Positions 1 to 64,000 of a stretch of DNA of 64,000 bases are shown piece after piece (positions within the stretch are counted from its first letter, which is position 1; each line of letters begins with the position of its first letter). The position numbers and the translations under genes are program-made. The DNA is from Reyranella sp. (GTDB lineage: Bacteria > Pseudomonadota > Alphaproteobacteria > Reyranellales > Reyranellaceae), in assembly GCF_965229815.1 (NCBI RefSeq), contig NZ_CBDDJN010000002.1, positions 1,741,562 to 1,805,561 of the forward strand, written 5' to 3'. A model generated the notes under the pieces. The model was given only the letters and a program-made list of their open reading frames with translations. It was not told where the DNA came from and did no database searches.

Positions 1-93
1 ACACGGTTCGACAAGCTCGCCCGAAACTATCTTGCCGCCGTCCTGCTCGCTTCCACCAGACTATGGCTTCGAACTTATGAGTCCACGACCTAG
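1..93 (+). mobile_element. IS5-family transposase C-terminus and right end of the element (truncated by window edge)
   Basis: Frame 1 reads [30 protein letters not shown], matching the IS5-family C-terminal signature (TRYDKLA.N(F/Y).A). It ends in ...TATGAGTCCACGACCTAG, an IS5-type terminus ending at CTAG. Confidence 0.85.
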
Positions 94-431
94 CCCGAGG
101 CGGCCGGTGACCGAGGGCCAAGGAGAATGACGGCGGTGCCCGCGAGGCAAAGGGCTGCCCCGATCATGTCCCAGCGATCGGGCCGCACGCCCTCCGCCAG
201 CCACAGCCAGATCAGGGCGGCGACGATATAGATGCCGCCATAGGCCGCGTAGCTGCGGCCGGCGTGCGCAACGTCGACCAGGGTGAGGAACCAGGCGAAC
301 AGGGCCAGGGACACCATGCCCGGCGCCAGCCACCAGGCCGACTTGCCCATCCGCAGCCACGCCCAGAACGTGAAGCATCCGGCAATCTCCGCGACCGCGG
401 CGCCGACGAAGGCGGCAAGTGACAGATTCAT
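90..431 (-). CDS. ynfA: YnfA/UPF0060 family small multidrug-resistance-like membrane protein
   Basis: 113 aa with four TM helices; motifs AEIAGC..W.WLR and [11 protein letters not shown], and W..EG.RPDRWD.IG. Confidence 0.92.
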
Positions 432-536
432 GCGATGGACTCCAGGGCGAAGGGCGATTCGCTCTCGACCCTATCAGACGGTGGGGAGGGCGGGTGGAGG
501 GATCGCGGCCCTGTTGGGCGGCGATCTCGATCTAGC

Positions 537-862
537 TCAGAGCGTAGCTGCCGGCTTGGTCCACATCGAAGTCGCACGTGTGAAGTTCATGAATCTCCCA
601 ACGCTGATCCGCATCCGAGGCTTCGCTGCCTCGGCCTCATTGAAGAGGCAAGTATGGCCTTAACAAAATGTTAAGAGGGGAACCATCTGAGGCTCCGCTG
701 CCTCGGATTCATTGAAGGAACCGATAGAGATTGTCGAGCAGGCGGCGCGTGACCCTATCCGAGGCCGTTGCAGCTTCGATCCCATGGAATCTCCGTCTTT
801 TGCCGACAGAGTGGCGACCCTTCGGTCGACCATCGAGACCTCGCATCCCGGTCTCTGCGACG
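537..862 (+). CRISPR. Degenerate orphan CRISPR mini-array with type I-G (I-U)-like repeat, about 5 repeats and 4 spacers
   Basis: Best repeat is 611-645, GCATCCGAGGCTTCGCTGCCTCGGCCTCATTGAAG (7-bp stem CCGAGGC/GCCTCGG, 3' CTCATTGAAG). The copy at 683-717 matches 30/35. Decayed copies lie at 755-790 (about 24/36), 829-862 (about 23 matches, two gaps) and 537-571 (14 of the last 20 nt). Repeat 3' ends fall at 571, 645, 717, 790 and 862 (period 72-74), with unique 37-39 nt spacers. Confidence 0.65.
660..674. promoter_or_regulatory. CtrA-binding consensus TTAA-N7-TTAA
   Basis: TTAA CAAAATG TTAA at 660-674 is an exact match to the established alphaproteobacterial CtrA box. It lies inside the 646-682 spacer. 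Confidence 0.55.
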
Positions 863-1023
863 GGCGTGACTGCACTGCAGTCATCAACATGTTGCGATTC
901 GGGGCCCGTCACGCTCTAGCCTTGGCCGTTCCCGGAGCCCAAAAAGTCGCAATAAAATGACCCTGCCTCTGGCGTCTGAGCACATCCCTTGAAATGAACT
1001 ATTACCCAAGTTATATTCCGGTC

Positions 1024-1548
1024 ATGACCGCCCAAGGCCGCCCCACCCTCTACGACCCCGAGCTCTGCGAGCCGGCGCACAACTACTGCCTGCTGGGTGC
1101 GACCAACGACGATCTGGCGGAATTCTTCGGCGTATCGCCCAGCACCATCGACAACTGGATCGCGCGCCATGCCGAATTCGGCGACGCGGTGCGGCGCGGT
1201 CGCGTCGTGGCCGACGCGCGGGTGGCGCGCGCGCTCTACGACCGCGCCGTTGGATTCGAGCGGCCAGTGGAGCGGCCAGTGGAGCGGCCAGTGGAGCGGT
1301 CCGTGATCGCGGGTGACGCGAAGACGGTCACGACCACGGTCTACTATCCGCCCAGCGTGGCGGCCTGCATCTTCTGGCTGCGTCACCGTCAGCGCAGCTC
1401 CTGGAGTGAATCCAGCCAGCTGGCGAAGGGCAGGGCGGTCGACGACCCCGCGGCGTTCGCCGATGACGACATCGCGCGGCTCGAGGCGGCAAGCGAGAGG
1501 GCGCGCCGCGGCGGCGAGGGCGCTGTCGGGGCAAGTGCCGGCGATTGA
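1024..1548 (+). CDS. Phage terminase small-subunit-like helix-turn-helix protein (orphan)
   Basis: GRPTLYDPE..A..YCLLGATNDDLAEFFGVSPSTIDNW..RH.EF..AVRRGR..AD..VARALYDRAVG resembles HTH-type small terminases. The start could be 994 or 1024. Confidence 0.6.
   Translation: MTAQGRPTLYDPELCEPAHNYCLLGATNDDLAEFFGVSPSTIDNWIARHAEFGDAVRRGRVVADARVARALYDRAVGFERPVERPVERPVERSVIAGDAKTVTTTVYYPPSVAACIFWLRHRQRSSWSESSQLAKGRAVDDPAAFADDDIARLEAASERARRGGEGAVGASAGD
1258..1299 (+). repeat. In-frame 12-bp tandem repeat (GAGCGGCCAGTG x3.5) encoding ERPV x3
   Basis: Exact units at 1258, 1270 and 1282, plus a partial unit at 1294. Confidence 0.95.
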
Positions 1549-1600
1549 GAGGCGGGCGCTCGCGCATCCGTCGATGCGCGCCGTATCGGGCGTCGCCGGC

Positions 1601-2599
1601 CTACGCCGCGCTGGCGTAGATCCGGTCGAGGTCGCCGTCGTCGTAGGCGTACTCGGTCGAGCAGAACTCGCACTTCACCGCGACGCGGCCCGACGGGTCG
1701 CGCATGTCGTCCAGCTCCTCGCGGCGGATCGCGCGCAGCACGCGGTCGATGCGCTCGCGGCTGCAGCGGCAGCGCGCGGCGAAGGGGCGGGGCGCGAAGC
1801 GGCGCGGCTGCTCGGCATGGAACAGCCGGTGCAGGAGGACCTCGCCCGGCAGGCCGGGATCGAGCATCTCGGCCTCGGTCGCCGAGGCCATCAGGATCAC
1901 CGCCTTGCGCCAGTCGTCCTCGCGCTGCTCCTGGTCGATGTCGAGGCGGCCGGCGTCGAACTCCGGCATCTGCTGCACCATCAGCGCGGCGGCCCGCCAG
2001 TGGCCGGCGCCGTCGGCGTCGACCGTGTGCTGCGCGGCGATCTTGATGCCGGTCGGCAGCTGCTCGGACTGGCGGAAATAGGTATGGGCGCAGTCGGCCA
2101 GGGTCGCGCCCTCGAGCGGCACGACGCCCTGGTAGCGCTCGGTGTGCTGGCCCTGGTCGACGGTGAAGGAGAGCCGCCCGCGGCCGAACAGGCGCGGCAC
2201 GTAGGCGTCCGGCGCCTCGCCCGCATGCAGCGGCTTGTCGCCGCCCTCGCCCAGCGCCACCGCCAGCTTCCAGGAATCGAACTGGGCGTAGCCGCGCAGG
2301 GCGCCGTCGCTGGTGAGGTCGGTGACGAGGAGGCGGACCGGCCCGTCGCCCGAGATCTGCAGGGTGAAGATGCCGTCGTACTTGAGCGAGGTGGCGAGCG
2401 CCGTGCACAGCGTCATCGCCTCCGCGAGCGGCCGCGCCACGGCCAGCGGATAGCCGTGGCGCTCGATCACCGCGTCGAGCGAGCGGCCGAGCCGCACCAG
2501 ACGCCCGCGCACGCCCAGCGCGTCGAGCTGGAACGGCAGCGCCTGGTCCCCTTCCGGCTTGTCGGCGTCGGAAGAGCGGAAGCCTTCCGACGATCCCAT
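1601..2599 (-). CDS. hslO: Hsp33 redox-regulated chaperone
   Basis: LPFQL...VRGRLVRL N-terminus; zinc motif CRCS...CEFC. The ATG at 2599 overlaps the argF stop (ATGA). Confidence 0.93.
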   Translation of the reverse strand: MGSSEGFRSSDADKPEGDQALPFQLDALGVRGRLVRLGRSLDAVIERHGYPLAVARPLAEAMTLCTALATSLKYDGIFTLQISGDGPVRLLVTDLTSDGALRGYAQFDSWKLAVALGEGGDKPLHAGEAPDAYVPRLFGRGRLSFTVDQGQHTERYQGVVPLEGATLADCAHTYFRQSEQLPTGIKIAAQHTVDADGAGHWRAAALMVQQMPEFDAGRLDIDQEQREDDWRKAVILMASATEAEMLDPGLPGEVLLHRLFHAEQPRRFAPRPFAARCRCSRERIDRVLRAIRREELDDMRDPSGRVAVKCEFCSTEYAYDDGDLDRIYASAA

Positions 2600-3525
2600 C
2601 AGGAAAGGCACCAGGCCAGGATGCTCTTCTGCGCGTGCAGGCGGTTCTCCGCCTCGTCGAACACGACCGACTGCGGCCCGTCGATGACGTCGGTCGTCAC
2701 CTCCTCGCCGCGATGGGCGGGCAGGCAATGCATGAAGATGGCGTCGGGCTTGGCCTGCTTCATCAGCCGGTCATCGACCTGGTACCCGCGCAGGAGGTTG
2801 TGGCGGCGCGCGGCGCTCGGGCTGTGCGGGTCCTCGTCGCCCATCGACACCCAGGTGTCGGTGACGACGCAGTCGGCGCCCTTCACGATCGATTCGGGAT
2901 CGTGGCCGATCGTGATGCGACCCTGCGACTTCGACGCCCAGTCGACCACGTCGGCCGGTGGCTTGAGCTCGGGCGGGCAGGCGACGCGCAGTTCGAAGTC
3001 GAACTGCACGGCGGCATGGATCCAGCTCGTCGCCATGTTGTTGCCGTCGCCCGACCAGGCGATCGACTTGCCCCGGATGGGACCGCGATGCTCCTCGTAG
3101 GTCATCACGTCGGCCATGAGCTGGCAGGGATGGGTCTTGTCGGTCAGGCCGTTGATGACCGGCACCGTCGCGTACTTCGCCATCTCGAGGAGCTTCTCCT
3201 CGACCGTCGTGCGCATCATGATGATGTCGACGTAGCGGCTGAGCACGCGCGCGGTGTCGGCGATCGTCTCGCCGCGGCCGAGCTGGGTGTCGGTGCGGCC
3301 GAGCATGATCGTCTGGCCGCCGAGCTCGCGCATGCCGACCTCGAACGACACGCGGGTGCGGGTCGAGGGCTTCTCGAAGATCATCGCGAGCGTCTTGCCG
3401 GCGAGCGGCTTGTCGTGCCCGCCGTTCGCCCGCGCCTTCTTCATCGCCTTGCCGTGATCCAGGATCTGGCGAAGCGTTTGCGGATCGACCTGGTCGAGGT
3501 CGAGGAAATGCTTGGGAACCGCCAT
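2599..3525 (-). CDS. argF: Ornithine carbamoyltransferase
   Basis: [20 protein letters not shown] and FMHCLPA motifs. Confidence 0.97.
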
Positions 3526-3528
3526 GGC

Positions 3529-4731
3529 CTACTCGGCGGCCTTGGTGGCACCCTGAGCCTCGGCCTCGAACGACTGCGCCGCCTTCTCGAGGATCGACAC
3601 GCCCTCGTCGAGGGCGGCCTTGTCGGCGATCAGCGCCGGGAAGACGCGGATCACGTTTTCCCCGGCGATCGGCACGAGCATGCCGAACGACATCAGCCGG
3701 TCGACCATGTCGCCGGCCGGCACGACGCAGCGCAGCCCCTGCAGGAAGCCGGTGCCGCGCGCCTCGGCGAAGACCTTGGGATGCTTCTTCACCAGCGCCT
3801 GGAGCTGTCCCTTGAGATACTCGCCGCGCTGGTGGACGCCGTCGAGGAAGCCCGGCTTCGTGATCTCGTCGAGCACCGCATTGGCCACGCCGGTGGCGAG
3901 CGGATTGCCGCCGTAGGTCGAGCCGTGCGTGCCCGGCACCATGCCGACGGCCGCCTTCTCGGTCGCCATGAAGGCGCCGATCGGGAAGCCGCCGCCCATG
4001 CCCTTGGCCACCGCCATGACGTCGGGCGCCACGCCCGACCATTCGTAGGCGAAGAGCTTGCCGGTGCGGCCGAAGCCGGTGTGGATCTCGTCGTAGAACA
4101 GCAGCAGGCCGAACTCGTCGCAGATCGCGCGCAGCGCCTTCAGGAAGTCGGTCGTGGTCTCGCGCACGCCGCCCTCGCCCTGGATCGGCTCGACCAGGAT
4201 GCCGGCCGTCTCGTCGTCGACCATGTCGCGCACGACGTTGGCGTTGTTCAGCGGCGCGTGGCGGTAACCCGCCGCCGGCGGGCCGAAGCCCTCCAGGTAC
4301 TTCTCGTTGCCGGTCGCCGCCAGCGCGTTCAGCAGCCGGCCGTGGAAGGCCGCCTGGAAGCAGATGATCTTGTAGCGCTTGGGCTTGCCGTTCACGTACT
4401 GGTACTTGCGGATCAGCTTGATGCCGCCCTCGATCGCCTCCGCGCCGGAATTGCAGAAGAACATCGTGTCGGCGAAGGTGAGCTCGGTGAGCCGCGTCGC
4501 CAGCTTCTCGCCGTTGCCGATCCGGTAGAGGTTCGACGTGTGCCAGAGCTTCTGGCCCTGCTCGGTCAGCGCCTTGACCAGGGCGGGATGGCAGTGGCCC
4601 AGCGCGTTCACGGCGATGCCGGACGTGAAGTCGAGAAAACGTCGGCCGTCCGTCGCGTAGAGATAGTTGCCCTCTCCGCGTTCGAACACGACGTCCTTGC
4701 GACCGTACGTCGGCATCACAGCCGTAATCAC
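3529..4731 (-). CDS. argD: Acetylornithine aminotransferase
   Basis: Class III PLP aminotransferase with FHGR, EPIQGEGG, DEIHTGFGRTG, AKGMGGGFPIG and HGSTYGGNP. GTG start with AGGAGG SD. Confidence 0.95.
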   Translation of the reverse strand: MITAVMPTYGRKDVVFERGEGNYLYATDGRRFLDFTSGIAVNALGHCHPALVKALTEQGQKLWHTSNLYRIGNGEKLATRLTELTFADTMFFCNSGAEAIEGGIKLIRKYQYVNGKPKRYKIICFQAAFHGRLLNALAATGNEKYLEGFGPPAAGYRHAPLNNANVVRDMVDDETAGILVEPIQGEGGVRETTTDFLKALRAICDEFGLLLFYDEIHTGFGRTGKLFAYEWSGVAPDVMAVAKGMGGGFPIGAFMATEKAAVGMVPGTHGSTYGGNPLATGVANAVLDEITKPGFLDGVHQRGEYLKGQLQALVKKHPKVFAEARGTGFLQGLRCVVPAGDMVDRLMSFGMLVPIAGENVIRVFPALIADKAALDEGVSILEKAAQSFEAEAQGATKAAE

Positions 4732-4812
4732 GGGGAACCTCCTGCAAAAGAAAACACCCTGCTTCGGGACCGCGGCGCCGGAACGGACAGACCGGGTCGA
4801 GCAGGGTCGGGC

Positions 4813-4841
4813 ACTATCTTATCCGCGTCCGGGTGTGTCAA
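4813..4841 (-). promoter_or_regulatory. Putative sigma70 promoter for argD-argF-hslO
   Basis: Minus strand reads TTGACA-N17-GATAGT, about 80 nt upstream of the argD start. Confidence 0.55.
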
Positions 4842-4864
4842 CGTGGCCCATCTGCTCGCTCTCG

Positions 4865-4970
4865 CTCATGCTCCTCTCCCCCGTCAGGGGGAGAGGTTGG
4901 GTGAGGGGGCCTGCTCCGTTGTCGCCCCCCTCACCTTGCCTCTCCCCCTAGCGGGGGAGAGGAACATGAG
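4865..4970. repeat. REP/MITE-like palindromic intergenic repeat, copy 1
   Basis: CTCATG...CATGAG termini enclose two CTCTCCCCC/GGGGGAGAG hairpins. It is an inverted near-copy of 23936-24043. Confidence 0.85.
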
Positions 4971-4989
4971 ATAGGAGACCCGCCTTCCG

Positions 4990-6732
4990 ATGACCGCCAC
5001 GCCGACCCGCAACGCCACGCTGGCTCTCAGGCGCGCCGATTTCCGATCGGTGCCGGAGATGCTCGGCTACGCCGCGCGCGGCGACACCGGTGTTACCTTT
5101 TATAGTGTCAGGGGCGAGATTCTCTCGACCCTCGCATGGCGCGACGTCGAGACGCGCGCGCAGGCGGTGGCGCGTCGGCTGATCGGCGCCGGCTTCCAGC
5201 GCGGCGAGCGCATCCTGGTGACGGCCGATACCTGGCCGGGCTTCTTCGACCTGTTCTTCGGCGCCCAGCATGCCGGCCTGCTGCCGGTGCCGGTCTCGGT
5301 GCCCGCCGGCATCGGCGGCAAGGACGCCTATGTCGAGCAGCTTCGCCGCCAGCTCAGCGCCTCGGGCGCGGTGGCCGCGATCGCCATCGACGAGCTGCGC
5401 GACTTCCTGCTCGAGGCGGCGCGCGACCTGCCGGCGGTGCGGCTGGCCGGCGGCATGGACGTCATCGAGGCGTTGCCCGATGCGGCCGTGGAGCTGCGGC
5501 CGCTCGGCCCCGACGAGCTCTGCTACATCCAGTTCTCCTCGGGCAGCACGCGCCATCCGCACGGCGTGCAGATCACCCAGGCGGCGCTGATGGCCAATCT
5601 CGCGGGCATCACCGGACCGGCAGGACTCGACGTCGTGGCCGGCGACCGCGCCGTGAGCTGGCTGCCGCTCTATCACGACATGGGACTGATCGGCTTCCTG
5701 ATGGCGCCGCTCAGCTGCCAGCTTTCGATCGACTATCTGACGCCGCGCGACTTCGCCCGGCGGCCGGCGCAGTGGCTGAACATCATCTCGCAAAATCGCG
5801 GCAGCATCGCCTACAGCCCGAGCTTCGGCTACGACCTCGCGGTCCGCCGCGGCGCCAGGCAGGCGCCGGACGATCTCGACCTGTCGAGCTGGCGCCATGC
5901 CGGCATCGGCGGCGACATGATCCGGCCCGACGTGCTCCAGCGCTTCGCCGAGACCTTCGCCGGCGCGGGCTTCGACCGCGGCGCCTTCATCCCGAGCTAC
6001 GGCATGGCCGAGGTCTGCCTCGCCATCACCTTCAGCCCGCACGGCACCGGCGTGCGCACCGACACGGTCGACCGCACCGCGCTGGCGCAGGAGCAGCGCG
6101 CCGTGCCGGCCGGCGACGCCGCCGACGAGCAGCGTGCCCGCCGCTTCGTGCTGTGCGGCCGCGTGCTGCCCGGCCATCGGCTCGAGGTCCGCGGCGCCGA
6201 CGGCGCGGTGCTGGCCGACCGCGCGGTGGGCCGCATCTTCGTGCAGGGGCCCAGCATCATGCCGGGCTACTTCGGCGCGCCCGAGGCCAGCGCCGAGGTC
6301 CTGTCGGCCGACGGCTGGCTCGACACCGGCGACCTCGGCTACACGCTGGCGGGCGAGATCGTCGTCACCGGCCGCGCCAAGGACCTCATCATCGTCAACG
6401 GCCGCAATGTCTGGCCGCAGGACATCGAATGGGCCATCGAGGCGCGCCGCGTCGTCAAGGGCGGCGATTCCGCGGCCTTCTCGGTCGATACCGGCGAGGG
6501 CGAGCGCGTCGTGGTGGCGGTGCTGGCGCGCGTGTCGGGCGACACGGCGCGCGAGGCGCTGGCCCGCGACGTTGCCGGCGTCGTGCGCGAAAGCGTCGCC
6601 GTCGACTGCGACGTCGTCCTGGTGCCGCCGTCGATGGGCCTGCCGACCACCTCCTCGGGCAAGCTCTCGCGCTCGCGCGCCAAGGCCAACTACCTGGCCG
6701 GCCTCTATGCCCCGAAGACGGCGGCGGCGTGA
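4990..6732 (+). CDS. Fatty acyl-AMP ligase / acyl-ACP synthetase of the sphingolipid cluster
   Basis: 580 aa adenylate-forming enzyme with YIQFSSGST, SWLPLYHDMGLIG, YGMAE, GWLDTGDLG and PTTSSGKLSR. Confidence 0.9.
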   Translation: MTATPTRNATLALRRADFRSVPEMLGYAARGDTGVTFYSVRGEILSTLAWRDVETRAQAVARRLIGAGFQRGERILVTADTWPGFFDLFFGAQHAGLLPVPVSVPAGIGGKDAYVEQLRRQLSASGAVAAIAIDELRDFLLEAARDLPAVRLAGGMDVIEALPDAAVELRPLGPDELCYIQFSSGSTRHPHGVQITQAALMANLAGITGPAGLDVVAGDRAVSWLPLYHDMGLIGFLMAPLSCQLSIDYLTPRDFARRPAQWLNIISQNRGSIAYSPSFGYDLAVRRGARQAPDDLDLSSWRHAGIGGDMIRPDVLQRFAETFAGAGFDRGAFIPSYGMAEVCLAITFSPHGTGVRTDTVDRTALAQEQRAVPAGDAADEQRARRFVLCGRVLPGHRLEVRGADGAVLADRAVGRIFVQGPSIMPGYFGAPEASAEVLSADGWLDTGDLGYTLAGEIVVTGRAKDLIIVNGRNVWPQDIEWAIEARRVVKGGDSAAFSVDTGEGERVVVAVLARVSGDTAREALARDVAGVVRESVAVDCDVVLVPPSMGLPTTSSGKLSRSRAKANYLAGLYAPKTAAA

Positions 6733-6740
6733 TTTCTCTT

Positions 6741-6907
6741 CTCCTCCCCGTCGCGGATTCCGCGATGGGGAGGTGCCGCCGGCAGCGGCGGCGGAGGGGT
6801 CATGAGCGCCATTATGGTTGCCCATGACCCCTCCGCCCGCTGCCGCGCCTGTGAAGGCGCTCACGCGGGCACCTCCCCCTCGCCGGATCGGCGACGGGGA
6901 GGGGGAG
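6741..6907. repeat. Second REP-like long palindromic element
   Basis: Outer arms CTCCTCCCCGTCGC / GCGACGGGGAGG, inner arms GGAGGGGTCATG / CATGACCCCTCC, and internal GGGGAGGTGCC / GGCACCTCCCC. Confidence 0.75.
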
Positions 6908-6917
6908 TATCGCGGCC

Positions 6918-7841
6918 ATGACCCTCGTCGCGGTCACCGGCGCGACCGGCTTCGTCGGGCCGCACCTGGTGGCGGCGCTGGGGCGGCGCGGCTTCCGGCT
7001 GCGCCTGCTGGTGCGGCGCTGGTCGCCGCTGCCGTCGCTGGACGGGGTCGATGCCGAGCTGGTCCTGGGCGACCTGGGCGACCGGCGGGCACTGGCCGCG
7101 CTGGTCGACGGCGCCGATGCCGTCATCCATGCCGCCGGCCTGATCAAGGCGCGCCGGCCGGCCGACTTCATGGCGGTCAACCGCGACGGCACGGCGCTTC
7201 TGTCGGCGCTGGCGCCCGACGCCACCTTCCTCCTCCTGTCGTCGCTGGCCGCCCGCGAGCCGTCCCTCTCGGCCTATGCCGCCAGCAAGCAGGCGGCCGA
7301 GGCGGCCGTGGCCAGCCGGCCGGGCCGCTGGCTGGCCGTGCGCGCGCCCGCGGTCTACGGGCCGGGCGACCGCGAGACCCTGGCCTATTTCAAGGCGGTC
7401 GCCCGGGGTCTCGCCCCCGAACCCCGGGTCGCGGAGGCGCGCCTGTCGCTGATCCACGTGGCCGACCTGGCCGAGGCACTGGCCCGGACGGTCGCGGCCC
7501 CGCCGCCGCCCGGGGGCTACGAGATCGACGACGGCCACCCGGGGGCCTACGGCTACGGCGACATGGCCGCCGCCGCCGGCCGGGCATTGGGGCGCGAGCC
7601 TTTTCGCTTGGCGGTCCCGCGGGCCGTCATGGCGGCGGTCGCCGGCGCCAATGGACTTTTGCAGACCCTGGGCGGGCCGGTCCGCATCCTGACCCCGGGG
7701 AAGGTGCGCGAGATCTTCCATCCCGACTGGACGGCCCACGACCGGCGGCTGGCGGCAGCGATCGGCTGGCGGGCGCGTTACGACCTGGAGGCCGGATTCC
7801 GCGAGACGATCTTGTGGTACCGGCGGCAGCGGTGGCTCTAG
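6918..7841 (+). CDS. cerR: NAD-dependent epimerase/dehydratase, probable CerR-type oxo-ceramide reductase
   Basis: GATGFVG Rossmann motif, SS..A...YAASK catalytic motif and VYGPGD. It sits next to acp and spt as in the Caulobacter ceramide locus. Confidence 0.7.
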   Translation: MTLVAVTGATGFVGPHLVAALGRRGFRLRLLVRRWSPLPSLDGVDAELVLGDLGDRRALAALVDGADAVIHAAGLIKARRPADFMAVNRDGTALLSALAPDATFLLLSSLAAREPSLSAYAASKQAAEAAVASRPGRWLAVRAPAVYGPGDRETLAYFKAVARGLAPEPRVAEARLSLIHVADLAEALARTVAAPPPPGGYEIDDGHPGAYGYGDMAAAAGRALGREPFRLAVPRAVMAAVAGANGLLQTLGGPVRILTPGKVREIFHPDWTAHDRRLAAAIGWRARYDLEAGFRETILWYRRQRWL

Positions 7842-7844
7842 AGG

Positions 7845-7880
7845 TTGTGAAACACTGCGTAACAATTTGTCATTTCACAA
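7845..7880. promoter_or_regulatory. AT-rich inverted repeat TTGTGAAA-N20-TTTCACAA (candidate operator or internal promoter)
   Basis: Perfect 8-bp inverted arms in the AT-rich gap between cerR and acp. Confidence 0.4.
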
Positions 7881-7958
7881 GGAATCACCGTTTCTGTCAG
7901 AAGGACGTTGTCTTACCCCGAGACTTTGGAGAGACGCGTTTTGCGCACCGCCCACGAA

Positions 7959-8255
7959 ATGACCGTCGAAAACGGCGGCATCCTCGACACCCTCGCCGCC
8001 CCGCAGATCTTCTCGCGGGCGGAGGTGATTCGGGAAATCTGTGTCCATCTCGAACCCTACCGGGTCGGCGAAAGACCGATCACGGGCGGCACGGTGATTG
8101 CCAAGGACCTGACCATCGATTCGCTCGCGATCATGGACATGGTCATGGAGCTCGAGGATCGCTTCGACGTTTCCATTCCCATGGGCGTCATCGCCGAGAT
8201 CCACACGGTCGACCAGCTCGCCGACACGATCCGGGAGCTCGGCGCCCGCGGCTAG
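7959..8255 (+). CDS. acp: Acyl carrier protein dedicated to sphingolipid synthesis
   Basis: DLTIDSLAIMDMVMELEDRFDVSIP contains the phosphopantetheine DSL serine. The start is uncertain (7908 or 7959). Confidence 0.9.
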   Translation: MTVENGGILDTLAAPQIFSRAEVIREICVHLEPYRVGERPITGGTVIAKDLTIDSLAIMDMVMELEDRFDVSIPMGVIAEIHTVDQLADTIRELGARG

Positions 8256-8310
8256 GCGGCCGCCGGGACACCGTCATTGAAAATCGGACGCGGGTAGGGG
8301 AGCTCGTCAC

Positions 8311-9537
8311 ATGGGCTTGTTCGACCGACACGCCGGCCTGCTCGAGGCCTACCGCGACGTCCGGACCACCGGCTACGACCCGTTCCAGATCCGCATGGAG
8401 CGGGTCCTGTCGCCGACCGAGGCGATCATCAACGGCCGCAAGACGCTGCTGGTCGGGACGAACAATTATTTCGGCCTGACCTTCGACCCGTCCTGCATGG
8501 AAGCGGCGATCGAGGCGATTCGCGCCGAGGGCACCGGCACGACCGGCTCGCGCATCGCCAACGGCTCCTACAGCGAGCACGTCGCGCTCGAGAAGGAGAT
8601 CGCCGAGTTCTACGGCAAGAAGCACTGCATGGTGTTCACCACCGGCTACCAGGCCAATCTCGGGGTGATCGCCACGCTGGGCGGCGAGGGCGACTTCCTG
8701 CTGATCGACGCCGACAGCCACGCCTCGATCTACGACGCCTGCAAGATGACCCAGGCCGAGGTCGTGCGCTTCAAGCACAACGACCCGTCGAGCCTGGAGG
8801 CGCGCCTGCGCCGCCTTGGTGATCGGCCGGGCAACCGCATCGTCGTGCTCGAGGGCATCTACTCGATGCTGGGCGACAGCGCGCCGCTCGTCGAGTTCAT
8901 CGACGTCTGCAAGAAGTACGGCGCCTACGTGCTGATCGACGAGGCCCATTCGCTGGGCGCCTTGGGCGATCACGGCCGCGGCCTCTGCGAGAAGGCGGGC
9001 GTGCTCGACGACTGCCACTTCATCGTCGGCACCTTCTCCAAGACGCTGGGCGCCATCGGCGGCTACTGCGTCTCGGACGATCCCGACTTCGACATCCTGC
9101 GCGTCACCGTCCGCTCCTACATGTTCACGGCGTCGCTGCCGCCCTCGATCGTCGCCTCGGTGCGCCAGGCGCTGCGGGTCGTGAAGGCACGGCCCGAGCT
9201 TCGCACGCAGCTCTGGGACAATGTCGCCACGCTCTACGACGGTCTGAAGGCGCGCGGCTTCACGCTCGGTCCCGAGCACGGCCCGGTGGTCGGCGTGCAC
9301 CTGCCCGACCGCACCACGGCCATCGGCTTCTGGCGGGCGATGCTGGACGCCGGCATCTACGTCAACGTCGCGGTGCCGCCGGCCACGCCCAACGGCGTGT
9401 CCCTGCTGCGCTGCTCGCTCTGCGCCGTGCACACGCGCGAGCAGCTCGAGCACATGGTCGAGGTCATGACCGGGATCGCCCGGCAGTTCGGCGTCCTTCC
9501 CACCGAGCCCCAGCTGCGCGCCGCCGGCGCCCGCTGA
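8311..9537 (+). CDS. spt: Serine palmitoyltransferase (alpha-oxoamine synthase family)
   Basis: GTNNYFGLT, GTGTTGSRIANG, DEAHSLG and PLP-lysine motif GTFSK (SPT-type). Flanked by ACP and other ceramide genes. Confidence 0.85.
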   Translation: MGLFDRHAGLLEAYRDVRTTGYDPFQIRMERVLSPTEAIINGRKTLLVGTNNYFGLTFDPSCMEAAIEAIRAEGTGTTGSRIANGSYSEHVALEKEIAEFYGKKHCMVFTTGYQANLGVIATLGGEGDFLLIDADSHASIYDACKMTQAEVVRFKHNDPSSLEARLRRLGDRPGNRIVVLEGIYSMLGDSAPLVEFIDVCKKYGAYVLIDEAHSLGALGDHGRGLCEKAGVLDDCHFIVGTFSKTLGAIGGYCVSDDPDFDILRVTVRSYMFTASLPPSIVASVRQALRVVKARPELRTQLWDNVATLYDGLKARGFTLGPEHGPVVGVHLPDRTTAIGFWRAMLDAGIYVNVAVPPATPNGVSLLRCSLCAVHTREQLEHMVEVMTGIARQFGVLPTEPQLRAAGAR

Positions 9538-9543
9538 GGCGCG

Positions 9544-10479
9544 ATGTTCACCCTCGCGCACCTGTCCGATCCGCATCTGCCGATGCCGCCGGCGCGGCCG
9601 CTCGAGCTCGTCGGCAAGCGGGCGACCGGATACTTCAACTGGTGGCGCAGCCGCGTGCGCGTGCATGTCCCCGAGGCGCTGGCCGCCATCGTGGCCGACA
9701 TCGCGCGGCAGGCGCCGGACCATGTCGCGCTCACCGGCGATCTCGTGAACATCTCGCTGGGCACCGAGTTCGAGGTGGCGGCGCGCTGGCTTGCGACGCT
9801 GGGGCCGCCCGACCGCGTCACCGTCGTGCCCGGCAACCATGACGTCTATGTCGCGACCGCCTGGCCGCTGAGCCTCGGCCTGTGGGGCGCCTACATGGCG
9901 GGCGACGGCCAGCCGGCGGCGCAGGGCTTCGACACCTTCCCGATCGTGCGCCGGCGCGGACCCGGCAGCGAAGGGGTCGCCCTCCTCGGCCTGTCGAGCG
10001 GCGTTCCGAAGCCGCCGTTCTTCGCGACCGGCACGCTGGGCGAGGCCCAGCTCGCGCGCGCCGAGCGGCTGCTGGCCGAGCTCGGCGGCGAGGGGCTCTG
10101 CCGGGTCGTGCTGATCCACCATCCGCCGCTCACCACCGAGAAGCACTTCAAGCGGCTGACCGACGCCGCCGCCTTCCAGGCGATGATCCGCCGGGTCGGC
10201 TGCGAGCTGGTGCTGCACGGCCACAACCATCGCAGCGAGGTGGCGCGCATCGCCGGTCCCGACGGGCCGGTGCCGGTGATCGGCGTCACGTCCGCGTCGG
10301 CCGCGCCGGACAGTCCCTACGGCCGCGCCCGCTACCACCTGATCCGCATCGCCCGCACCGGCGCGGGCTGGCGCATCGACGTCGCCCTGCGCGCGCTCCG
10401 GCCCGACGGGGCGGGCTGCGAGCCGGACGGCAATCTCGTGTTCCACAGCGGCGGCGGCCTCGCCGCGCTGGCCGCCTGA
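9544..10479 (+). CDS. Calcineurin-like metallophosphoesterase (CpgA-like by position)
   Basis: SDPH, GDLVN, PGNHD, HH and HGHNH metal-binding motifs; directly downstream of spt. Confidence 0.88.
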   Translation: MFTLAHLSDPHLPMPPARPLELVGKRATGYFNWWRSRVRVHVPEALAAIVADIARQAPDHVALTGDLVNISLGTEFEVAARWLATLGPPDRVTVVPGNHDVYVATAWPLSLGLWGAYMAGDGQPAAQGFDTFPIVRRRGPGSEGVALLGLSSGVPKPPFFATGTLGEAQLARAERLLAELGGEGLCRVVLIHHPPLTTEKHFKRLTDAAAFQAMIRRVGCELVLHGHNHRSEVARIAGPDGPVPVIGVTSASAAPDSPYGRARYHLIRIARTGAGWRIDVALRALRPDGAGCEPDGNLVFHSGGGLAALAA

Positions 10480-10496
10480 GGGCGGCCCGGACCCTC

Positions 10497-11642
10497 ATGA
10501 GCGCAGCCGACATCGTGGTGTCGCCGGTCACGGACAAGGCCGGCCTCAAGGCCTTCATCGAGCTGCCCAAGCGGCTCTATGCCGGGCACAAGGGCTACAT
10601 CCCCCATCTCGACACCGAGCGGCGCGAGGCCTTCACGCCCGGCAAGAACCCATTGTTCGGCCATGTCGAGGTCGCCTTCTTCCTCGCCCGCCGCGCCGGC
10701 CACGTGGTCGGCCGCATCACAGCTCAGATCGATTCTGTCTCTCTCGAGCGCTACCAGGACGCCACCGGCCACTTCGGCTGCCTGGCGGCCGAGGACGATC
10801 CGGCGATCTTCGCCGCCCTGTTCGCGGCGGCCGAGGGCTGGCTGCGATCGAAGGGCATGAAGCGGGCGACCGGCCCGTTCAGCCTGTCGATCAACGAGGA
10901 GGTCGGGCTGCTGGTCTGGGGCTTCGACAGCCGTCCGGTCCTGCTGACGCCCTACGATCCGCCCTGGTCGGGCCCGCGCGTCGAGGGCTGCGGCTACGCC
11001 AAGCTGAAGGACGTCTTCTCCTACGACTACGACGTCCAGAACGCGCCCGAGACGATCGGCGCCAAGCTGATGGCGCGGGCGGGCATGGCCGGCCGGGTCA
11101 AGGTGCGCTCCGCCGACATGAAGTTGTTCGACGCCGAGGTCCGCACCCTGGTCAACATCTTCAATGACGCCTGGAGCGACAACTGGGGCTTCGTGCCCTT
11201 CACCCAGGCCGAGATCGACCACGCCTCCAAGGCCTTCGGGCCGGTGATCGTGCCCGACCTCGCGGTGTTCGTGGAGGTCGACGACGAGGCCGTGGCCTTC
11301 ATCGTCGCGCTGACCAACCTCAACGAGGCGATCGCCGAGTTCAACGGCCGGCTGGGTCCGGTCAACCTGGTGAAGCTCCTGTGGCGGCTCAAGATCGCCG
11401 GCGTCGGCAGCACCCGCGTGCCGCTGATGGGGGTGAAGAAGCGGTTCCGCAACCATCCGCTGATGGGGGCGGGACTCGCCATGATGGCGATCGACACGCT
11501 GCGGGCCAACGGCAAGCGGCTGGGCAAGACCAGCGCCGAGCTGGGCTGGATCCTCGAGGACAACAAGGCCACCAACAACATCATCCGCTCGGTGGGCGGG
11601 GTGCACTACAAGACGCACCGGATCTACGAGAAGGCTTTGTGA
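10497..11642 (+). CDS. bcerS: Bacterial ceramide synthase-like GNAT N-acyltransferase (often annotated dATP pyrophosphohydrolase)
   Basis: 381 aa; FLARR.G..VGRI.A, GPFSLSINEEVGLL.GF, FNDAWSDNWGFVP and ELGWILEDN fit the bCerS family, and it lies within an spt cluster. Confidence 0.75.
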   Translation: MSAADIVVSPVTDKAGLKAFIELPKRLYAGHKGYIPHLDTERREAFTPGKNPLFGHVEVAFFLARRAGHVVGRITAQIDSVSLERYQDATGHFGCLAAEDDPAIFAALFAAAEGWLRSKGMKRATGPFSLSINEEVGLLVWGFDSRPVLLTPYDPPWSGPRVEGCGYAKLKDVFSYDYDVQNAPETIGAKLMARAGMAGRVKVRSADMKLFDAEVRTLVNIFNDAWSDNWGFVPFTQAEIDHASKAFGPVIVPDLAVFVEVDDEAVAFIVALTNLNEAIAEFNGRLGPVNLVKLLWRLKIAGVGSTRVPLMGVKKRFRNHPLMGAGLAMMAIDTLRANGKRLGKTSAELGWILEDNKATNNIIRSVGGVHYKTHRIYEKAL

Positions 11643-12898
11643 ACGCCCCGGCCGACGGCGCCGGGCCGCCGCCGGCGCGGCCGCATTCCGCCTTCGCCCC
11701 GCTCGCCAACCGCGCCTTCCTGGCGCTGTGGATCGCCAACCTCCTGTCCAACACCGGCGGCTGGATGCAGACCACGGGCGCGGCCTGGGAAATGACCAGC
11801 CTGACGGCCGAGCCGATCTTCGTCGCCCTGCTGGCGGCGTCGGGCACGCTGCCCATGTTCCTGTTCTGCTTCCTGGCCGGCATCCTGGCCGACCGCTTCG
11901 ACCGCCGCCGCTACATCATCGCCTGCCAGGTCTGGATGATGGCCGTGGCCGCCACGCTGGCGGTGCTGGCCTTCCTCGGCCGGCTGGACCACTGGAGCCT
12001 GCTGGCGCTCAGCTTCTGCATGGGGCTCGGCAACGCCATGAACGCCCCGGCCTGGCACGCCATCGTGCCCGAGATCGTGTCGGGACCGATGCTGCGGCCG
12101 GCGATCGCGCTGAACAGCGCAGGCTTCAACCTCGCCCGCACCGTGGGCCCGGTGGTCGGCCAGATCCTGCTCGGGCTGGTCGGCGTCTTCCTCCTCTTCG
12201 CCATCAACGCGCTGACCTATGTCGGCGTCATCCTGGCGATGACGGGCTGGCGGCGGCCGGCCGAAGCCCATGCCGCCCAGCGCCGCGAGGGCTTCGCCGA
12301 GGCGGCCCGCTCGGGCATCGCCTTCGTGCGCGCCAACGGCGATCTCAAGGCCATCTTCGCTCGCGGCCTGTGCTTCTTCCTGCCGGGAATCGCCATCGCC
12401 ACGCTGCTGCCGGTGATCGGCCGGTTCGAGCTCGGGCTGGACGAGTTCGCCTTCGGCATCCTCTACGCCGTGTTCGGAGCCGGGGCGGTCAGCGGCGCCA
12501 TCCTGATGTCGACCGCCAACCGCCTGCTCGGCCCCGACCGCGCCAACATCTGGGCGATGGGAATCCACGCGGCCGTCACGCTGATCGCCGCGCTCGATCT
12601 CACACCGACTGTCGTCGGCGCCTGCGTCGCCGTCACGGGCGCCTGCTGGATCACGGTCATCGCCAACAACGGCGCGGCGGTGCAGATGATCCTGCCCAAC
12701 TACATGCGGGCCCGCGGCATGGCGGTCCACCAGATGGTGTTCTTCGGCGCCATGGTCGCGGGCGCGCTGCTGTGGGGGAAGATCGCCACGCTGCTCGGCT
12801 CGCAGGCGGCGCTGATCATCTCGGCCGGCCTGCTGGTCCCGGCGACCGTGCTGGCGGCGTCGATCCGTCTGCCCGGCTCGTCGCTGCCGCGCGCCTGA
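11639..12898 (+). CDS. MFS transporter (MFS_3 / H+ antiporter type)
   Basis: About 12 TM helices; F.ALWIANLLSNTGGWMQ, G.LADRFDRR and LPNYMRARG. The GTG start overlaps the bcerS stop (GTGA). Confidence 0.9.
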   Translation: MNAPADGAGPPPARPHSAFAPLANRAFLALWIANLLSNTGGWMQTTGAAWEMTSLTAEPIFVALLAASGTLPMFLFCFLAGILADRFDRRRYIIACQVWMMAVAATLAVLAFLGRLDHWSLLALSFCMGLGNAMNAPAWHAIVPEIVSGPMLRPAIALNSAGFNLARTVGPVVGQILLGLVGVFLLFAINALTYVGVILAMTGWRRPAEAHAAQRREGFAEAARSGIAFVRANGDLKAIFARGLCFFLPGIAIATLLPVIGRFELGLDEFAFGILYAVFGAGAVSGAILMSTANRLLGPDRANIWAMGIHAAVTLIAALDLTPTVVGACVAVTGACWITVIANNGAAVQMILPNYMRARGMAVHQMVFFGAMVAGALLWGKIATLLGSQAALIISAGLLVPATVLAASIRLPGSSLPRA

Positions 12899-13075
12899 TC
12901 CTGTGATGGCGTGACCACAAGAGACGTAAAAATTTGCCAGTCGGGGCAGAATCTTCTTGCGATGGCGTCGATTAGTTGTAGATAGCGAATTGAAAGACGC
13001 CCACGCACGTGCCGCTGGCCCATAGTGGTTACGCAACGACGGAAAGCGTCCTTTTTGGCAGTGCCGGCGCAAGCC

Positions 13076-13256
13076 GGGTCCGGGAAGGAGCTTCTGAGAT
13101 GGTTGCTTACCGTGCGGGGCGCGTACCCCGCTATTATGTCGATTGCCCGGTGAACCAGGACCGGGCCTTCTTGACCGCTCCTTCGCTGCTGCAGACCCGG
13201 ACTCCGTCGAGTATCGGCTGACGCCGCTGCCGTCACGGCACCGCGCGTCACTTTTC
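13076..13256 (+). promoter_or_regulatory. Structured 5' leader of ornithine decarboxylase (candidate cis-regulatory RNA/attenuator)
   Basis: Nested stems 13076-13084/13196-13204 and 13084-13091/13177-13184; hairpins 13114-13131 and 13145-13166; then a terminator-like hairpin 13219-13250 followed by CTTTT. Confidence 0.55.
13099..13221 (+). CDS. Candidate 40-aa leader peptide (uORF) upstream of ornithine decarboxylase
   Basis: ATG at 13099 with a strong GGAAGGAG SD. Peptide is MVAYRAGRVPRYYVDCPVNQDRAFLTAPSLLQTRTPSSIG. Confidence 0.3.
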   Translation: MVAYRAGRVPRYYVDCPVNQDRAFLTAPSLLQTRTPSSIG

Positions 13257-13305
13257 GACGTCTGCAGAACCCATCCTCATTGGATTGACGGGGAACCCCC
13301 CAGCG

Positions 13306-14436
13306 ATGACCGAGCGTATTTTTCGTTATCTCCGCGAGCAGCAGCCCGAGACGCCGTGCCTGGTGATGGATCTCGACGTGGTCGAGCACAACTTCCGGCG
13401 CATGCGTGAGCTGCTGCCGGCGGCGCACATCTTCTACGCCGTGAAGGCCAACCCGGCGGCGCAGATCCTGTCGCGCCTGTCGGGCCTGGGCTCGAAGTTC
13501 GACACCGCGAGCCGCGGCGAGATCGAGCTCGTCCAGGCGACCGGCGTCGGCATGGACCGCGTCTCCTTCGGCAACACGATCAAGAAGGAAAAGGACATCG
13601 CCTGGGCCTACCAGCAGGGCGTCCGCCTGTTCGCGTTCGACAGCGAGGCCGAGCTGCAGAAGCTCGCCCGCTCGGCGCCGGGCTCGCGCGTCTTCTGCCG
13701 CGTGCTGGTCGACTGCGGCGGCGCCGAGTGGCCGCTCAGCAAGAAGTTCGGCTGCGCGCCGGAGATGGCCAAGGACCTGCTGCGCAAGGCCAAGGAGTGG
13801 GGGCTCGACGCCTACGGCATCTCCTTCCATGTCGGCAGCCAGCAGACCGACCTCGAGCAGTGGGACCGCGCGCTGGGCCAGGTCTCGCAGATGTTCTTCG
13901 CGCTCGCCGAGGCCGGCGTCGACCTGCGGATGGTCAACATGGGCGGCGGCTTCCCGGCCCGCTACCGCGCCGAGGTCAACAGCATCGAGGCCTACTGCGA
14001 GGCGGTCGGCCGCGCGCTGGTGCGCCACTTCGGCAACCGCATGCCCGAGGTCATCATCGAGCCGGGCCGCTCCATGGTCGGCGATGCCGGCGTGATCCAG
14101 AGCGAGGTCGTGCTGGTGTCGCGCAAGGCGGCCAACGATCGCAAGCGCTGGGTCTACCTCGACATCGGCAAGTTCTCGGGCCTCGCCGAGACGATGGACG
14201 AGAGCATCAAGTACCGCGTGCGCACGGCGCGCGACGGCACGCGCGTGGGCCCCGTGGTGCTGGCCGGCCCGACCTGCGATTCGGCCGACATCCTCTACGA
14301 GAAGACCGAGTACAAGCTGCCGCTGGCGCTGAAGCCCGGCGACAAGGTCGAGATCCTGTCGACCGGCGCCTACACGACGACCTACTCGTCGGTGGCGTTC
14401 AACGGCTTCTCGCCGCTCAAGGCGATCTGCATCTAA
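13306..14436 (+). CDS. odc: Ornithine decarboxylase (fold III PLP, Orn/Lys/Arg group IV)
   Basis: FYAVKANP, FDTAS.GEI, KFG, SFHVGSQ, NMGGGFP, EPGR, GPTCDSAD and GAY motifs. Confidence 0.93.
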   Translation: MTERIFRYLREQQPETPCLVMDLDVVEHNFRRMRELLPAAHIFYAVKANPAAQILSRLSGLGSKFDTASRGEIELVQATGVGMDRVSFGNTIKKEKDIAWAYQQGVRLFAFDSEAELQKLARSAPGSRVFCRVLVDCGGAEWPLSKKFGCAPEMAKDLLRKAKEWGLDAYGISFHVGSQQTDLEQWDRALGQVSQMFFALAEAGVDLRMVNMGGGFPARYRAEVNSIEAYCEAVGRALVRHFGNRMPEVIIEPGRSMVGDAGVIQSEVVLVSRKAANDRKRWVYLDIGKFSGLAETMDESIKYRVRTARDGTRVGPVVLAGPTCDSADILYEKTEYKLPLALKPGDKVEILSTGAYTTTYSSVAFNGFSPLKAICI

Positions 14437-14461
14437 GCCTCGTTCCACCTCAGGGACGAAC

Positions 14462-14495
14462 CGACGGGGCCTTGAGAAAGGCCCCGTCGCCGTTT
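14462..14495 (+). terminator. GC-rich hairpin between odc and hss
   Basis: Perfect 11-bp stem GACGGGGCCTT/AAGGCCCCGTC with a GAGA loop; only a short T tract follows. Confidence 0.6.
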
Positions 14496-14527
14496 ATCGA
14501 CCACCTTCAACAAGGCAGGGACACGAA

Positions 14528-15958
14528 ATGGCGAAGACCGTCGCGCGGAAGAAGTACCTCGATTTCAAGGGACGCATGGTGATGATCGGCTTCGGCTCGA
14601 TCGGCCAGGGCGTGCTGCCGCTGATCCTGAAGCATATCGGCATCAAGCCGCGCCAGATCACGGTGATCGCCGAGGATGACCGCGGCGGCCTGCCCGAGAC
14701 CGAGCGCTACGGCATCGAGTTCATCCAGAAGCGCCTGACCAAGGCCAACTACCGGCAGATGCTGGCCGGCCGGCTCGCCAAGGGCGACTTCCTCGTCAAC
14801 CTGTCGGTCGAGGTCGCCTCGACCGCGCTGGTCGAGCTCTGCCAGGAGAAGGGCGCCTTCTACATCGACACCTGCATCGAGCCGTGGCCCGGCGGCTACA
14901 CCGACCCCAGCCTGTCGGTGTCGCTGCGCTCCAACTACGCGCTGCGCGAGACGATGCTGAAGCTGAAGCCCAGGTACGCGGGCGGGCCGACGGCGGTGAT
15001 CGCGCACGGCGCCAATCCCGGCCTGGTGTCGCACTTCACCAAGCAGGCGCTGCTCAACATCGCGCGCGACACCGGCGTCAAGACGGCGGTTCCGAAGACC
15101 CGCGAGGCGTGGGGGCGGCTGGCGCGCCGGCTGGGCGTGAAGGTCATCCACGTCGCCGAGCGCGACACCCAGGTCTCGCCAATCCCGAAGGAGGTCGGCG
15201 AGTTCGTCAACACCTGGTCGATCGACGGCTTCGTCTCCGAAGGCAGCCAGCCGGCCGAGATGGGCTGGGGCACGCACGAGAAGGCGCTGCCACCCGACGG
15301 CGCGCGCCACAAGTTCGGCTGCGGCGCGGCGATCTACCTGAACCGGCCCGGCCTGCTCACGCGCGTGCGCACCTGGACGCCGCTCGAGGGGCCGTTCCAC
15401 GGCTTCATCATCACCCACAACGAGTCGATCTCGATGGCCGACTACTTCACCCTGCGCGACGGCGCCAAGGTGCTGTACCGGCCGACCGTGCACTATGCCT
15501 ACCATCCGTGCGACCAGGCGATCATGTCGATGCACGAGTGCGCGGGGAAGAACCTCCGCCAGCAGAAGCGCCAGCGCCTGATCGTCGACGAGATCGTCTC
15601 GGGCCGCGACGAGCTCGGCGTGCTGCTGATGGGCCACAAGAAGGGCGCCTACTGGTACGGCTCGCAGCTCGACATCAAGGAGACGCGCAAGCTTGCGCCC
15701 TACAACAACGCGACCTCGATCCAGGTCTGCGCGCCCGTCCTGTCGGGCATCATCTGGGCGCTGGAGAATCCCGATCGCGGCGTCGTCGAGGCCGACGAGA
15801 TGGACTTCGCCCGCAACCTCGAGATCTGCATGCCCTATCTCGGGCCGGTGGTCGGCAAGTACAGTGACTGGACGCCGCTCAAGGACCGCGGCGGGCTGTT
15901 CCCCGAGAAGCTCGACACGCGCGATCCCTGGCAGTTCCAGAACTTCCGCGTGAACTGA
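14528..15958 (+). CDS. hss: Homospermidine synthase
   Basis: IGFGSIGQG, YIDTCIEPW, HGANPGLVSHF, NTWSIDGF.SEG.QPAE.GWG, HNESIS, HYAYHPC and NATSIQV. Confidence 0.96.
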   Translation: MAKTVARKKYLDFKGRMVMIGFGSIGQGVLPLILKHIGIKPRQITVIAEDDRGGLPETERYGIEFIQKRLTKANYRQMLAGRLAKGDFLVNLSVEVASTALVELCQEKGAFYIDTCIEPWPGGYTDPSLSVSLRSNYALRETMLKLKPRYAGGPTAVIAHGANPGLVSHFTKQALLNIARDTGVKTAVPKTREAWGRLARRLGVKVIHVAERDTQVSPIPKEVGEFVNTWSIDGFVSEGSQPAEMGWGTHEKALPPDGARHKFGCGAAIYLNRPGLLTRVRTWTPLEGPFHGFIITHNESISMADYFTLRDGAKVLYRPTVHYAYHPCDQAIMSMHECAGKNLRQQKRQRLIVDEIVSGRDELGVLLMGHKKGAYWYGSQLDIKETRKLAPYNNATSIQVCAPVLSGIIWALENPDRGVVEADEMDFARNLEICMPYLGPVVGKYSDWTPLKDRGGLFPEKLDTRDPWQFQNFRVN

Positions 15959-15969
15959 CGACGATGCCG

Positions 15970-16001
15970 GCGGCGGTCCTTTCCGTGGGAAGGACCGCCG
16001 C
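15970..16001. terminator. Probable bidirectional terminator hairpin between convergent genes
   Basis: 12-bp stem GCGGCGGTCCTT/AAGGACCGCCGC. Confidence 0.65.
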
Positions 16002-16009
16002 TCGCGCGC

Positions 16010-17128
16010 CTACTTGCCCGACAGGTCGATGAACGACGGCTTCTGGTCGAACGGGATCAGCTTCACGTCCTTCGCCGAGAAGTCGAGCTTCGACAGGTCG
16101 AGATAGCGCGGCGTGGGATTGGCATAGTCCCAGATCGCGTAGGTGCCGGCCTTCATGTCGGCGACGGCCGACCATTCGGTGGTCTCGAAGCCGGCCACGC
16201 CGCCGCCGGTCGAGCCGCCGGCCTCGGTGGTGATGGCGCCGGGCGGGATGTCGAAGTTGTTCAGGATGTGGCGCGCCGCGTCCATCGCCGCGCCGCCGGT
16301 CGGCAGGTCGGGCAGGTTCTGCACGAACATGAAGGCGCGCACGAAGCGCGAGGGCGACAGGAAGTCGCCTGGCATGCCGTGCAGGCCCGCGCCCGTGCTG
16401 GGCGCGGCGATCGTGAGGCCGCCCGCCTTGCGCGGCGGCGGCTCCTTGGACGACAGGTTGCCGTAGAGGCCGAGGTTGGCGAGGTGCCAGGGGAACTGCG
16501 GCGCGTTGGTCATCACGCCGATCGGGTTGTCGTACATGTGGAGCTGGCCGCCGACATACTCGACCACCAGGCTGTTGCCGTCGCGGTCATGCAGCGTGAC
16601 GTGCAGCGGCACCGGCGCCTTGAACACGGCCTGCGGCGCGTTGCTGACCTTGATCTTGGGCAGCGCGTTCCTGACCTCGGCCACGGTCGCGAAGTTGGTC
16701 AGCATCCAGGTCAGCATCTCGAACGAGGCGATGGAGTTGCGTGCCTCGGATGCCGGGACGTCCTGGTACCTGGCGAGGTTGGGCAGGTAGAGCATGCCGC
16801 CCGTCAGGCCCTTCTCGTTCATGCCGTCGACGAGGATGTTCATGCCGAGCGCCGAGGCGCCGGTCGCGCCGAACTTGGTCTTCCACTTCAGGCCGCCGCC
16901 GGCGGCGCCGTCCGGACCGTAGGCCGTGTAGTCGTAGTCGCGCGGCATCACGATGAGCTGCGACTGCATCGGCAGGCCGAACTCGAGCGTGCGGCCATAG
17001 ACGATCGAGCCGTCCTTGGCCTTGATGATGAAGGAGGTGCAGGCCTGGCTGGCGACGGGCGCCACGGCGAGTGACAGCGCGGTGACGGTGGCGAGCGCCG
17101 TGCGGGCGATCCTGCCGAACTTCCTCAT
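16010..17128 (-). CDS. Secreted linear amide C-N hydrolase (choloylglycine hydrolase / penicillin V acylase Ntn family)
   Basis: Signal peptide ending ASQA, then nucleophile CTSF; GRTLEF, DGMNEKGL, VMTNAP and PGDFLSPSRF. Confidence 0.88.
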   Translation of the reverse strand: MRKFGRIARTALATVTALSLAVAPVASQACTSFIIKAKDGSIVYGRTLEFGLPMQSQLIVMPRDYDYTAYGPDGAAGGGLKWKTKFGATGASALGMNILVDGMNEKGLTGGMLYLPNLARYQDVPASEARNSIASFEMLTWMLTNFATVAEVRNALPKIKVSNAPQAVFKAPVPLHVTLHDRDGNSLVVEYVGGQLHMYDNPIGVMTNAPQFPWHLANLGLYGNLSSKEPPPRKAGGLTIAAPSTGAGLHGMPGDFLSPSRFVRAFMFVQNLPDLPTGGAAMDAARHILNNFDIPPGAITTEAGGSTGGGVAGFETTEWSAVADMKAGTYAIWDYANPTPRYLDLSKLDFSAKDVKLIPFDQKPSFIDLSGK

Positions 17129-17253
17129 GCATCCTCCTTTTCTCTCGCTGTCGTACAGCGCGGCCAAGATGGGCGAAACGGTCGGCACTTTCAAACCGCG
17201 AGGGAACGTGGAACGATCCTGATGCGCACGAGCGCAGCGAAAGAGGGCACGAC

Positions 17254-18426
17254 GTGCAGGCACCACGAATCCTGAAGCGCCGCGGACTGCTGCGCGTGTC
17301 GCTCGCCGGCGCCGTCGTCGCAGGCTGTGCTCCGCGCCACGAGGCGGCCGCGCCGCTGGTCCCCGTCCGCGCCGAGATCGACCGCATCATCGACATCTCG
17401 GTCTGCGTGCGTCCGTTCCGTCCCGCCGGGCCGCGCGTCGAGACCGAGCGGCTGGGCGACACGCTGGTCGTGCACAATTACGGGCACGGCGGCAGCGGCT
17501 GGTCGCTGTCCTGGGGCTCGAGCGCGCGGGCGGTGCGGATGGCGATGGAGCCCGGCGCGCGCGAGGTCGCGGTGATCGGCTGCGGCATCCTCGGCCTCAC
17601 CTCGGCGCGCCTCGCGCAGGAGGCGGGTGCGCGCGTGACGATCTACGCCCGCGAGCAGCTGCCGCTCACGACCTCGGCGCGGGCGACCGGCGAATGGACG
17701 CCCGATTCGCGGATCGCGCTCGCCTCGGCGGCCGCGCCCGGCTTCCCTTCGGTGTGGGAGGAGATGGCGCGCACCGCCTTCAGGACGCATCGCGGCTATC
17801 TCGGCCGGCCGGGCCAGCCGGTGGAGTGGGTCGACCAGTATGCGATCACCGACGATCCGCCGCCGCCGCCGCGCCGGCCGGGCCCGCGCCCCGACGGGAT
17901 GCGCGTCGATTTCGCCAACTACGGCAACCTGATCGCCGACCTGACGCCGGAATGGCGGCGTCTGCCGCCCGGCGCCACGCCGTTCGCGAACGCCACGGTC
18001 GCCCGCAGCGCGATCATGATCTTCAACATCCCGGACTACGGCCGCACGCTGATGAGCGACTTCCTCGCCGCCGGCGGCCGGTATCTCCCGGCCGACTTCA
18101 GGACACCGGCCGAGATCGCGGCGCTCGGGCAGAAGGTCGTGATCAACTGCACCGGCTACGGCGCGCGCGACCTGTGGGGCGACACGACGCTGGTCCCCGT
18201 GCGCGGCCAGATCGCGCGCCTGATCCCGCAGCCGGAGGTGCGCTACGGGCTCGTCTACCGCCATGTGCTGACGGTGCCACGCCGCGACGGCATCGTCGTG
18301 CAGTCGTTCGTCGGCGGCGAGGCCGCCGGCTACGGCGATTCCAGCGAGGTGCCGGATCGTGCCCAGACGGAGGAGGCGGTGAGGGTGCTGGCCGGCCTGT
18401 TCTCGCCGTCGCACTGGGTGAGCTGA
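17254..18426 (+). CDS. D-amino-acid oxidase-like FAD oxidoreductase, circularly permuted, with Tat/lipoprotein signal
   Basis: KRRGLL...VAGC signal; RP.RP..PRVE..VVHNYGHGGSG precedes VAVIGCGILGL; INCTGYGA and PVRGQ present. Confidence 0.82.
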   Translation: MQAPRILKRRGLLRVSLAGAVVAGCAPRHEAAAPLVPVRAEIDRIIDISVCVRPFRPAGPRVETERLGDTLVVHNYGHGGSGWSLSWGSSARAVRMAMEPGAREVAVIGCGILGLTSARLAQEAGARVTIYAREQLPLTTSARATGEWTPDSRIALASAAAPGFPSVWEEMARTAFRTHRGYLGRPGQPVEWVDQYAITDDPPPPPRRPGPRPDGMRVDFANYGNLIADLTPEWRRLPPGATPFANATVARSAIMIFNIPDYGRTLMSDFLAAGGRYLPADFRTPAEIAALGQKVVINCTGYGARDLWGDTTLVPVRGQIARLIPQPEVRYGLVYRHVLTVPRRDGIVVQSFVGGEAAGYGDSSEVPDRAQTEEAVRVLAGLFSPSHWVS

Positions 18427-18445
18427 GCCGGCCGGCCGGCGCCCG

Positions 18446-19399
18446 TCACGAGGCCGGCGCGGCCTCGCCGGGCGCGCTCCGCACGACGCAGCGGAAGCCG
18501 ACATGGCTGGTCGTCGTGTCGATCTGCTCGGCGTGGCGGGCCGCCGGCCGGTAGCGCTTGCAGTAGCTCGGTGCGCAGAGATGCGAGCCGCCCTTGAGCA
18601 CCTTGCGCGGGATCTGCAGCCGGTCGCGCCGGTCGTGGCTCTGCTCCATCGGGCCGCCGCGCGGATTCTCCGGCACGCAGCAGGCCTTGCCGGCATCGGC
18701 GGGATGGCGGCTGGAGAACCAGTCTACCGTCCATTCCCAGACATTGCCGATCATGTCGTGGACGCCGTAGCCGTTGGCGGGAAAGGTGCGAACGGGGGAG
18801 GTCCGCGCCCAGCCGTCGGCGCGCGAGTTCTCGTGCGGGAAGGCGCCCTGCCAGGTGTTGGCCATGTGCTTGCCGCCGGGCGTCAGCTCGTCGCCCCAGG
18901 CGAACTCCGCGCCGTCGAGCCCGCCGCGCGCGGCGAACTCCCATTCTGCCTCGGTCGGCAGCGTCTTGCCCGCCCACCGCGCGTAGGCCTCGGCGTCGCG
19001 AAAGGCGATCTGCACCACCGGGTGGTCGTCGAGGCCGCCGATATGGCTGCCCTTGCCGTAGGGCCGCCGCCAGCAGGCGCCGAAGGTGAAGCGCCACCAC
19101 TGGCTCCAGTCCTCGAGCGAGACGGGCTTCGACGGCGGCGTGAACACGAGGCCGCCCGCCTTCAGCATGTTGGGGCGGGCGCCCGGATAGTCCTTGGGAT
19201 CGGGCGGGATCTCGGCCCAGGTCACATGGCCGGTCGCCTCGACGAACCGGCGGAACTGGGCGTTGGTGACGGGCGTGGCGTCGATCCAGAATCCGTCGAC
19301 CGTGACCGAATGGGCCGGCGCCTCCTCGGGATAGTGGTCGTCCGACCCCATGCGGAAAGTGCCGCCGGGGATGCGGATCATGGTCTCGGTGACGCTCAT
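18446..19399 (-). CDS. Formylglycine-generating enzyme family protein (SUMF1)
   Basis: IPGGTFRMGS, HPVVQ, LPTEAEWEFAARGG, DMIGNVWEW and KGGSHLCAPSYC.RYRPAAR (both catalytic Cys present). Confidence 0.92.
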   Translation of the reverse strand: MSVTETMIRIPGGTFRMGSDDHYPEEAPAHSVTVDGFWIDATPVTNAQFRRFVEATGHVTWAEIPPDPKDYPGARPNMLKAGGLVFTPPSKPVSLEDWSQWWRFTFGACWRRPYGKGSHIGGLDDHPVVQIAFRDAEAYARWAGKTLPTEAEWEFAARGGLDGAEFAWGDELTPGGKHMANTWQGAFPHENSRADGWARTSPVRTFPANGYGVHDMIGNVWEWTVDWFSSRHPADAGKACCVPENPRGGPMEQSHDRRDRLQIPRKVLKGGSHLCAPSYCKRYRPAARHAEQIDTTTSHVGFRCVVRSAPGEAAPAS

Positions 19400-19520
19400 G
19401 TCTCGTCCGGACGGGTCCTGGGCTGGCGCCAGCCTAGCCGAGCGGCGCATGCGCTTCCACGGCCGGAGCGATACGGTTTGTGCATCGCGGCATACGCTCC
19501 CGCCGGTGCGGCGGCGGTCC

Positions 19521-20945
19521 TCAGAGGAAGAAGATCACCGTGATCAGCACGAACAGCGGCAGCAGGATGATGCTGGACCAGACCATGTAGCCGAAGAAGC
19601 TCGGCATTCGGATGCCGCTTTCCTCGACCACGGCCTTGACCATGAAGTTGGGCGCGTTGCCGATGTAGGAGTTGGCGCCCATGAACACCGCGCCGCAGGA
19701 GATGGCGGCCAGCGTGCTGGCCAGCGCGGTCATCAGGGTCGGGGCGTCGCCGCCGGCCAGGTTGAAGAACACGAGGTAGGTCGGCGCATTGTCCAGGAAG
19801 CTCGACAGGATGCCGGTCAGCCAGAAGTACCAGATGTCGTTGGGCTGGCCGCCCGAATCGGTCACGAGGGCGACCAGCGGCTCCAGCACGCCCTCGCGGC
19901 CGGCCTTCAGGATGGCGATGGCGGGCGCAATGGTGATGAAGATGCCGGCGAACAGCTTGGCGACCTCGGCCATCGGGGCCCAGCTGAAGCCGTTCTCCGT
20001 GCGCAGGGTGCGCGGCGTGATGGCCAGCGACACGCCGCAGATCGCGATCAGCGCCAGGTCGCGCAGAACGTTCTGAAGCTCGAGCGTCACGTGGTAGACG
20101 TCGAAGTGGATGCCCGGCTTCCAGGTGCCGCTCATCAGCACCGCGCCGACCACGGCGGCCAGCAGGATGATGTTCACGCCGCCCTCGATGCGCACTGGCG
20201 ATTCCGGCGTCGGGTCACGCTTCATGTGCCCTTCCTTGCGGTACCAGTAGCTGTCGAGCAGGAAGAACAGCACCAGCAGGACGATGACGCAGACCAGCAT
20301 CTCCGTGAACAGGTGCGAGGTGGTCCAGAAGAAGTCGACGCCCTTGAGGAAGCCCAGGAACAGCGGCGGATCGCCGAGCGGCGTCAGCGCGCCGCCGATG
20401 TTCGACACCAGGAAGATGAAGAACACGAACACGTGGATCTTGTGCCGCCGGTCGTCGTTGGCGCGGATCACGGTGCGGATCAGCAGCATCGAGGCGCCCG
20501 TCGTGCCCATCCAGCCGGCCAGCACCGTGCCGATGGCCAGCAGGGCGGTGTTCATCGACGGCGAGCCGTGCAGGTTGCCCTTGATGTGGATGCCGCCCGT
20601 CACGGTGAACAGCGCCAGCAGCAGCACGATGAAGGGGATGTAATCGAGCAGCAGCAGATGGATGATCTCGTAGACGGCGGTCGGCACGCCATGCAGCAGC
20701 GCGAAGGGCACGATCACCAGCGCCGCCCACGCCGCCGACACCTTGCCGAAATGGTGATGCCAGAAGCTCGGGGCGGTGAGCGGCATCACGGCGATCGACA
20801 GCAGGATGCCGGCGAAGGGCAGCACCCACAGAAGGTTGAGCTTGCGCCCGTCGATCGCCGGCGCATCGGGCGATGCGGCGAGCGCCGGGACGGAGGTGAC
20901 GAAGAGGACGAGCGCCGCGGCGGCGAGGATCGATCGATATCGCAT
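19521..20945 (-). CDS. Putative Na+/H+ antiporter (ion transporter IT superfamily)
   Basis: Polytopic membrane protein with GWMGTTGASMLL, SNIGGALTPLGDPPLFLG, SSFLDNAPTY and MGANSYIGNAPN. Confidence 0.87.
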   Translation of the reverse strand: MRYRSILAAAALVLFVTSVPALAASPDAPAIDGRKLNLLWVLPFAGILLSIAVMPLTAPSFWHHHFGKVSAAWAALVIVPFALLHGVPTAVYEIIHLLLLDYIPFIVLLLALFTVTGGIHIKGNLHGSPSMNTALLAIGTVLAGWMGTTGASMLLIRTVIRANDDRRHKIHVFVFFIFLVSNIGGALTPLGDPPLFLGFLKGVDFFWTTSHLFTEMLVCVIVLLVLFFLLDSYWYRKEGHMKRDPTPESPVRIEGGVNIILLAAVVGAVLMSGTWKPGIHFDVYHVTLELQNVLRDLALIAICGVSLAITPRTLRTENGFSWAPMAEVAKLFAGIFITIAPAIAILKAGREGVLEPLVALVTDSGGQPNDIWYFWLTGILSSFLDNAPTYLVFFNLAGGDAPTLMTALASTLAAISCGAVFMGANSYIGNAPNFMVKAVVEESGIRMPSFFGYMVWSSIILLPLFVLITVIFFL

Positions 20946-20949
20946 TCTG

Positions 20950-21714
20950 TCAGGCAAGGTACGTGGCCGAGACGCCGCCGTCGACCGTGAGTGTATGGCC
21001 GTTGACGTAGGAGGCCGCCGGCGAGGCGAGGAAAAGCGCGGCGCCGGCGATCTCGTGCGGCTCGGCCCAGCGCTTGGCCGGGCAGCGCAGGCGCTGCCGC
21101 TCGCCGGCCGGGGAGGCCTTGAGCGCGGCATTGGTCTCGGTGGCGAAGAAGCCCGGCGACAGGATGTTCGAGGTCACGCCGCTGCTGCCGAGCTCGGCCG
21201 CCAGCGCGCGGCCGAGCGCCGACAGGCCGCCCTTTGCGGCGGTGTAGGACGAGGCGCCGGGCGTCGCGAGTTCGGCGACGATCGAGCTCACCAGGATCAG
21301 GCGGCCCCAGCCGCGCTCGACCATGGCGGGCACGACGAGCTTGACCAGCGCGTGGGCGGCGACGAGGTCGACGTCGACCAGCCGGGCGAAGGCCTCGGGC
21401 TCGATCTCGGCGAACGGGCGCCGGTCGCGCTCGCCGACATTGTGGACCAGGATGTCGACCGGCCCCGCCAGGCGCATCGCGTCCCGCATGGCGGCCCGAT
21501 CGGCCATGTCGAAGACGGCCGGGTCGGCCGCGAAGCCCGCGTCGCGCAGCGCCGCGAGGCGCGGCTCGAGCCGGTCGAGCGCGCGCCCGTGCAGCAGCAT
21601 GCGGGCGCCAGCCTCGGCCAGCGCGCGGGCGATCTCCCATCCCAGCCCGCGCGCCGACCCGGTCACGAGCGCGGTGCGGCCGTCGAGCCGGAACAGATCG
21701 GGGAAAATCGACAC
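20950..21714 (-). CDS. Short-chain dehydrogenase (gluconate 5-dehydrogenase-like)
   Basis: LDGRTALVTGSARGLG, YTAAK and PGFFATE. GTG start at 21714. Confidence 0.88.
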   Translation of the reverse strand: MSIFPDLFRLDGRTALVTGSARGLGWEIARALAEAGARMLLHGRALDRLEPRLAALRDAGFAADPAVFDMADRAAMRDAMRLAGPVDILVHNVGERDRRPFAEIEPEAFARLVDVDLVAAHALVKLVVPAMVERGWGRLILVSSIVAELATPGASSYTAAKGGLSALGRALAAELGSSGVTSNILSPGFFATETNAALKASPAGERQRLRCPAKRWAEPHEIAGAALFLASPAASYVNGHTLTVDGGVSATYLA

Positions 21715-21765
21715 GGGGCGGGTCCTTCGTTTATTCCTCCTGCCCGAATAGCGTCGCGGGGGGAA

Positions 21766-22458
21766 ATGCTGCAACTGCCCAAGGTCATCGGTCATCGCGG
21801 CGCCGCGGCCTATGCGCCGGAGAACACCCTGGAGTCCTTTCGCGAGGCGAAGCGGCGCGGCGCGACCTGGGTCGAGACCGACGTCAAGCTGACAGCCGAC
21901 GGCGTGCCCATCCTGATGCACGACGAGTCGCTCAAGCGGACCACCGGCCTGGACCGGCTGGTGGCGCAGACCCCGCGCGCCGAGCTGCCGGCGATCGTGC
22001 CGACCTTCGAGGAGGCGATCGCCTGCTGGGCCGGGCTGGGGCTGGGCTGCAACGTCGAGATCAAGCCCTGTCCCGGGCGCGAGGAGGAGACCGCGGTGGC
22101 CGCGGTCGAGACCATCCGGCGCTGCTGGCCGGCCAGCCTGCCCATCCCGCTTCTGTCCAGCTTCAAGGATCCGTCGCTGGCGGCCGCCCATCGCGCCGCG
22201 CCGGAGCTGCCGCGGGCGCTGCTGATCGATGCGCACGGCGACACCTGGGAGGCGCGGGCCCGGGCGGTGGCGGCGGTCGGGATCAACACCAACGGCAAGC
22301 GGCTGACCGCGCCCTGGGCGGTCGACATCAAGCAGGCCGGGTTTCTGCTCAGCGTCTATACGATCGACGATCCGGCGGTCGCCCGCACCCTGGTCGCGAT
22401 GGGCGCCGACTGCGTCATTACCGACGCTCCGGACGTCGTCCTGGCCGCCCTTTCCTGA
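21766..22458 (+). CDS. ugpQ: Glycerophosphodiester phosphodiesterase
   Basis: IGHRGAAAYAPENT, VETDVKL, MHDESLKRTT, NVEIK and ITDAP. Confidence 0.9.
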   Translation: MLQLPKVIGHRGAAAYAPENTLESFREAKRRGATWVETDVKLTADGVPILMHDESLKRTTGLDRLVAQTPRAELPAIVPTFEEAIACWAGLGLGCNVEIKPCPGREEETAVAAVETIRRCWPASLPIPLLSSFKDPSLAAAHRAAPELPRALLIDAHGDTWEARARAVAAVGINTNGKRLTAPWAVDIKQAGFLLSVYTIDDPAVARTLVAMGADCVITDAPDVVLAALS

Positions 22459-22492
22459 GGTTTCGGGGCGCTCTTTACACAGGCGTGGCGGA

Positions 22493-22510
22493 CTGTCATG
22501 AGGCTGTAAC
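22493..22510 (+). promoter_or_regulatory. Pho box (PhoB site) for ugpBAEC
   Basis: CTGTCAT-GAGG-CTGTAAC matches the CTGTCAT-N4-CTGTCAT consensus, about 70 nt upstream of ugpB; ugp operons are established Pho-regulon members. Confidence 0.8.
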
Positions 22511-22577
22511 AAAAGAGACACATCGCAGTCTTGAGGCCCGCCGATACATCGGCAGGGGATTAACCGGGAGGTTTTTC

Positions 22578-23894
22578 ATGACACGGATTCTATTGTCTTC
22601 CGTCGCGGCCGCGGCGGCGCTGGCCAGTGCGCCGGCGGCCTGGGCCCAGACCGAGATCCAGTGGTGGCACGCCATGGGCGGCAACCTGGGCGAAACGGTC
22701 AACCAGCTGGCCGAGGGCTTCAACAAGTCGCAAAGCGAATACAAGGTGGTGCCGGTCTACAAGGGCTCCTACACGGAGACCCTGACGGCCGCGATCGCCG
22801 CCTTCCGCGCCAAGCAGGCGCCGCACATCGTGCAGGTCTTCGAGGTCGGCACGGCCAACATGATGGCCGCCAAGGGCGCCGTCTACCCGGTCTACGAGCT
22901 GATGGCCGATGCCAAGGAGCCGTTCGATCCCAAGGCCTATATCGGCCCGGTCTACGGCTACTACTCGACGACCGACGGCAAGCTCCTGTCGATGCCGTTC
23001 AACTCCTCGACCCCGGTCCTCTACTGGAACAAGGATCTGCTGAAGAAGGCGGGTCTCGATCCGAACAAGCCGCCGCAGACCTGGCCGGAGCTGGGCGAGA
23101 TGGCCAAGAAGGCGATCGACGCCGGCGCCAAGTGCGGGTTCACGCCGCAGTGGCAGACCTGGACGATGATCGAAAACTACGGCGCCTGGCACAACCTGCC
23201 CTACGCGACCAAGGCGAACGGCTTCGGCGGCACCGACATCGAGCTGAAGTTCAACGACCCGGCCCGCGTGAAGTTCATCCAGATGCTGGCGGACTGGAGC
23301 AAGGACAAGCGCTTCGTCTACGGCGGCCGCGAGGGCAAGTCGACGGCCCTGTTCACCGCCGGCGACTGCGTGTTCCACATCGCCTCGTCCGGCAGCGCCG
23401 CCGGCATCGACAAGGCGCTGGGCCAGGAGAATGTCGGCATCGCCATGATGCCCTATTCGCCCGACGTCATCGCCAAGCCGCAGAACTCGATCATCGGCGG
23501 CGCCACGCTGTGGGTACTGAAGGGCAAGCCGGCCGCCGAGTACAAGGGCGTCGCCAAGTTCCTGAGCTACCTGTCGACGACGCCGGTGCAGGCCAAGTGG
23601 CACCAGGAGACCGGCTACGTGCCGATCACCACGGCCGCGGCCGAAGCCACCGAGAAGGCCGGCTTCTACAAGAAGTTCCCGGGCCGCGACATCGCGGTCA
23701 AGGAGCTGACGCTGAACCCGCCGACCGAGAACTCGAAGGGCCTGCGAATCGGCAACTTCGTGCAGATCCGCGACGTGGTCGACGAGGAGCTGGAGTCGGT
23801 GTGGTCCGGCAAGAAGGACGCCAAGACGGCGCTCGACGAAGCGGTCAAGCGCGGCAACGAGCTGCTGCGCAAGTTCGAAGCCGCCAACAAGTAG
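22578..23894 (+). CDS. ugpB: sn-glycerol-3-phosphate ABC transporter substrate-binding protein
   Basis: Signal peptide; EIQWWHAMGG, PHIVQVFEVGTA, PFNSSTP and NSIIGGATLW. Confidence 0.95.
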   Translation: MTRILLSSVAAAAALASAPAAWAQTEIQWWHAMGGNLGETVNQLAEGFNKSQSEYKVVPVYKGSYTETLTAAIAAFRAKQAPHIVQVFEVGTANMMAAKGAVYPVYELMADAKEPFDPKAYIGPVYGYYSTTDGKLLSMPFNSSTPVLYWNKDLLKKAGLDPNKPPQTWPELGEMAKKAIDAGAKCGFTPQWQTWTMIENYGAWHNLPYATKANGFGGTDIELKFNDPARVKFIQMLADWSKDKRFVYGGREGKSTALFTAGDCVFHIASSGSAAGIDKALGQENVGIAMMPYSPDVIAKPQNSIIGGATLWVLKGKPAAEYKGVAKFLSYLSTTPVQAKWHQETGYVPITTAAAEATEKAGFYKKFPGRDIAVKELTLNPPTENSKGLRIGNFVQIRDVVDEELESVWSGKKDAKTALDEAVKRGNELLRKFEAANK

Positions 23895-23935
23895 GCGTGG
23901 TTGTTCGCGATTGCTTCAAGCGCGAGTCACGCCAC

Positions 23936-24043
23936 CTCATGTTCCTCTCCCCCGCGAGGGGGAGAGGCCAGGTGAGGGGGCGCGACGTGCCGTCCCCCCT
24001 GACCCAACCTCTCCCCCCAGAGGGGGAGAGGAGCCTGCATGAG
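23936..24043. repeat. REP/MITE-like palindromic repeat, copy 2 (inverted relative to 4865-4970)
   Basis: Same CTCATG...CATGAG ends and two CTCTCCCCC/GGGGGAGAG hairpins; lies between ugpB and ugpA. Confidence 0.85.
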
Positions 24044-24072
24044 CGGGTGCGCGGCGGGCAAAGCGTCGCCTG

Positions 24073-24954
24073 ATGGAAAAGCGCGTCATCTTCAACGAGC
24101 GCTGGCTGCCGTATCTCCTGGTGGCGCCTCAGCTGATCATCACGCTCGTCTTCTTCTTCTGGCCCTCGGGCCAGGCGGTCTGGCAGTCGCTGCTGCTGGA
24201 GGACGCGTTCGGCGGCAACACCAAGTTCGTCTGGTTCCACAATTTCGAGAATCTTCTCTCGGACCCCCACTACTATGCCTCGGCGCGGCTGACCCTGGTG
24301 TTCAGCGCCCTGGTGGCCTCCATCGGGCTCGCGGTGTCGCTGCTGCTGGCGGTGATGGCCGACCGGGTGATCCGCGGTGCCTCCCTCTACAAGACGATCC
24401 TGGTATGGCCCTATGCCGTGGCGCCGGCCGTGGTCGGCGTGCTGTGGGGCTTCCTGTTCAATCCGTCGGTCGGCGTCGTGGCCTGGGCGCTGAGCGCCGT
24501 CGGCATCGAGTTCAACTACGTGATCAACGGCAACCAGGCCCTGCTGCTGATCGTGGTCGCCGCCGTGTGGAACCAGATCAGCTACAATTTCCTGTTCTTC
24601 CTGGCCGGCCTGCAGTCGATCCCCAAGTCGCTGATCGAGGCTGCCGCCATCGACGGCGCGGGGCCGGGCAAGCGGTTCTGGGACATCGCCTTTCCGCTGC
24701 TGTCGCCGACCGGCTTCTTCCTGCTGGTCATCAACATCATCTACGCCTTCTTCGGGACGTTCGGCATCGTGGGCTCGCTGACACAGGGCGGCCCGGGGCA
24801 GGCGACCAACATCCTGGTCTGGAAGGTCTACAATGACGGTTTCCGCGGCCAGGACCTCGGCGCCTCCTCGGCGCAGTCGGTGATCCTGATGGCCGTCGTC
24901 ATCGCGCTCACCTTCGTGCAGTTCCGCTTCATCGAGCGGCGGGTCCACTACTGA
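24073..24954 (+). CDS. ugpA: G3P ABC transporter permease
   Basis: MEKRV.F...[13 protein letters not shown] loop [10 protein letters not shown] and [10 protein letters not shown]. Confidence 0.94.
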
Positions 24955-25805
24955 TGGTCGAGAACCGGCCCTTCGTGACCTTCCTCAGCCACCTGGTGCT
25001 GATCGTCGGCCTGATCGTCATCGCTTTCCCGGTGTGGATGACCTTCGTCGCCTCGACCCACGACCAGGACACGATGCTGCGATCGCCCGTGCCGATCTGG
25101 CCCGGCCCGTATCTGCTCGAGAACTACTGGACGGTGCTCGTCGAGGGCTACAAGAGCCGGCCCGGCACGGTGCCGCTCTACGTCACGCTGACCAACAGCA
25201 TGGTCATGGCGCTGGGCGTGGCGATCGGCAAGATCCTGATCTCGATCATCTCCGCCTTCGCGATCGTCTACTTCCGGTTCCCCTTCCGGATGGCCTTCTT
25301 CTGGGCGATCTTCATCACCCTGATGCTGCCGGTCGAGGTGCGCATCGTGCCCACCTATGGCGTCGTGGCGCGCCTCGACATGCTCGATTCCTACTCGGGC
25401 CTGATCATCCCGCTGATCGCCTCGGCGACGGCGACCTTCCTGTTCCGCCAGTTCTTCCTGAGCGTGCCCGACGAGCTCACCGAGGCGGCGCGGGTCGACG
25501 GCGCCTCGCCGATGCGCTTCTTCTGGGACATCCTGCTGCCGATGAGCCGCACCTCGATCGCGGCGCTGTTCGTGATCCAGTTCATCTACGGCTGGAACCA
25601 GTACCTGTGGCCGCTGCTGATCACGACCAAGGAGAGCTTCTATACGGTGGTCATGGGCGTCTCGCGCCAGGCCAACGTCGTTGATGCCGTGCCGAGCTGG
25701 AACCTCCTGATGGCGATGGCGATGCTCGCCATGCTGCCGCCGGTCCTCGTCGTGGTGTTCATGCAGCGCCAGTTCGTGCGCGGCCTCGTCGAGACGGAGA
25801 AGTAG
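24954..25805 (+). CDS. ugpE: G3P ABC transporter permease
   Basis: [26 protein letters not shown] and [13 protein letters not shown]. Confidence 0.94.
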
Positions 25806-25809
25806 GACC

Positions 25810-26895
<1,086 letters not shown>

Positions 26896-27077
26896 CGCGT
26901 CGCGCTTGCCGTTGATGCGACTCATGTGTTCTGGTCTGTCACCCGAGAGCAGTCATCTGCGTTGATCGGCCACCGAGCGACGTCGTCGTTCAGTGGACAA
27001 GTCCGGGGATGCTCTCATCCCTGCGCCATAATGTTGCCGCATGCGCACGCAACCTCGAACGGACCGGGGAGTTACGG

Positions 27078-30000
27078 ATGGATGCTGACGATACTCCGGT
27101 CCGCGGACGCGCTGGCCGATCCAAGAAGAAGGCGGTGAAGTCGAAGGCCCACGCGGCCAAGGCACCGTCTGTCCTCTACTGTGTCCAGCGTGGCGCGGGT
27201 TCACAGTCGGCCGCGAAGCAATGGCCGAGCAGGATCGATGCCGCCGCCGATCTCGGCGCGGACCAGCTCTGCTTCAATCCGTTCCTGCTGAGCGGCGACG
27301 ATCCGATGCTGATCGCCGACTTCATGCGCGCCGATCCCGCGCTCGGCCTCGCGGGCTCGGCCGACGACGCCGTGCGCGAGCTGGCGGCCCTCTGCAAGAA
27401 GCGCGACATGGCGCTCTGCGTCGATCTCGTGCTCGATCGCGTGGCGCTGGATGGCGCCGCCATGGGACAGGTCGAGGGCCTTTTCCAGGCGCTTCACCAG
27501 AGCGAGATCATCGACCCGCGGCTCGACCCGTCGATCGCCCGCAGCGCCGTGCTGAGGCCAGGCTGCGTCGACGCGCTCGCCGCCTGGTGGGGCGAGCGTC
27601 TGGCGCGCCTCGTCGATGCCGGCGCCGCGAGCTTCCGCCTGCTCGGGCTCGAGCTGCTGCCGCCGGGTGCTGTCGCCGCCGTCGTCGCGGCGGCGCGCCG
27701 GCGCGCGACCTGCTCGTTCCTCGCCTGGACCCCGGGACTGTCGTGGATCCGGCATCGCGAGCTGGCGGCCGCCGGCGTCGACGCGGTGTTCGCCTCGACG
27801 GCGTGGTGGGACGGCATCGCCGACTGGTACGTCGAGGAGCTCGATTCGCTCTGCCGCACCGCGCCGGTGATCGGCACGGTGCAGCGCGCGCCCAGCGAGG
27901 TTTCCTCCGACATCGCCGCGCGCCGCCGGGCCCTGCAACTGGCAGCCGGCACGACCGATGGGCTGTTCCTGGCCGAAGGAATCGAGGCGGGGCTGGAGCC
28001 CGACTTCCGCGCGTCCATCGGCCGGCTGCGCGACAGAAGCTCGGATCGGCGCATGATGGCGGCGCGCCGGCTCACCGGCTCGGCGTCCCGTGTCACGGCG
28101 GTGGCACGGCTCGACGCCGTCGATCCCCGCAGCGCCTCGCTGGGCCGCGTCGTGCTGGTAAACACCGATGGCGAGCGGCGTCGGCCGGTGCCGGTCAGCC
28201 TCGATCCGATCGATCCCGCGGCCGGCGCCGTTCTCGGCGACCCGCGCCTGGCGGACGGCGGTATGGTCCCCGAATTCCTGGAGCCCGGCGAGGTGCTGAT
28301 GGTCGATGTGAAGCCGTGCCAGGCCGTGCGCGATCCCGAGGCTCCGCCGGTTTCGGCGGCAACGACGCTCTCGCCGGTGGTCATCGACCGCGTCGCCCCG
28401 AACGTCGGCGAGGGACTCGCGGTGCGGCGCGTCGTCGGCCGTTCCATCACGGTCGAGGCCGACATCTTCGCCGACGGCCACGACCTGCTGGCGGCCGAGC
28501 TCCTGTGGCGGGCCGTCGACGAGACGGAATGGCAGCGCGCGCCCATGGTGCCGCTGGCCAACGATCGCTGGCGCGGCAGCATGATCGGCCGCCGCGTCGG
28601 ACGGCACGTCTTCACCATCGAGGCGTGGCGCGACGACTACGGCTCGCTCGCACATGCGCTGGAGGTCAAGCACGCGGCCGGCGTCGACGTGTCGGTCGAC
28701 ATGGCCGACGCGGTCGCCCACCTGAAGGAACTGAAGCTCGACGGTCCGCTGAAGGCACTGGCCGCGGCGGAAGGCGAGGCGCGGGTCCACGTGCTCACAT
28801 CGGCGGAGACCCGCCGCGCGGTGGCCGCCCGCGACGCGCGCGTGCGCGCCTGCCGGCATCCCGAGATCATCATCGAGATCGAGCGTCCGCAGGCCGCCTT
28901 CGCCAGCTGGTACGAGCTCTTTCCCCGCTCGCTCGGCACCTTCGACGACGTGATCGCCCACCTGCCGCGGGTCCGCGAGATGGGCTTCGACGTCCTGTAC
29001 TTCCCGCCGATCCATCCGATCGGCACGACCAACCGGAAGGGCCGGAACAACGTCCTCAAGGCGGCACCGGGCGATCCCGGCAGCCCCTATGCGATCGGTG
29101 CGGCCGACGGCGGCCACGACGCGATCCACGCCGAGCTCGGCTCGCCCGAGGATTTCCGCCGCCTGGTCGCGGCCGCGGCCGCACAGGGGCTGGAGATCGC
29201 GCTGGACTTCGCGATCCAGTGCTCGCCCGACCATCCGTGGCTGAAGCAGCATCCGGGCTGGTTCAAGCGCCGCTCCGACGGCACGATCCGCTTCGCCGAG
29301 AATCCGCCCAAGAAGTACGAGGACATCGTCAACGTCGACTTCTACGCGGATGCGGCGGTGCCCGATCTGTGGCTCGCGCTGCGCGACGTGGTCCTGCACT
29401 GGATCGGCGAGGGCGTCCGCATCTTCCGCGTCGACAACCCTCACACCAAGCCGCTGCCCTTCTGGGAGTGGATGATCGCCGACGTGCGCCGGCAGCATCC
29501 CGAGGCGATCTTCCTCGCCGAGGCCTTCACGCGGCCGGCGATGATGTACCGGCTCGGAAAGATCGGCTTCTCGCAGTCCTACACCTACTTCACCTGGCGC
29601 AACTACAAGGGCGAGCTGACGGACTATCTGCGCGAGCTCGCGGCGCCCCCGGCGGCCGACTTCTACCGGCCGCACTTCTTCGTCAACACGCCCGACATCA
29701 ACCCGTACTTCCTGCAGAGCTCGGGCCGAGCAGGCTTCCTGATCCGGGCGGTGCTGGCGGCGACCCTCTCGGGCCTGTGGGGCGTCTACTCCGGGTTCGA
29801 GATCTGCGAGGCGGCGGCGCTGCCGGGGCGCGAGGAATATCTCGATTCGGAGAAGTACGAGGCGCGGCGCCGCGACTTCGCCCAGTCCGGCAACATCGTC
29901 GGCGAGATCACCATGCTCAACCGCCTTCGACGCCTGCATCCGGCGCTGCAGAGCCATCTCGGCGTCACCTTCTACAATGCCTTCAACGACCAGGTGTTGG

Positions 30001-30256
30001 TCTACGGCAAGGCAACGCCAGGCAGCGAGCGGCAGGACATGATCCTGGTGGCCGTCAGCCTCGATCCGCACAATGCGCAGGAAGCCGATTTCGAGGTTCC
30101 CCTGTGGGAGTGGCAGATGCCCGATGACGGAACGGTCGAGGTCGAGGACCTGGTGCACGGCAACCGCTTTTCCTGGCACGGCAAGGTCCAGCACATCCGG
30201 CTCGACCCGGGGATGCCCTTCGCCATCTTCCGCCTCGCCCCTCCCGGAGCCCTGTG

Positions 30257-30257
<1 letters not shown>
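27078..30257 (+). CDS. glgE: Alpha-1,4-glucan:maltose-1-phosphate maltosyltransferase with long N-terminal extension
   Basis: C-terminal half has DUF3416 plus GH13_3 motifs WYELFPRS, FPPIHPIG, FRVDNPH, LAEAF and NTPDI. An extra N-terminal region of about 430 aa precedes them. Confidence 0.92.
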
Positions 30258-33543
<3,286 letters not shown>

Positions 33544-33547
<4 letters not shown>

Positions 33548-35736
33548 GCGACATGACGCCCCCCCGGCTCGATCGCGGCGAGGTCGAGGCGCTGATGACG
33601 GCGCGCCACCGCGATTCCTTCAGCGTGCTGGGACCGCACGACGGCCCCGACGGCCGCATGATCCGCGCCTATCTGCCCGGCGCACGGCTCGTCGAGGTGC
33701 TGCGGCGCGGCGACGGGGCGAGCCTCGGCAGGCTGGCGGAAGTCGAACCCGGCCTGTTCGAGGGACCGGTGGCCGATGCCTCGCCCTACCGGCTGCGCGT
33801 CGAGTGGCCGGGGGCCGTGCAGGAGACGGAGGATCCCTATTCGTTCGGCCCGCTGCTGGGCGAGCTCGACCTTCACCTGTTCAACGAGGGGCGGCACTTC
33901 GACCTTGCCAGCGCGCTCGGCGCCAACGTCGCCACGATCGACGGCGTGACCGGCGTGCGCTTCGCGGTGTGGGCGCCCAATGCCGAGCGAGTCGCGGTGG
34001 TCGGGGACTTCAATTCGTGGGACGCCCGCCGCAATCCGATGCGCCTGCGCTATCCCTCCGGCATCTGGGAGCTGTTCGTGCCGCGGATCGGCGCGGGCGT
34101 GCGCTACAAGTTCGACATCATGGGGCCCGGCGGCGTGCGCCAGACCGAGAAGGCCGATCCGGTCGCCCAGCAGGCCGAGATGGCGCCCGGCACGGCCTCG
34201 GTGGTGGCGTCGCCGCGCGGCTTCCAGTGGACCGACGAGGCATGGATGGCGGGGCGGGGGCGGCGCCAGGCGCCCGACGCGCCGATCTCGATCTACGAGG
34301 TCCATATCGGCTCTTGGCTGCGCCAGAACGAGGCCGCCCACGGCTCGCTGTGGGACCTCGCGACCGAGCGCCTTATCCCCTATGTCCGCCAGCTCGGCTT
34401 CACCCATGTCGAGCTGCTGCCGGTCACCGAGCATCCATTCGGCGGCTCGTGGGGCTACCAGCCGCTCGGCCTGTTCGCGCCCTCGGCGCGCTACGGCTCG
34501 CCGGAATCGTTCGCGCGGTTCGTCGACGCGCTGCATGCCAACGGCATCGCCCTGCTGCTCGACTGGGTGCCGGCCCACTTCCCCACCGATCCGCACGGGC
34601 TCGCCCGTTTTGACGGCACGGCGCTATACGAGCATCTCGACCCGCGCGAAGGCTTCCATCGCGACTGGAACACCTTCATCTACAATTTCGGTCGGCGCGA
34701 GGTGCAGGGCTTCCTGATCGCGAGCGCGCTCCACTGGCTCGAGCGCTTCCACGTCGACGGCCTGCGGGTCGACGCCGTGGCCTCGATGCTCTACCGCGAC
34801 TACAGCCGCCCGGCCGACGGCTGGGTCCCCAACGTCTATGGCGGTCGCGAGAATCTCGAGGCGGTGGGCTTCCTGCGCCATCTCAATGCCGTGGTCGGCG
34901 AACGCTGCCCCGGCGCCATCGTCGTGGCCGAGGAATCGACGGCCTGGCCGGGAGTGACGGCGTTGCAGCCGGACGGGCTCGGCTTCTCGTACAAGTGGAA
35001 CATGGGCTGGATGCACGACACGCTCCACTACATGGAACGCGAGCCGGTCTATCGCGCCTACCACCACGACGGCATGACGTTCGGCCTGGTCTATGCGTTC
35101 TCCGAGAAGTTCATCCTCCCGATCTCTCACGACGAGGTCGTGCACGGAAAAGGCTCGCTGCTCGGCAAGATGCCGGGCGACCGCTGGCAGAAGTTCGCCA
35201 ACCTGCGCGCCTATCTCGGCTTCATGTGGACGCATCCGGGCAAGAAGCTGCTCTTCATGGGCTGCGAGATCGCCCAGCCCCAGGAGTGGAACCACGATGC
35301 CGAGATCGCCTGGCCGCTGCTCGAGGATCCGGCCCATGCCGGCATGCAGCGGCTGGTCGGCGACCTCAATCGCCTCTATGCCGACGAGAAGGCGCTGCAC
35401 CGACGCGACGCCGTGCCCGAGGGCTTCCGCTGGCTGATCGGCGACGATCGCGCAAACTCGGTCTTCGCCTACCTGCGCCTCGGCGAGGAGGGGGATCCGC
35501 CCATTCTGGTCGTCTGCAACATGACGCCGGTACCGCGCCACGGCTACCGGATCGGCGTGCCGAAGCCGGGCCGCTGGCGCGAGGTCGGCAACACCGATTC
35601 GCGCTTCTACGGCGGCAGCGACATGGGGAACGGCGGCGGCGCCGAGAGCCTCGACGAGCCCGCGCACGGCCACGCCCAGTCGCTCCTGCTGACCCTGCCG
35701 CCCCTCTCGACGATCATGCTGAAGGCGGAGACCTGA
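33544..35736 (+). CDS. glgB: 1,4-alpha-glucan branching enzyme
   Basis: [29 protein letters not shown] and [12 protein letters not shown]. Confidence 0.96.
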
Positions 35737-35738
35737 CG

Positions 35739-37849
<2,111 letters not shown>

Positions 37850-37853
<4 letters not shown>

Positions 37854-39616
37854 CCCGCTTCGCGCGCGACCTGCCCTTCGGCGCGACGGTGCTGGCGCCT
37901 GACCGCACGCGGTTCCGGCTGTGGGCACCGGCCCAGAGCCGGGTCGTTCTCGACATCGAGGGACGCGAGCCGATCGCCATGGCCGGCGACGGCGCCGGCT
38001 GGTTCGAGGCCGAGGCAGCGTGCGGGGCGGGGGCCCGCTACCGCTTCCGGCTGGAGGACGGGCTGGCCGTTCCGGATCCGGCGGCGCGGGCGCAGGACAT
38101 CGACGTCCACGACCCCAGCCTGGTCGTCGATCCCGCTTCCTATACCTGGCGGAACCCGCACTGGCGCGGGCGTCCCTGGCCCCAGACGGTGCTTTACGAG
38201 CTGCATCCCGGCGCGATGGGCGGCTTCGCCGGGATCGAGGCTCGTCTGCCGGAGCTGGCCGACCTCGGCGTCACGGCGGTGGAGCTGATGCCGATCGCGG
38301 ACTTCCCCGGAAAAAGGAACTGGGGCTACGACGGGGTGCTGCCGTTCGCGCCGGACCGCGCCTACGGCACGCCCGACGCGCTGAAGTCGCTGATCGACAC
38401 CGCCCACGGGCTCGGCCTGATGGTCTTCCTCGATGTCGTCTACAATCACTTCGGACCGGACGGGAACTACCTCTCGGCCTACGCCCCGGCCTTCTTCCGC
38501 GACGACGTACCGACCCCGTGGGGCACGGCGATCGACTTCCGCCGGCCCGAGGTACGGCGGTTCTTCACCGAGAACGCGCTGTACTGGCTGATGGAGTACC
38601 GCTTCGACGGCCTGCGGCTGGACGCCGTGCATGCCATCGCCACGCCCGACTGGCTGGACGAGATGGCGGCGACGGTGCGCGGCACGGTCGAGCCCGGCCG
38701 CGAGGTCCATCTCGTGCTGGAGCACGACGCCAACATCGCCGATCATCTGCGCGGCGACTTCGACGCCCAGTGGAACGACGACGCCCACCATGTGCTGCAT
38801 GTGCTGCTGACCGGCGAGAGCGACGGCTACTATTCCGACTATGCCGACCGGCCGGCCGAGCGGCTGGCGCGCTGCCTCGCCGAGGGCTTCGTCTATCAGG
38901 GCGAGGCGTCGGCCTACCGCAAGGGCGAGCATCGCGGCACGCCCAGCGCGGACCTGCCGCCAACGACCTTCGTGCTGTTCCTGCAGAACCACGACCAGAT
39001 CGGCAACCGGCCGTTCGGCGACCGGCTCGCCGCCTCGGTCGATCCGCAGGCGCTGGAGGCGGCCGTGGCCTTGCAGCTCCTCTGCCCGCAGATCCCGCTG
39101 ATCTTCATGGGCGAGGAGGGGGCGAGCCGCACGCCGTTCCTCTATTTCACCGATCATCACGGCGCGCTCGCCGACGCGGTGCGCGAGGGACGGCGCCGCG
39201 AGTTCGCGGGCTTCACCGGCTTCCGCGCGGGAGAGGGGACGGCCGCCATTCCCGATCCCAATGCCGCCGCAACCTTCGAGGACAGCCGGCCGGTTGCCGC
39301 AGACGAAGGCCGCCGGACGCTCTACCGCCGGCTGCTCGCGCTGCGCGCCGAGCGGATCGTGCCGGGCCTCGCCGGTGCGCGGTCGCTGGGCGCCTCGGCC
39401 TGCGGGCCAGCGGCGGTCGCGGCCGGCTGGCGGCTGGGCGATGGCGCCGTGCTGACGCTGCTGACCAATCTCGGGACGGCGCCGTGCAGCGTGCCTCCTC
39501 CCGAAGGCGAGTTGCTGTTCGAGTCGCGCGCCGGTCTCGGCGCGGCGGCGGCGCAGGGAAGCCTCGGGCCGAGGGCGACGGTCGCCTTCCTGCGGCCGCG
39601 GGCCGAGCCGGCATGA
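37850..39616 (+). CDS. treZ: Malto-oligosyltrehalose trehalohydrolase
   Basis: FRLWAP, RNWGYDGV, DVVYNHFGPDGNYL, GLRLDAVH and QNHDQIGNR. Confidence 0.95.
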
Positions 39617-41493
39617 GGGAAGAGGACGTCCTCGACCGCGCGCGCGAGGTCGGCATCGCCGTCGACTGGACCGACGTCGCCGGCCGCCAGCAGCGCGTGC
39701 CGACCGAGGTCCTGCGCCGGCTGCTCGACGCAATCGGCGACACCGCGCGGCCAGCCGGCGTGCCGCCGCTGGTCACGGCGCGCGTCGGCCAACGCATCGT
39801 CCTGCCCGACGACGCCGTTCTTGCCACCGACCGGCCGGCCGAGCTGGCGCTCGAGCAGGGCGACGTGAAGGCGCTGCGCCTGCGCGACGGCGCACTGCCG
39901 GGCATCGCCACGCCGGGCTATCACCGCCTGCGCTTCGGCGATCGGGAGATCGTCTTCGCGGTGGCGCCGCGGCGCTGCGTGACGGTGCAGGACGTCGCCG
40001 GGGGACGGCGCCTCTGGGGCGTGGCGGCGCAGATCTACGGCCTGCGGCGGCCGGGCGACGGCGGCATCGGCGATGCCGGCGCGGTGCGCGACCTTGCCGA
40101 GGCGGCGGCGCGCCACGGCGCGGATGCCGTGGCGCTCAGCCCCGTGCACAGCCTCTTCCCGCACGAGCCGCACCGGTCGAGCCCCTATTCGCCGTCCAGC
40201 CGGCTGTTCATGAACCCGCTCTACGCCGACCCGCGCGTCGTCGCCGAGCTCGAGGGGGAGACCGGCGAGGTGCCGGTGGCCGACCTCATCGATTGGACCG
40301 ATGCCGGCGCGGCCAAGTTCGCGCATCTGCGCCGCCTGTTCGCGCATTTCGACGCCGGGCACACGGCGCTGGCGGCCGAGTTCGAGCGCTTCGTCGAGCA
40401 GGGCGGCGAGATCCTGCGCCAGCATGCGCAGTTCGAGGCCGAGCAGGCGGGGCCGGCGGCGGCCGGCGGCGAGCGCTACCATCTCTTCCTGCAGTGGATC
40501 ACGGCGCGGTCCTTCGCCGCCGCCCAGCAGGGCGCGCGGGACGCCGGCATGCGCATCGGCCTGATCAGCGACCTCGCGATCGGCATGGACCGCGCCGGCA
40601 GCCACGCCTGGTCGCGCCGCTCGGACCTGCTGCTCGGCCTGTCGATCGGCGCGCCGCCCGACCTGTTCAGCCCGGAAGGCCAGGATTGGGGCCTGACCGG
40701 CTTCTCGCCGGGCGCCCTGGTGGCCCACGGCTTCGAGCCGTTCCTGGCGACGCTGCGGGCGGCGCTGGCCCATGCCGGCGGCGTGCGCATCGACCACATC
40801 ATGGGCCTGATGCGCCTGTGGCTGATCCCGCTCGGCCGGCCGGCGGCGGAGGGGGCCTATCTCGCCTATCCGTTCGAGGACCTGCTGCGGCTGCTGGCGC
40901 TCGAATCCCATCGCCATCGCGCCGTCGTGATCGGCGAGGACCTCGGCACGGTGCCGCCGGGCTTCCGCGCCCATCTGCGCCGCGCCGGCATCTCCGGCAT
41001 GGACGTTATGTGGTTCGAGCGCACGCGGCTCAGCTTCCGCCGGTCGTCGCGCTGGCGGGCCGACGCCGTCGCCATGACCACGACGCACGACCTGCCGACC
41101 GTCGCCGGCTGGTGGAGCGGCGAGGACATCCGGACGCGCCGCGCCCTCGGCATGGCCGCCGAAGCGCCGGACGAGCGGGCGCGCGACCGCAGCCGCCTGT
41201 GGCGCGCCTTCGCCGCCGCCGGTGTCGGCGGGGCGACGCCGCCGCCTGAGGACCGGCCCGCCGCGGCCGTCGATGCGGCGCTCGCCTATGTCGCGCAGTC
41301 GCCCGCGGCGCTGATGCTGGCGCCGCTCGAGGATCTGCTCGGCCTCAGCGAGCAGCCGAACCTGCCGGGCACGATCGACGAGCATCCCAACTGGCGCCGC
41401 CGCCTGCAGCCGATGGCGCGCGACATCTTCGCCGCGCCCGAGGTCGCGGCGCGCGCCGATCTGATCAACCGCCATCGCGGAGGTGCCTCGTGA
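39613..41493 (+). CDS. malQ: 4-alpha-glucanotransferase (amylomaltase, GH77)
   Basis: SPYSPSSR, DLAIG, GAPPD, VRIDHIMG, IGEDLG, TTHDLPT and NLPGT..HPNW. Confidence 0.93.
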   Translation: MREEDVLDRAREVGIAVDWTDVAGRQQRVPTEVLRRLLDAIGDTARPAGVPPLVTARVGQRIVLPDDAVLATDRPAELALEQGDVKALRLRDGALPGIATPGYHRLRFGDREIVFAVAPRRCVTVQDVAGGRRLWGVAAQIYGLRRPGDGGIGDAGAVRDLAEAAARHGADAVALSPVHSLFPHEPHRSSPYSPSSRLFMNPLYADPRVVAELEGETGEVPVADLIDWTDAGAAKFAHLRRLFAHFDAGHTALAAEFERFVEQGGEILRQHAQFEAEQAGPAAAGGERYHLFLQWITARSFAAAQQGARDAGMRIGLISDLAIGMDRAGSHAWSRRSDLLLGLSIGAPPDLFSPEGQDWGLTGFSPGALVAHGFEPFLATLRAALAHAGGVRIDHIMGLMRLWLIPLGRPAAEGAYLAYPFEDLLRLLALESHRHRAVVIGEDLGTVPPGFRAHLRRAGISGMDVMWFERTRLSFRRSSRWRADAVAMTTTHDLPTVAGWWSGEDIRTRRALGMAAEAPDERARDRSRLWRAFAAAGVGGATPPPEDRPAAAVDAALAYVAQSPAALMLAPLEDLLGLSEQPNLPGTIDEHPNWRRRLQPMARDIFAAPEVAARADLINRHRGGAS

Positions 41494-43898
41494 CGCCGCG
41501 CGCGACGCTGCGGCTCCAGTTCCATCGCGGCTTCACCTTCGCCGACGCGCGCGCGCTCGTTCCCTACTTCGCGCGACTGGGCGTCAGCCATCTCTATGCC
41601 TCGCCGATCGCGACGGCGCGGGCAGGATCCACGCACGGCTACGACGTGGTCGACGCCACGACCGTCAATCCCGAGCTGGGCGGCGAGGCGGAGCTGCGAG
41701 CGCTCCGGACGGCGCTCGACCGCGAAGGAATGGGCCTCGTCCTCGACATCGTGCCCAACCACATGGCGGCCGATCCGGCCAATGCCTGGTGGGCCGACGT
41801 GCTGCGCCGCGGCCGGGCGAGCCGCTATGCGCGGTACTTCGACATCGACTGGGAGGCCGACGACAAGGTCCTGCTGCCCATTCTCGGGAAGCCGCTCGAC
41901 GAGGTCCTGGCGGCCGGCGAGCTGGTGCGCGACGGCGACGTCTTCCGCTACTTCACGCATCGCCTTCCCGCCGCGGAGGGCGGCGTCGAGGACCAGCACT
42001 GGCGGCTCGCCTGGTGGCGCAGCGCCGGCGATCGCATCAACTGGCGGCGCTTCTTCGACATCAACGAGCTGGTCTGCCTGCGCATGGAGGAGCCCGAGAC
42101 CTTCGAGGCCGTGCACGCCCTGCCGCTGCGCCTGCACGCCGAAGGCATCGTCGACGGGCTGCGCATCGACCATGTCGATGGGCTCACCGATCCGGCCGCC
42201 TACTGCCGCGCGCTGCGCCGGCGCCTCAAGCCCGGCGCCTGGCTGGTGGTCGAGAAGATCCTGCTTCGCGGCGAGCAGCTTCCCGCCGACTGGGGCTGCG
42301 ACGGCACGACCGGCTACGATTTCATGGACGAGGTCGACGCGCTGCAGCACGACCCGGCCGGCGCGGCGCCGCTCGCCGCCGGCTGGGCGCGGCTGAGCGG
42401 CCGTCCCGCCGACTTCGCCGTCGAGGAGGAGCAGGCGCGGCACGAGGTCGTGGCCCGCAGCTTCGGCGCCCAGCTCGACGCCTGCGCGCGGGCCTTCGCC
42501 GGCGGCGAACTGGCGCCACCTGCCCTGCGCCGCGTCCTCGCGGGCCTGCTGGCGCACTTTCCCGTCTATCGCACCTACGGGGTCGACGGCATCCTGTCGG
42601 CGGCCGATCGCGCCGTGCTGGCGCGCGCGGCGGAGGGGGCGCAGCGCGACGCGCTGGCGGTCGACCGCTGGGCGGTCGATGCCCTGGTTGCCCGGTTCGA
42701 GGAGCCCGGCCGCGCCCGCGCGGTGGCACGCTTCCAGCAGTTGAGCGCGCCGGTCGCGGCCAAGGCGGTCGAGGACACGGCCTTCTATCGCTACGGCCGG
42801 CTCCTGTCGCGCAACGACGTCGGCTTCGACGTCGAGACCTTCGCGCTCGACGCCGGTGCCTTCCACGCCCGCATGCGGCGCCGCGCCGAGACGCTGCCGC
42901 GCGCCATGCTGACCACGGCCACGCACGACCACAAGCGCGGCGAGGACGTGCGGGCACGGTTGGCCGTCCTGAGCGGGATGGCGACCGAATGGGTGGGGCT
43001 GCAGGAACGCTGGGTCGCCGTGGCGCGCGCGCTGGCGCCGGGCGGCGCGCCGTTCGACGGCGACATCGCCATGCTGCTGCAGACGATCGTCGGCGCCTGG
43101 CCGTTCGATCTCGAGCGCGGCGACGCGGCCGGCCGGCAGGCCTTCGCCGAACGGCTCGTCGCCTGGCAGGAGAAGGCGCTGCGCGAGGCCAAGCTCGCGA
43201 GCGACTGGGCGGCAGTCGACGAGGGCTACGAGACCGCGGCGCGGACCCTGATCGGGGCGCTGGTCGCCGAGGACCGGTCGCCGGCGCTGCTCGACGAGAT
43301 CGTCGCCCTGGTGCGGCGCATCGCGCCGCCGGGCGCGCTGAACGGGCTGACGCAGGCCCTGCTGCGTCTCACCGTGCCCGGCATCCCCGACCTCTACCAG
43401 GGCACGGAACTGTGGGATCTGAGCCTGGTCGATCCGGACAACCGTCGGCCGGTCGACTGGCGCCGCCGCTCCGCGGGTCTCTCGGACGCACCGTTCGCCG
43501 AGCTGCTGGGCCGCTGGCGCGACGGTCGCGCGAAGCAGGCGCTGGTGGCACGGCTCCTCGACCTGCGCCGGAGGTTGCCGTCCCTGTTCGAAAGCGGCGA
43601 CTACCGGCCGGTGACGGTGGAGGGTGCGGCGGCCGGCGAGATCCTCGCCTTCTGCCGCCGCCACGGCGGGGCGTGGTTGCTGGTCGTGGTCCCGCATCTC
43701 GCCGACCGCCTGCCGCTCGACGGCGAGGCGCTGACGCTCATTCCCGGCGGCTGGCGCGACACCGCGATCGTGCTGGAGGATGCGCCGGCGCAGGCGTCGT
43801 GCGTCCTGGGAAAGCGGACGGTCGCGCTCGCCGGTCCGCTTGTGCCGCTTGCCGATATCTGCGGCGACCTGCCGTTCGCGGTGCTGAGCGTGTCCTGA
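41490..43898 (+). CDS. treY: Malto-oligosyltrehalose synthase
   Basis: TPRATLRLQF, GSTHGYDV, DIVPNHM, GLRIDHVDGL, VEKIL and PDLYQG.E.WD.SLVDPDNRRPVD. Confidence 0.95.
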   Translation: MTPRATLRLQFHRGFTFADARALVPYFARLGVSHLYASPIATARAGSTHGYDVVDATTVNPELGGEAELRALRTALDREGMGLVLDIVPNHMAADPANAWWADVLRRGRASRYARYFDIDWEADDKVLLPILGKPLDEVLAAGELVRDGDVFRYFTHRLPAAEGGVEDQHWRLAWWRSAGDRINWRRFFDINELVCLRMEEPETFEAVHALPLRLHAEGIVDGLRIDHVDGLTDPAAYCRALRRRLKPGAWLVVEKILLRGEQLPADWGCDGTTGYDFMDEVDALQHDPAGAAPLAAGWARLSGRPADFAVEEEQARHEVVARSFGAQLDACARAFAGGELAPPALRRVLAGLLAHFPVYRTYGVDGILSAADRAVLARAAEGAQRDALAVDRWAVDALVARFEEPGRARAVARFQQLSAPVAAKAVEDTAFYRYGRLLSRNDVGFDVETFALDAGAFHARMRRRAETLPRAMLTTATHDHKRGEDVRARLAVLSGMATEWVGLQERWVAVARALAPGGAPFDGDIAMLLQTIVGAWPFDLERGDAAGRQAFAERLVAWQEKALREAKLASDWAAVDEGYETAARTLIGALVAEDRSPALLDEIVALVRRIAPPGALNGLTQALLRLTVPGIPDLYQGTELWDLSLVDPDNRRPVDWRRRSAGLSDAPFAELLGRWRDGRAKQALVARLLDLRRRLPSLFESGDYRPVTVEGAAAGEILAFCRRHGGAWLLVVVPHLADRLPLDGEALTLIPGGWRDTAIVLEDAPAQASCVLGKRTVALAGPLVPLADICGDLPFAVLSVS

Positions 43899-43918
43899 CC
43901 TGATCGGCCGCGGCGCCG

Positions 43919-44986
43919 TCAGCGATGGCGCTGCCGGCGATAGTGGTCGGCCAGCGCGTCGCCGCCGAAGTCGGCGCCGAGGTCGCGCCACACCGAGTGG
44001 ATGTGGTTGGCGTCGTTCTGCGTGTTGTCGTGCTCGATCAGCGTCGCCGACCCCTGGATGCGGAAATAATGGGCCTCGCCGGGCTGCAGCGACCCCGCCC
44101 AGGCGAAGCGGAAGGTCTCGAGCCCCTGCTGCATCACGCGCTGCTTCTGCGCGGCCACGAGGTCGGGCGTCAGGGTGGCGAGGAAACGGTCGAGCAGCGC
44201 CTCGACCCGACGGCGGGCATCGGCCGGCATGGCCGAGAGTGCGAGGCCGCGCGGCGCGCCGAGATCGCGCTCGCGCTGCGGGCGGGCGACGATCTCGCCG
44301 AACGAGCGGTCGGCGATCAGCGCGGCGCGCCGCTCGGCGTCCGGCAGGCCGGTCATGATCTGCCGCGCAAGGTCCTCCGAGGCGCCGAGCAGCCGGAAGC
44401 CGCGATGGGGGCCGCTGCGGACGGTCGCGGGATGGGCGCCGACGAAGTACGGGGTGACGGCGACCTCGCCGGGCGCCGGCAGCGCCACGTTCAGCGACAG
44501 GTGATGCCCCTCGAAGCGCCAGCCCCAGGGCAGCGTGCCCGGCGTGCCGAAGATCGACAGGAAGTAGCGGTCGGGATCGCGGAAGCTGCCCTGGCTCTCG
44601 CGCAGCACGCCCTCCAGCAGCCGCACGCCGTCGAGCAGCTCGAGCCCGCGCTCGTTCAGCACCGAGGCGAACAGCCGGCGCGCGGCCGCGGCCTGGGCTG
44701 CCGTCATCTCGGCGAGGCTCAGCCCGGAACGGCTGCGCGGAATATAGTGCCAGTCGAGGCGGTTGGCCGACGCGTAGGCGATCAGGACCTTGCGACGCTG
44801 GCCCTCGTCCAGTCCGGCGAGGAAGGCCGCCGCCTGGTCGGCGATGCGGCGAGCGGCATCCGCGCCCTGCGCGGAGGCGCCGCCGAACGGCAGCATCGTC
44901 GCCGCCGCCAGCACGAGCCGCCGCGTCGGCGGATCGTGCCTGTGGGGGGAGGGATGATCGTGCGGGTGCCAGCCGTCGTGCGGCAC
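43919..44986 (-). CDS. DUF3500-family protein with His-rich N-terminus and probable Tat signal
   Basis: WHYIPR.R.GL, WGWRFEGHHLSLN and IEHDNTQNDANHIHSVWRD..DFG, as recalled for DUF3500. Confidence 0.8.
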   Translation of the reverse strand: MPHDGWHPHDHPSPHRHDPPTRRLVLAAATMLPFGGASAQGADAARRIADQAAAFLAGLDEGQRRKVLIAYASANRLDWHYIPRSRSGLSLAEMTAAQAAAARRLFASVLNERGLELLDGVRLLEGVLRESQGSFRDPDRYFLSIFGTPGTLPWGWRFEGHHLSLNVALPAPGEVAVTPYFVGAHPATVRSGPHRGFRLLGASEDLARQIMTGLPDAERRAALIADRSFGEIVARPQRERDLGAPRGLALSAMPADARRRVEALLDRFLATLTPDLVAAQKQRVMQQGLETFRFAWAGSLQPGEAHYFRIQGSATLIEHDNTQNDANHIHSVWRDLGADFGGDALADHYRRQRHR

Positions 44987-45008
44987 GGCAGGACCGCGCG
45001 GTCCGGGC

Positions 45009-45647
45009 CTAGCTCGAGCTCGGCGGATACTTCAGCGAGCAGCCGTAGGGCCGGGTCGAGGACTCGGCGATCGGCTTGCCGGCCAGCAGCTCGTCCAGGC
45101 CGACGCGCACATACTGCTTGGCCTTGGGAACGTCGGCGACGTTCGACGACGGGATCGAATCGATGCCGCCCTTGTACACGAGCACGCCGTTGGCATCGAT
45201 GATGTACATGTGCGGCGTCACCGTCGCGCCGTAGGCGCGGGCGATCTTGCTCTGGGGGTCGAGCAGCACCGCGGCCGGCGCCGCGTCGCGCGTCTTGGTG
45301 AGATCGTTGGCCTGCGCGGCGGTGACGTGGCCCTGCTCGCCGGTCGCCGACGACGCCGAGGTCAGCCAGACCACGCCCTTGGCCGCGGCCTCGCGCTGCT
45401 GCGTCTGCATGTTCTTCGAGGTGTAGTGCTTGCGGACGTACGGGCAGTCGTGGTTCGTCGTCTCGATCACGACGACCTTGCCCTTGAGGTCGGCGAGCGA
45501 CCAGGTCTTGCCGTTGCTGTCGACGGCGGTGAAGTTCGGCGCCGGCTTGCCGAGATCGGGGCTGGCGGCGAAGGCGGCGGCTGGCACGAGTGCCGCGGCG
45601 GCGGTGCCGAGAACGAGGGTACGGCGGGGAATGACCAGCTTGGACAT
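45009..45647 (-). CDS. Exported thioredoxin-fold redoxin / peroxiredoxin-like protein (PprX-like)
   Basis: Tat-like RRTLVLG; NHDCPYV, YGATVTPHMY, YKGGID and YGCSLKY. Confidence 0.8.
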   Translation of the reverse strand: MSKLVIPRRTLVLGTAAAALVPAAAFAASPDLGKPAPNFTAVDSNGKTWSLADLKGKVVVIETTNHDCPYVRKHYTSKNMQTQQREAAAKGVVWLTSASSATGEQGHVTAAQANDLTKTRDAAPAAVLLDPQSKIARAYGATVTPHMYIIDANGVLVYKGGIDSIPSSNVADVPKAKQYVRVGLDELLAGKPIAESSTRPYGCSLKYPPSSS

Positions 45648-45656
45648 GTTGCCCTC

Positions 45657-47807
45657 CTAACGCTTGGCCGGCGGGATCGCGGCCAGTTCCGAAAGCATGA
45701 GAGATTCGGTGAGCACCTGCGGCAGGATCTTCGGCCGGTCGGCACCCGGGACCCAGAGAAGATAAAGGGGAACGCCGGCGCGGCCCAGTTCCCTCAACGA
45801 AGATGTGATCTCGGGATCGCGATTGGTCCAGTCGCCCTTGAGTTTCACGACGCCGGCCTGTTCAAAGGCGCGGCGCACCGCCGGCGTCTCGAGCGCGACA
45901 CGCTCGTTGACCAGGCAGGTGATGCACCAGGCGGCGGTGAAGTCGACGAACACCGGCTTGCCGGCAGCGACATCCTGCTCGAGCCGCTGGCGCGAGAAGC
46001 GCTCCCAGCCCTCGAAGCTGACGCCGCCCGTGCTGCCGGTGGCGGAGGCCGCGGTCGCCGGCGCGTCGTCGATCTTGAGCGTGGCGGCGAAGGCCAGCAG
46101 GACCGCGGCGGCGGCCAGGGCGCGGCGGAGCCAGGCGCCGACCGACACGCCGCCCTCGCCGAGCCGGCCGAGCCGCAGCAGCCAGATCGCGAAGGCGATC
46201 AGGATCATGCCGCCCAGGGCATAGACCACGCCGTCGGCGCCGGTCTGCTGGGTCAGCACCCAGACCATCCAGACCGCCGAGGCGTACATCGGGAAGGCGA
46301 GGAACTGGCGCAGCCGGTCCATCCAGGGCCCCGGCCGGGGCAGCAGCCGCTGCAGGGCGGGCGTGAAGGACAGGACGAGATAGGGCAGGGCAAGCCCCAG
46401 GCCCAGCGCCAGCAGGACGGCGACGGTCTGCGGCGCCGGCTGGGTAAGCGCATAGCCGAGTGCGGCGGCCATGAAGGGGACGGTGCAGGGCGTCGCCACG
46501 ATGACCGCCAGCACGCCGGTGAAGAAGGCTCCGGTGACGCCGCCGCGCGCCGCCAGTCCCTGGCCCACGCCGACGAAGCGGCCGCCGACCTCGAACATGC
46601 CGGACAGGTTGAGGCCGACCACGAAGAAGAGATAGGCGACCAGCAGGGAGAAGACCGGCGACTGGAACTGGAAGCCCCAGGTGACCTCGCCGACGCTGCT
46701 GCGGATGGCGATGACCGTGGCCGCCATGGCTGCGAACGACACCAGGATGCCGGCCGTGTAGGCGATCCCGTCGCGCCGCGTCTCGTAGAGCGCGTGGCCG
46801 GCGAGGCGGGCAAAGGCGGCGGCCTTCATGGCGAGCACCGGAAAGACGCAGGGCATCAGGTTCAGGATCAGCCCGCCCAGCAGGGCGAAGAATAGGGCCT
46901 CGACCAGCGACAGGCTCGCCTCGCTGACCGCGGCGAGCGGGCGCATCGATGCGACGGCGGGATCGAGCCGGGCCGACACGTCGAACGCCTGGTGGACGTC
47001 GCCGCCGGCCGTCTTCTCGGTCAGGACCAGCGTGCCGGTGAGCTGCGCCGGCGGCGCGCCCTTGGCGTCGCCATGCTTCAGCGGGATGTGGATGCCGTCG
47101 GGGCCGATCGTGGCCTTCTGGCGCACCATGGCGGCGACCTGGCCCCATTCGGCGGGGAAGAAGTAGATGTCGGCGATCGTGTCGGCCTTCAGTCCCTTGG
47201 CCTCGACCAGCAGTGTCGGATCGCCCGACTTGGTGACGCCGTAGCGCGCTGGCCAGGGGCTGGCGACGGGCACCGCCTGGCGCGCCTTGTCGAACACGGC
47301 CCGCACCGGGGGCGCCGCCGGCGCGCCGGTCGCCGACACCGGCAGGTCGAGGGCGAAGCTGCCCTCCTCGGGAATGCAGACATCCTCGCAGACCAGCCAG
47401 TTGGCGGTGGCCGCGAGCTTGAACGTGCCGGCGGCATCGGCCGGCGGCGTGATGCGAACCAGCAGCACGGCCTCGTCCTTGAAGCCGTAGTTGATCACGC
47501 CGCCGATATTGAAGAGGTGGGGCGCCGGCCAGACGATCGGATCGGCCTTGGCGCCGGCCGGCAGGGTCCAGTTGATGTCGGTCGGCAGGCCCGATTCGCC
47601 GGGGTTCTTCCAGTAGGTGTGCCACTTCGGCCGGATGGTCTGGCGCAGGCCGACCCAGAAGGGCTCGCCCGGCTTGACGGCCGACACGTCGGCCAGCAGC
47701 TCGGCCCGGACATTGTCGGTCTGGACGACCGACTGGGCCGCCGCCGACTGGGCCGCCGCCGGCAGGGCCGCGAGCAGCACGAGGAGGAACGCGAGCAGAC
47801 GTCTCAT
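45657..47807 (-). CDS. dsbD: DsbD-family (ScsB-type) membrane electron transporter
   Basis: Periplasmic alpha domain WHTYWKNPG and CEDVCIP; TM domain LNLMPCVFP and ATPCTVPF; C-terminal FTAAWCITC. Confidence 0.88.
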   Translation of the reverse strand: MRRLLAFLLVLLAALPAAAQSAAAQSVVQTDNVRAELLADVSAVKPGEPFWVGLRQTIRPKWHTYWKNPGESGLPTDINWTLPAGAKADPIVWPAPHLFNIGGVINYGFKDEAVLLVRITPPADAAGTFKLAATANWLVCEDVCIPEEGSFALDLPVSATGAPAAPPVRAVFDKARQAVPVASPWPARYGVTKSGDPTLLVEAKGLKADTIADIYFFPAEWGQVAAMVRQKATIGPDGIHIPLKHGDAKGAPPAQLTGTLVLTEKTAGGDVHQAFDVSARLDPAVASMRPLAAVSEASLSLVEALFFALLGGLILNLMPCVFPVLAMKAAAFARLAGHALYETRRDGIAYTAGILVSFAAMAATVIAIRSSVGEVTWGFQFQSPVFSLLVAYLFFVVGLNLSGMFEVGGRFVGVGQGLAARGGVTGAFFTGVLAVIVATPCTVPFMAAALGYALTQPAPQTVAVLLALGLGLALPYLVLSFTPALQRLLPRPGPWMDRLRQFLAFPMYASAVWMVWVLTQQTGADGVVYALGGMILIAFAIWLLRLGRLGEGGVSVGAWLRRALAAAAVLLAFAATLKIDDAPATAASATGSTGGVSFEGWERFSRQRLEQDVAAGKPVFVDFTAAWCITCLVNERVALETPAVRRAFEQAGVVKLKGDWTNRDPEITSSLRELGRAGVPLYLLWVPGADRPKILPQVLTESLMLSELAAIPPAKR

Positions 47808-47924
47808 GTCAGCCAGTAAGTGCCGCCGCAACCCGGCCGATGCAAGGCAATCACGTTCACCCCATCGTGATCTTTTGCCCGTGCGATGGCCGCGGTCTAA
47901 GGTCTTGGGGCAACTGGAGAATTC

Positions 47925-49151
47925 ATGCTGCGGCTGAATGACGGGCAACTGCTGGAGAGCCTGGACCGGCTGGCCGGGATCGGCGCCATCGAGGGCGGCG
48001 GCTGCGCGCGGCTCGCGCTCAGCGACGAGGACCGGGCCGGCCGCGACCTGGTGGTCGGCTGGATGAAGGAGCTCGGGCTGCGGCTGCAGGTCGACGCCAT
48101 CGGCAACGTCGTGGGCGTGCGGCCGGGAACCGAGGACCTGCCGCCGGTCATGACCGGCTCCCATATCGACACGGTGCGGACCGGCGGCCGCTACGACGGC
48201 AACTACGGCGTGCTGGCCGGCCTCGAGGTCGTCCGCGCCCTCAACGACGCGGGGGTGAAGACGCGACGGCCGGTCGCCGTCGCCTTCTTCACCAACGAGG
48301 AGGGGGCGCGCTTCCAGCCCGACATGATGGGCAGCCTCGTCTATGCCGGCGGCATGGGCCTGAACGAGGCCTATGCCGCCACCGACAAGGACGGCCGCTC
48401 GGTCGGCGACGAGCTGCGCCGCATCGGCTATCTCGGGCCGGCGCGGCCCGGCGCGATCCGGCCGCATGCCTTCGTCGAGCTCCATATCGAGCAGGGTCCG
48501 ATCCTCGACGAGGAGAAGGTGCGGATCGGCGTCGTCGAGAGCGTGCAGGGCATCTCCTGGACCGAGTATGGCGTGAACGGCGTCTCCAACCACGCCGGGA
48601 CCACGCCCATGCGCCTGCGCCGGGACGCGGGCTATCTCGCCGCCTCCGTCAGTGTCTTCGCCCGCGCGCTGGCCCTCGAGATGGGCGGCGACCAGGTCGC
48701 CACGGTGGGGACGATGGGCTTCCGCCCCAACCTGATCAACGTCGTGCCCAACCGCGCCGTCTTCACCGTCGACCTGCGCAACACCGACGAGGAGAAGCTG
48801 AAGCACGCCGAGGCGCGCGTCGCTGCCCATATCGCCGAAGTCGCGGCGGCGGAGCGCGTCGAGGTCGAGGCCAGGGTGCTCGCCCGCTTCGAGCCGGTGA
48901 TCTTCGATGCCGGTCTGGTCGACCGCGTCGAGCATCATGCGAGGGCGCTGGGGCTCGGCACCCGCCGCATGCCCTCGGGCGCCGGCCACGACGCTCAGAT
49001 GATGCAGCGGCTCTGCCCGACGGCGATGATCTTCGTGCCCTCGGTCGACGGGCTCAGCCACAACGTCAAGGAGCACACCGAGCCGGCCGACCTGGTCGCC
49101 GGCGCCCAGGTGCTGCTGAACCTGATGGTCGAGCTCGCCGGGGAGACGTGA
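47925..49151 (+). CDS. Zn-dependent M20 amidohydrolase (N-carbamoyl-L-amino-acid hydrolase / allantoate amidohydrolase family)
   Basis: GSHIDTV, GRYDGNYG, NEEG.RF, ELHIEQGP, NHAGTTPM, SGAGHDA and SHN..E. Confidence 0.9.
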   Translation: MLRLNDGQLLESLDRLAGIGAIEGGGCARLALSDEDRAGRDLVVGWMKELGLRLQVDAIGNVVGVRPGTEDLPPVMTGSHIDTVRTGGRYDGNYGVLAGLEVVRALNDAGVKTRRPVAVAFFTNEEGARFQPDMMGSLVYAGGMGLNEAYAATDKDGRSVGDELRRIGYLGPARPGAIRPHAFVELHIEQGPILDEEKVRIGVVESVQGISWTEYGVNGVSNHAGTTPMRLRRDAGYLAASVSVFARALALEMGGDQVATVGTMGFRPNLINVVPNRAVFTVDLRNTDEEKLKHAEARVAAHIAEVAAAERVEVEARVLARFEPVIFDAGLVDRVEHHARALGLGTRRMPSGAGHDAQMMQRLCPTAMIFVPSVDGLSHNVKEHTEPADLVAGAQVLLNLMVELAGET

Positions 49152-49152
49152 C

Positions 49153-49992
49153 ATGGCCACCGATCGCACCGCTTCGCGCCGCATCGTCCTGACCGGCGCC
49201 GCCGGCGGCGTCGGCACGATGATCCGCCCGCTGCTGGCGCCGCTCTATCCGGGCCTGGTGCTGAGCGACAAGGCGACGCCGGCCGGGCTGCGCGCGGACG
49301 AGACTTTCGTCGCCGCCGACCTCACGCGTCCCGACGAGGTCGCTGCCGTCGTGGCCGGCGCCGACGCGGTCATCCATCTCGGCGGCTATTCGGTGGAAGG
49401 GCCGTGGGACGCGATCCTGCAGGCCAACATCGTGGGCTGCCACACTCTTTTCGAGGCGGCGCGACAGGCCGGCGTGCGGCGCGTGGTGTTCGCCTCGTCC
49501 AACCACGCGGTCGGCTTCTATCCGCGCGCGCGCACGATCGGGCCCGACGTGACGGTGCGCCCCGACAGCCGCTACGGCGTCAGCAAGGCGTTCGGCGAAG
49601 CGCTGGGCGCCCTCTACGCCGACAAGTACGGCATTTCCGTCACCTGCCTGCGCATCGGCAATGTCGGGCCGCGGCCGCTCGACGTGCGGCGCCTGTCGAT
49701 CTGGGTCTCGCCCGAGGACCTGGTGCAGCTCATCGCCATCGGCCTCGACCATCCCGATATCCGGTACGAGATCCTGTACGGCGCCTCCGACAACGCGGCC
49801 GCCTGGTGGGACAATGCGCGCGCCCGCGCGCTCGGCTACCGGCCGACCGGCCGGGCCGAGGACCATCGCGCCCATGCCGAGGCCGAGCAGGCGCGGATCG
49901 GACCCGACCCGGTGGGCGACCGGTTCCAGGGCGGCTCGTTCTGCTCGGCGGAGTTCGACAACGATGTCGCGCGCGCCGGGCCGGCGGACTGA
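49153..49992 (+). CDS. Uronate dehydrogenase-like NAD-dependent oxidoreductase
   Basis: TGAAGGVG, IHLGG.SVE, VVFASSNHAVGFY and RPDS.YGVSK, closely resembling Udh. Confidence 0.75.
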   Translation: MATDRTASRRIVLTGAAGGVGTMIRPLLAPLYPGLVLSDKATPAGLRADETFVAADLTRPDEVAAVVAGADAVIHLGGYSVEGPWDAILQANIVGCHTLFEAARQAGVRRVVFASSNHAVGFYPRARTIGPDVTVRPDSRYGVSKAFGEALGALYADKYGISVTCLRIGNVGPRPLDVRRLSIWVSPEDLVQLIAIGLDHPDIRYEILYGASDNAAAWWDNARARALGYRPTGRAEDHRAHAEAEQARIGPDPVGDRFQGGSFCSAEFDNDVARAGPAD

Positions 49993-50049
49993 GGCCAAAG
50001 GCGTGGACCTTGCATCCGCGGCGGCGATAATCGCCGCGAAGGAGTGAAG

Positions 50050-50982
50050 ATGACCCGTACCCTCACCGTGGGCGCCGCGCAGATGGGCCCGATCCAGCGC
50101 AGCCATACGCGCCGCGACGTGGTCGAGCGGCTGGTCGCGCATCTGCGCGAAGCGAAGCGCATGGGCTGCGACCTCGTGGTCTTTCCCGAGCTCACGCTGA
50201 CGACGTTCTTTCCGCGCTGGTGGATGACCGACCAGGCCGAGATCGATTCCTTCTTCGAGAGCGAGATGCCGTCCAACGAGACGGCGCCGCTGTTCACCGA
50301 GACGCGGCGTCTCGGCATCGGCTTCTGCCTGGGTTATGCCGAGCTCGTGCGCGAGAACGGCCGCGTGCGCCGCTTCAACACCTCGATCCTGGTCGAGCGC
50401 GACGGCCAGATCGTCGGCAAGTACCGCAAGGTCCATCTGCCCGGCCATGCCGAGCACGAGCCGGAGCGGCCCTTCCAGCATCTCGAGAAGCGCTACTTCG
50501 AGGTCGGCAACCTCGGCTTCCCCGTGTTCAAGGCGTTCGGCGGCAACATGGGCATGTGCATCTGCAACGACCGGCGCTGGCCCGAGACCTATCGCGTGAT
50601 GGGCCTGCAGAACGTCGAGATGGTGATGCTGGGCTACAACACGCCGCTGCACAACGCGCCGTCGCCCGACCACGACGAGCATTCGTGGTTCCACAACCAG
50701 CTCTCGATGCAGGCCGGCGCCTACCAGAACGGAACCTGGGTCGTCGGCGTGGCCAAGGGCGGCACCGAGGAAGACGTGCCGTCGCTGGCCGACAGCATGA
50801 TCGTCGCCCCGTCCGGCAAGGTCGTCGCCCGCGCCGGCTCGGACGGCGACGAGCTGATCGTGCATCGCTGCGATCTCGATGCCGGCCTGAGCTACAAGCG
50901 CACGACCTTCAACTTCGCCGTCCACCGCCAGCCGGACCAGTACCGGATGATCGTGGAGCGCAAGGGCGCGATCGAGCCGTAG
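50050..50982 (+). CDS. N-carbamoyl-D-amino-acid amidohydrolase (nitrilase superfamily)
   Basis: FPELTLTTFFPRW, KYRKVHLPGH, FQHLEKRYF and ICNDRRWPE (Glu-Lys-Cys triad), strongly resembling Agrobacterium DCase as recalled. Confidence 0.9.
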   Translation: MTRTLTVGAAQMGPIQRSHTRRDVVERLVAHLREAKRMGCDLVVFPELTLTTFFPRWWMTDQAEIDSFFESEMPSNETAPLFTETRRLGIGFCLGYAELVRENGRVRRFNTSILVERDGQIVGKYRKVHLPGHAEHEPERPFQHLEKRYFEVGNLGFPVFKAFGGNMGMCICNDRRWPETYRVMGLQNVEMVMLGYNTPLHNAPSPDHDEHSWFHNQLSMQAGAYQNGTWVVGVAKGGTEEDVPSLADSMIVAPSGKVVARAGSDGDELIVHRCDLDAGLSYKRTTFNFAVHRQPDQYRMIVERKGAIEP

Positions 50983-50986
50983 GGCG

Positions 50987-51451
50987 CTACCCGGTGGCCT
51001 TGGTGAACTTCCCGTAGCTGCGCTCGGGCGTGCCGCGGAACAGCGACATGTGCGTGTGGGTGGCGACGAACGGATCGCCGACCTTCTTGCGGCCCAGCGT
51101 GACGGTGGTGCGGCCGGGCCGGTCGAAGCGGTCGCCGTTGGGATGGAAGCCGTCCGATTCCCAGATGCCCATGCCGATGGCCATCAGCCGGTCGGCGGAG
51201 ACGATGGCCTCGATCTTGTCGAGATCGTAGCGGAAGTTGCGGATCGTGCCCCAGACGTTGCGCCACTGCCGCGCCTCGGCGAGGTCGCGACCGGTCATGA
51301 AGTCCGTGAAGGTGCCGAAGGCGATCATGTCCTCGGCGAAGATCGGCCGGGCGGCCTCGTAGTCGACGGCGCGGCAGCACTGCGCCAGCGTGTCGAACCA
51401 GTCGCGGACCGCCTGCATGTCCTCGGGATTGACGGGGCTGAGCAGCTTCAT
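50987..51451 (-). CDS. NTF2/SnoaL-like small protein
   Basis: 154 aa; alpha-helix followed by beta-strands, ending in H.H.S, typical of the DUF4440/SnoaL fold. Confidence 0.7.
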   Translation of the reverse strand: MKLLSPVNPEDMQAVRDWFDTLAQCCRAVDYEAARPIFAEDMIAFGTFTDFMTGRDLAEARQWRNVWGTIRNFRYDLDKIEAIVSADRLMAIGMGIWESDGFHPNGDRFDRPGRTTVTLGRKKVGDPFVATHTHMSLFRGTPERSYGKFTKATG

Positions 51452-51460
51452 CGGGAACTC

Positions 51461-52288
51461 CTATAGGCCGAACCTTTGCCAGTGCAGGCGCTCCTCGAGC
51501 GCCGCCAGCGTCGAGGGGCCGATGCCGTCGATGCCGGTGCCGAGGCGCAGGCGCGACAGCAGACCGCGGCGCGGCGCGATCACCGGCAGGCGGACGCGGG
51601 CACCGAAACGGGCCTGCAGCGTCTCGCGCAGGTCGCCCAGGGAATCGGCCAGGCCCAGCTCGACGCCGCGCCGGCCGGTCCAGAACTCGCCGCTGAACAG
51701 GACGGATTCCTCGGCCTGCAGCCGGCCGGCGCGCCGCTCGCGCACCCAGGCCTTGAAGCCTTCGTGGATCTCGGCCTGAAGCCGCTCCAGCCGCTCGACG
51801 TCGTCGGGCTTTTCCGGCCGGAACGGGTCGAGCATGGCCTTGCGCTCGCCCGACGTGTGGACGCGGCGCTCGACGCCGACCCGGGCCAGCAGGTCCTGGA
51901 AGCCGAAGCCGGCGCTGATCACGCCGATCGAGCCCACGATCGAGCTGGGATCGACGACGATCTCGTCGGCGGCGCAGGCCAGCCAGTAGCCGCCGGAGGC
52001 CGCCACGTCCTCGACGAACGCGATGACTGGCAGTCCCTTCTCGCGCGCGAGCAGGCGGATGCGCTGGCCGATCAGGGCCGACTGGACGGGCGAGCCGCCC
52101 GGGGAGTTGATGGTCAGGGCGACCGCCTTGGCGCCGCGCATCTCGAAGGCGCGCTTGAGCAGCGGTGCCACGGTCTCCATCGACAGGCCGCGGCTGCCCA
52201 GAAGGCCGCTCGAGGCGATGACTCCCGACAGGCGGACAACGGGAACGACGGGTCCGCGACGAAAGCGGTCTCTCAGCCAACCGAACAT
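51461..52288 (-). CDS. S49 family peptidase (SppA/SohB-like)
   Basis: INSPGGSPVQS, DVAASGGYWLACAAD and GSIGV. Confidence 0.92.
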   Translation of the reverse strand: MFGWLRDRFRRGPVVPVVRLSGVIASSGLLGSRGLSMETVAPLLKRAFEMRGAKAVALTINSPGGSPVQSALIGQRIRLLAREKGLPVIAFVEDVAASGGYWLACAADEIVVDPSSIVGSIGVISAGFGFQDLLARVGVERRVHTSGERKAMLDPFRPEKPDDVERLERLQAEIHEGFKAWVRERRAGRLQAEESVLFSGEFWTGRRGVELGLADSLGDLRETLQARFGARVRLPVIAPRRGLLSRLRLGTGIDGIGPSTLAALEERLHWQRFGL

Positions 52289-52313
52289 GGCGCGCACTGT
52301 CGCGGCGGGCCGC

Positions 52314-53039
52314 TCAGAAGGCAAGCGGAGCGGCGTGGCGCAGGATGGCCTCCGCTTCGTCGGTGAAGCCCCCGTCCGGCCGGTGGAGCGTGAGCGGCGC
52401 GACCTCGCGACGTTGCAACACCTCCGACCGGCGGGCCCGCAGCAGCACGCGCGCTGCCGGCGGCAGGCGCTTCACGGCGATGTCGCCCCAGCCCAGCGCG
52501 GCCAGGAGTGCGGTCGCCTCGTCGAGGCGATCGCTGCGATGGACGACGATCAGGTCGCCTGCAGGTTTCAGGGCCTGCACCGCCACCGACAACCAGCGGG
52601 CGAGCGGCGCCGTCGATTCGACGGTCGCCAGCGCCTTGCTGGGGTCGGGCGAGGGGTCGGCGACGGCGGCGGCCAGATAGGGCGGATTGGTCGCGACATG
52701 GTCGAACGATCCGAGCGCCGCGGGCAGGGGGTGCGCGATGTCGTGCTCCACGACGTGCACATGCGCGCTCATGCCGTTCAGTTGGGCATTTTTCGTCGCC
52801 AACGTAGCGAGCTCCGCCTGCATCTCGACGCCCACGATCTCGCACCCCGGCGTGCGTGCGGCGATGCAGAGCCCCACGGCACCGACGCCGGCACCGAGAT
52901 CGAGGATGCGCTGGCCGGGTCGCGAATCGACAGCGGCGGCGAGCAGCACAGCGTCGATGGCGACACGGTAACCGCGCCCGGGTTGCAACAATCTCACACG
53001 GCCGCCCAGCAAGGCGTCTTCGGTCAGCGGGCGTTCCAT
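52314..53039 (-). CDS. tRNA1(Val) A37 N6-methyltransferase-like SAM methylase
   Basis: EDALLGGRV.L.QP..GYRVAID.VLL, LDLGAGVG and NPPY. Confidence 0.82.
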   Translation of the reverse strand: MERPLTEDALLGGRVRLLQPGRGYRVAIDAVLLAAAVDSRPGQRILDLGAGVGAVGLCIAARTPGCEIVGVEMQAELATLATKNAQLNGMSAHVHVVEHDIAHPLPAALGSFDHVATNPPYLAAAVADPSPDPSKALATVESTAPLARWLSVAVQALKPAGDLIVVHRSDRLDEATALLAALGWGDIAVKRLPPAARVLLRARRSEVLQRREVAPLTLHRPDGGFTDEAEAILRHAAPLAF

Positions 53040-53103
53040 GGTAGGGATCATGTCACGACATCGTGTCGCAACAATCAGGCTTCCGCGCAGACTAGTCTCC
53101 GGC

Positions 53104-54123
53104 ATGGCAAAGGTCGTTTCCCTCGAGGGCAAGCGCAAGGCGCCGAGCCTTGAGCCACTGCTGTCGCTCTGCGCCGACGACATGGCACAGGTCGACCGCG
53201 AGATCGTGGCGCGCATGCGCTCGCCAGTCGCCCTGATCCCCGAGTTGGCCAATCACCTGGTGGGCGCGGGCGGCAAGCGCATGCGGCCGCTGCTGACCGT
53301 CGCGTCGGCCCGGCTGTGCGGCTATCCCGGCAGCGACGATCGCCACATCAAGCTCGCGACCTGTGTCGAGTTCATCCATTCGGCGACGCTGCTGCACGAC
53401 GACGTCGTCGACGTGAGCGCGCTGCGGCGCGGCAAGCCGTCGGCCAACGCGCTGTGGGGCGACAAGGCCTCGGTGCTGGTCGGCGACTTCCTGTTCACGC
53501 GTTCGTTCGAGCTGATGGTCGACGTCGGCTCGCTCGACATCCTGGGCGTGCTGTCGCGCGCCTCCTCGACCATCGCCGAGGGCGAGGTGCTGCAGCTGGT
53601 GAGCCAGCGCGACACCAGCACGCCCGAGGCGACCTATCTCGAGGTGATCAAGGCCAAGACCGCCAAACTGTTCGCCGCCGCGGCCGAGGTCGGCGCGATG
53701 GTTGCCGGCCGCCACGGCGCCGAGCGCATCGCGCTCGAGAGCTTCGGCATGAATCTCGGCATCGCCTTCCAGCTCGTCGACGACGCGCTCGACTATGACG
53801 GGCGCGAGGCCCAGCTCGGCAAGACGATCGGCGACGATTTCCGCGAGGGCAAGATTACCCTGCCGGTGATCCTGGCCTTCCTGCGCGGCCGCGCCGTCGA
53901 GCGCGAGTTCTGGAAGCGCGCCATCGAGACGCTGGACCAGCGCGACGGCGATCTCGCGCACGCGCGGATGCTGCTCGACCGTCACGGCGCGATCGCCGAT
54001 ACGCTCGAGCGCGCCCGGCACTACGGCGCCATGGCGCGCGACGCGCTCGGCCTCTTTCCCGACTCGGCGCTGAAAGCCGCGCTGCTGGAAGCCGTCGACT
54101 TCGCCATCGTGCGCGCCAACTAG
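53104..54123 (+). CDS. ispB: Long-chain polyprenyl diphosphate synthase
   Basis: [34 protein letters not shown] and [10 protein letters not shown]. Confidence 0.92.
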
Positions 54124-54131
54124 GCGTCGCG

Positions 54132-55616
54132 ATGGCCGCCCGGCACGTCCTTGCGATCGACCAGGGAACCACCAGCACCCGCGCGATCGTGTTCGACGCC
54201 GACGGGCGGCCGGTGGCCTCGGCCCAGAAAGAGCTGCCGCAGATCTTCCCGCGGCCGGGCTGGGTCGAGCACGACCCCGACGAGATCTGGTCGGCGACCG
54301 TGGAGGTCTGCCGCGGCGCGCTGACGAAGGCGAAGCTGGAGGCGAGCGCGCTGGCCGGGATCGGCATCACCAACCAGCGCGAAACGACGGTCGTCTGGGA
54401 CCGCAGCACCGGCAAGCCGATCCACAACGCCATCGTCTGGCAGGACCGCCGCACCGCCGATCGCTGCGAGGCGCTGAAGCGCGCCGGCCACGAGGCGGAG
54501 GTGACGGAGAGGACGGGCCTGATCCTCGACCCCTATTTCGCGGGCACCAAGATTGCCTGGATCCTCGACACCGTGGCGGGCGCCCGGGAGGCCGCGGAGA
54601 AGGGCACGCTGGCCTGCGGCACGATCGAATGCTTCCTGCTGTGGAGGCTGACCGGGGGCAAGGTGCATGCCAGCGACGCGACCAACGCCAGCCGCAGCCT
54701 GCTGCTCGACATCCACAAGGGCGACTGGGATGCCGACCTTCAGAAGCTGATCGGCGTGCCCGCCGCGCTGCTGCCGAAAGTGGTCGACTGCTCGGGCGAG
54801 CTCGGCGTCGCCACGGCCGACATTCTCGGCGCGCCGGTCCCGGTCCTGGGCATGGCGGGCGATCAGCAGGCGGCCACGGTCGGGCAGGCCTGCATCGTGC
54901 CCGGCATGGTCAAGGCGACCTACGGCACCGGATGCTTCGCGCTGCTCAACACCGGCAGCATCGCCATGCGCTCGCACAACCGCCTGCTCACCACCGTCGC
55001 CTACCAGCTCGGCGGCCGGCGCACCTATGCGCTGGAGGGCAGCATCTTCGTCGCCGGCGCCGCCGTGCAATGGCTGCGCGACGGGCTGCGGCTGATCGAG
55101 ACGTCGGCCGACATCGAGCAGGTCGCGAGCGGCGCGCGGCCGGACAACAGCGTCTACATGGTTCCGGCCTTCGTCGGCCTGGGCGCGCCCTACTGGGACG
55201 CCGGCGCCCGCGGCGCCCTGCTCGGCCTGACGCGCGACACCGGCCCGGCCGAGATCGCCGCCGCGACCCTCGATTCGGTCTGCTACCAGACGCGCGACCT
55301 GATCGACGCCATGCGCGGCGACGGCGCGCAGATCGACGAGCTCAGGGTCGATGGCGGCATGGTGGTCAACGATCCGCTGATGCAGCGCCTCGCCGACACG
55401 GTGGCCGTTCCCGTCGAGCGGCCGGTGGTGACCGAGACGACGGCGCTGGGCGCCGCCTTCCTGGCCGGCCTGGCCGCCGGCCTCTGGCCCTCGCTCGACG
55501 CGCTGTCCAAGACCTGGGCGCTCGACCGCGCCTTCAAGCCCGCCGAGGACGCCGCCTCGCGCGATCGCCGCTACGCCGGCTGGCAGGACGCGGTGCGCCG
55601 GGTGCGGAGTTCCTGA
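54132..55616 (+). CDS. glpK: Glycerol kinase
   Basis: [42 protein letters not shown] and ETTALGAA. Confidence 0.96.
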
Positions 55617-55728
55617 TCCGGACGTCCGTCGTCCCGAGCGCGGCGCGGGACCTTTGCGAGGCTCGGGGTCACGGGGAACTCGCCAGGCGCTTGCCCGGCG
55701 GAACCTCGGACCTTAGGTTGCGCCCGCC

Positions 55729-56475
55729 ATGGCCGACCGCTCCAATCCCGTCTACTGCGCCGTCGACACCGTCGACCTTCCTCTCGCCGCCCGGCTGATC
55801 AGGTCGGTGACCGGCGGGACCTGCCCGGCGGTGGGCGGCATCAAGCTCGGCCTCGAATTCTTCCTGGCCCATGGCGCGCCAGGCGTGCGCTACGCCTTCC
55901 CGGCGCCGGTACGCGCCACCGGGATCGGCTTCTTCCTCGACCTCAAGCTGCACGACATCCCCAACACGGTGGCCGGCGGCATCCGCGCCGTCGTCGAGCT
56001 GGAGCCGACCTTCATCACCATCCACACGGCGGGCGGCCCGGCGATGATGCGGGCGGCGGCGGAGACCGCGGCGGCGGAGGCGAGCCGTCTCGGCGTCGCC
56101 CGGCCGCGCCTGCTCGGGGTCACGGTGCTGACGTCGCTCGACCGCGCCGACCTCGAGGCGACCGGCGTTGCTGCCGATCCTTCCGGGCAGGTGCTGCGTC
56201 TGGCCGCGCTCGCCCGGCGCAGTGGCCTCGACGGCGTTATCTGCTCGCCACTCGAGATCGCTGCCCTGCGCGCCGAATGCGGCCCCGACTTCGTGCTGAT
56301 GGTGCCGGGCATCCGCCCGGCCGGCTCGGCGACCGGCGACCAGAAGCGGGTCATGACTCCGGGCGAGGCGGTGCGGCTCGGCGCCCATCATCTCGTGATC
56401 GGCCGGCCGATCACCGAGGCATCCGATCCCGCCGCGGCCGCCCAGGCGATCGCCCGCGAGCTCGGCGCCGGGTGA
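55729..56475 (+). CDS. pyrF: Orotidine 5'-phosphate decarboxylase
   Basis: KLGLEFF, DLKLHDIPNT, GVTVLTS, PGIRP, DQKRV and VIGRPI. Confidence 0.95.
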   Translation: MADRSNPVYCAVDTVDLPLAARLIRSVTGGTCPAVGGIKLGLEFFLAHGAPGVRYAFPAPVRATGIGFFLDLKLHDIPNTVAGGIRAVVELEPTFITIHTAGGPAMMRAAAETAAAEASRLGVARPRLLGVTVLTSLDRADLEATGVAADPSGQVLRLAALARRSGLDGVICSPLEIAALRAECGPDFVLMVPGIRPAGSATGDQKRVMTPGEAVRLGAHHLVIGRPITEASDPAAAAQAIARELGAG

Positions 56476-56479
56476 CGCC

Positions 56480-57130
56480 ATGGTCGAGGCCAAGATCTGC
56501 GGCCTGTCGACGCCCGAAACCATCGATGCGGCGGTCATGGGCGGCGCCCGCTTCGTCGGCTTCGTCACCTATCCTCGCTCGCCGCGCCATGTCGCCTCCA
56601 ACGACCTGCTGACAGCGCTGGGCGCGCGCGTGCCCGAGGGCGTGATCCGCACCGGCCTGTTCGTCGATCCCGACGATGCCCTGCTCGACGAGCGCCTCGC
56701 CACCGGCGCCATCGACCTCCTGCAGCTCCACGGCGCGGAGACGCCGGAGCGCGTCGCGTCGGTCAGGGCGCGGACGGGCAAGCCGGTGATGAAGGTCATC
56801 AAGGTCGGCCAGGCGTCCGACGTCGAGCGCGGCATCGCGGCCTACGGGACAGTCGCCGACCGGCTGATGTTCGATGCCGCCGAGGGGACCCTGCCGGGCG
56901 GCAATGCGACGGTCTTCGACTGGTCGTTCCTGTCGGGCCGGCGCGTGCCGCTGCCCTGGATGCTGGCCGGCGGGTTGACTCCGGACAATGTCGCCGAGGC
57001 GGTGCGGGTCACCGGCGCGCCGATCGTCGACGTTTCCTCTGGCGTGGAATCCAGCCGCGGTGTCAAATCCATCGAGCGGATTCGCGCCTTCCTCGACCGC
57101 GTGAAGGCGCTCCAGGGGAGCCCGGCATGA
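56480..57130 (+). CDS. trpF: Phosphoribosylanthranilate isomerase
   Basis: KICGL, QLHG.E, LAGGLTPDNV and DVSSGVES. Confidence 0.95.
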   Translation: MVEAKICGLSTPETIDAAVMGGARFVGFVTYPRSPRHVASNDLLTALGARVPEGVIRTGLFVDPDDALLDERLATGAIDLLQLHGAETPERVASVRARTGKPVMKVIKVGQASDVERGIAAYGTVADRLMFDAAEGTLPGGNATVFDWSFLSGRRVPLPWMLAGGLTPDNVAEAVRVTGAPIVDVSSGVESSRGVKSIERIRAFLDRVKALQGSPA

Positions 57131-57672
57131 AGACAGAACGGCGACTGAAGGAGCTCGGCATCGAGCTCACCAAGCCCACCTCGCCGATGGCGAACTACGT
57201 CAACGCGGTACGCACCGGCAACCTCCTGTACCTCGCCGGCAAGGGACCGGGCCTGCCGGGCCATCCGCTGCCGGTCGGCAAGGTCGGCCGCGAGTTCACG
57301 CGCGAGCAGGGCTACGAGTACGCGCGCCAGACCGGGCTCAGCCTGATCGCCGTCATGAAGGCCGAGCTGGGCGACCTCGACCGGGTGAAGCGGATCGTGA
57401 AGATCCTGGGCATGGTCAACGCCACCCCCGACTTCGGCGAGCATCCCGAGGTGATCAACGGCTGCTCGGACCTCTTCGTCACCGTGTTCGGCGACCGCGG
57501 CCGCCATGCGCGGTCGGCGGTCGGCATGGGCTCCCTGCCGCGCGGCATCCCGGTCGAGATCGAGGTGATCGTCGAGGTCAATTCCGCGCCGGTGCGCGCC
57601 ACTACCGCCGCCCGGACCCGCAAGTCGACCCAGAAGGCCAAGCGGAAGTCGGCCAAGACCAAGCGCCGGTAA
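57127..57672 (+). CDS. RidA/YjgF family protein with basic C-terminal tail
   Basis: RLKELGIEL..P..P.ANY, GNLLYLAG, NGCSDL, HARSAVG..SLP...PVEIE. The ATG overlaps the trpF stop. Confidence 0.9.
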   Translation: MKTERRLKELGIELTKPTSPMANYVNAVRTGNLLYLAGKGPGLPGHPLPVGKVGREFTREQGYEYARQTGLSLIAVMKAELGDLDRVKRIVKILGMVNATPDFGEHPEVINGCSDLFVTVFGDRGRHARSAVGMGSLPRGIPVEIEVIVEVNSAPVRATTAARTRKSTQKAKRKSAKTKRR

Positions 57673-57687
57673 ATCTGCGGGCGGCTT

Positions 57688-57715
57688 TTGACCGTATCCT
57701 GTCGGGCTGCTAAGT
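57688..57715 (+). promoter_or_regulatory. Putative internal sigma70 promoter for trpBA
   Basis: TTGACC-N15-GCTAAGT resembles the Caulobacter-type TTGACG/GCTANAW consensus. Confidence 0.5.
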
Positions 57716-57737
57716 CCGCGGTCCGACAGGGAAAGCC

Positions 57738-58955
57738 ATGCCGACCTCACCCAACAGTTTTCGCACCGGTCCCGACGAGCGCGGGCATTTCGGCATCTTC
57801 GGCGGCCGCTACGTCGCCGAGACCCTGATGCCGCTCATCCTCGAGCTGGAGCAGGCCTACAATACGGCCAAGGCCGATCCGCAGTTCCAGGGCGAGCTCA
57901 CGTCGCTGCTGAAGCACTATGCCGGGCGGCCGAGCCCCCTCTACTTCGCCGACCGCCTGACGAAGAAGCTGGGCGGCGCGAAGATCTATCTCAAGCGCGA
58001 CGAGCTCAACCACACCGGCAGCCACAAGATCAACAACGTGCTGGGCCAGGTGCTGCTGGCCAAGCGCATGGGCAAGACCCGCGTGATCGCCGAGACCGGC
58101 GCCGGCCAGCACGGCGTTGCCACGGCGACGGCCTGCGCGCTGTTCGACATTCCCTGCGTGGTGTTCATGGGCTCGGTCGACGTCGACCGCCAGGCACCCA
58201 ACGTGTTCCGCATGAAGATGCTGGGCGCGGAGGTGCGGCCGGTGACGTCGGGCGCCTCGACTCTCAAGGACGCCATGAACGAGGCGCTGCGCGACTGGGT
58301 GGCGACCTGCGAGACGACCTTCTACTGCATCGGCACGGTGGCGGGCCCGCATCCGTATCCCGCGATGGTCCGCGACTTCCAGTGCGTGATCGGCGACGAG
58401 GTGCGCAGCCAGATGATGGAAGCCGAAGGCCGCCTCCCGGACACGCTGGTCGCCTGCATCGGCGGCGGCTCGAACGCCATGGGCCTGTTCCATCCCTTCC
58501 TCGACGACAAGAGCGTGCGCATCGTCGGCGTCGAGGCGGCCGGACGGGGCGTCGAGACCGGCGAGCATGCGGCATCGATCGCCGGCGGCCGGCCGGGCGT
58601 GCTGCACGGCAACCGCACCTACCTGCTGCAGGACAAGGAAGGCCAGATCACCGAGGCGCATTCGATCTCGGCCGGCCTCGACTATCCGGGCATCGGCCCC
58701 GAGCATTCCTGGCTCAAGGACCAGGGTCGCGTCGAATATGTCTCGGCGACCGACGACGAGGCACTCGACGCCTTCCATCTCCTGTGCCGGCTCGAGGGCA
58801 TCATTCCCGCGCTCGAATCCTCGCATGCGCTGGCCTACGTGAAGAAGCTCGCGCCGACCCTGCCGAAGGACAACCTGCTGGTCGCCAATCTCTCCGGCCG
58901 CGGCGACAAGGACGTGCCGCAGGTGGCGGCGCGCATGGGGATCGATATCCGATGA
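57738..58955 (+). CDS. trpB: Tryptophan synthase beta chain
   Basis: [45 protein letters not shown] and NLSGRGDKD. Confidence 0.98.
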
Positions 58956-59785
58956 GCCGCATCACCCAGCGTTTCGACAAGCTCAAGGCCGACAAGCGCG
59001 CCGGCCTCGTCGCCTACATCTCGGCCGGCGATCCCAACGCCGAGATCGGCTACGAGATCCTGAAGGGCCTGCCGGCGGCCGGCGCCGACCTGATCGAGCT
59101 CGGCATGCCGTTCACCGACCCGATGGCCGACGGCCCGTCGATCCAGGCGGCCGGCCAGCGCGCGCTCAAGGCGGGCATGACGGTCGAGAAGACCTTCGAC
59201 ATGGTGCGCCGCTTCCGCAAGGAGACCGGCGACGACGCCACGCCGATCCTGCTGATGGGCTACTACAATCTCGTCTACCAGCGCGGCGTCGAGCGGTTCT
59301 GCAAGGAGGCCGCCGCCGCGGGCGTCGACGGGTTCATCCTGGTCGACCTGCCGCCCGAGGAAGCCGACGAATTGAAGCCGCATGCCGAGGCGAACGGTCT
59401 CGACACGGTGCTGCTGACGGCGCCCACCACCGACGACAAGCGGCTGCCCGCGGTGCTGAAATATTCCGCGGGCTTCGTCTACTTCGTGTCGGTGCTGGGG
59501 ATCACCGGAGCCAAGTCGGCGACCGAGGAAGCGGTGGCGTCCCATGTCGGACGCATCAAGCGCCACACAAATCTACCGGTCGGTGTCGGCTTCGGCATCA
59601 AGACGCCGGAGCAGGCCGCGGCCGTGGCCCGCCACGCCGACGCGGCCGTCGTCGGCACCGCCATCGTCGACCGCGTCAAGGCGGGGCTCGACGAGGCCGG
59701 CAAGCCCAAGCCCGATCTGCTGCCCGGCGTGTTCGCCTACATCAAGGCCCTGGCCGAGGGCGTGCGCGGCGTGCGCAAGGGCTGA
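58952..59785 (+). CDS. trpA: Tryptophan synthase alpha chain
   Basis: [38 protein letters not shown] and VGFGI. Confidence 0.97.
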
Positions 59786-59917
59786 ATCTGCGGGCAACCT
59801 GCGGTTGGCCGCGCGCTGTGACCAATTGCTGCGCGCACGCCCGAGTTCATCGTCAGGTCATGTTGGTGGTCCCATATCCCGGTCGACCCCGATCCCGGTC
59901 GATCCGAGGAGACCGAC

Positions 59918-60301
59918 ATGCCGCCCTATCCGACCGATGCCAAGGCCAAGCTCTGCCGCCGGTTCCTCGCCGCCCTGGAGGCGCTCGACGCGGCCGGCCG
60001 CGAGCCCGACCGCTGGGAGGAGGAGTGCCTCGCCTATGCGCTGGGGGCGATGGCCTGCGGCATGTACCTGGTCGCCGAGGTCGAGCTCGAGGCGTTCCAA
60101 CGGGCGCCTTCGGAACGCTCGCCGGACGAAGTCGCCGCCCTCATCGCCAAGCCGCGCCGCTTCACCAAGGACATGTTGCGGGCGGGCCTCGAGTATACGC
60201 AGGCGCGCTTCGGCAAAGCCGGCAGCGCTTCCCCCGACATTCCCGCGGCCCTCACCGCCGCTTCCGTCGATCTGCAGTCCTCGCTGCCCGTGACGGCCTG
60301 A
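59918..60301 (+). CDS. Hypothetical protein (127 aa)
   Basis: GAGGAG SD and strong GC3 codon bias; no recognisable family. Confidence 0.75.
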   Translation: MPPYPTDAKAKLCRRFLAALEALDAAGREPDRWEEECLAYALGAMACGMYLVAEVELEAFQRAPSERSPDEVAALIAKPRRFTKDMLRAGLEYTQARFGKAGSASPDIPAALTAASVDLQSSLPVTA

Positions 60302-60339
60302 CGCCCCTCGGACGGCGCGCTTCGACCTGCCGCTTCCGC

Positions 60340-61143
60340 CTACAGTCGCCGCAGTGCGTGACGCATGAGCCGGATGATGCGCTTCTCATTGCGCGCGATC
60401 CGGTCGACCCAGCCAGCGACGCCGAGCGCGTAGACCTGATCTTGCGGCTCCGGGCCCGTCGGCGGGAAGCGCATGGCGATGTGACCGCCACCCGGGGTCA
60501 CGAGGTTCCTCGAGAAGAAGTATCCCTGCCGTCGCATCCGGTCGACGTTCTCCAGGACGCGCCGCAATTCGATCCGGTCGCGGCCCGAACGGTGCTCGGC
60601 ATTGGTCCGTCGTACCAGGGCTGCAATCTCGCGTTCGTCCGCTTCGCTCAGAAGCGCAAATCCGGATGCGGACCATACGAGCAGGCGCCGCGTGCCTGTC
60701 GGCACATGGATGCGCAGGGCGTTCGTCGCCTGCACCACGCGGATGTACTGGGCGTAGATGCCGTTTCGCGCGGCGATCGAGATGGTTTCGCCTGTCCCGG
60801 CGCTGAGCTCCTGCAGCATGCGGGCGAACGAGCCGTCTTCGGCCGAGGCGCGTGTCGTCCACGAACCGAGCATGCCGACCCGCAGCGTCGGCTTGAACGT
60901 CCGCTGCGTCCGGTCATGCGAAAGATAGCCGAGCTGAACCAGGCTGTGCAGCAGCACCGAGGTGGATGAAGGCGGCAGGCCGAGGCGCCGGCTGATCTCG
61001 GTCAGTCGCGCCTCGCGCTGGACGTCGTCGAAGAATTCGAGAATGCGCAGCGCCCGCGCTGCCGACTTCACGACCGCATCCTCGCGCGCCGCAGCGTCGA
61101 CGATCAGCAGAGCCCCTCGTGAATTTCGCGGCTTCGCCGGCAT
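60340..61143 (-). CDS. IclR family transcriptional regulator
   Basis: KSAARALRILE...LTEISRRLGLPPSST..LL.SL..LGYL HTH; ETISI, SASG.ALL and R..GY effector-domain motifs. Start uncertain. Confidence 0.9.
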   Translation of the reverse strand: MPAKPRNSRGALLIVDAAAREDAVVKSAARALRILEFFDDVQREARLTEISRRLGLPPSSTSVLLHSLVQLGYLSHDRTQRTFKPTLRVGMLGSWTTRASAEDGSFARMLQELSAGTGETISIAARNGIYAQYIRVVQATNALRIHVPTGTRRLLVWSASGFALLSEADEREIAALVRRTNAEHRSGRDRIELRRVLENVDRMRRQGYFFSRNLVTPGGGHIAMRFPPTGPEPQDQVYALGVAGWVDRIARNEKRIIRLMRHALRRL

Positions 61144-61173
61144 GAGGAAAGGCTACCAGAACGGGGCAGCGGC

Positions 61174-61187
61174 TTCACATACGTGAA
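61174..61187. promoter_or_regulatory. Candidate IclR operator TTCAC-ATAC-GTGAA
   Basis: Palindrome in the divergent promoter gap, 30 nt from the IclR start. Confidence 0.5.
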
Positions 61188-61290
61188 TTGTTCGCGCGCG
61201 GGATGGAATCCGCTGCGGCCGGCCCTACGATTGTCGTCCCAAGGAGAGAAGGAAAGGCAAACGACCTTTCCCTCATGTTGAGGAGACGCC

Positions 61291-61467
61291 ATGCGAGAGG
61301 TCCGGTTCGACCCGCTTCGTGTGCAGTTCGATCTGCGGCCCGCAGGAAAGCCTGGGGTGCCTTCTCGCAGCGGAAACGTGATGCCGGCGGTCCAGGAGGT
61401 TCACGGAAGATCTTCGATCCGGCGTTCGGCCGCCGGAGCGTGCGGGCTTTGGACGGCGAAAGAATAG
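61291..61467 (+). CDS. Candidate 58-aa small ORF upstream of dctP
   Basis: GAGGAG SD five nt before ATG 61291; open to TAG at 61465-61467; below the ORF-track cut-off. Confidence 0.3.
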   Translation: MREVRFDPLRVQFDLRPAGKPGVPSRSGNVMPAVQEVHGRSSIRRSAAGACGLWTAKE

Positions 61468-61487
61468 ACAATAGGAGGAGGAACGAG

Positions 61488-62492
61488 ATGAAGATGATCG
61501 GCGGGCCGGCACGAGTCGGTGCCATGTCCCTCGCGACGATCCTGCTGGGCATGTTGGTGGCTGCGGCTCCGGCCGGCGCGACCAACTGGAAGACCTACAG
61601 CTACAATCCGACGGCGACGCATCCTGCCATTGTCGGCCTCGAGAAGATGGCCGAGCAGATCGACAAGGCGACGAACGGCAAGATCAAGATGAAGGTGAGT
61701 GTCGGCGGTTCGCTGCCGATCAGTGCCACCGACATAACGCAGGCCGTCGCCGACAATGTCGTGCAGGTTGGCGCCGACGGCTTTTTCCTGGGCAACATCC
61801 GGATCGGTGGCGTGCTGCGCCTGCCGTTGCTGCTGACCACCCGCGATCAGTATGAGAAGGCGGCCGAGATCATGGAGCCGTACCTGGAGAAGGCCCTCGC
61901 CAAGCAGGGCGTGACGCTGCTCGCGCAGTACCTCTATCCGCTTCAGGTCGCCTGGTCTTCGCGGGAGCTCAAATCCCTCGAGGACATCAAGGGGCAGAAG
62001 CTGCGCGTCACGTCGCCCGAACAGGGGGAGTTCGTGAAGCGGTTCGGCGGAATCCCCGTGACGATCGGCGCGCCGGAAGTCGCTTCGTCGCTGCAGCGCG
62101 GCGTCGTGAACGGCGTCTTCACCGCCAGTGCGGGCGGTGGCCGCATCTGGAAGGAGATGCTGAAGTACAACTACCGGCTCGGTCCGAACTGGTTCAACAG
62201 CCTGATCATCGTGAACACCAAGGCGTTCGACCGGCTGAGCGACAAGGAAAAGCAGGCGGTACGCAAGGCGGCCCAGGATGCCGCGGCGTGGATGACCGAG
62301 ACGATGAAGGGCGAGGAAAGCCAGATCACGAAGGAGCTCGCCGCCGGCGGCATGGTCGTGACCGAACCGACCCAGGCCCAGATCGATGCCGGCGTCGCGA
62401 AGATGCGGGACTACTGGCCGCAATGGGCCAAGGAAGTCGGCCCCGAGGCGGAGGAGGCGCTGGCGAAGGTCCGCAAGGCCATTGGTCAGTAG
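61488..62492 (+). CDS. dctP: TRAP transporter substrate-binding protein
   Basis: AGGAGG SD, signal peptide, T.GKIK..V..GG.L, DIKGQKLRV, PVTI..PEV..SLQRGVVNG. Confidence 0.92.
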   Translation: MKMIGGPARVGAMSLATILLGMLVAAAPAGATNWKTYSYNPTATHPAIVGLEKMAEQIDKATNGKIKMKVSVGGSLPISATDITQAVADNVVQVGADGFFLGNIRIGGVLRLPLLLTTRDQYEKAAEIMEPYLEKALAKQGVTLLAQYLYPLQVAWSSRELKSLEDIKGQKLRVTSPEQGEFVKRFGGIPVTIGAPEVASSLQRGVVNGVFTASAGGGRIWKEMLKYNYRLGPNWFNSLIIVNTKAFDRLSDKEKQAVRKAAQDAAAWMTETMKGEESQITKELAAGGMVVTEPTQAQIDAGVAKMRDYWPQWAKEVGPEAEEALAKVRKAIGQ

Positions 62493-62555
62493 CGTAATCT
62501 GTCTTGCCTCGCTGCGGTCCACGGGCTCGTGGGCCGCAGCGTCGCGGAGGCGGGG

Positions 62556-63068
62556 ATGAACCGTTCCTTCCTGTCGTGGATCGTCGAGGCGAGCGCGCGC
62601 CTCGCCGAGCTGCTGATGCTGGCCATGATGGCCTTGATCACCGTCGAGATCGTCTGTCGCAGCTTCCTGGGATTTTCGCTCCTGCTGGTCGACGAAGTCG
62701 CGGGCTACGTGCTGGTGGCGATCCTGTTTCTCGGGGTCACCACGAGCTTCCGCAGCGGTAGCCTGTTGCGGGTGGAGTTCGTCATCAACAACCTGCCGGC
62801 GAGAGCGCAGCTCTGGCTCGATGCGGCCTTCGATCTGATCGGCTTCGCTTTCGTGGCGATCCTCGACTACGCGTTGATCAACTTCGTCAGGTCCACCTTC
62901 GAGCGCGACATGCACGCGCCGACCCTGCTGGGGACGCCGCTGTACATTCCGCAGGCGGTGATGCCCGTGGGTGCCACGCTCCTGGCCGTTGCCCTGCTGG
63001 CCTCGACGGTCGACAAGGCAAGGCGCGCCTGGACCGGGCGGATCCCGGACGAGAGCGGTGCGCGCTGA
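62556..63068 (+). CDS. dctQ: TRAP transporter small permease
   Basis: Four TM helices; EIVCRSF, DEVAGY and LLRVEF; positioned between dctP and dctM. Confidence 0.9.
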   Translation: MNRSFLSWIVEASARLAELLMLAMMALITVEIVCRSFLGFSLLLVDEVAGYVLVAILFLGVTTSFRSGSLLRVEFVINNLPARAQLWLDAAFDLIGFAFVAILDYALINFVRSTFERDMHAPTLLGTPLYIPQAVMPVGATLLAVALLASTVDKARRAWTGRIPDESGAR

Positions 63069-64000
63069 TGGAATGGATCGTCGAATCGTCCTGGGTCGTC
63101 GTCCTGTTCGTCGGCCTGTTGCTCGGGGGCTTGTGGATTCCCTTCGCGATGGGGGCGGCGGCCAGTCTCCTTCTCTTCACGACGAACGGCTGGAGCGGCT
63201 TCAATGCCTACGGGCTCATAACCTGGGGCAGCGTCAACAGCTTCACCCTGACCGCAATCCCGATGTTCATCCTGATGGCCGAGGTGCTGGTCCAGAGTGG
63301 GGTCGGAGCCCGGGTCTATCGCGGCCTCGCCGTGTCGGTGCGCTACCTGCCGGGCGGCCTGCTGCAGACCAACATCCTGGGCTGCGCGCTGTTTTCCGCC
63401 ATCAGCGGCTCGAGCGTCGCGACCGCGGCGGCAATCGGTACGGTGGCGTTGCCTGAACTGGAAGAGCGGAACTACGACCCCAAACTGTCGGCCGGCACGC
63501 TGGCCGCCGGCGGCACGCTCGGAATCCTCATCCCGCCCAGCATCGCCATGATCCTCTATGGATCCTTCACCGAGGTCTCGATCGCCAAGCTGTTCATGGC
63601 GGGCGTGTTGCCGGGGCTGCTCCTGGCGGCGCTGTTCATGGCCTATGTGGCCGTCCGAGCGTTGTTGCGTCCCGATCTGGCGCCGCGCAGGGCGATGGCG
63701 GCGCAGTCGATGCTGGCGACTGCGAGCCAGCTCCTGCCGTTCGTGGTGCTGATCGGCCTGGTGCTCGGCGGCATCTATTTCGGGGTGGTGACGCCGACCG
63801 AGGCGGGCGCCGTCGGGAGCGCGCTGTCGCTGCTGATCGCGGTGATCTGGGGTCGCTTCGGGTGGCGCGAGTTCCGGATCGCGATCCGCAACAGCACGAG
63901 GGTCAGCGCCGGCCTGCTGTTCATCGTGCTGGCCGCCTACCTGTTCGCCTATGCCGTCGAGGATGCCGGCATCGCTTCCTCGCTGACCGAGTGGTTCGTC
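63068..64000 (+). CDS. dctM: TRAP transporter large permease (5' part, runs off the window)
   Basis: ATG at 63068 overlaps the dctQ TGA; LTAIPMFILM, FSAISGSSVATAAAIG, AGGTLGILIPPSI and TPTEAGAVG. Confidence 0.94.
   Translation, partial: MEWIVESSWVVVLFVGLLLGGLWIPFAMGAAASLLLFTTNGWSGFNAYGLITWGSVNSFTLTAIPMFILMAEVLVQSGVGARVYRGLAVSVRYLPGGLLQTNILGCALFSAISGSSVATAAAIGTVALPELEERNYDPKLSAGTLAAGGTLGILIPPSIAMILYGSFTEVSIAKLFMAGVLPGLLLAALFMAYVAVRALLRPDLAPRRAMAAQSMLATASQLLPFVVLIGLVLGGIYFGVVTPTEAGAVGSALSLLIAVIWGRFGWREFRIAIRNSTRVSAGLLFIVLAAYLFAYAVEDAGIASSLTEWFV

Follow-up and report, generated by a model that had tools for sequence, protein, structure and literature searches.

A probable relic of a type I-G CRISPR array in a cas-less segment next to hslO in Reyranella

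Introduction

In the closest known type I-G (formerly I-U) CRISPR arrays, 35-36 nt repeats, each with a 7-bp G+C-rich stem, a CCTC linker and a handle of 8 nt, ATTGAAG(C), alternate with unique 36-nt spacers at a 72-nt period, the terminal repeat being degenerate in its 3′ half. In the type I-G system of Thioalkalivibrio sulfidiphilus, the Cas5-Cas6 fusion protein Csb2 requires only the hairpin and cuts 4 nt beyond it, giving the 8-nt handle (PMC9638904). All these features of the arrays, together with their strand logic, recur at a short locus within the window, by which we mean the whole 64-kb stretch of Reyranella DNA analysed here. The locus departs from the arrays in that just three repeats are supported, the leader motif is missing and no cas gene lies within 66 kb; its second repeat is mutated at invariant positions, and the loop TTCGCT was seen in no other retrieved array.

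Degenerate repeats as leftovers of a lost CRISPR-cas locus have a precedent in Francisella, where genomes negative for the type V-A system retain a degenerate repeat and a standalone repeat unit (Shmakov et al. 2023, PMC10120712); that remnant is conserved and has been proposed to serve recapture or regulation (PMC10120712). The present locus resembles it in its few degenerate repeats at a cas-less site, in its rearrangement-prone intergenic setting, and in being present in one lineage and missing from a close relative. The Francisella remnant is conserved, whereas here neither conservation nor a cas-positive relative with an array at the site was found.

CreA of the CreTA modules and the Cas-regulating CreR RNAs have reportedly been described by Li et al. 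in 2021 and Liu et al. in 2023, and Racr RNAs, which are RNA anti-CRISPRs, by Camara-Wilpert et al. in 2023. CreA and CreR elements are found within cas operons or next to them, with a pseudo-spacer partially complementary to a promoter in the vicinity. Like them, the locus takes the form of a mini-array in which one spacer-like sequence is framed by a good repeat and a degenerate one, but no cas operon lies within 66 kb, the 64 kb contain no partial target, and the locus is absent from L122, the sole close relative found and as such a very small sample. Standalone repeat-like regulators have been surveyed as a class (PMC10120712).

Mini-CRISPR arrays are also borne by viruses (Medvedeva et al. 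2019, PMC6858448). Like these and the Racr RNAs, the locus has repeats of the host type around one or two spacers, lies apart from cas genes and adjoins a phage-type gene, here resembling the terminase small subunit gene terS. Viral mini-arrays and Racr RNAs sit on intact viruses or plasmids with a promoter or leader-like sequence, whereas the element here appears gutted, and homologous terS loci never have the repeats. The spacers of viral mini-arrays match related viruses; those described below had no target in the collections searched.

Results

Two stretches of the window, 612-645 and 684-717, are clear direct repeats, 88% identical and 72 nt apart. The first lies in unit U2 (611-646, + strand), whose layout is GCAT-CCGAGGC-TTCGCT-GCCTCGG-CCTC-ATTGAAGA, in which a stem of 7 bp is followed by a 4-nt linker and a handle of 8 nt; it is predicted to fold at -14.1 kcal/mol (z = -2.4). 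The stem, the CCTC linker, the 8-nt ATTGAAGC handle and a length of 35-37 nt are features of the I-G family. At all conserved positions but the last, U2 agrees with the consensus of arrays found beside I-G cas genes; its final base, an A, occurs in 2 of 1,666 genuine repeats. Searches with a 29-nt core in which 21 bases were specified revealed arrays in more than 100 genomes; these reach 93 copies in a stretch of 8 kb and adjoin genes for Cas4g/Cas1g, Cas3g, Cas8g1/Csx17 and Cas7g. Because the same core forms arrays beside I-G cas genes elsewhere, 611-646 is a canonical type I-G CRISPR repeat, and the type proposed in an earlier sequence-only reading of this DNA was upheld. The comparison with repeat models suggested there gave a concordant result: Rfam CRISPR-DR16 (RF01330) recognised 611-645 with 29.1 bits and an E value of 1e-4, below its gathering score of 35, while Rfam at gathering thresholds returned nothing in the 64-kb window. 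I-G arrays with a nearly identical repeat are present in two Reyranella metagenome-assembled genomes (MAGs). The loop variant TTCGCT itself is private to this locus among the arrays retrieved. An intact array with this repeat had been named as worth seeking; the loop variant had no exact match in metagenome contigs, and no live array with this loop was present among the at least 119 genome loci listed.

A weight matrix derived from 40 genuine repeat variants was used to score 127,930 positions on both strands of the window. U2 ranked first (score 42.9) and U3, a damaged repeat at 683-718 (+), ranked second (25.8), with no further copies of this type on either strand. Over the 34 nt they have in common, U3 differs from U2 at four positions, by a C to T change in the stem, a T to C change in the loop and a change from CC to AT in the linker. 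The stem substitution leaves a G-U pair, and the change in the linker makes the stem 9 bp long; the handle of 8 nt, ATTGAAGG, is undamaged, and the predicted fold reaches -15.0 kcal/mol. The positions altered in the stem and linker read CC in 1,658 and 1,660 of the 1,666 genuine repeats, among which a linker AT never occurs.

The sequence-only reading had described the stems correctly, both for the best unit, with its 7 bp, and for the following two units, with their G-U pairs. The selection on the RNA fold that it drew from the G-U pairs did not hold: the argument rests on two C-to-T transitions, and retention of G-U is uninformative because half of the transitions in a G-C pair give G-U. Since U3 is also altered at the near-invariant CC positions of genuine repeats, relaxed constraint is indicated rather than a selected fold.

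U4 (755-790, +) resembles a terminal, trailer-end repeat. Its 5′ part, ATCCGAGGC, is intact (9/9), its 3′ arm is weakened and its handle is lost (CATGGAAT). Gapped alignment supports the unit with P = 0.0005; by the matrix it ranks 25th, and its position in register with U2 and U3 has P ~0.0025. The starts of the three units at 611, 683 and 755 define a 72-nt period, which fits the 71-76 nt of the I-G family. In genuine I-G arrays, the 5′ half of the terminal repeat is the better preserved in 15 of 19 cases, and the arrays stop abruptly past it.

The spacers are unique, as had been claimed, and measure 36-39 nt. S2 (647-682, +; 36 nt), which contains TTAACAAAATGTTAA, has a G+C content of 42% against 70% for the genome, and it is the sole spacer with a usable handle on one side and a usable hairpin on the other; S3 (719-754, +) is also 36 nt long. 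The stretch U2-S2-U3 keeps all the elements of I-G processing, namely the 7-bp hairpin and the 8-nt handle (PMC9638904), an observation that goes against a mere relic. One crRNA, with spacer 647-682, could form if a I-G system exists elsewhere in the genome.

Five units had originally been recognised, of which U2, U3 and U4 stand. The outermost unit on the left, proposed at 537-571, is marginal: U1 (537-572, +) is a possible fourth repeat, heavily degenerate, which matches the consensus at 9 of 12 positions of its linker and handle part (CCACATCGAAG), has lost the hairpin and forms no stable fold. It ranks 499th of 127,930 by the matrix, with an in-register P of ~0.03-0.05 and a gapped alignment P of 0.03, and is separated from U2 by a spacer-like sequence, S1 (573-610, +). 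The fifth unit, at 828-862, was rejected, with P values of 0.03 by gapped alignment and 0.27 by the matrix and a position inside a region 89% identical to the repeat-free L122; a recognisable second unit past a degenerate terminal repeat occurs in 3 of 43 genuine I-G arrays. The well-supported structure consists of three repeats and two spacers (611-790), possibly four repeats.

Changes at positions conserved in the family are absent from U2 apart from its variable last base, number three in U3, and amount to 10 or more in both U4 and U1. Decay of the units is very uneven, whereas uniform neutral decay from a single start predicts otherwise, which weighs against a relic; an age gradient toward the trailer fits the series from U2 to U4, but not a degenerate U1 upstream of an intact U2.

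The earlier reading had proposed comparing the spacers with phages, plasmids and the host genome; our searches revealed no convincing target, judged by sequence matching, in phages, plasmids, the window or IMG/VR. For S2, the 64-kb window contained no match of at least 9 nt, and phages, plasmids and IMG/VR yielded none either. S1, for which no target was found, matches the window over at most 11 nt; for S3 the limit is 17 nt, including a mismatch. Both matches lie in G+C-rich sequence, and neither falls at the 5′ seed. The fetched loci and the phage collection contained no target of any spacer, and plasmid matches stayed at chance level (E at least 0.1). Look-ups of 20/21-mers of the three spacers in IMG/VR returned 0, 1 and 0 matches; the single one, a 20-nt exact match of S3 to a microvirus-like contig, stops at the 20-mer, and about 0.1 such matches are expected by chance per 20-mer.

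The description of the locus as decayed and leaderless was borne out, with U3 altered at constrained positions and the family leader motif missing. Our reference was the stretch that precedes the first matching repeat in each of 46 I-G arrays; the motif ...CTCGAAAACG...GATTGCCTT...GGCTTGTAGGGTGGCT is present in most of them. This motif is absent from the 100 nt ahead of U2 and from the sequence before U1 as well; 573-610 was also considered as a leader and discarded, the motif leaving no trace there. A consensus scan, which is weak for alphaproteobacteria, detected no sigma-70-like promoter upstream of the units.

The statement that no cas genes lie nearby was likewise confirmed. Tblastn of the 64-kb window with I-G Cas3g, Cas3-extension, Cas4g-Cas1g, Cas8g, Cas7g and the Cas2-containing ORF gave nothing better than E = 0.035, and Pfam analysis of ~50 ORFs of the window revealed ordinary metabolism. 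No cas gene was found in the 2.3 kb to the left of the window either, which contain a membrane-protein gene, a 112-aa gene, an hslO fragment and an insertion sequence (IS) only; the search covered ~66 kb of a 2.2-Mb source contig. Among the best 120 of 7,862 Cas4g/Cas1g matches, a crowded list, none could be assigned to this contig.

The array lies in a composite segment. At the left edge of the window is the right end of an IS5-family element (1-96, +), comprising the C-terminus of its transposase (1-93; translation FDKLARNYL...RTYESTT*) and the right inverted repeat TTATGAGTCCACGACCTAGCCC. A sequence that continues the window leftward, L126, contains the DUF4096 orfA, orfB and the matching left inverted repeat. 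CTAG is duplicated on either side of the element, which has the look of a simple insertion and makes it an unlikely cause of the truncation of the array. The adjacent ynfA gene (90-431, -; UPF0060 membrane protein, Pfam PF02694, E 2e-34) is intact, with its stop codon inside the CTAG duplicated by the IS. Homologues of ynfA lie in unrelated contexts, and their likeness stops at the coding region, with no upstream conservation by which a left edge could be set.

To the right of the array, the region 797-1023 (+) represents the conserved upstream sequence and promoter of the terS-like gene. It includes 828-862, yet lies outside the array, and contains the palindrome GTGACTGCACTGCAGTCA at 866-883 and a promoter-like site, TTGAAA-17-TATATT, at 989-1017, which is the sole sigma-70-like site near the array and belongs to the terS-like gene. 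This solitary helix-turn-helix gene (1024-1548, +) encodes 174 aa from an ATG at 1024, matches PHROG 309, terminase small subunit (E 1e-36), and Pfam HTH_23, has homologues of at most 72% identity and contains a 12-nt tandem repeat at 1258-1299. The phage-like neighbour invoked earlier is this gene, but its setting is a chromosomal one, hslO-argF-argD, with no integrase and no other phage gene in its neighbourhood.

Next comes hslO (Hsp33; 1601-2728, -; Pfam PF01430), followed by argF and argD. The last ~150 nt of hslO are duplicated (91%) as a displaced fragment ~770 nt to the left of the window start, where the reverse complement of L126 at 1370-1521 aligns with 1596-1745 of the window. Between this 3′ fragment and the intact hslO lie the IS5 copy, ynfA, the remnant and the lone terS-like gene. 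Judged from gene order, an element that had integrated at the hslO 3′ end would leave such an hslO′ ... hslO arrangement.

Conservation of the locus in relatives, which the sequence-only reading had made a touchstone, was not found in a sample made up of a single close relative, covered over 2.4 kb, and a second assembly that is identical. In the former, L122, the C-terminus of hslO is 100% identical and the flanks are 84-92% identical, and the hslO′ stump runs directly into the terS-like cassette, with no array, ynfA or IS. Homology restarts 7-10 nt beyond U4, and identity from ~800 onward is 89%. L123, more distant and syntenic, differs in its upstream content. The region 797-1023 is partly conserved in L123-L125, and L122-L125 are all without a CRISPR repeat.

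A tie between the repeats and the terS-like cassette was considered and rejected. In 160 loci with terS homologues obtained by profile scan (1.18 Mb; 80 viral, 80 metagenomic), no I-G repeat was present and the best matrix score was 0.2. A single-sequence scan of IMG/VR with the cassette yielded nothing.

Discussion

We consider that the locus is probably a non-functional relic of the trailer end of a lost type I-G array, orphaned and decaying. A simple remnant array had been the fallback of the sequence-only reading, and it is the best-supported account; the locus is most likely a molecular fossil rather than a new regulator. The array lies on the + strand, and genuine loci in the same orientation have cas4g/cas1g-cas2-leader upstream. 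Here, deletion or rearrangement would have removed the cas operon together with the leader and the array's younger portion. The remnant sits in a variable segment, with the displaced hslO 3′ fragment on its left and the intact hslO on its right. With no known Csb2, leader promoter or adaptation genes, the repeats would no longer be maintained and would mutate at positions that are fixed in working arrays. Present activity is most likely none, or incidental transcription at most.

An unlikely alternative is that the orphan mini-array is still usable, a I-G system in trans deriving one working crRNA from U2-S2-U3 and perhaps a second from U3-S3-U4, which would confer immunity against a carrier of the S2 protospacer. 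A canonical U2 and the hairpin and handle kept by U3 are compatible with this reading, as are the sufficiency of the hairpin for I-G Csb2 (PMC9638904), the I-G arrays of the two Reyranella MAGs, and S2 being AT-rich relative to the genome, as expected of foreign DNA. Against it stand the lack of a leader and of a recognisable promoter, the failure to find a protospacer, and a U3 linker sequence that no genuine repeat has and that adjoins the cleavage site. The U2 loop variant was moreover absent from the metagenome scan and the genome loci listed, and no I-G cas gene was tied to the source genome.

Less probable still, and in our opinion improbable, is a retained core, handle-S2-hairpin, of the mini-array of an old element integrated at hslO, still loaded by a I-G system in trans. 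Selection would in that case have preserved only the parts of a single crRNA, leaving the central repeat intact between degenerate outer units, and the core would serve as a guide on its own against a competing element rich in AT, or as a decoy or regulator RNA.

The repurposed CRISPR-like RNA favoured by the sequence-only reading, that is, an RNA on a mobile element acting as a Racr-type decoy of I-G Cas proteins or as a CreA/CreR-type repressing guide, fared poorly and seems to us very improbable. The hslO′ ... hslO layout of a degraded integrated element and the adjoining terS-like gene speak for it, and an intact repeat between degenerate ones recalls standalone mini-arrays (PMC10120712). 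Solitary I-G repeats also occur on two IMG/VR contigs, and an orphan I-G mini-array is conserved in L055 and L067. However, unlike Cre elements, the locus adjoins no cas genes; the spacers offer no regulatory target in the 64 kb, S2 lacking even a 9-nt match and the others having short G+C-rich matches away from the seed. The array is missing from L122 and from the 160 terS-homologue loci, half of them viral, no promoter-like site lies upstream, and its decay affects constrained positions.

Finally, a non-CRISPR origin as a chance hairpin pair or a REP/MITE-type dispersed repeat, suggested by the fact that just two units are strongly alike and that array finders would miss them, can practically be dismissed, being ruled out by the cas-linked arrays of the same core and by the uniqueness of the units in 64 kb on both strands, which refutes a generic scattered REP family at window scale, and contradicted by the family-like 72-nt spacing and the independent Rfam match of U2.

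As a probable relic, the locus reveals no new mechanism, and it would gain greater weight only if U2-S2-U3 were expressed and Cas-loaded. It offers a worked example in which decayed CRISPR fragments, invisible to array finders, are typed via cas-linked arrays elsewhere, and in which comparison of the flanks with a near relative tells real units from look-alikes. The remnant would mark a former type I-G system in a lineage akin to Reyranella, and it singles out the hslO 3′ end as a place where elements integrate and erode. Similar debris exists in other genomes. Many other solitary I-G repeats have no cas gene in the surrounding 2.4-12.8 kb; at one further locus, a lone repeat lies amid fragments of Cas3g, Cas4g/Cas1g and the Cas2-containing ORF.

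Repeat units of the CRISPR remnant

The intergenic stretch 432-993 has a G+C content of 59%, versus 70% in the window, and a repeat search detected in it a single two-copy family (612-645 and 684-717, 88% identity, 72-nt spacing). Tandem Repeats Finder made no call at this site, nor did Rfam give a match there at gathering thresholds. The sequence-only reading had described five related units (U1-U5) as a decayed mini-array with type I-G-like repeats. With a weight matrix built from 40 distinct genuine repeat variants and ranked over 127,930 window positions, U2 (611-646) came first (in-register P ~0.0001), U3 (683-718) second (P ~0.0002), U4 (755-790) 25th (P ~0.0025) and U1 (537-572) 499th (P ~0.05). 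The claimed fifth unit, best placed at 826-861, ranked 3,101st and was not significant (P 0.27). Gapped alignment, compared with 20,000 random window 50-mers, gave P = 0.0005 for U4 and P = 0.03 for both U1 and the fifth unit, the positions one step outward of these last two being at background level. The fifth unit, originally set at 828-862, was rejected on its rank and on its location within a stretch 89% identical to the repeat-free L122, the closest relative found. Three of the five units are therefore supported, and U1 is questionable. No further copy of the full unit or of its 3' half occurs on either strand of the 64 kb, so the scattering expected of a REP-type family was not observed.

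U4 keeps ATCCGAGGC intact, with a weakened 3' arm and a lost handle. This is the look of trailer units in genuine I-G arrays: 19 of 43 readable trailers have one more recognisable unit past the last exact repeat, the 5' half being the better kept in 15 of these 19, and a second additional unit is present in only 3 of the 43. Given this terminal-unit appearance and the exclusion of the fifth unit, the supported structure is U2-S2-U3-S3-U4 (spacers S2, 647-682, and S3, 719-754), with U4 as the terminal repeat. The hairpin-less, questionable U1 and a spacer S1 (573-610) may precede U2.

Assignment to type I-G

Scanning the GTDB set, in which each species is represented by a single genome, for the core GAGGC-N4-8-GCCTCGG-NN-TCATTGAAG returned at least 119 stretches. 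Most of these are long arrays that repeat every 71-76 nt and reach 93 matches in 8 kb. Array hosts among the matches listed include Alphaproteobacteria (two Reyranella MAGs among them), Burkholderiales, Nitrospirales, Binatia and others. The conserved unit of the retrieved arrays is 35-36 nt long and reads GCATCCGAGGC-loop-GCCTCGGCCTCATTGAAG(C). Same-strand ORFs upstream of the arrays scored far over the curated NCBIfam cut-offs for I-G cas families: Cas4g/Cas1g (770-782 bits), Cas3g (602 bits), the I-G Cas3-extension protein (179 bits), Cas8g1/Csx17 (589 bits) and Cas7g (53 bits, cut-off 38). By tblastn, 55 loci among those listed carry Cas4g/Cas1g, mostly followed by a Cas2-like 72-aa match. 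Since I-G Cas families adjoin arrays of the same repeat, the repeat family is type I-G by direct association. In permissive mode, the Rfam family CRISPR-DR16 also gave a full-length match to 611-645, scoring 29.1 bits (E 1e-4) against a gathering threshold of 35. The anatomy of U2, GCAT / CCGAGGC / TTCGCT / GCCTCGG / CCTC | ATTGAAGA, agrees with the published biochemistry of the 36-nt type I-G repeat: the Cas6 domain of Csb2 binds its 7-bp hairpin, and cleavage 4 nt past the stem produces an 8-nt handle (PMC9638904). The type I-G assignment of the remnant is thus correct.

The reported lack of a leader and of nearby cas genes was confirmed. Alphaproteobacterial arrays display the upstream motif ...CTCGAAAACG...GATTGCCTT...GGCTTGTAGGGTGGCT, conserved in most of 46 readable arrays, and comparison with these 46 revealed no likeness to it ahead of U2 or U1. 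Searching the window by tblastn with I-G Cas3g, Cas3-extension, Cas4g/Cas1g (two versions), Cas8g, Cas7g and the Cas2-containing ORF gave nothing better than E = 0.035. An alphaproteobacterial Cas4g/Cas1g query yielded 7,862 matches and settles nothing, none of the best 120 being tied to the source contig. Pfam analysis of ~50 window ORFs identified arginine, polyamine, glycogen/trehalose, transport, tryptophan and pyrimidine genes, with no defence gene or prophage among them. The large glycogen/trehalose cluster at 27009-43898 (GlgE-like, TreS-like alpha-amylase fusion, CBM48 branching or debranching enzymes) is of ordinary chromosomal type and confirms the window to be chromosome, not mobile DNA.

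Genomic organization around hslO

L126, a 3.8-kb contig of another assembly, encodes the same YnfA as the window; its reverse complement matches window 1-1508 at 100% identity and reaches 2,289 nt further left. From left to right, the order is a membrane-protein gene, a 112-aa gene, a copy of the hslO 3' end, an IS5-family element, ynfA (90-431, minus strand), the CRISPR remnant, the HTH cassette, intact hslO (1601-2728, minus strand), argF and argD. The truncated hslO copy (152 nt, 91% identical to window 1596-1745) lies ~770 nt left of the window start, at 1370-1521 of the L126 reverse complement, and adjoins the 112-aa gene. The IS5-family element (~850 bp) covers window 1-96 and continues left in L126 (reverse complement 1535-2385); it contains orfA with DUF4096, orfB ending at window 93, and inverted repeats GGGCTAGGTTCTGTACTCATAA and TTATGAGTCCACGACCTAGCCC. 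CTAG is duplicated on both of its flanks, and the ynfA stop codon falls in this duplication.

L122, a 2.4-kb contig, shares the outer genes at 84-92% identity, its hslO C-terminus being 100% identical; it keeps only 19 nt of the displaced hslO end, and this stump runs directly into the HTH cassette. The IS, ynfA and the array are all absent from it, and its homology with the window resumes 7-10 nt past U4, with 89% identity from ~797 rightward. Parts of this stretch are also conserved upstream of homologous HTH genes in three further loci (L123-L125), and no CRISPR repeat is present in L122-L125. The more distant L123 keeps the order HTH-hslO-argF-argD, with a HigBA-like pair upstream. In the window, the displaced hslO end and intact hslO bracket the IS, ynfA, the CRISPR remnant and the HTH gene. 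Integration of an element into the 3' end of a gene leaves such a footprint, with the gene restored at one flank and its old end displaced to the other. The layout thus looks like the two ends of an old element that would have entered the hslO 3' end, and the window and L122 lineages appear to hold differently eroded remains of it.

The neighbour had been called phage-like, and indeed the 174-aa HTH protein (1024-1548, plus strand) is a small-terminase homologue (PHROG 309, E 1e-36). This terS-like gene is solitary, at a conserved position beside hslO-argF-argD. Its ORF is listed from 994, and the true start is probably the ATG at 1024, downstream of a promoter-like site (989-1017) just ahead of it. 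Homologues are shorter (150-155 aa), and a 155-aa paralogue is found on a record named Reyranella sp. The gene contains a 12-nt tandem repeat, GAGCGGCCAGTG x3.5, at 1258-1299 (ERPV repeats). The palindrome GTGACTGCACTGCAGTCATCAA (866-887) and the block GGAGCCCAAAAAGTCGCAAT (930-960) are conserved upstream of the terS-like genes in L122-L125, and 18 of the 160 homologous loci have the core GCACTGCAGT[CG]A on the same strand as the gene; this is probably an operator or packaging-related site of the gene family.

Origin and possible function of the remnant

The remnant is quite likely what is left of the trailer end of a type I-G locus since lost, within an eroded, rearrangement-prone segment at the hslO 3' end, and as such points to I-G immunity in the past of this lineage. 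However, its decay is strikingly uneven, with U2 near perfect and U1 and U4 heavily degraded. Increasing age toward the trailer accounts for the wear from U2 to U4 but not for the worn U1 upstream of U2.

The survival of the stem through G-U pairs had been taken as a sign that the fold may be under selection. Compared with U2, U3 has a C-to-T change in the stem (G-U kept), a T-to-C change in the loop and AT in place of CC in the linker, and the U4 stem has one G-U and one broken pair. Two of the three stem changes are wobble-preserving transitions, which equals chance expectation and removes the argument for selection. As the search pattern left several repeat positions free, variation there was measurable: of 1,666 genuine repeats, 1,658 have CC immediately before GAGGC, 1,660 have CC in the linker (none has AT) and only 2 end in A. 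The changes in U3 thus hit the very positions that stay constant in working repeats and indicate relaxed constraint. The loop variant of U2 and U3 was found on no contig of the metagenome collection.

It is unlikely that these units form an orphan array still served in trans by a I-G system elsewhere in the genome, although U2-S2-U3 still supplies handle, spacer and hairpin and could, given such a system, yield one crRNA. No sigma-70-like site was found upstream of the units, which is weak evidence in an alphaproteobacterium. The reading first preferred, a repurposed regulator (CreA/CreR) or anti-CRISPR RNA (Racr), is very improbable in view of the lack of an I-G repeat in the 160 terS-like homologue loci and of any meaningful spacer target in the collections searched. 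These loci, retrieved with a family profile (80 IMG/VR and 80 metagenomic, 1.18 Mb in all), gave a best matrix score of 0.2, compared with 42.9 for U2 and 25.8 for U3. Searched against 50,697 phage records, 72,556 plasmids, the retrieved loci and the window itself, the spacers gave no meaningful match. Exact 20/21-mer searches of IMG/VR gave one 20-nt match, between S3 (window 723-742) and the capsid gene of a microvirus-like contig (L289:716-735); unmatched in its flanks at both ends, it was rejected as a chance match, ~0.1 being expected per 20-mer.

Other orphan type I-G repeats

Orphan I-G repeats are common outside the window: more than 20 retrieved loci carry one to three I-G repeats with no cas gene within the 2.4-12.8 kb examined. 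L102, from another alphaproteobacterial genome, is a visibly decayed I-G locus that parallels the window relic, with a solitary repeat beside short Cas3g, Cas4g/Cas1g and Cas2-containing-ORF fragments (~4121-5027). Two MAGs, Acetobacteraceae JOPF217 (L055:5046-5152) and Alphaproteobacteria JOPF336 (L067:3109-3284), share an orthologous orphan mini-array with flanks ~90% identical and a homologous first spacer, L067 having one additional degenerate repeat and spacer; no I-G cas gene was found in the 6-8 kb examined. The gene just downstream encodes an N-terminus that we take, by eye, to be DUF433-like. This mini-array is a better candidate than the window locus for a retained or repurposed mini-array. 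From these cas-free repeats, L102 and the shared mini-array, the repeat family includes simple debris as well as mini-arrays that may have been retained. Virus-borne I-G mini-arrays may be present on two IMG/VR contigs of one sample: L120 carries a lone repeat whose loop is 8 nt long (2399-2440), and L121 (reverse complement 8348-8510) has a mini-array made up of a first unit with only the 3' handle part, a perfect second repeat and a third unit with only the 5' part.

Follow-up and report, generated by a model that had tools for sequence, protein, structure and literature searches.

A CtrA-consensus-like box in a spacer of a decaying, cas-less type I-G CRISPR remnant beside hslO, most likely an accidental passenger

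In our judgement it is highly probable that the segment at 611–863 of the window (the whole 64-kb stretch of DNA that was analysed) represents what is left of the trailer end of a type I-G CRISPR array, the box in its spacer S1, which matches the full CtrA consensus, being a passenger that plays no role in the locus. Because this spacer sits in a decaying, cas-less remnant that a close relative has already deleted, the box most likely arose by chance in AT-rich foreign DNA rather than marking a regulatory link. The features of the locus are listed in Table 1.

Table 1. Features at the left end of the window, with nucleotide identities to the orthologous locus of a close relative (L121).
Feature	Position	Strand	Description	Identity to L121
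IS5-family IS, right end	1..92	+	Transposase 3′ end and terminal inverted repeat, CTAG-flanked	
ynfA, UPF0060 membrane protein	90..431	-	Pfam PF02694, E 2e-34; directly left of the remnant; absent from L121	
Doubtful repeat R0	536..570	+	Score 22, p ~0.034, offset 75 nt, no hairpin	
Repeat R1	611..646	+	36 nt: GCAT / CCGAGGC / TTCGCT / GCCTCGG / CCTC / ATTGAAGA; best-preserved type I-G-type repeat	
Spacer S1	647..682	+	36 nt, 41.7% GC: GGCAAGTATGGCCTTAACAAAATGTTAAGAGGGGAA; holds the box	
Box	660..674	.	TTAACAAAATGTTAA; TTAA-N7-TTAA CtrA-consensus-like palindrome; only full site in the window	
Repeat R2	683..718	+	36 nt: CCATCTGAGGCTCCGCTGCCTCGGATTCATTGAAGG; six differences from R1; hairpin kept via a G-U pair	
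Spacer S2	719..754	+	~36 nt, GC-rich; in register, R2 to R3	
Repeat R3	about 755..791	+	Strongly degenerate, 1-nt insertion; alignment score 28	
Spacer S3	792..829	+	~38 nt; homology to L121 from 801 on	
Repeat R4	about 830..863	+	Degenerate terminal repeat, in register; retained in L121	
Part of S3 and R4	801..861			93%
Conserved region upstream of the terS-like gene	862..1023	+		95.7%
terS-like gene	1024..1548	+	HTH protein resembling phage terminase small subunit; PHROG 309, E 1.4e-36	90% (5′ half)
hslO (Hsp33)	1601..2728	-	Synteny anchor; Pfam PF01430; 3′ end faces the remnant, as in D3_Bin_12	98.7% (3′ end)

A first-pass annotation of the window had described a CRISPR spacer at this site, and the repeat family, the period and the synteny with a full array bear this out. 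Direct-repeat search recovered R1 and R2 with a period of 72 around the 36-nt S1. The core of the repeat, CCGAGGC-N6-GCCTCGGCCTCATTGAA, was found in a one-genome-per-species scan at no fewer than (at least) 119 array loci, many of which are long arrays with a period of 72–76 nt. Among the matches listed, these loci belong to Alphaproteobacteria, Betaproteobacteria, Binatia, Nitrospirales and others, and the TTCGCT loop variant seen in R1 is the consensus in none of the 119 arrays. The repeat of the relatives is 36 nt long and ends in ATTGAAGC, and for this reason base 646 has to be taken as the last base of the repeat and 647–682 as the spacer. The sequence that had been quoted for 646–682 is exact and the spacer is real, but its 37 nt included one base of the repeat and the spacer itself measures 36 nt.

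In R1, the 7-bp stem is followed by 4 nt and then by the 8-nt handle. The type I-G protein Csb2 cleaves 4 nt 3′ of the 7-bp hairpin in a 36-nt repeat, giving an 8-nt 5′ handle (PMC9638904); this layout and the cas set of a relative (see below) both agree with the I-G type that had been assigned to the repeats. Against the Rfam family CRISPR-DR16 (RF01330), R1 scored 29.1 bits on the + strand (E 5e-4 in 3 kb) and did not reach the gathering score of 35. No Rfam family reached its gathering score anywhere in the window, and no tRNA genes were found there.

A score under the gathering threshold and the presence of just two well-conserved copies could also be expected if the structure were not derived from CRISPR, i.e. 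if it were a chance pair of direct repeats or some other repeated intergenic element. The probability of this is, in our view, close to nil. Real arrays contain hundreds of repeats with the very same 30-nt core, the structure fits type I-G exactly in its length, period, hairpin and handle, and a relative carries a syntenic full array with cas genes; a non-CRISPR origin was rejected on the identity of the repeat core and on this syntenic array.

The four repeats are in very different states. Local alignment to the repeat gave scores of 68 for R1, 54 for R2, 28 for R3 and 24 for R4; the two repeats that flank S1 are the best preserved, as had been noticed in the first-pass annotation. The score of R3 was reached by none of 2000 random window segments (0/2000), and that of R4 corresponds to p ~0.011 against such segments. 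A further candidate, R0, was left doubtful, as its p value is ~0.03, it forms no hairpin and it sits 3 nt off the register. R1 and R2 differ from each other at 6 of 36 positions, and therefore the spacer has probably drifted as well; R2 has ATTC in place of CCTC in its handle region, along with changed terminal bases. Both repeats fold into hairpins (-14.1 kcal/mol for R1, -15.0 kcal/mol for R2), whereas folding left no stable hairpin in R3 and R4. Repeat quality falls rightward, which, judging from the repeat orientation, is the trailer side. The good state of R1 and R2 had tentatively been attributed to a CtrA operator lying between them; it is accounted for by the usual gradient of decay toward the trailer end.

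The full array is found in the Reyranella sp. MAG D3_Bin_12, for which positions 1–16000 of one contig were analysed (L110 and L116). This sequence is 86.6% identical to window 1603–4295, which covers hslO, argF and argD. In D3_Bin_12, 65 repeats, oriented like those of the window, adjoin hslO, the last of them being truncated on the hslO side. Pfam matches on the leader side identified Cas2 (PF09827), a Cas4-Cas1 fusion (PF01930 + PF01867), GSU0053/Csb1 (PF09617) and GSU0054/Csb2 (PF09609), which make up a type I-G set. The remnant in the window sits where D3_Bin_12 has the trailer end of its full type I-G array; no spacer is common to the remnant and the D3_Bin_12 array.

The window begins close to the remnant, and its left side could be extended with a metagenome contig (L120) that is 100% identical to window 1–1508 and adds 2,289 nt leftward. 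Leftward from the array, this contig carries ynfA, an IS5-family element with CTAG flanks, a 150-nt copy of the hslO 3′ end and a small unknown gene; the IS5-family element includes a DUF4096 transposase gene, and its inverted repeats are readable in the sequence. The Cas2, Cas4-Cas1, Csb1 and Csb2 proteins of D3_Bin_12 had no tblastn match in the window (best E 0.19), and the same four proteins had none in the 2.3-kb left extension. Window 432–610 showed no similarity to the D3_Bin_12 leader (score 16 vs a null of 18.7 ± 2.7), and the promoter scan predicted nothing within it. The rest of the window (60 kb) consists of ordinary or housekeeping chromosome genes, including those for arginine and polyamine metabolism, a sphingolipid-type cluster, a sugar ABC transporter, GlgE/TreS-type glucan enzymes and DsbD; no ctrA was seen among the genes of the window.

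It had been proposed that the crRNA of S1 guides a Cascade to a CtrA-regulated promoter. For this, the mini-array would still have to yield transcripts that a type I-G system located elsewhere matures, and the S1 crRNA would have to bring Cascade to a promoter with a CtrA box, in the host or in a phage. R1 and R2 do retain the 7-bp hairpin and near-consensus handles, and since the hairpins are still good, Csb2 from another locus might in principle act on a transcript of the remnant. However, neither the 64 kb nor the 2.3-kb left extension contains a cas homologue, and no homology to a leader was found; the handle region of R2 has changed from CCTC to ATTC, with different terminal bases; and the TTCGCT loop is the consensus in none of the arrays among the 119 matches listed. 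The window has no second or near copy of S1, no target turned up in the searched collections (see below) and the spacer is gone from the close relative L121. With the repeats decaying and no cas genes, leader or target nearby, we regard this proposal as very unlikely.

This relative is represented by a 2.4-kb read-assembly contig, L121, which was found via the closest homologue of the terS-like protein and is the one close orthologous locus available. Its alignment with the window starts at 801. Left of this point, L121 runs straight into sequence that lies beyond the hslO 3′ fragment of the window's genome (91.5% identity), retaining ~15 nt of that fragment. L121 is without the IS, ynfA, R1–R3 and the box-bearing S1; what it still has is a single degenerate repeat and the terS-like gene with its conserved upstream region. 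The spacer and its motif are thus gone from an orthologous locus, and the box appears to be dispensable in this, the single close one. The three loci form a series of losses, from the cas operon and 65 repeats in D3_Bin_12 through the four repeats of the window to the one degenerate repeat of L121.

These data bear on a second proposal, namely that S1 was exapted as a CtrA operator for ynfA or for the terS-like gene, with selection on it preserving the flanking repeats. The box does lie in a 590-nt intergenic stretch between these two divergent genes and, going by the known consensus, its perfect form would probably bind phosphorylated CtrA (CtrA~P) in vitro; such binding may be without consequence. 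However, the box is ~230 nt from the start of ynfA and ~350 nt from that of the terS-like gene. CtrA-activated promoters usually carry the site at -35 (PMC11264516), and the position of the box is unlike this placement. The promoter scan found no promoter-like hexamers beside the box, and the only promoter that it predicted, a sigma-70-like one, is at 989–1017. The conserved stretch upstream of the terS-like gene begins downstream of the array, contains a palindrome (TGACTGCACTGCAGTCA) at 870–886 and is kept in L121 without the box. This stretch, and not the box, is the conserved control region of the terS-like gene, whose protein product also has a match to Pfam HTH_23 below the cut-off. Seven further terS-like loci (L124–L130), which are more distant and stand in non-syntenic, paralogous contexts, have no repeats and no box upstream. 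Besides, selection on a 15-bp operator would not protect the 36-nt repeats on either side of it. Since L121 lost S1 yet kept the gene and its upstream region, and no promoter was found at the box, we consider an exapted operator extremely unlikely.

Taken together, the chances that S1 is still in use, either as a crRNA of a distant type I-G system directed to a CtrA-box promoter or through CtrA binding to the box and timing the transcription of the remnant, seem very small. Use by either route would tie CRISPR directly to the alphaproteobacterial cell cycle and would be new biology. The evidence points against such a link and toward a dying array whose box-bearing spacer has been discarded by a close relative.

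The box has the form TTAAC-N5-GTTAA and is perfect and symmetric, with one half-site, TTAAC, at 660–664 on the + strand and the other, GTTAA, at 670–674, which reads TTAAC on the - strand. As a TTAA-N7-TTAA palindrome it is strand-neutral and matches the full CtrA consensus, whose occurrence in promoters of alphaproteobacterial hosts and phages is described in PMC9437464, PMC11264516 and PMC7200025. The first-pass annotation had placed the box and its two half-sites correctly and had noticed no other full site in the window, and our motif scan likewise found the one at 660–674 alone in the 64 kb. Against the host background, such a box is very unusual. Base composition alone predicts 0.018 full sites in the window, and 100 dinucleotide-preserving shuffles of the window yielded none (0/100). 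Even the TTAA tetramer is rare, with 3 copies in the whole window vs 34 expected from composition, and two of these three fall inside S1. The spacer is AT-rich, as had been stated, with 41.7% GC vs ~70% G+C in the window.

For any CRISPR spacer, the host genome is the wrong null. When the bases of S1 itself were shuffled, the box appeared in 3.6e-4 of the trials. We also examined 1,502 unique spacers other than S1, drawn from the matches listed for the at least 119 loci with the same repeat core. One of the 1,502 carries the box, compared with 0.19 expected from their compositions; TTAA occurs at all in 29 of them, and 2.8% reach the AT content of S1. A box-bearing spacer is about a 1-in-1,500 to 1-in-3,000 event, which makes the box uncommon for a single spacer and unremarkable over the thousands of spacers met in a genome scan. 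Consensus sites of transcription factors, even perfect ones, occur in spacers at about the rate predicted by composition.

Searches for a protospacer relied on exact seeds of 19–22 nt or on BLAST words of 11, by which protospacers with multiple mismatches would be missed. Within this reach, BLAST of the 37-mer containing S1 and of window 520–870 against 50,697 phage and 72,556 plasmid records gave nothing significant. Exact 19–22-mers of S1, of S2 and of the stretch upstream of R1 had no match in IMG/VR, where a 22-mer of S2 likewise matched no viral contig, and the central 20-mer of S1 had no match in the JGI metagenomes. The 5′ 20-mer of S1 matched a single JGI contig (L122), within the part of a small lipoprotein gene that encodes the signal peptide. 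Identity ends there after 20–21 nt, the preceding bases are CGG and not TTN, the PAM of type I-G (PMC9638904), and ~1 chance match of a 20-mer is expected in the JGI collection, as estimated from its 241 million records; on these grounds the match was judged to be due to chance. The top phage match, in Caulobacter phage RBC57 (208 kb), is to an intergenic sequence, GGCCTTAACAAAAGGTTTACAGG, with 23 of 27 bases identical at E = 6. It covers a near-box, TTAA-N7-TTTA, in a promoter-like position upstream of a gene; at this E value it is within chance, and RBC57 was rejected as the donor of S1. No second copy of S1 was found in the window at up to three mismatches (≤3). The promoter match beside a I-G PAM for which the first-pass annotation had suggested a BLAST search did not turn up, at few tolerated mismatches, in the phage, plasmid, viral-contig or metagenome collections; as far as these databases reach, S1 has no phage target, and it has no self target in the window.

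The same data can be set against a more specific account of where S1 came from. It may derive from a CtrA-regulated promoter of an alphaproteobacterial phage, a GTA-like element or a plasmid, in which case the box would be the fossil of a past attack and inert in its present place. Such promoters exist, as the first-pass annotation had pointed out: pili- and flagellotropic phages of Alphaproteobacteria have clusters of CtrA sites in their promoters and are bound and regulated by CtrA (PMC9437464). S1 is AT-rich in the manner of an intergenic or promoter region, to a degree seen in only 2.8% of the family spacers, and the best phage match, non-significant as it is, is an intergenic TTAA-N7-TTTA in a Caulobacter phage. 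On the other hand, that match is within chance, none of the phage, plasmid, viral-contig and metagenome collections gave a significant one, and boxes in the family spacers are not clearly enriched (1 vs 0.19 expected). We treat this origin as plausible but rather unlikely; it is compatible with our favoured explanation and would refine the part of it that concerns the origin of S1.

According to the favoured explanation, a type I-G array would once have stood beside hslO in a Reyranella-like alphaproteobacterium, and 611–863 would be the stump of its trailer end. The locus would have lost its cas genes and leader along with the younger spacers, so that three old spacers remain among two repeats that still fold and two that are heavily eroded. 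S1 would have been acquired from AT-rich foreign DNA and would carry the box as a passenger, either as a chance feature of AT-rich sequence or as the fossil of a CtrA site in a donor promoter. In the present locus, the box would neither guide interference nor serve as an operator. R1 and R2 would be the best kept as the repeats nearest to the last-active part of the array, with decay progressing trailer-ward. Both the lack of function and this order of events are what we infer.

The value of the locus lies in the three-locus decay series that it completes, which documents a type I-G CRISPR island at the hslO 3′ end in Reyranella. Should the donor of S1 be found, it could show that phages with CtrA-controlled promoters attack this little-studied soil/freshwater lineage.

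Like the CtrA sites of alphaproteobacterial host and phage promoters, the box at 660–674 is an exact full consensus with symmetric TTAAC half-sites. Unlike known sites, it lies within a CRISPR spacer, away from the -35 of any recognisable promoter, and is absent from the close relative. With the type I-G (formerly I-U) systems of Thioalkalivibrio sulfidiphilus and Geobacter sulfurreducens (PMC9638904), the remnant shares the 36-nt repeat, the 7-bp stem and the 36-nt spacers, as well as the 4 nt between the stem and an 8-nt handle of the ATTGAAG type. Its repeat core is identical to that of the arrays beside cas2, cas4-cas1, csb1 and csb2 in the syntenic Reyranella locus. It differs from type I-G systems in having two good and two degenerate repeats, no leader that could be found and no cas genes within ~66 kb, and from Rfam CRISPR-DR16 in that its repeat scores below the gathering cut-off.

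Orphan or degenerate CRISPR arrays without cas genes have been reported in many bacterial genomes. The remnant differs from them in that we found no evidence here that it has been put to another use, for instance as an sRNA or as a substrate of a different processing system. It resembles the arrays left behind after the loss of cas genes in being short and cas-less and in having mutated repeats, in lying near traces of mobile elements (the IS5-family element and the duplicated hslO 3′ end) and in having Reyranella relatives at different stages of loss. In these respects it is an ordinary remnant of a degenerate orphan array.

There are two copies of the hslO 3' end, 91% identical to each other: one at 1596-1745 of the window and the other at 1370-1521 (reverse complement) of L120, a metagenome contig that extends the window leftwards; the latter copy lies ~770-920 nt before the window begins. 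Between the two copies are an insertion sequence (IS), ynfA, the CRISPR remnant and the terS-like (terminase small subunit-like) gene, and the arrangement looks like an att-type duplication resulting from integration of an island into the hslO 3' end. A complete type I-G CRISPR-Cas locus occupies the equivalent hslO site in a Reyranella metagenome-assembled genome (MAG), and a CRISPR-bearing island may therefore have an integration hotspot at hslO. That cas locus also has an embedded Gp49-like/HTH_37 gene pair with the layout of a toxin-antitoxin pair.

The IS belongs to the IS5 family, and its DUF4096 transposase gene is apparently split over two frames. It is bounded by imperfect terminal inverted repeats (GGTTCTGTACTCATAAAG and GGTCGTGGACTCATAAG), has CTAG at both ends, and its insertion point is the ynfA stop codon.

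Features of the window and of related loci
Feature	Coordinates	Location
IS5-family IS with DUF4096 transposase gene	window 1-92 and L120 (reverse complement) ~1540-2289	beside ynfA
Perfect palindrome TGACTGCACTGCAGTCA	window 870-886	within 862-1023, upstream of terS-like gene
Predicted sigma-70-like promoter, TTGAAA-17-TATATT	window 989-1017	within 862-1023
Perfect 12-nt tandem repeat, GAGCGGCCAGTG x3.5	window 1258-1299	inside terS-like gene
Inverted repeat, 45 nt, 87% complementary, arms 16 nt apart	window 4865-4970	between argD and acyl-CoA ligase gene
AMP-binding acyl ligase, NAD-dependent epimerase/reductase, acyl carrier protein, class I/II aminotransferase	window 4990-9537	
Gp49-like (PF05973) and HTH_37 (PF13744) gene pair	L116 3864-4666	Reyranella MAG, between cas4-cas1 and csb1

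Segment 862-1023, which precedes the terS-like gene, shares 95.7% identity with L121, a contig of a close relative, compared with only 66% for the 3' half of the gene itself. This segment had no Rfam match and could be an operator or a small RNA. The tandem repeat inside the gene codes for (ERPV)n and is not present in the L121 homologue.

TTAA is extremely rare in the window, with 3 occurrences observed where base composition predicts 34. The third of them is at ~22560. This scarcity probably reflects a very high GC3 codon bias. An intergenic sequence of Caulobacter phage RBC57, GGCCTTAACAAAAGGTTTACAGG (PV231353.1 86689-86715, or 401-427 of the extracted locus L123), is similar to the box-bearing spacer S1 at 23 of 27 bases, lies ~50 nt upstream of a phage gene and itself comes close to a CtrA box (TTAA-N7-TTTA). 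The match has E = 6 and is no evidence of homology between the two.

Further downstream, the inverted repeat next to argD is composed of two CCTCTCCCCC...GGGGGAGAGG palindromes and resembles a REP-type intergenic element or else a bidirectional terminator. The adjoining gene cluster, whose aminotransferase is of the alpha-oxoamine-synthase type, resembles bacterial sphingolipid (serine palmitoyltransferase) clusters.
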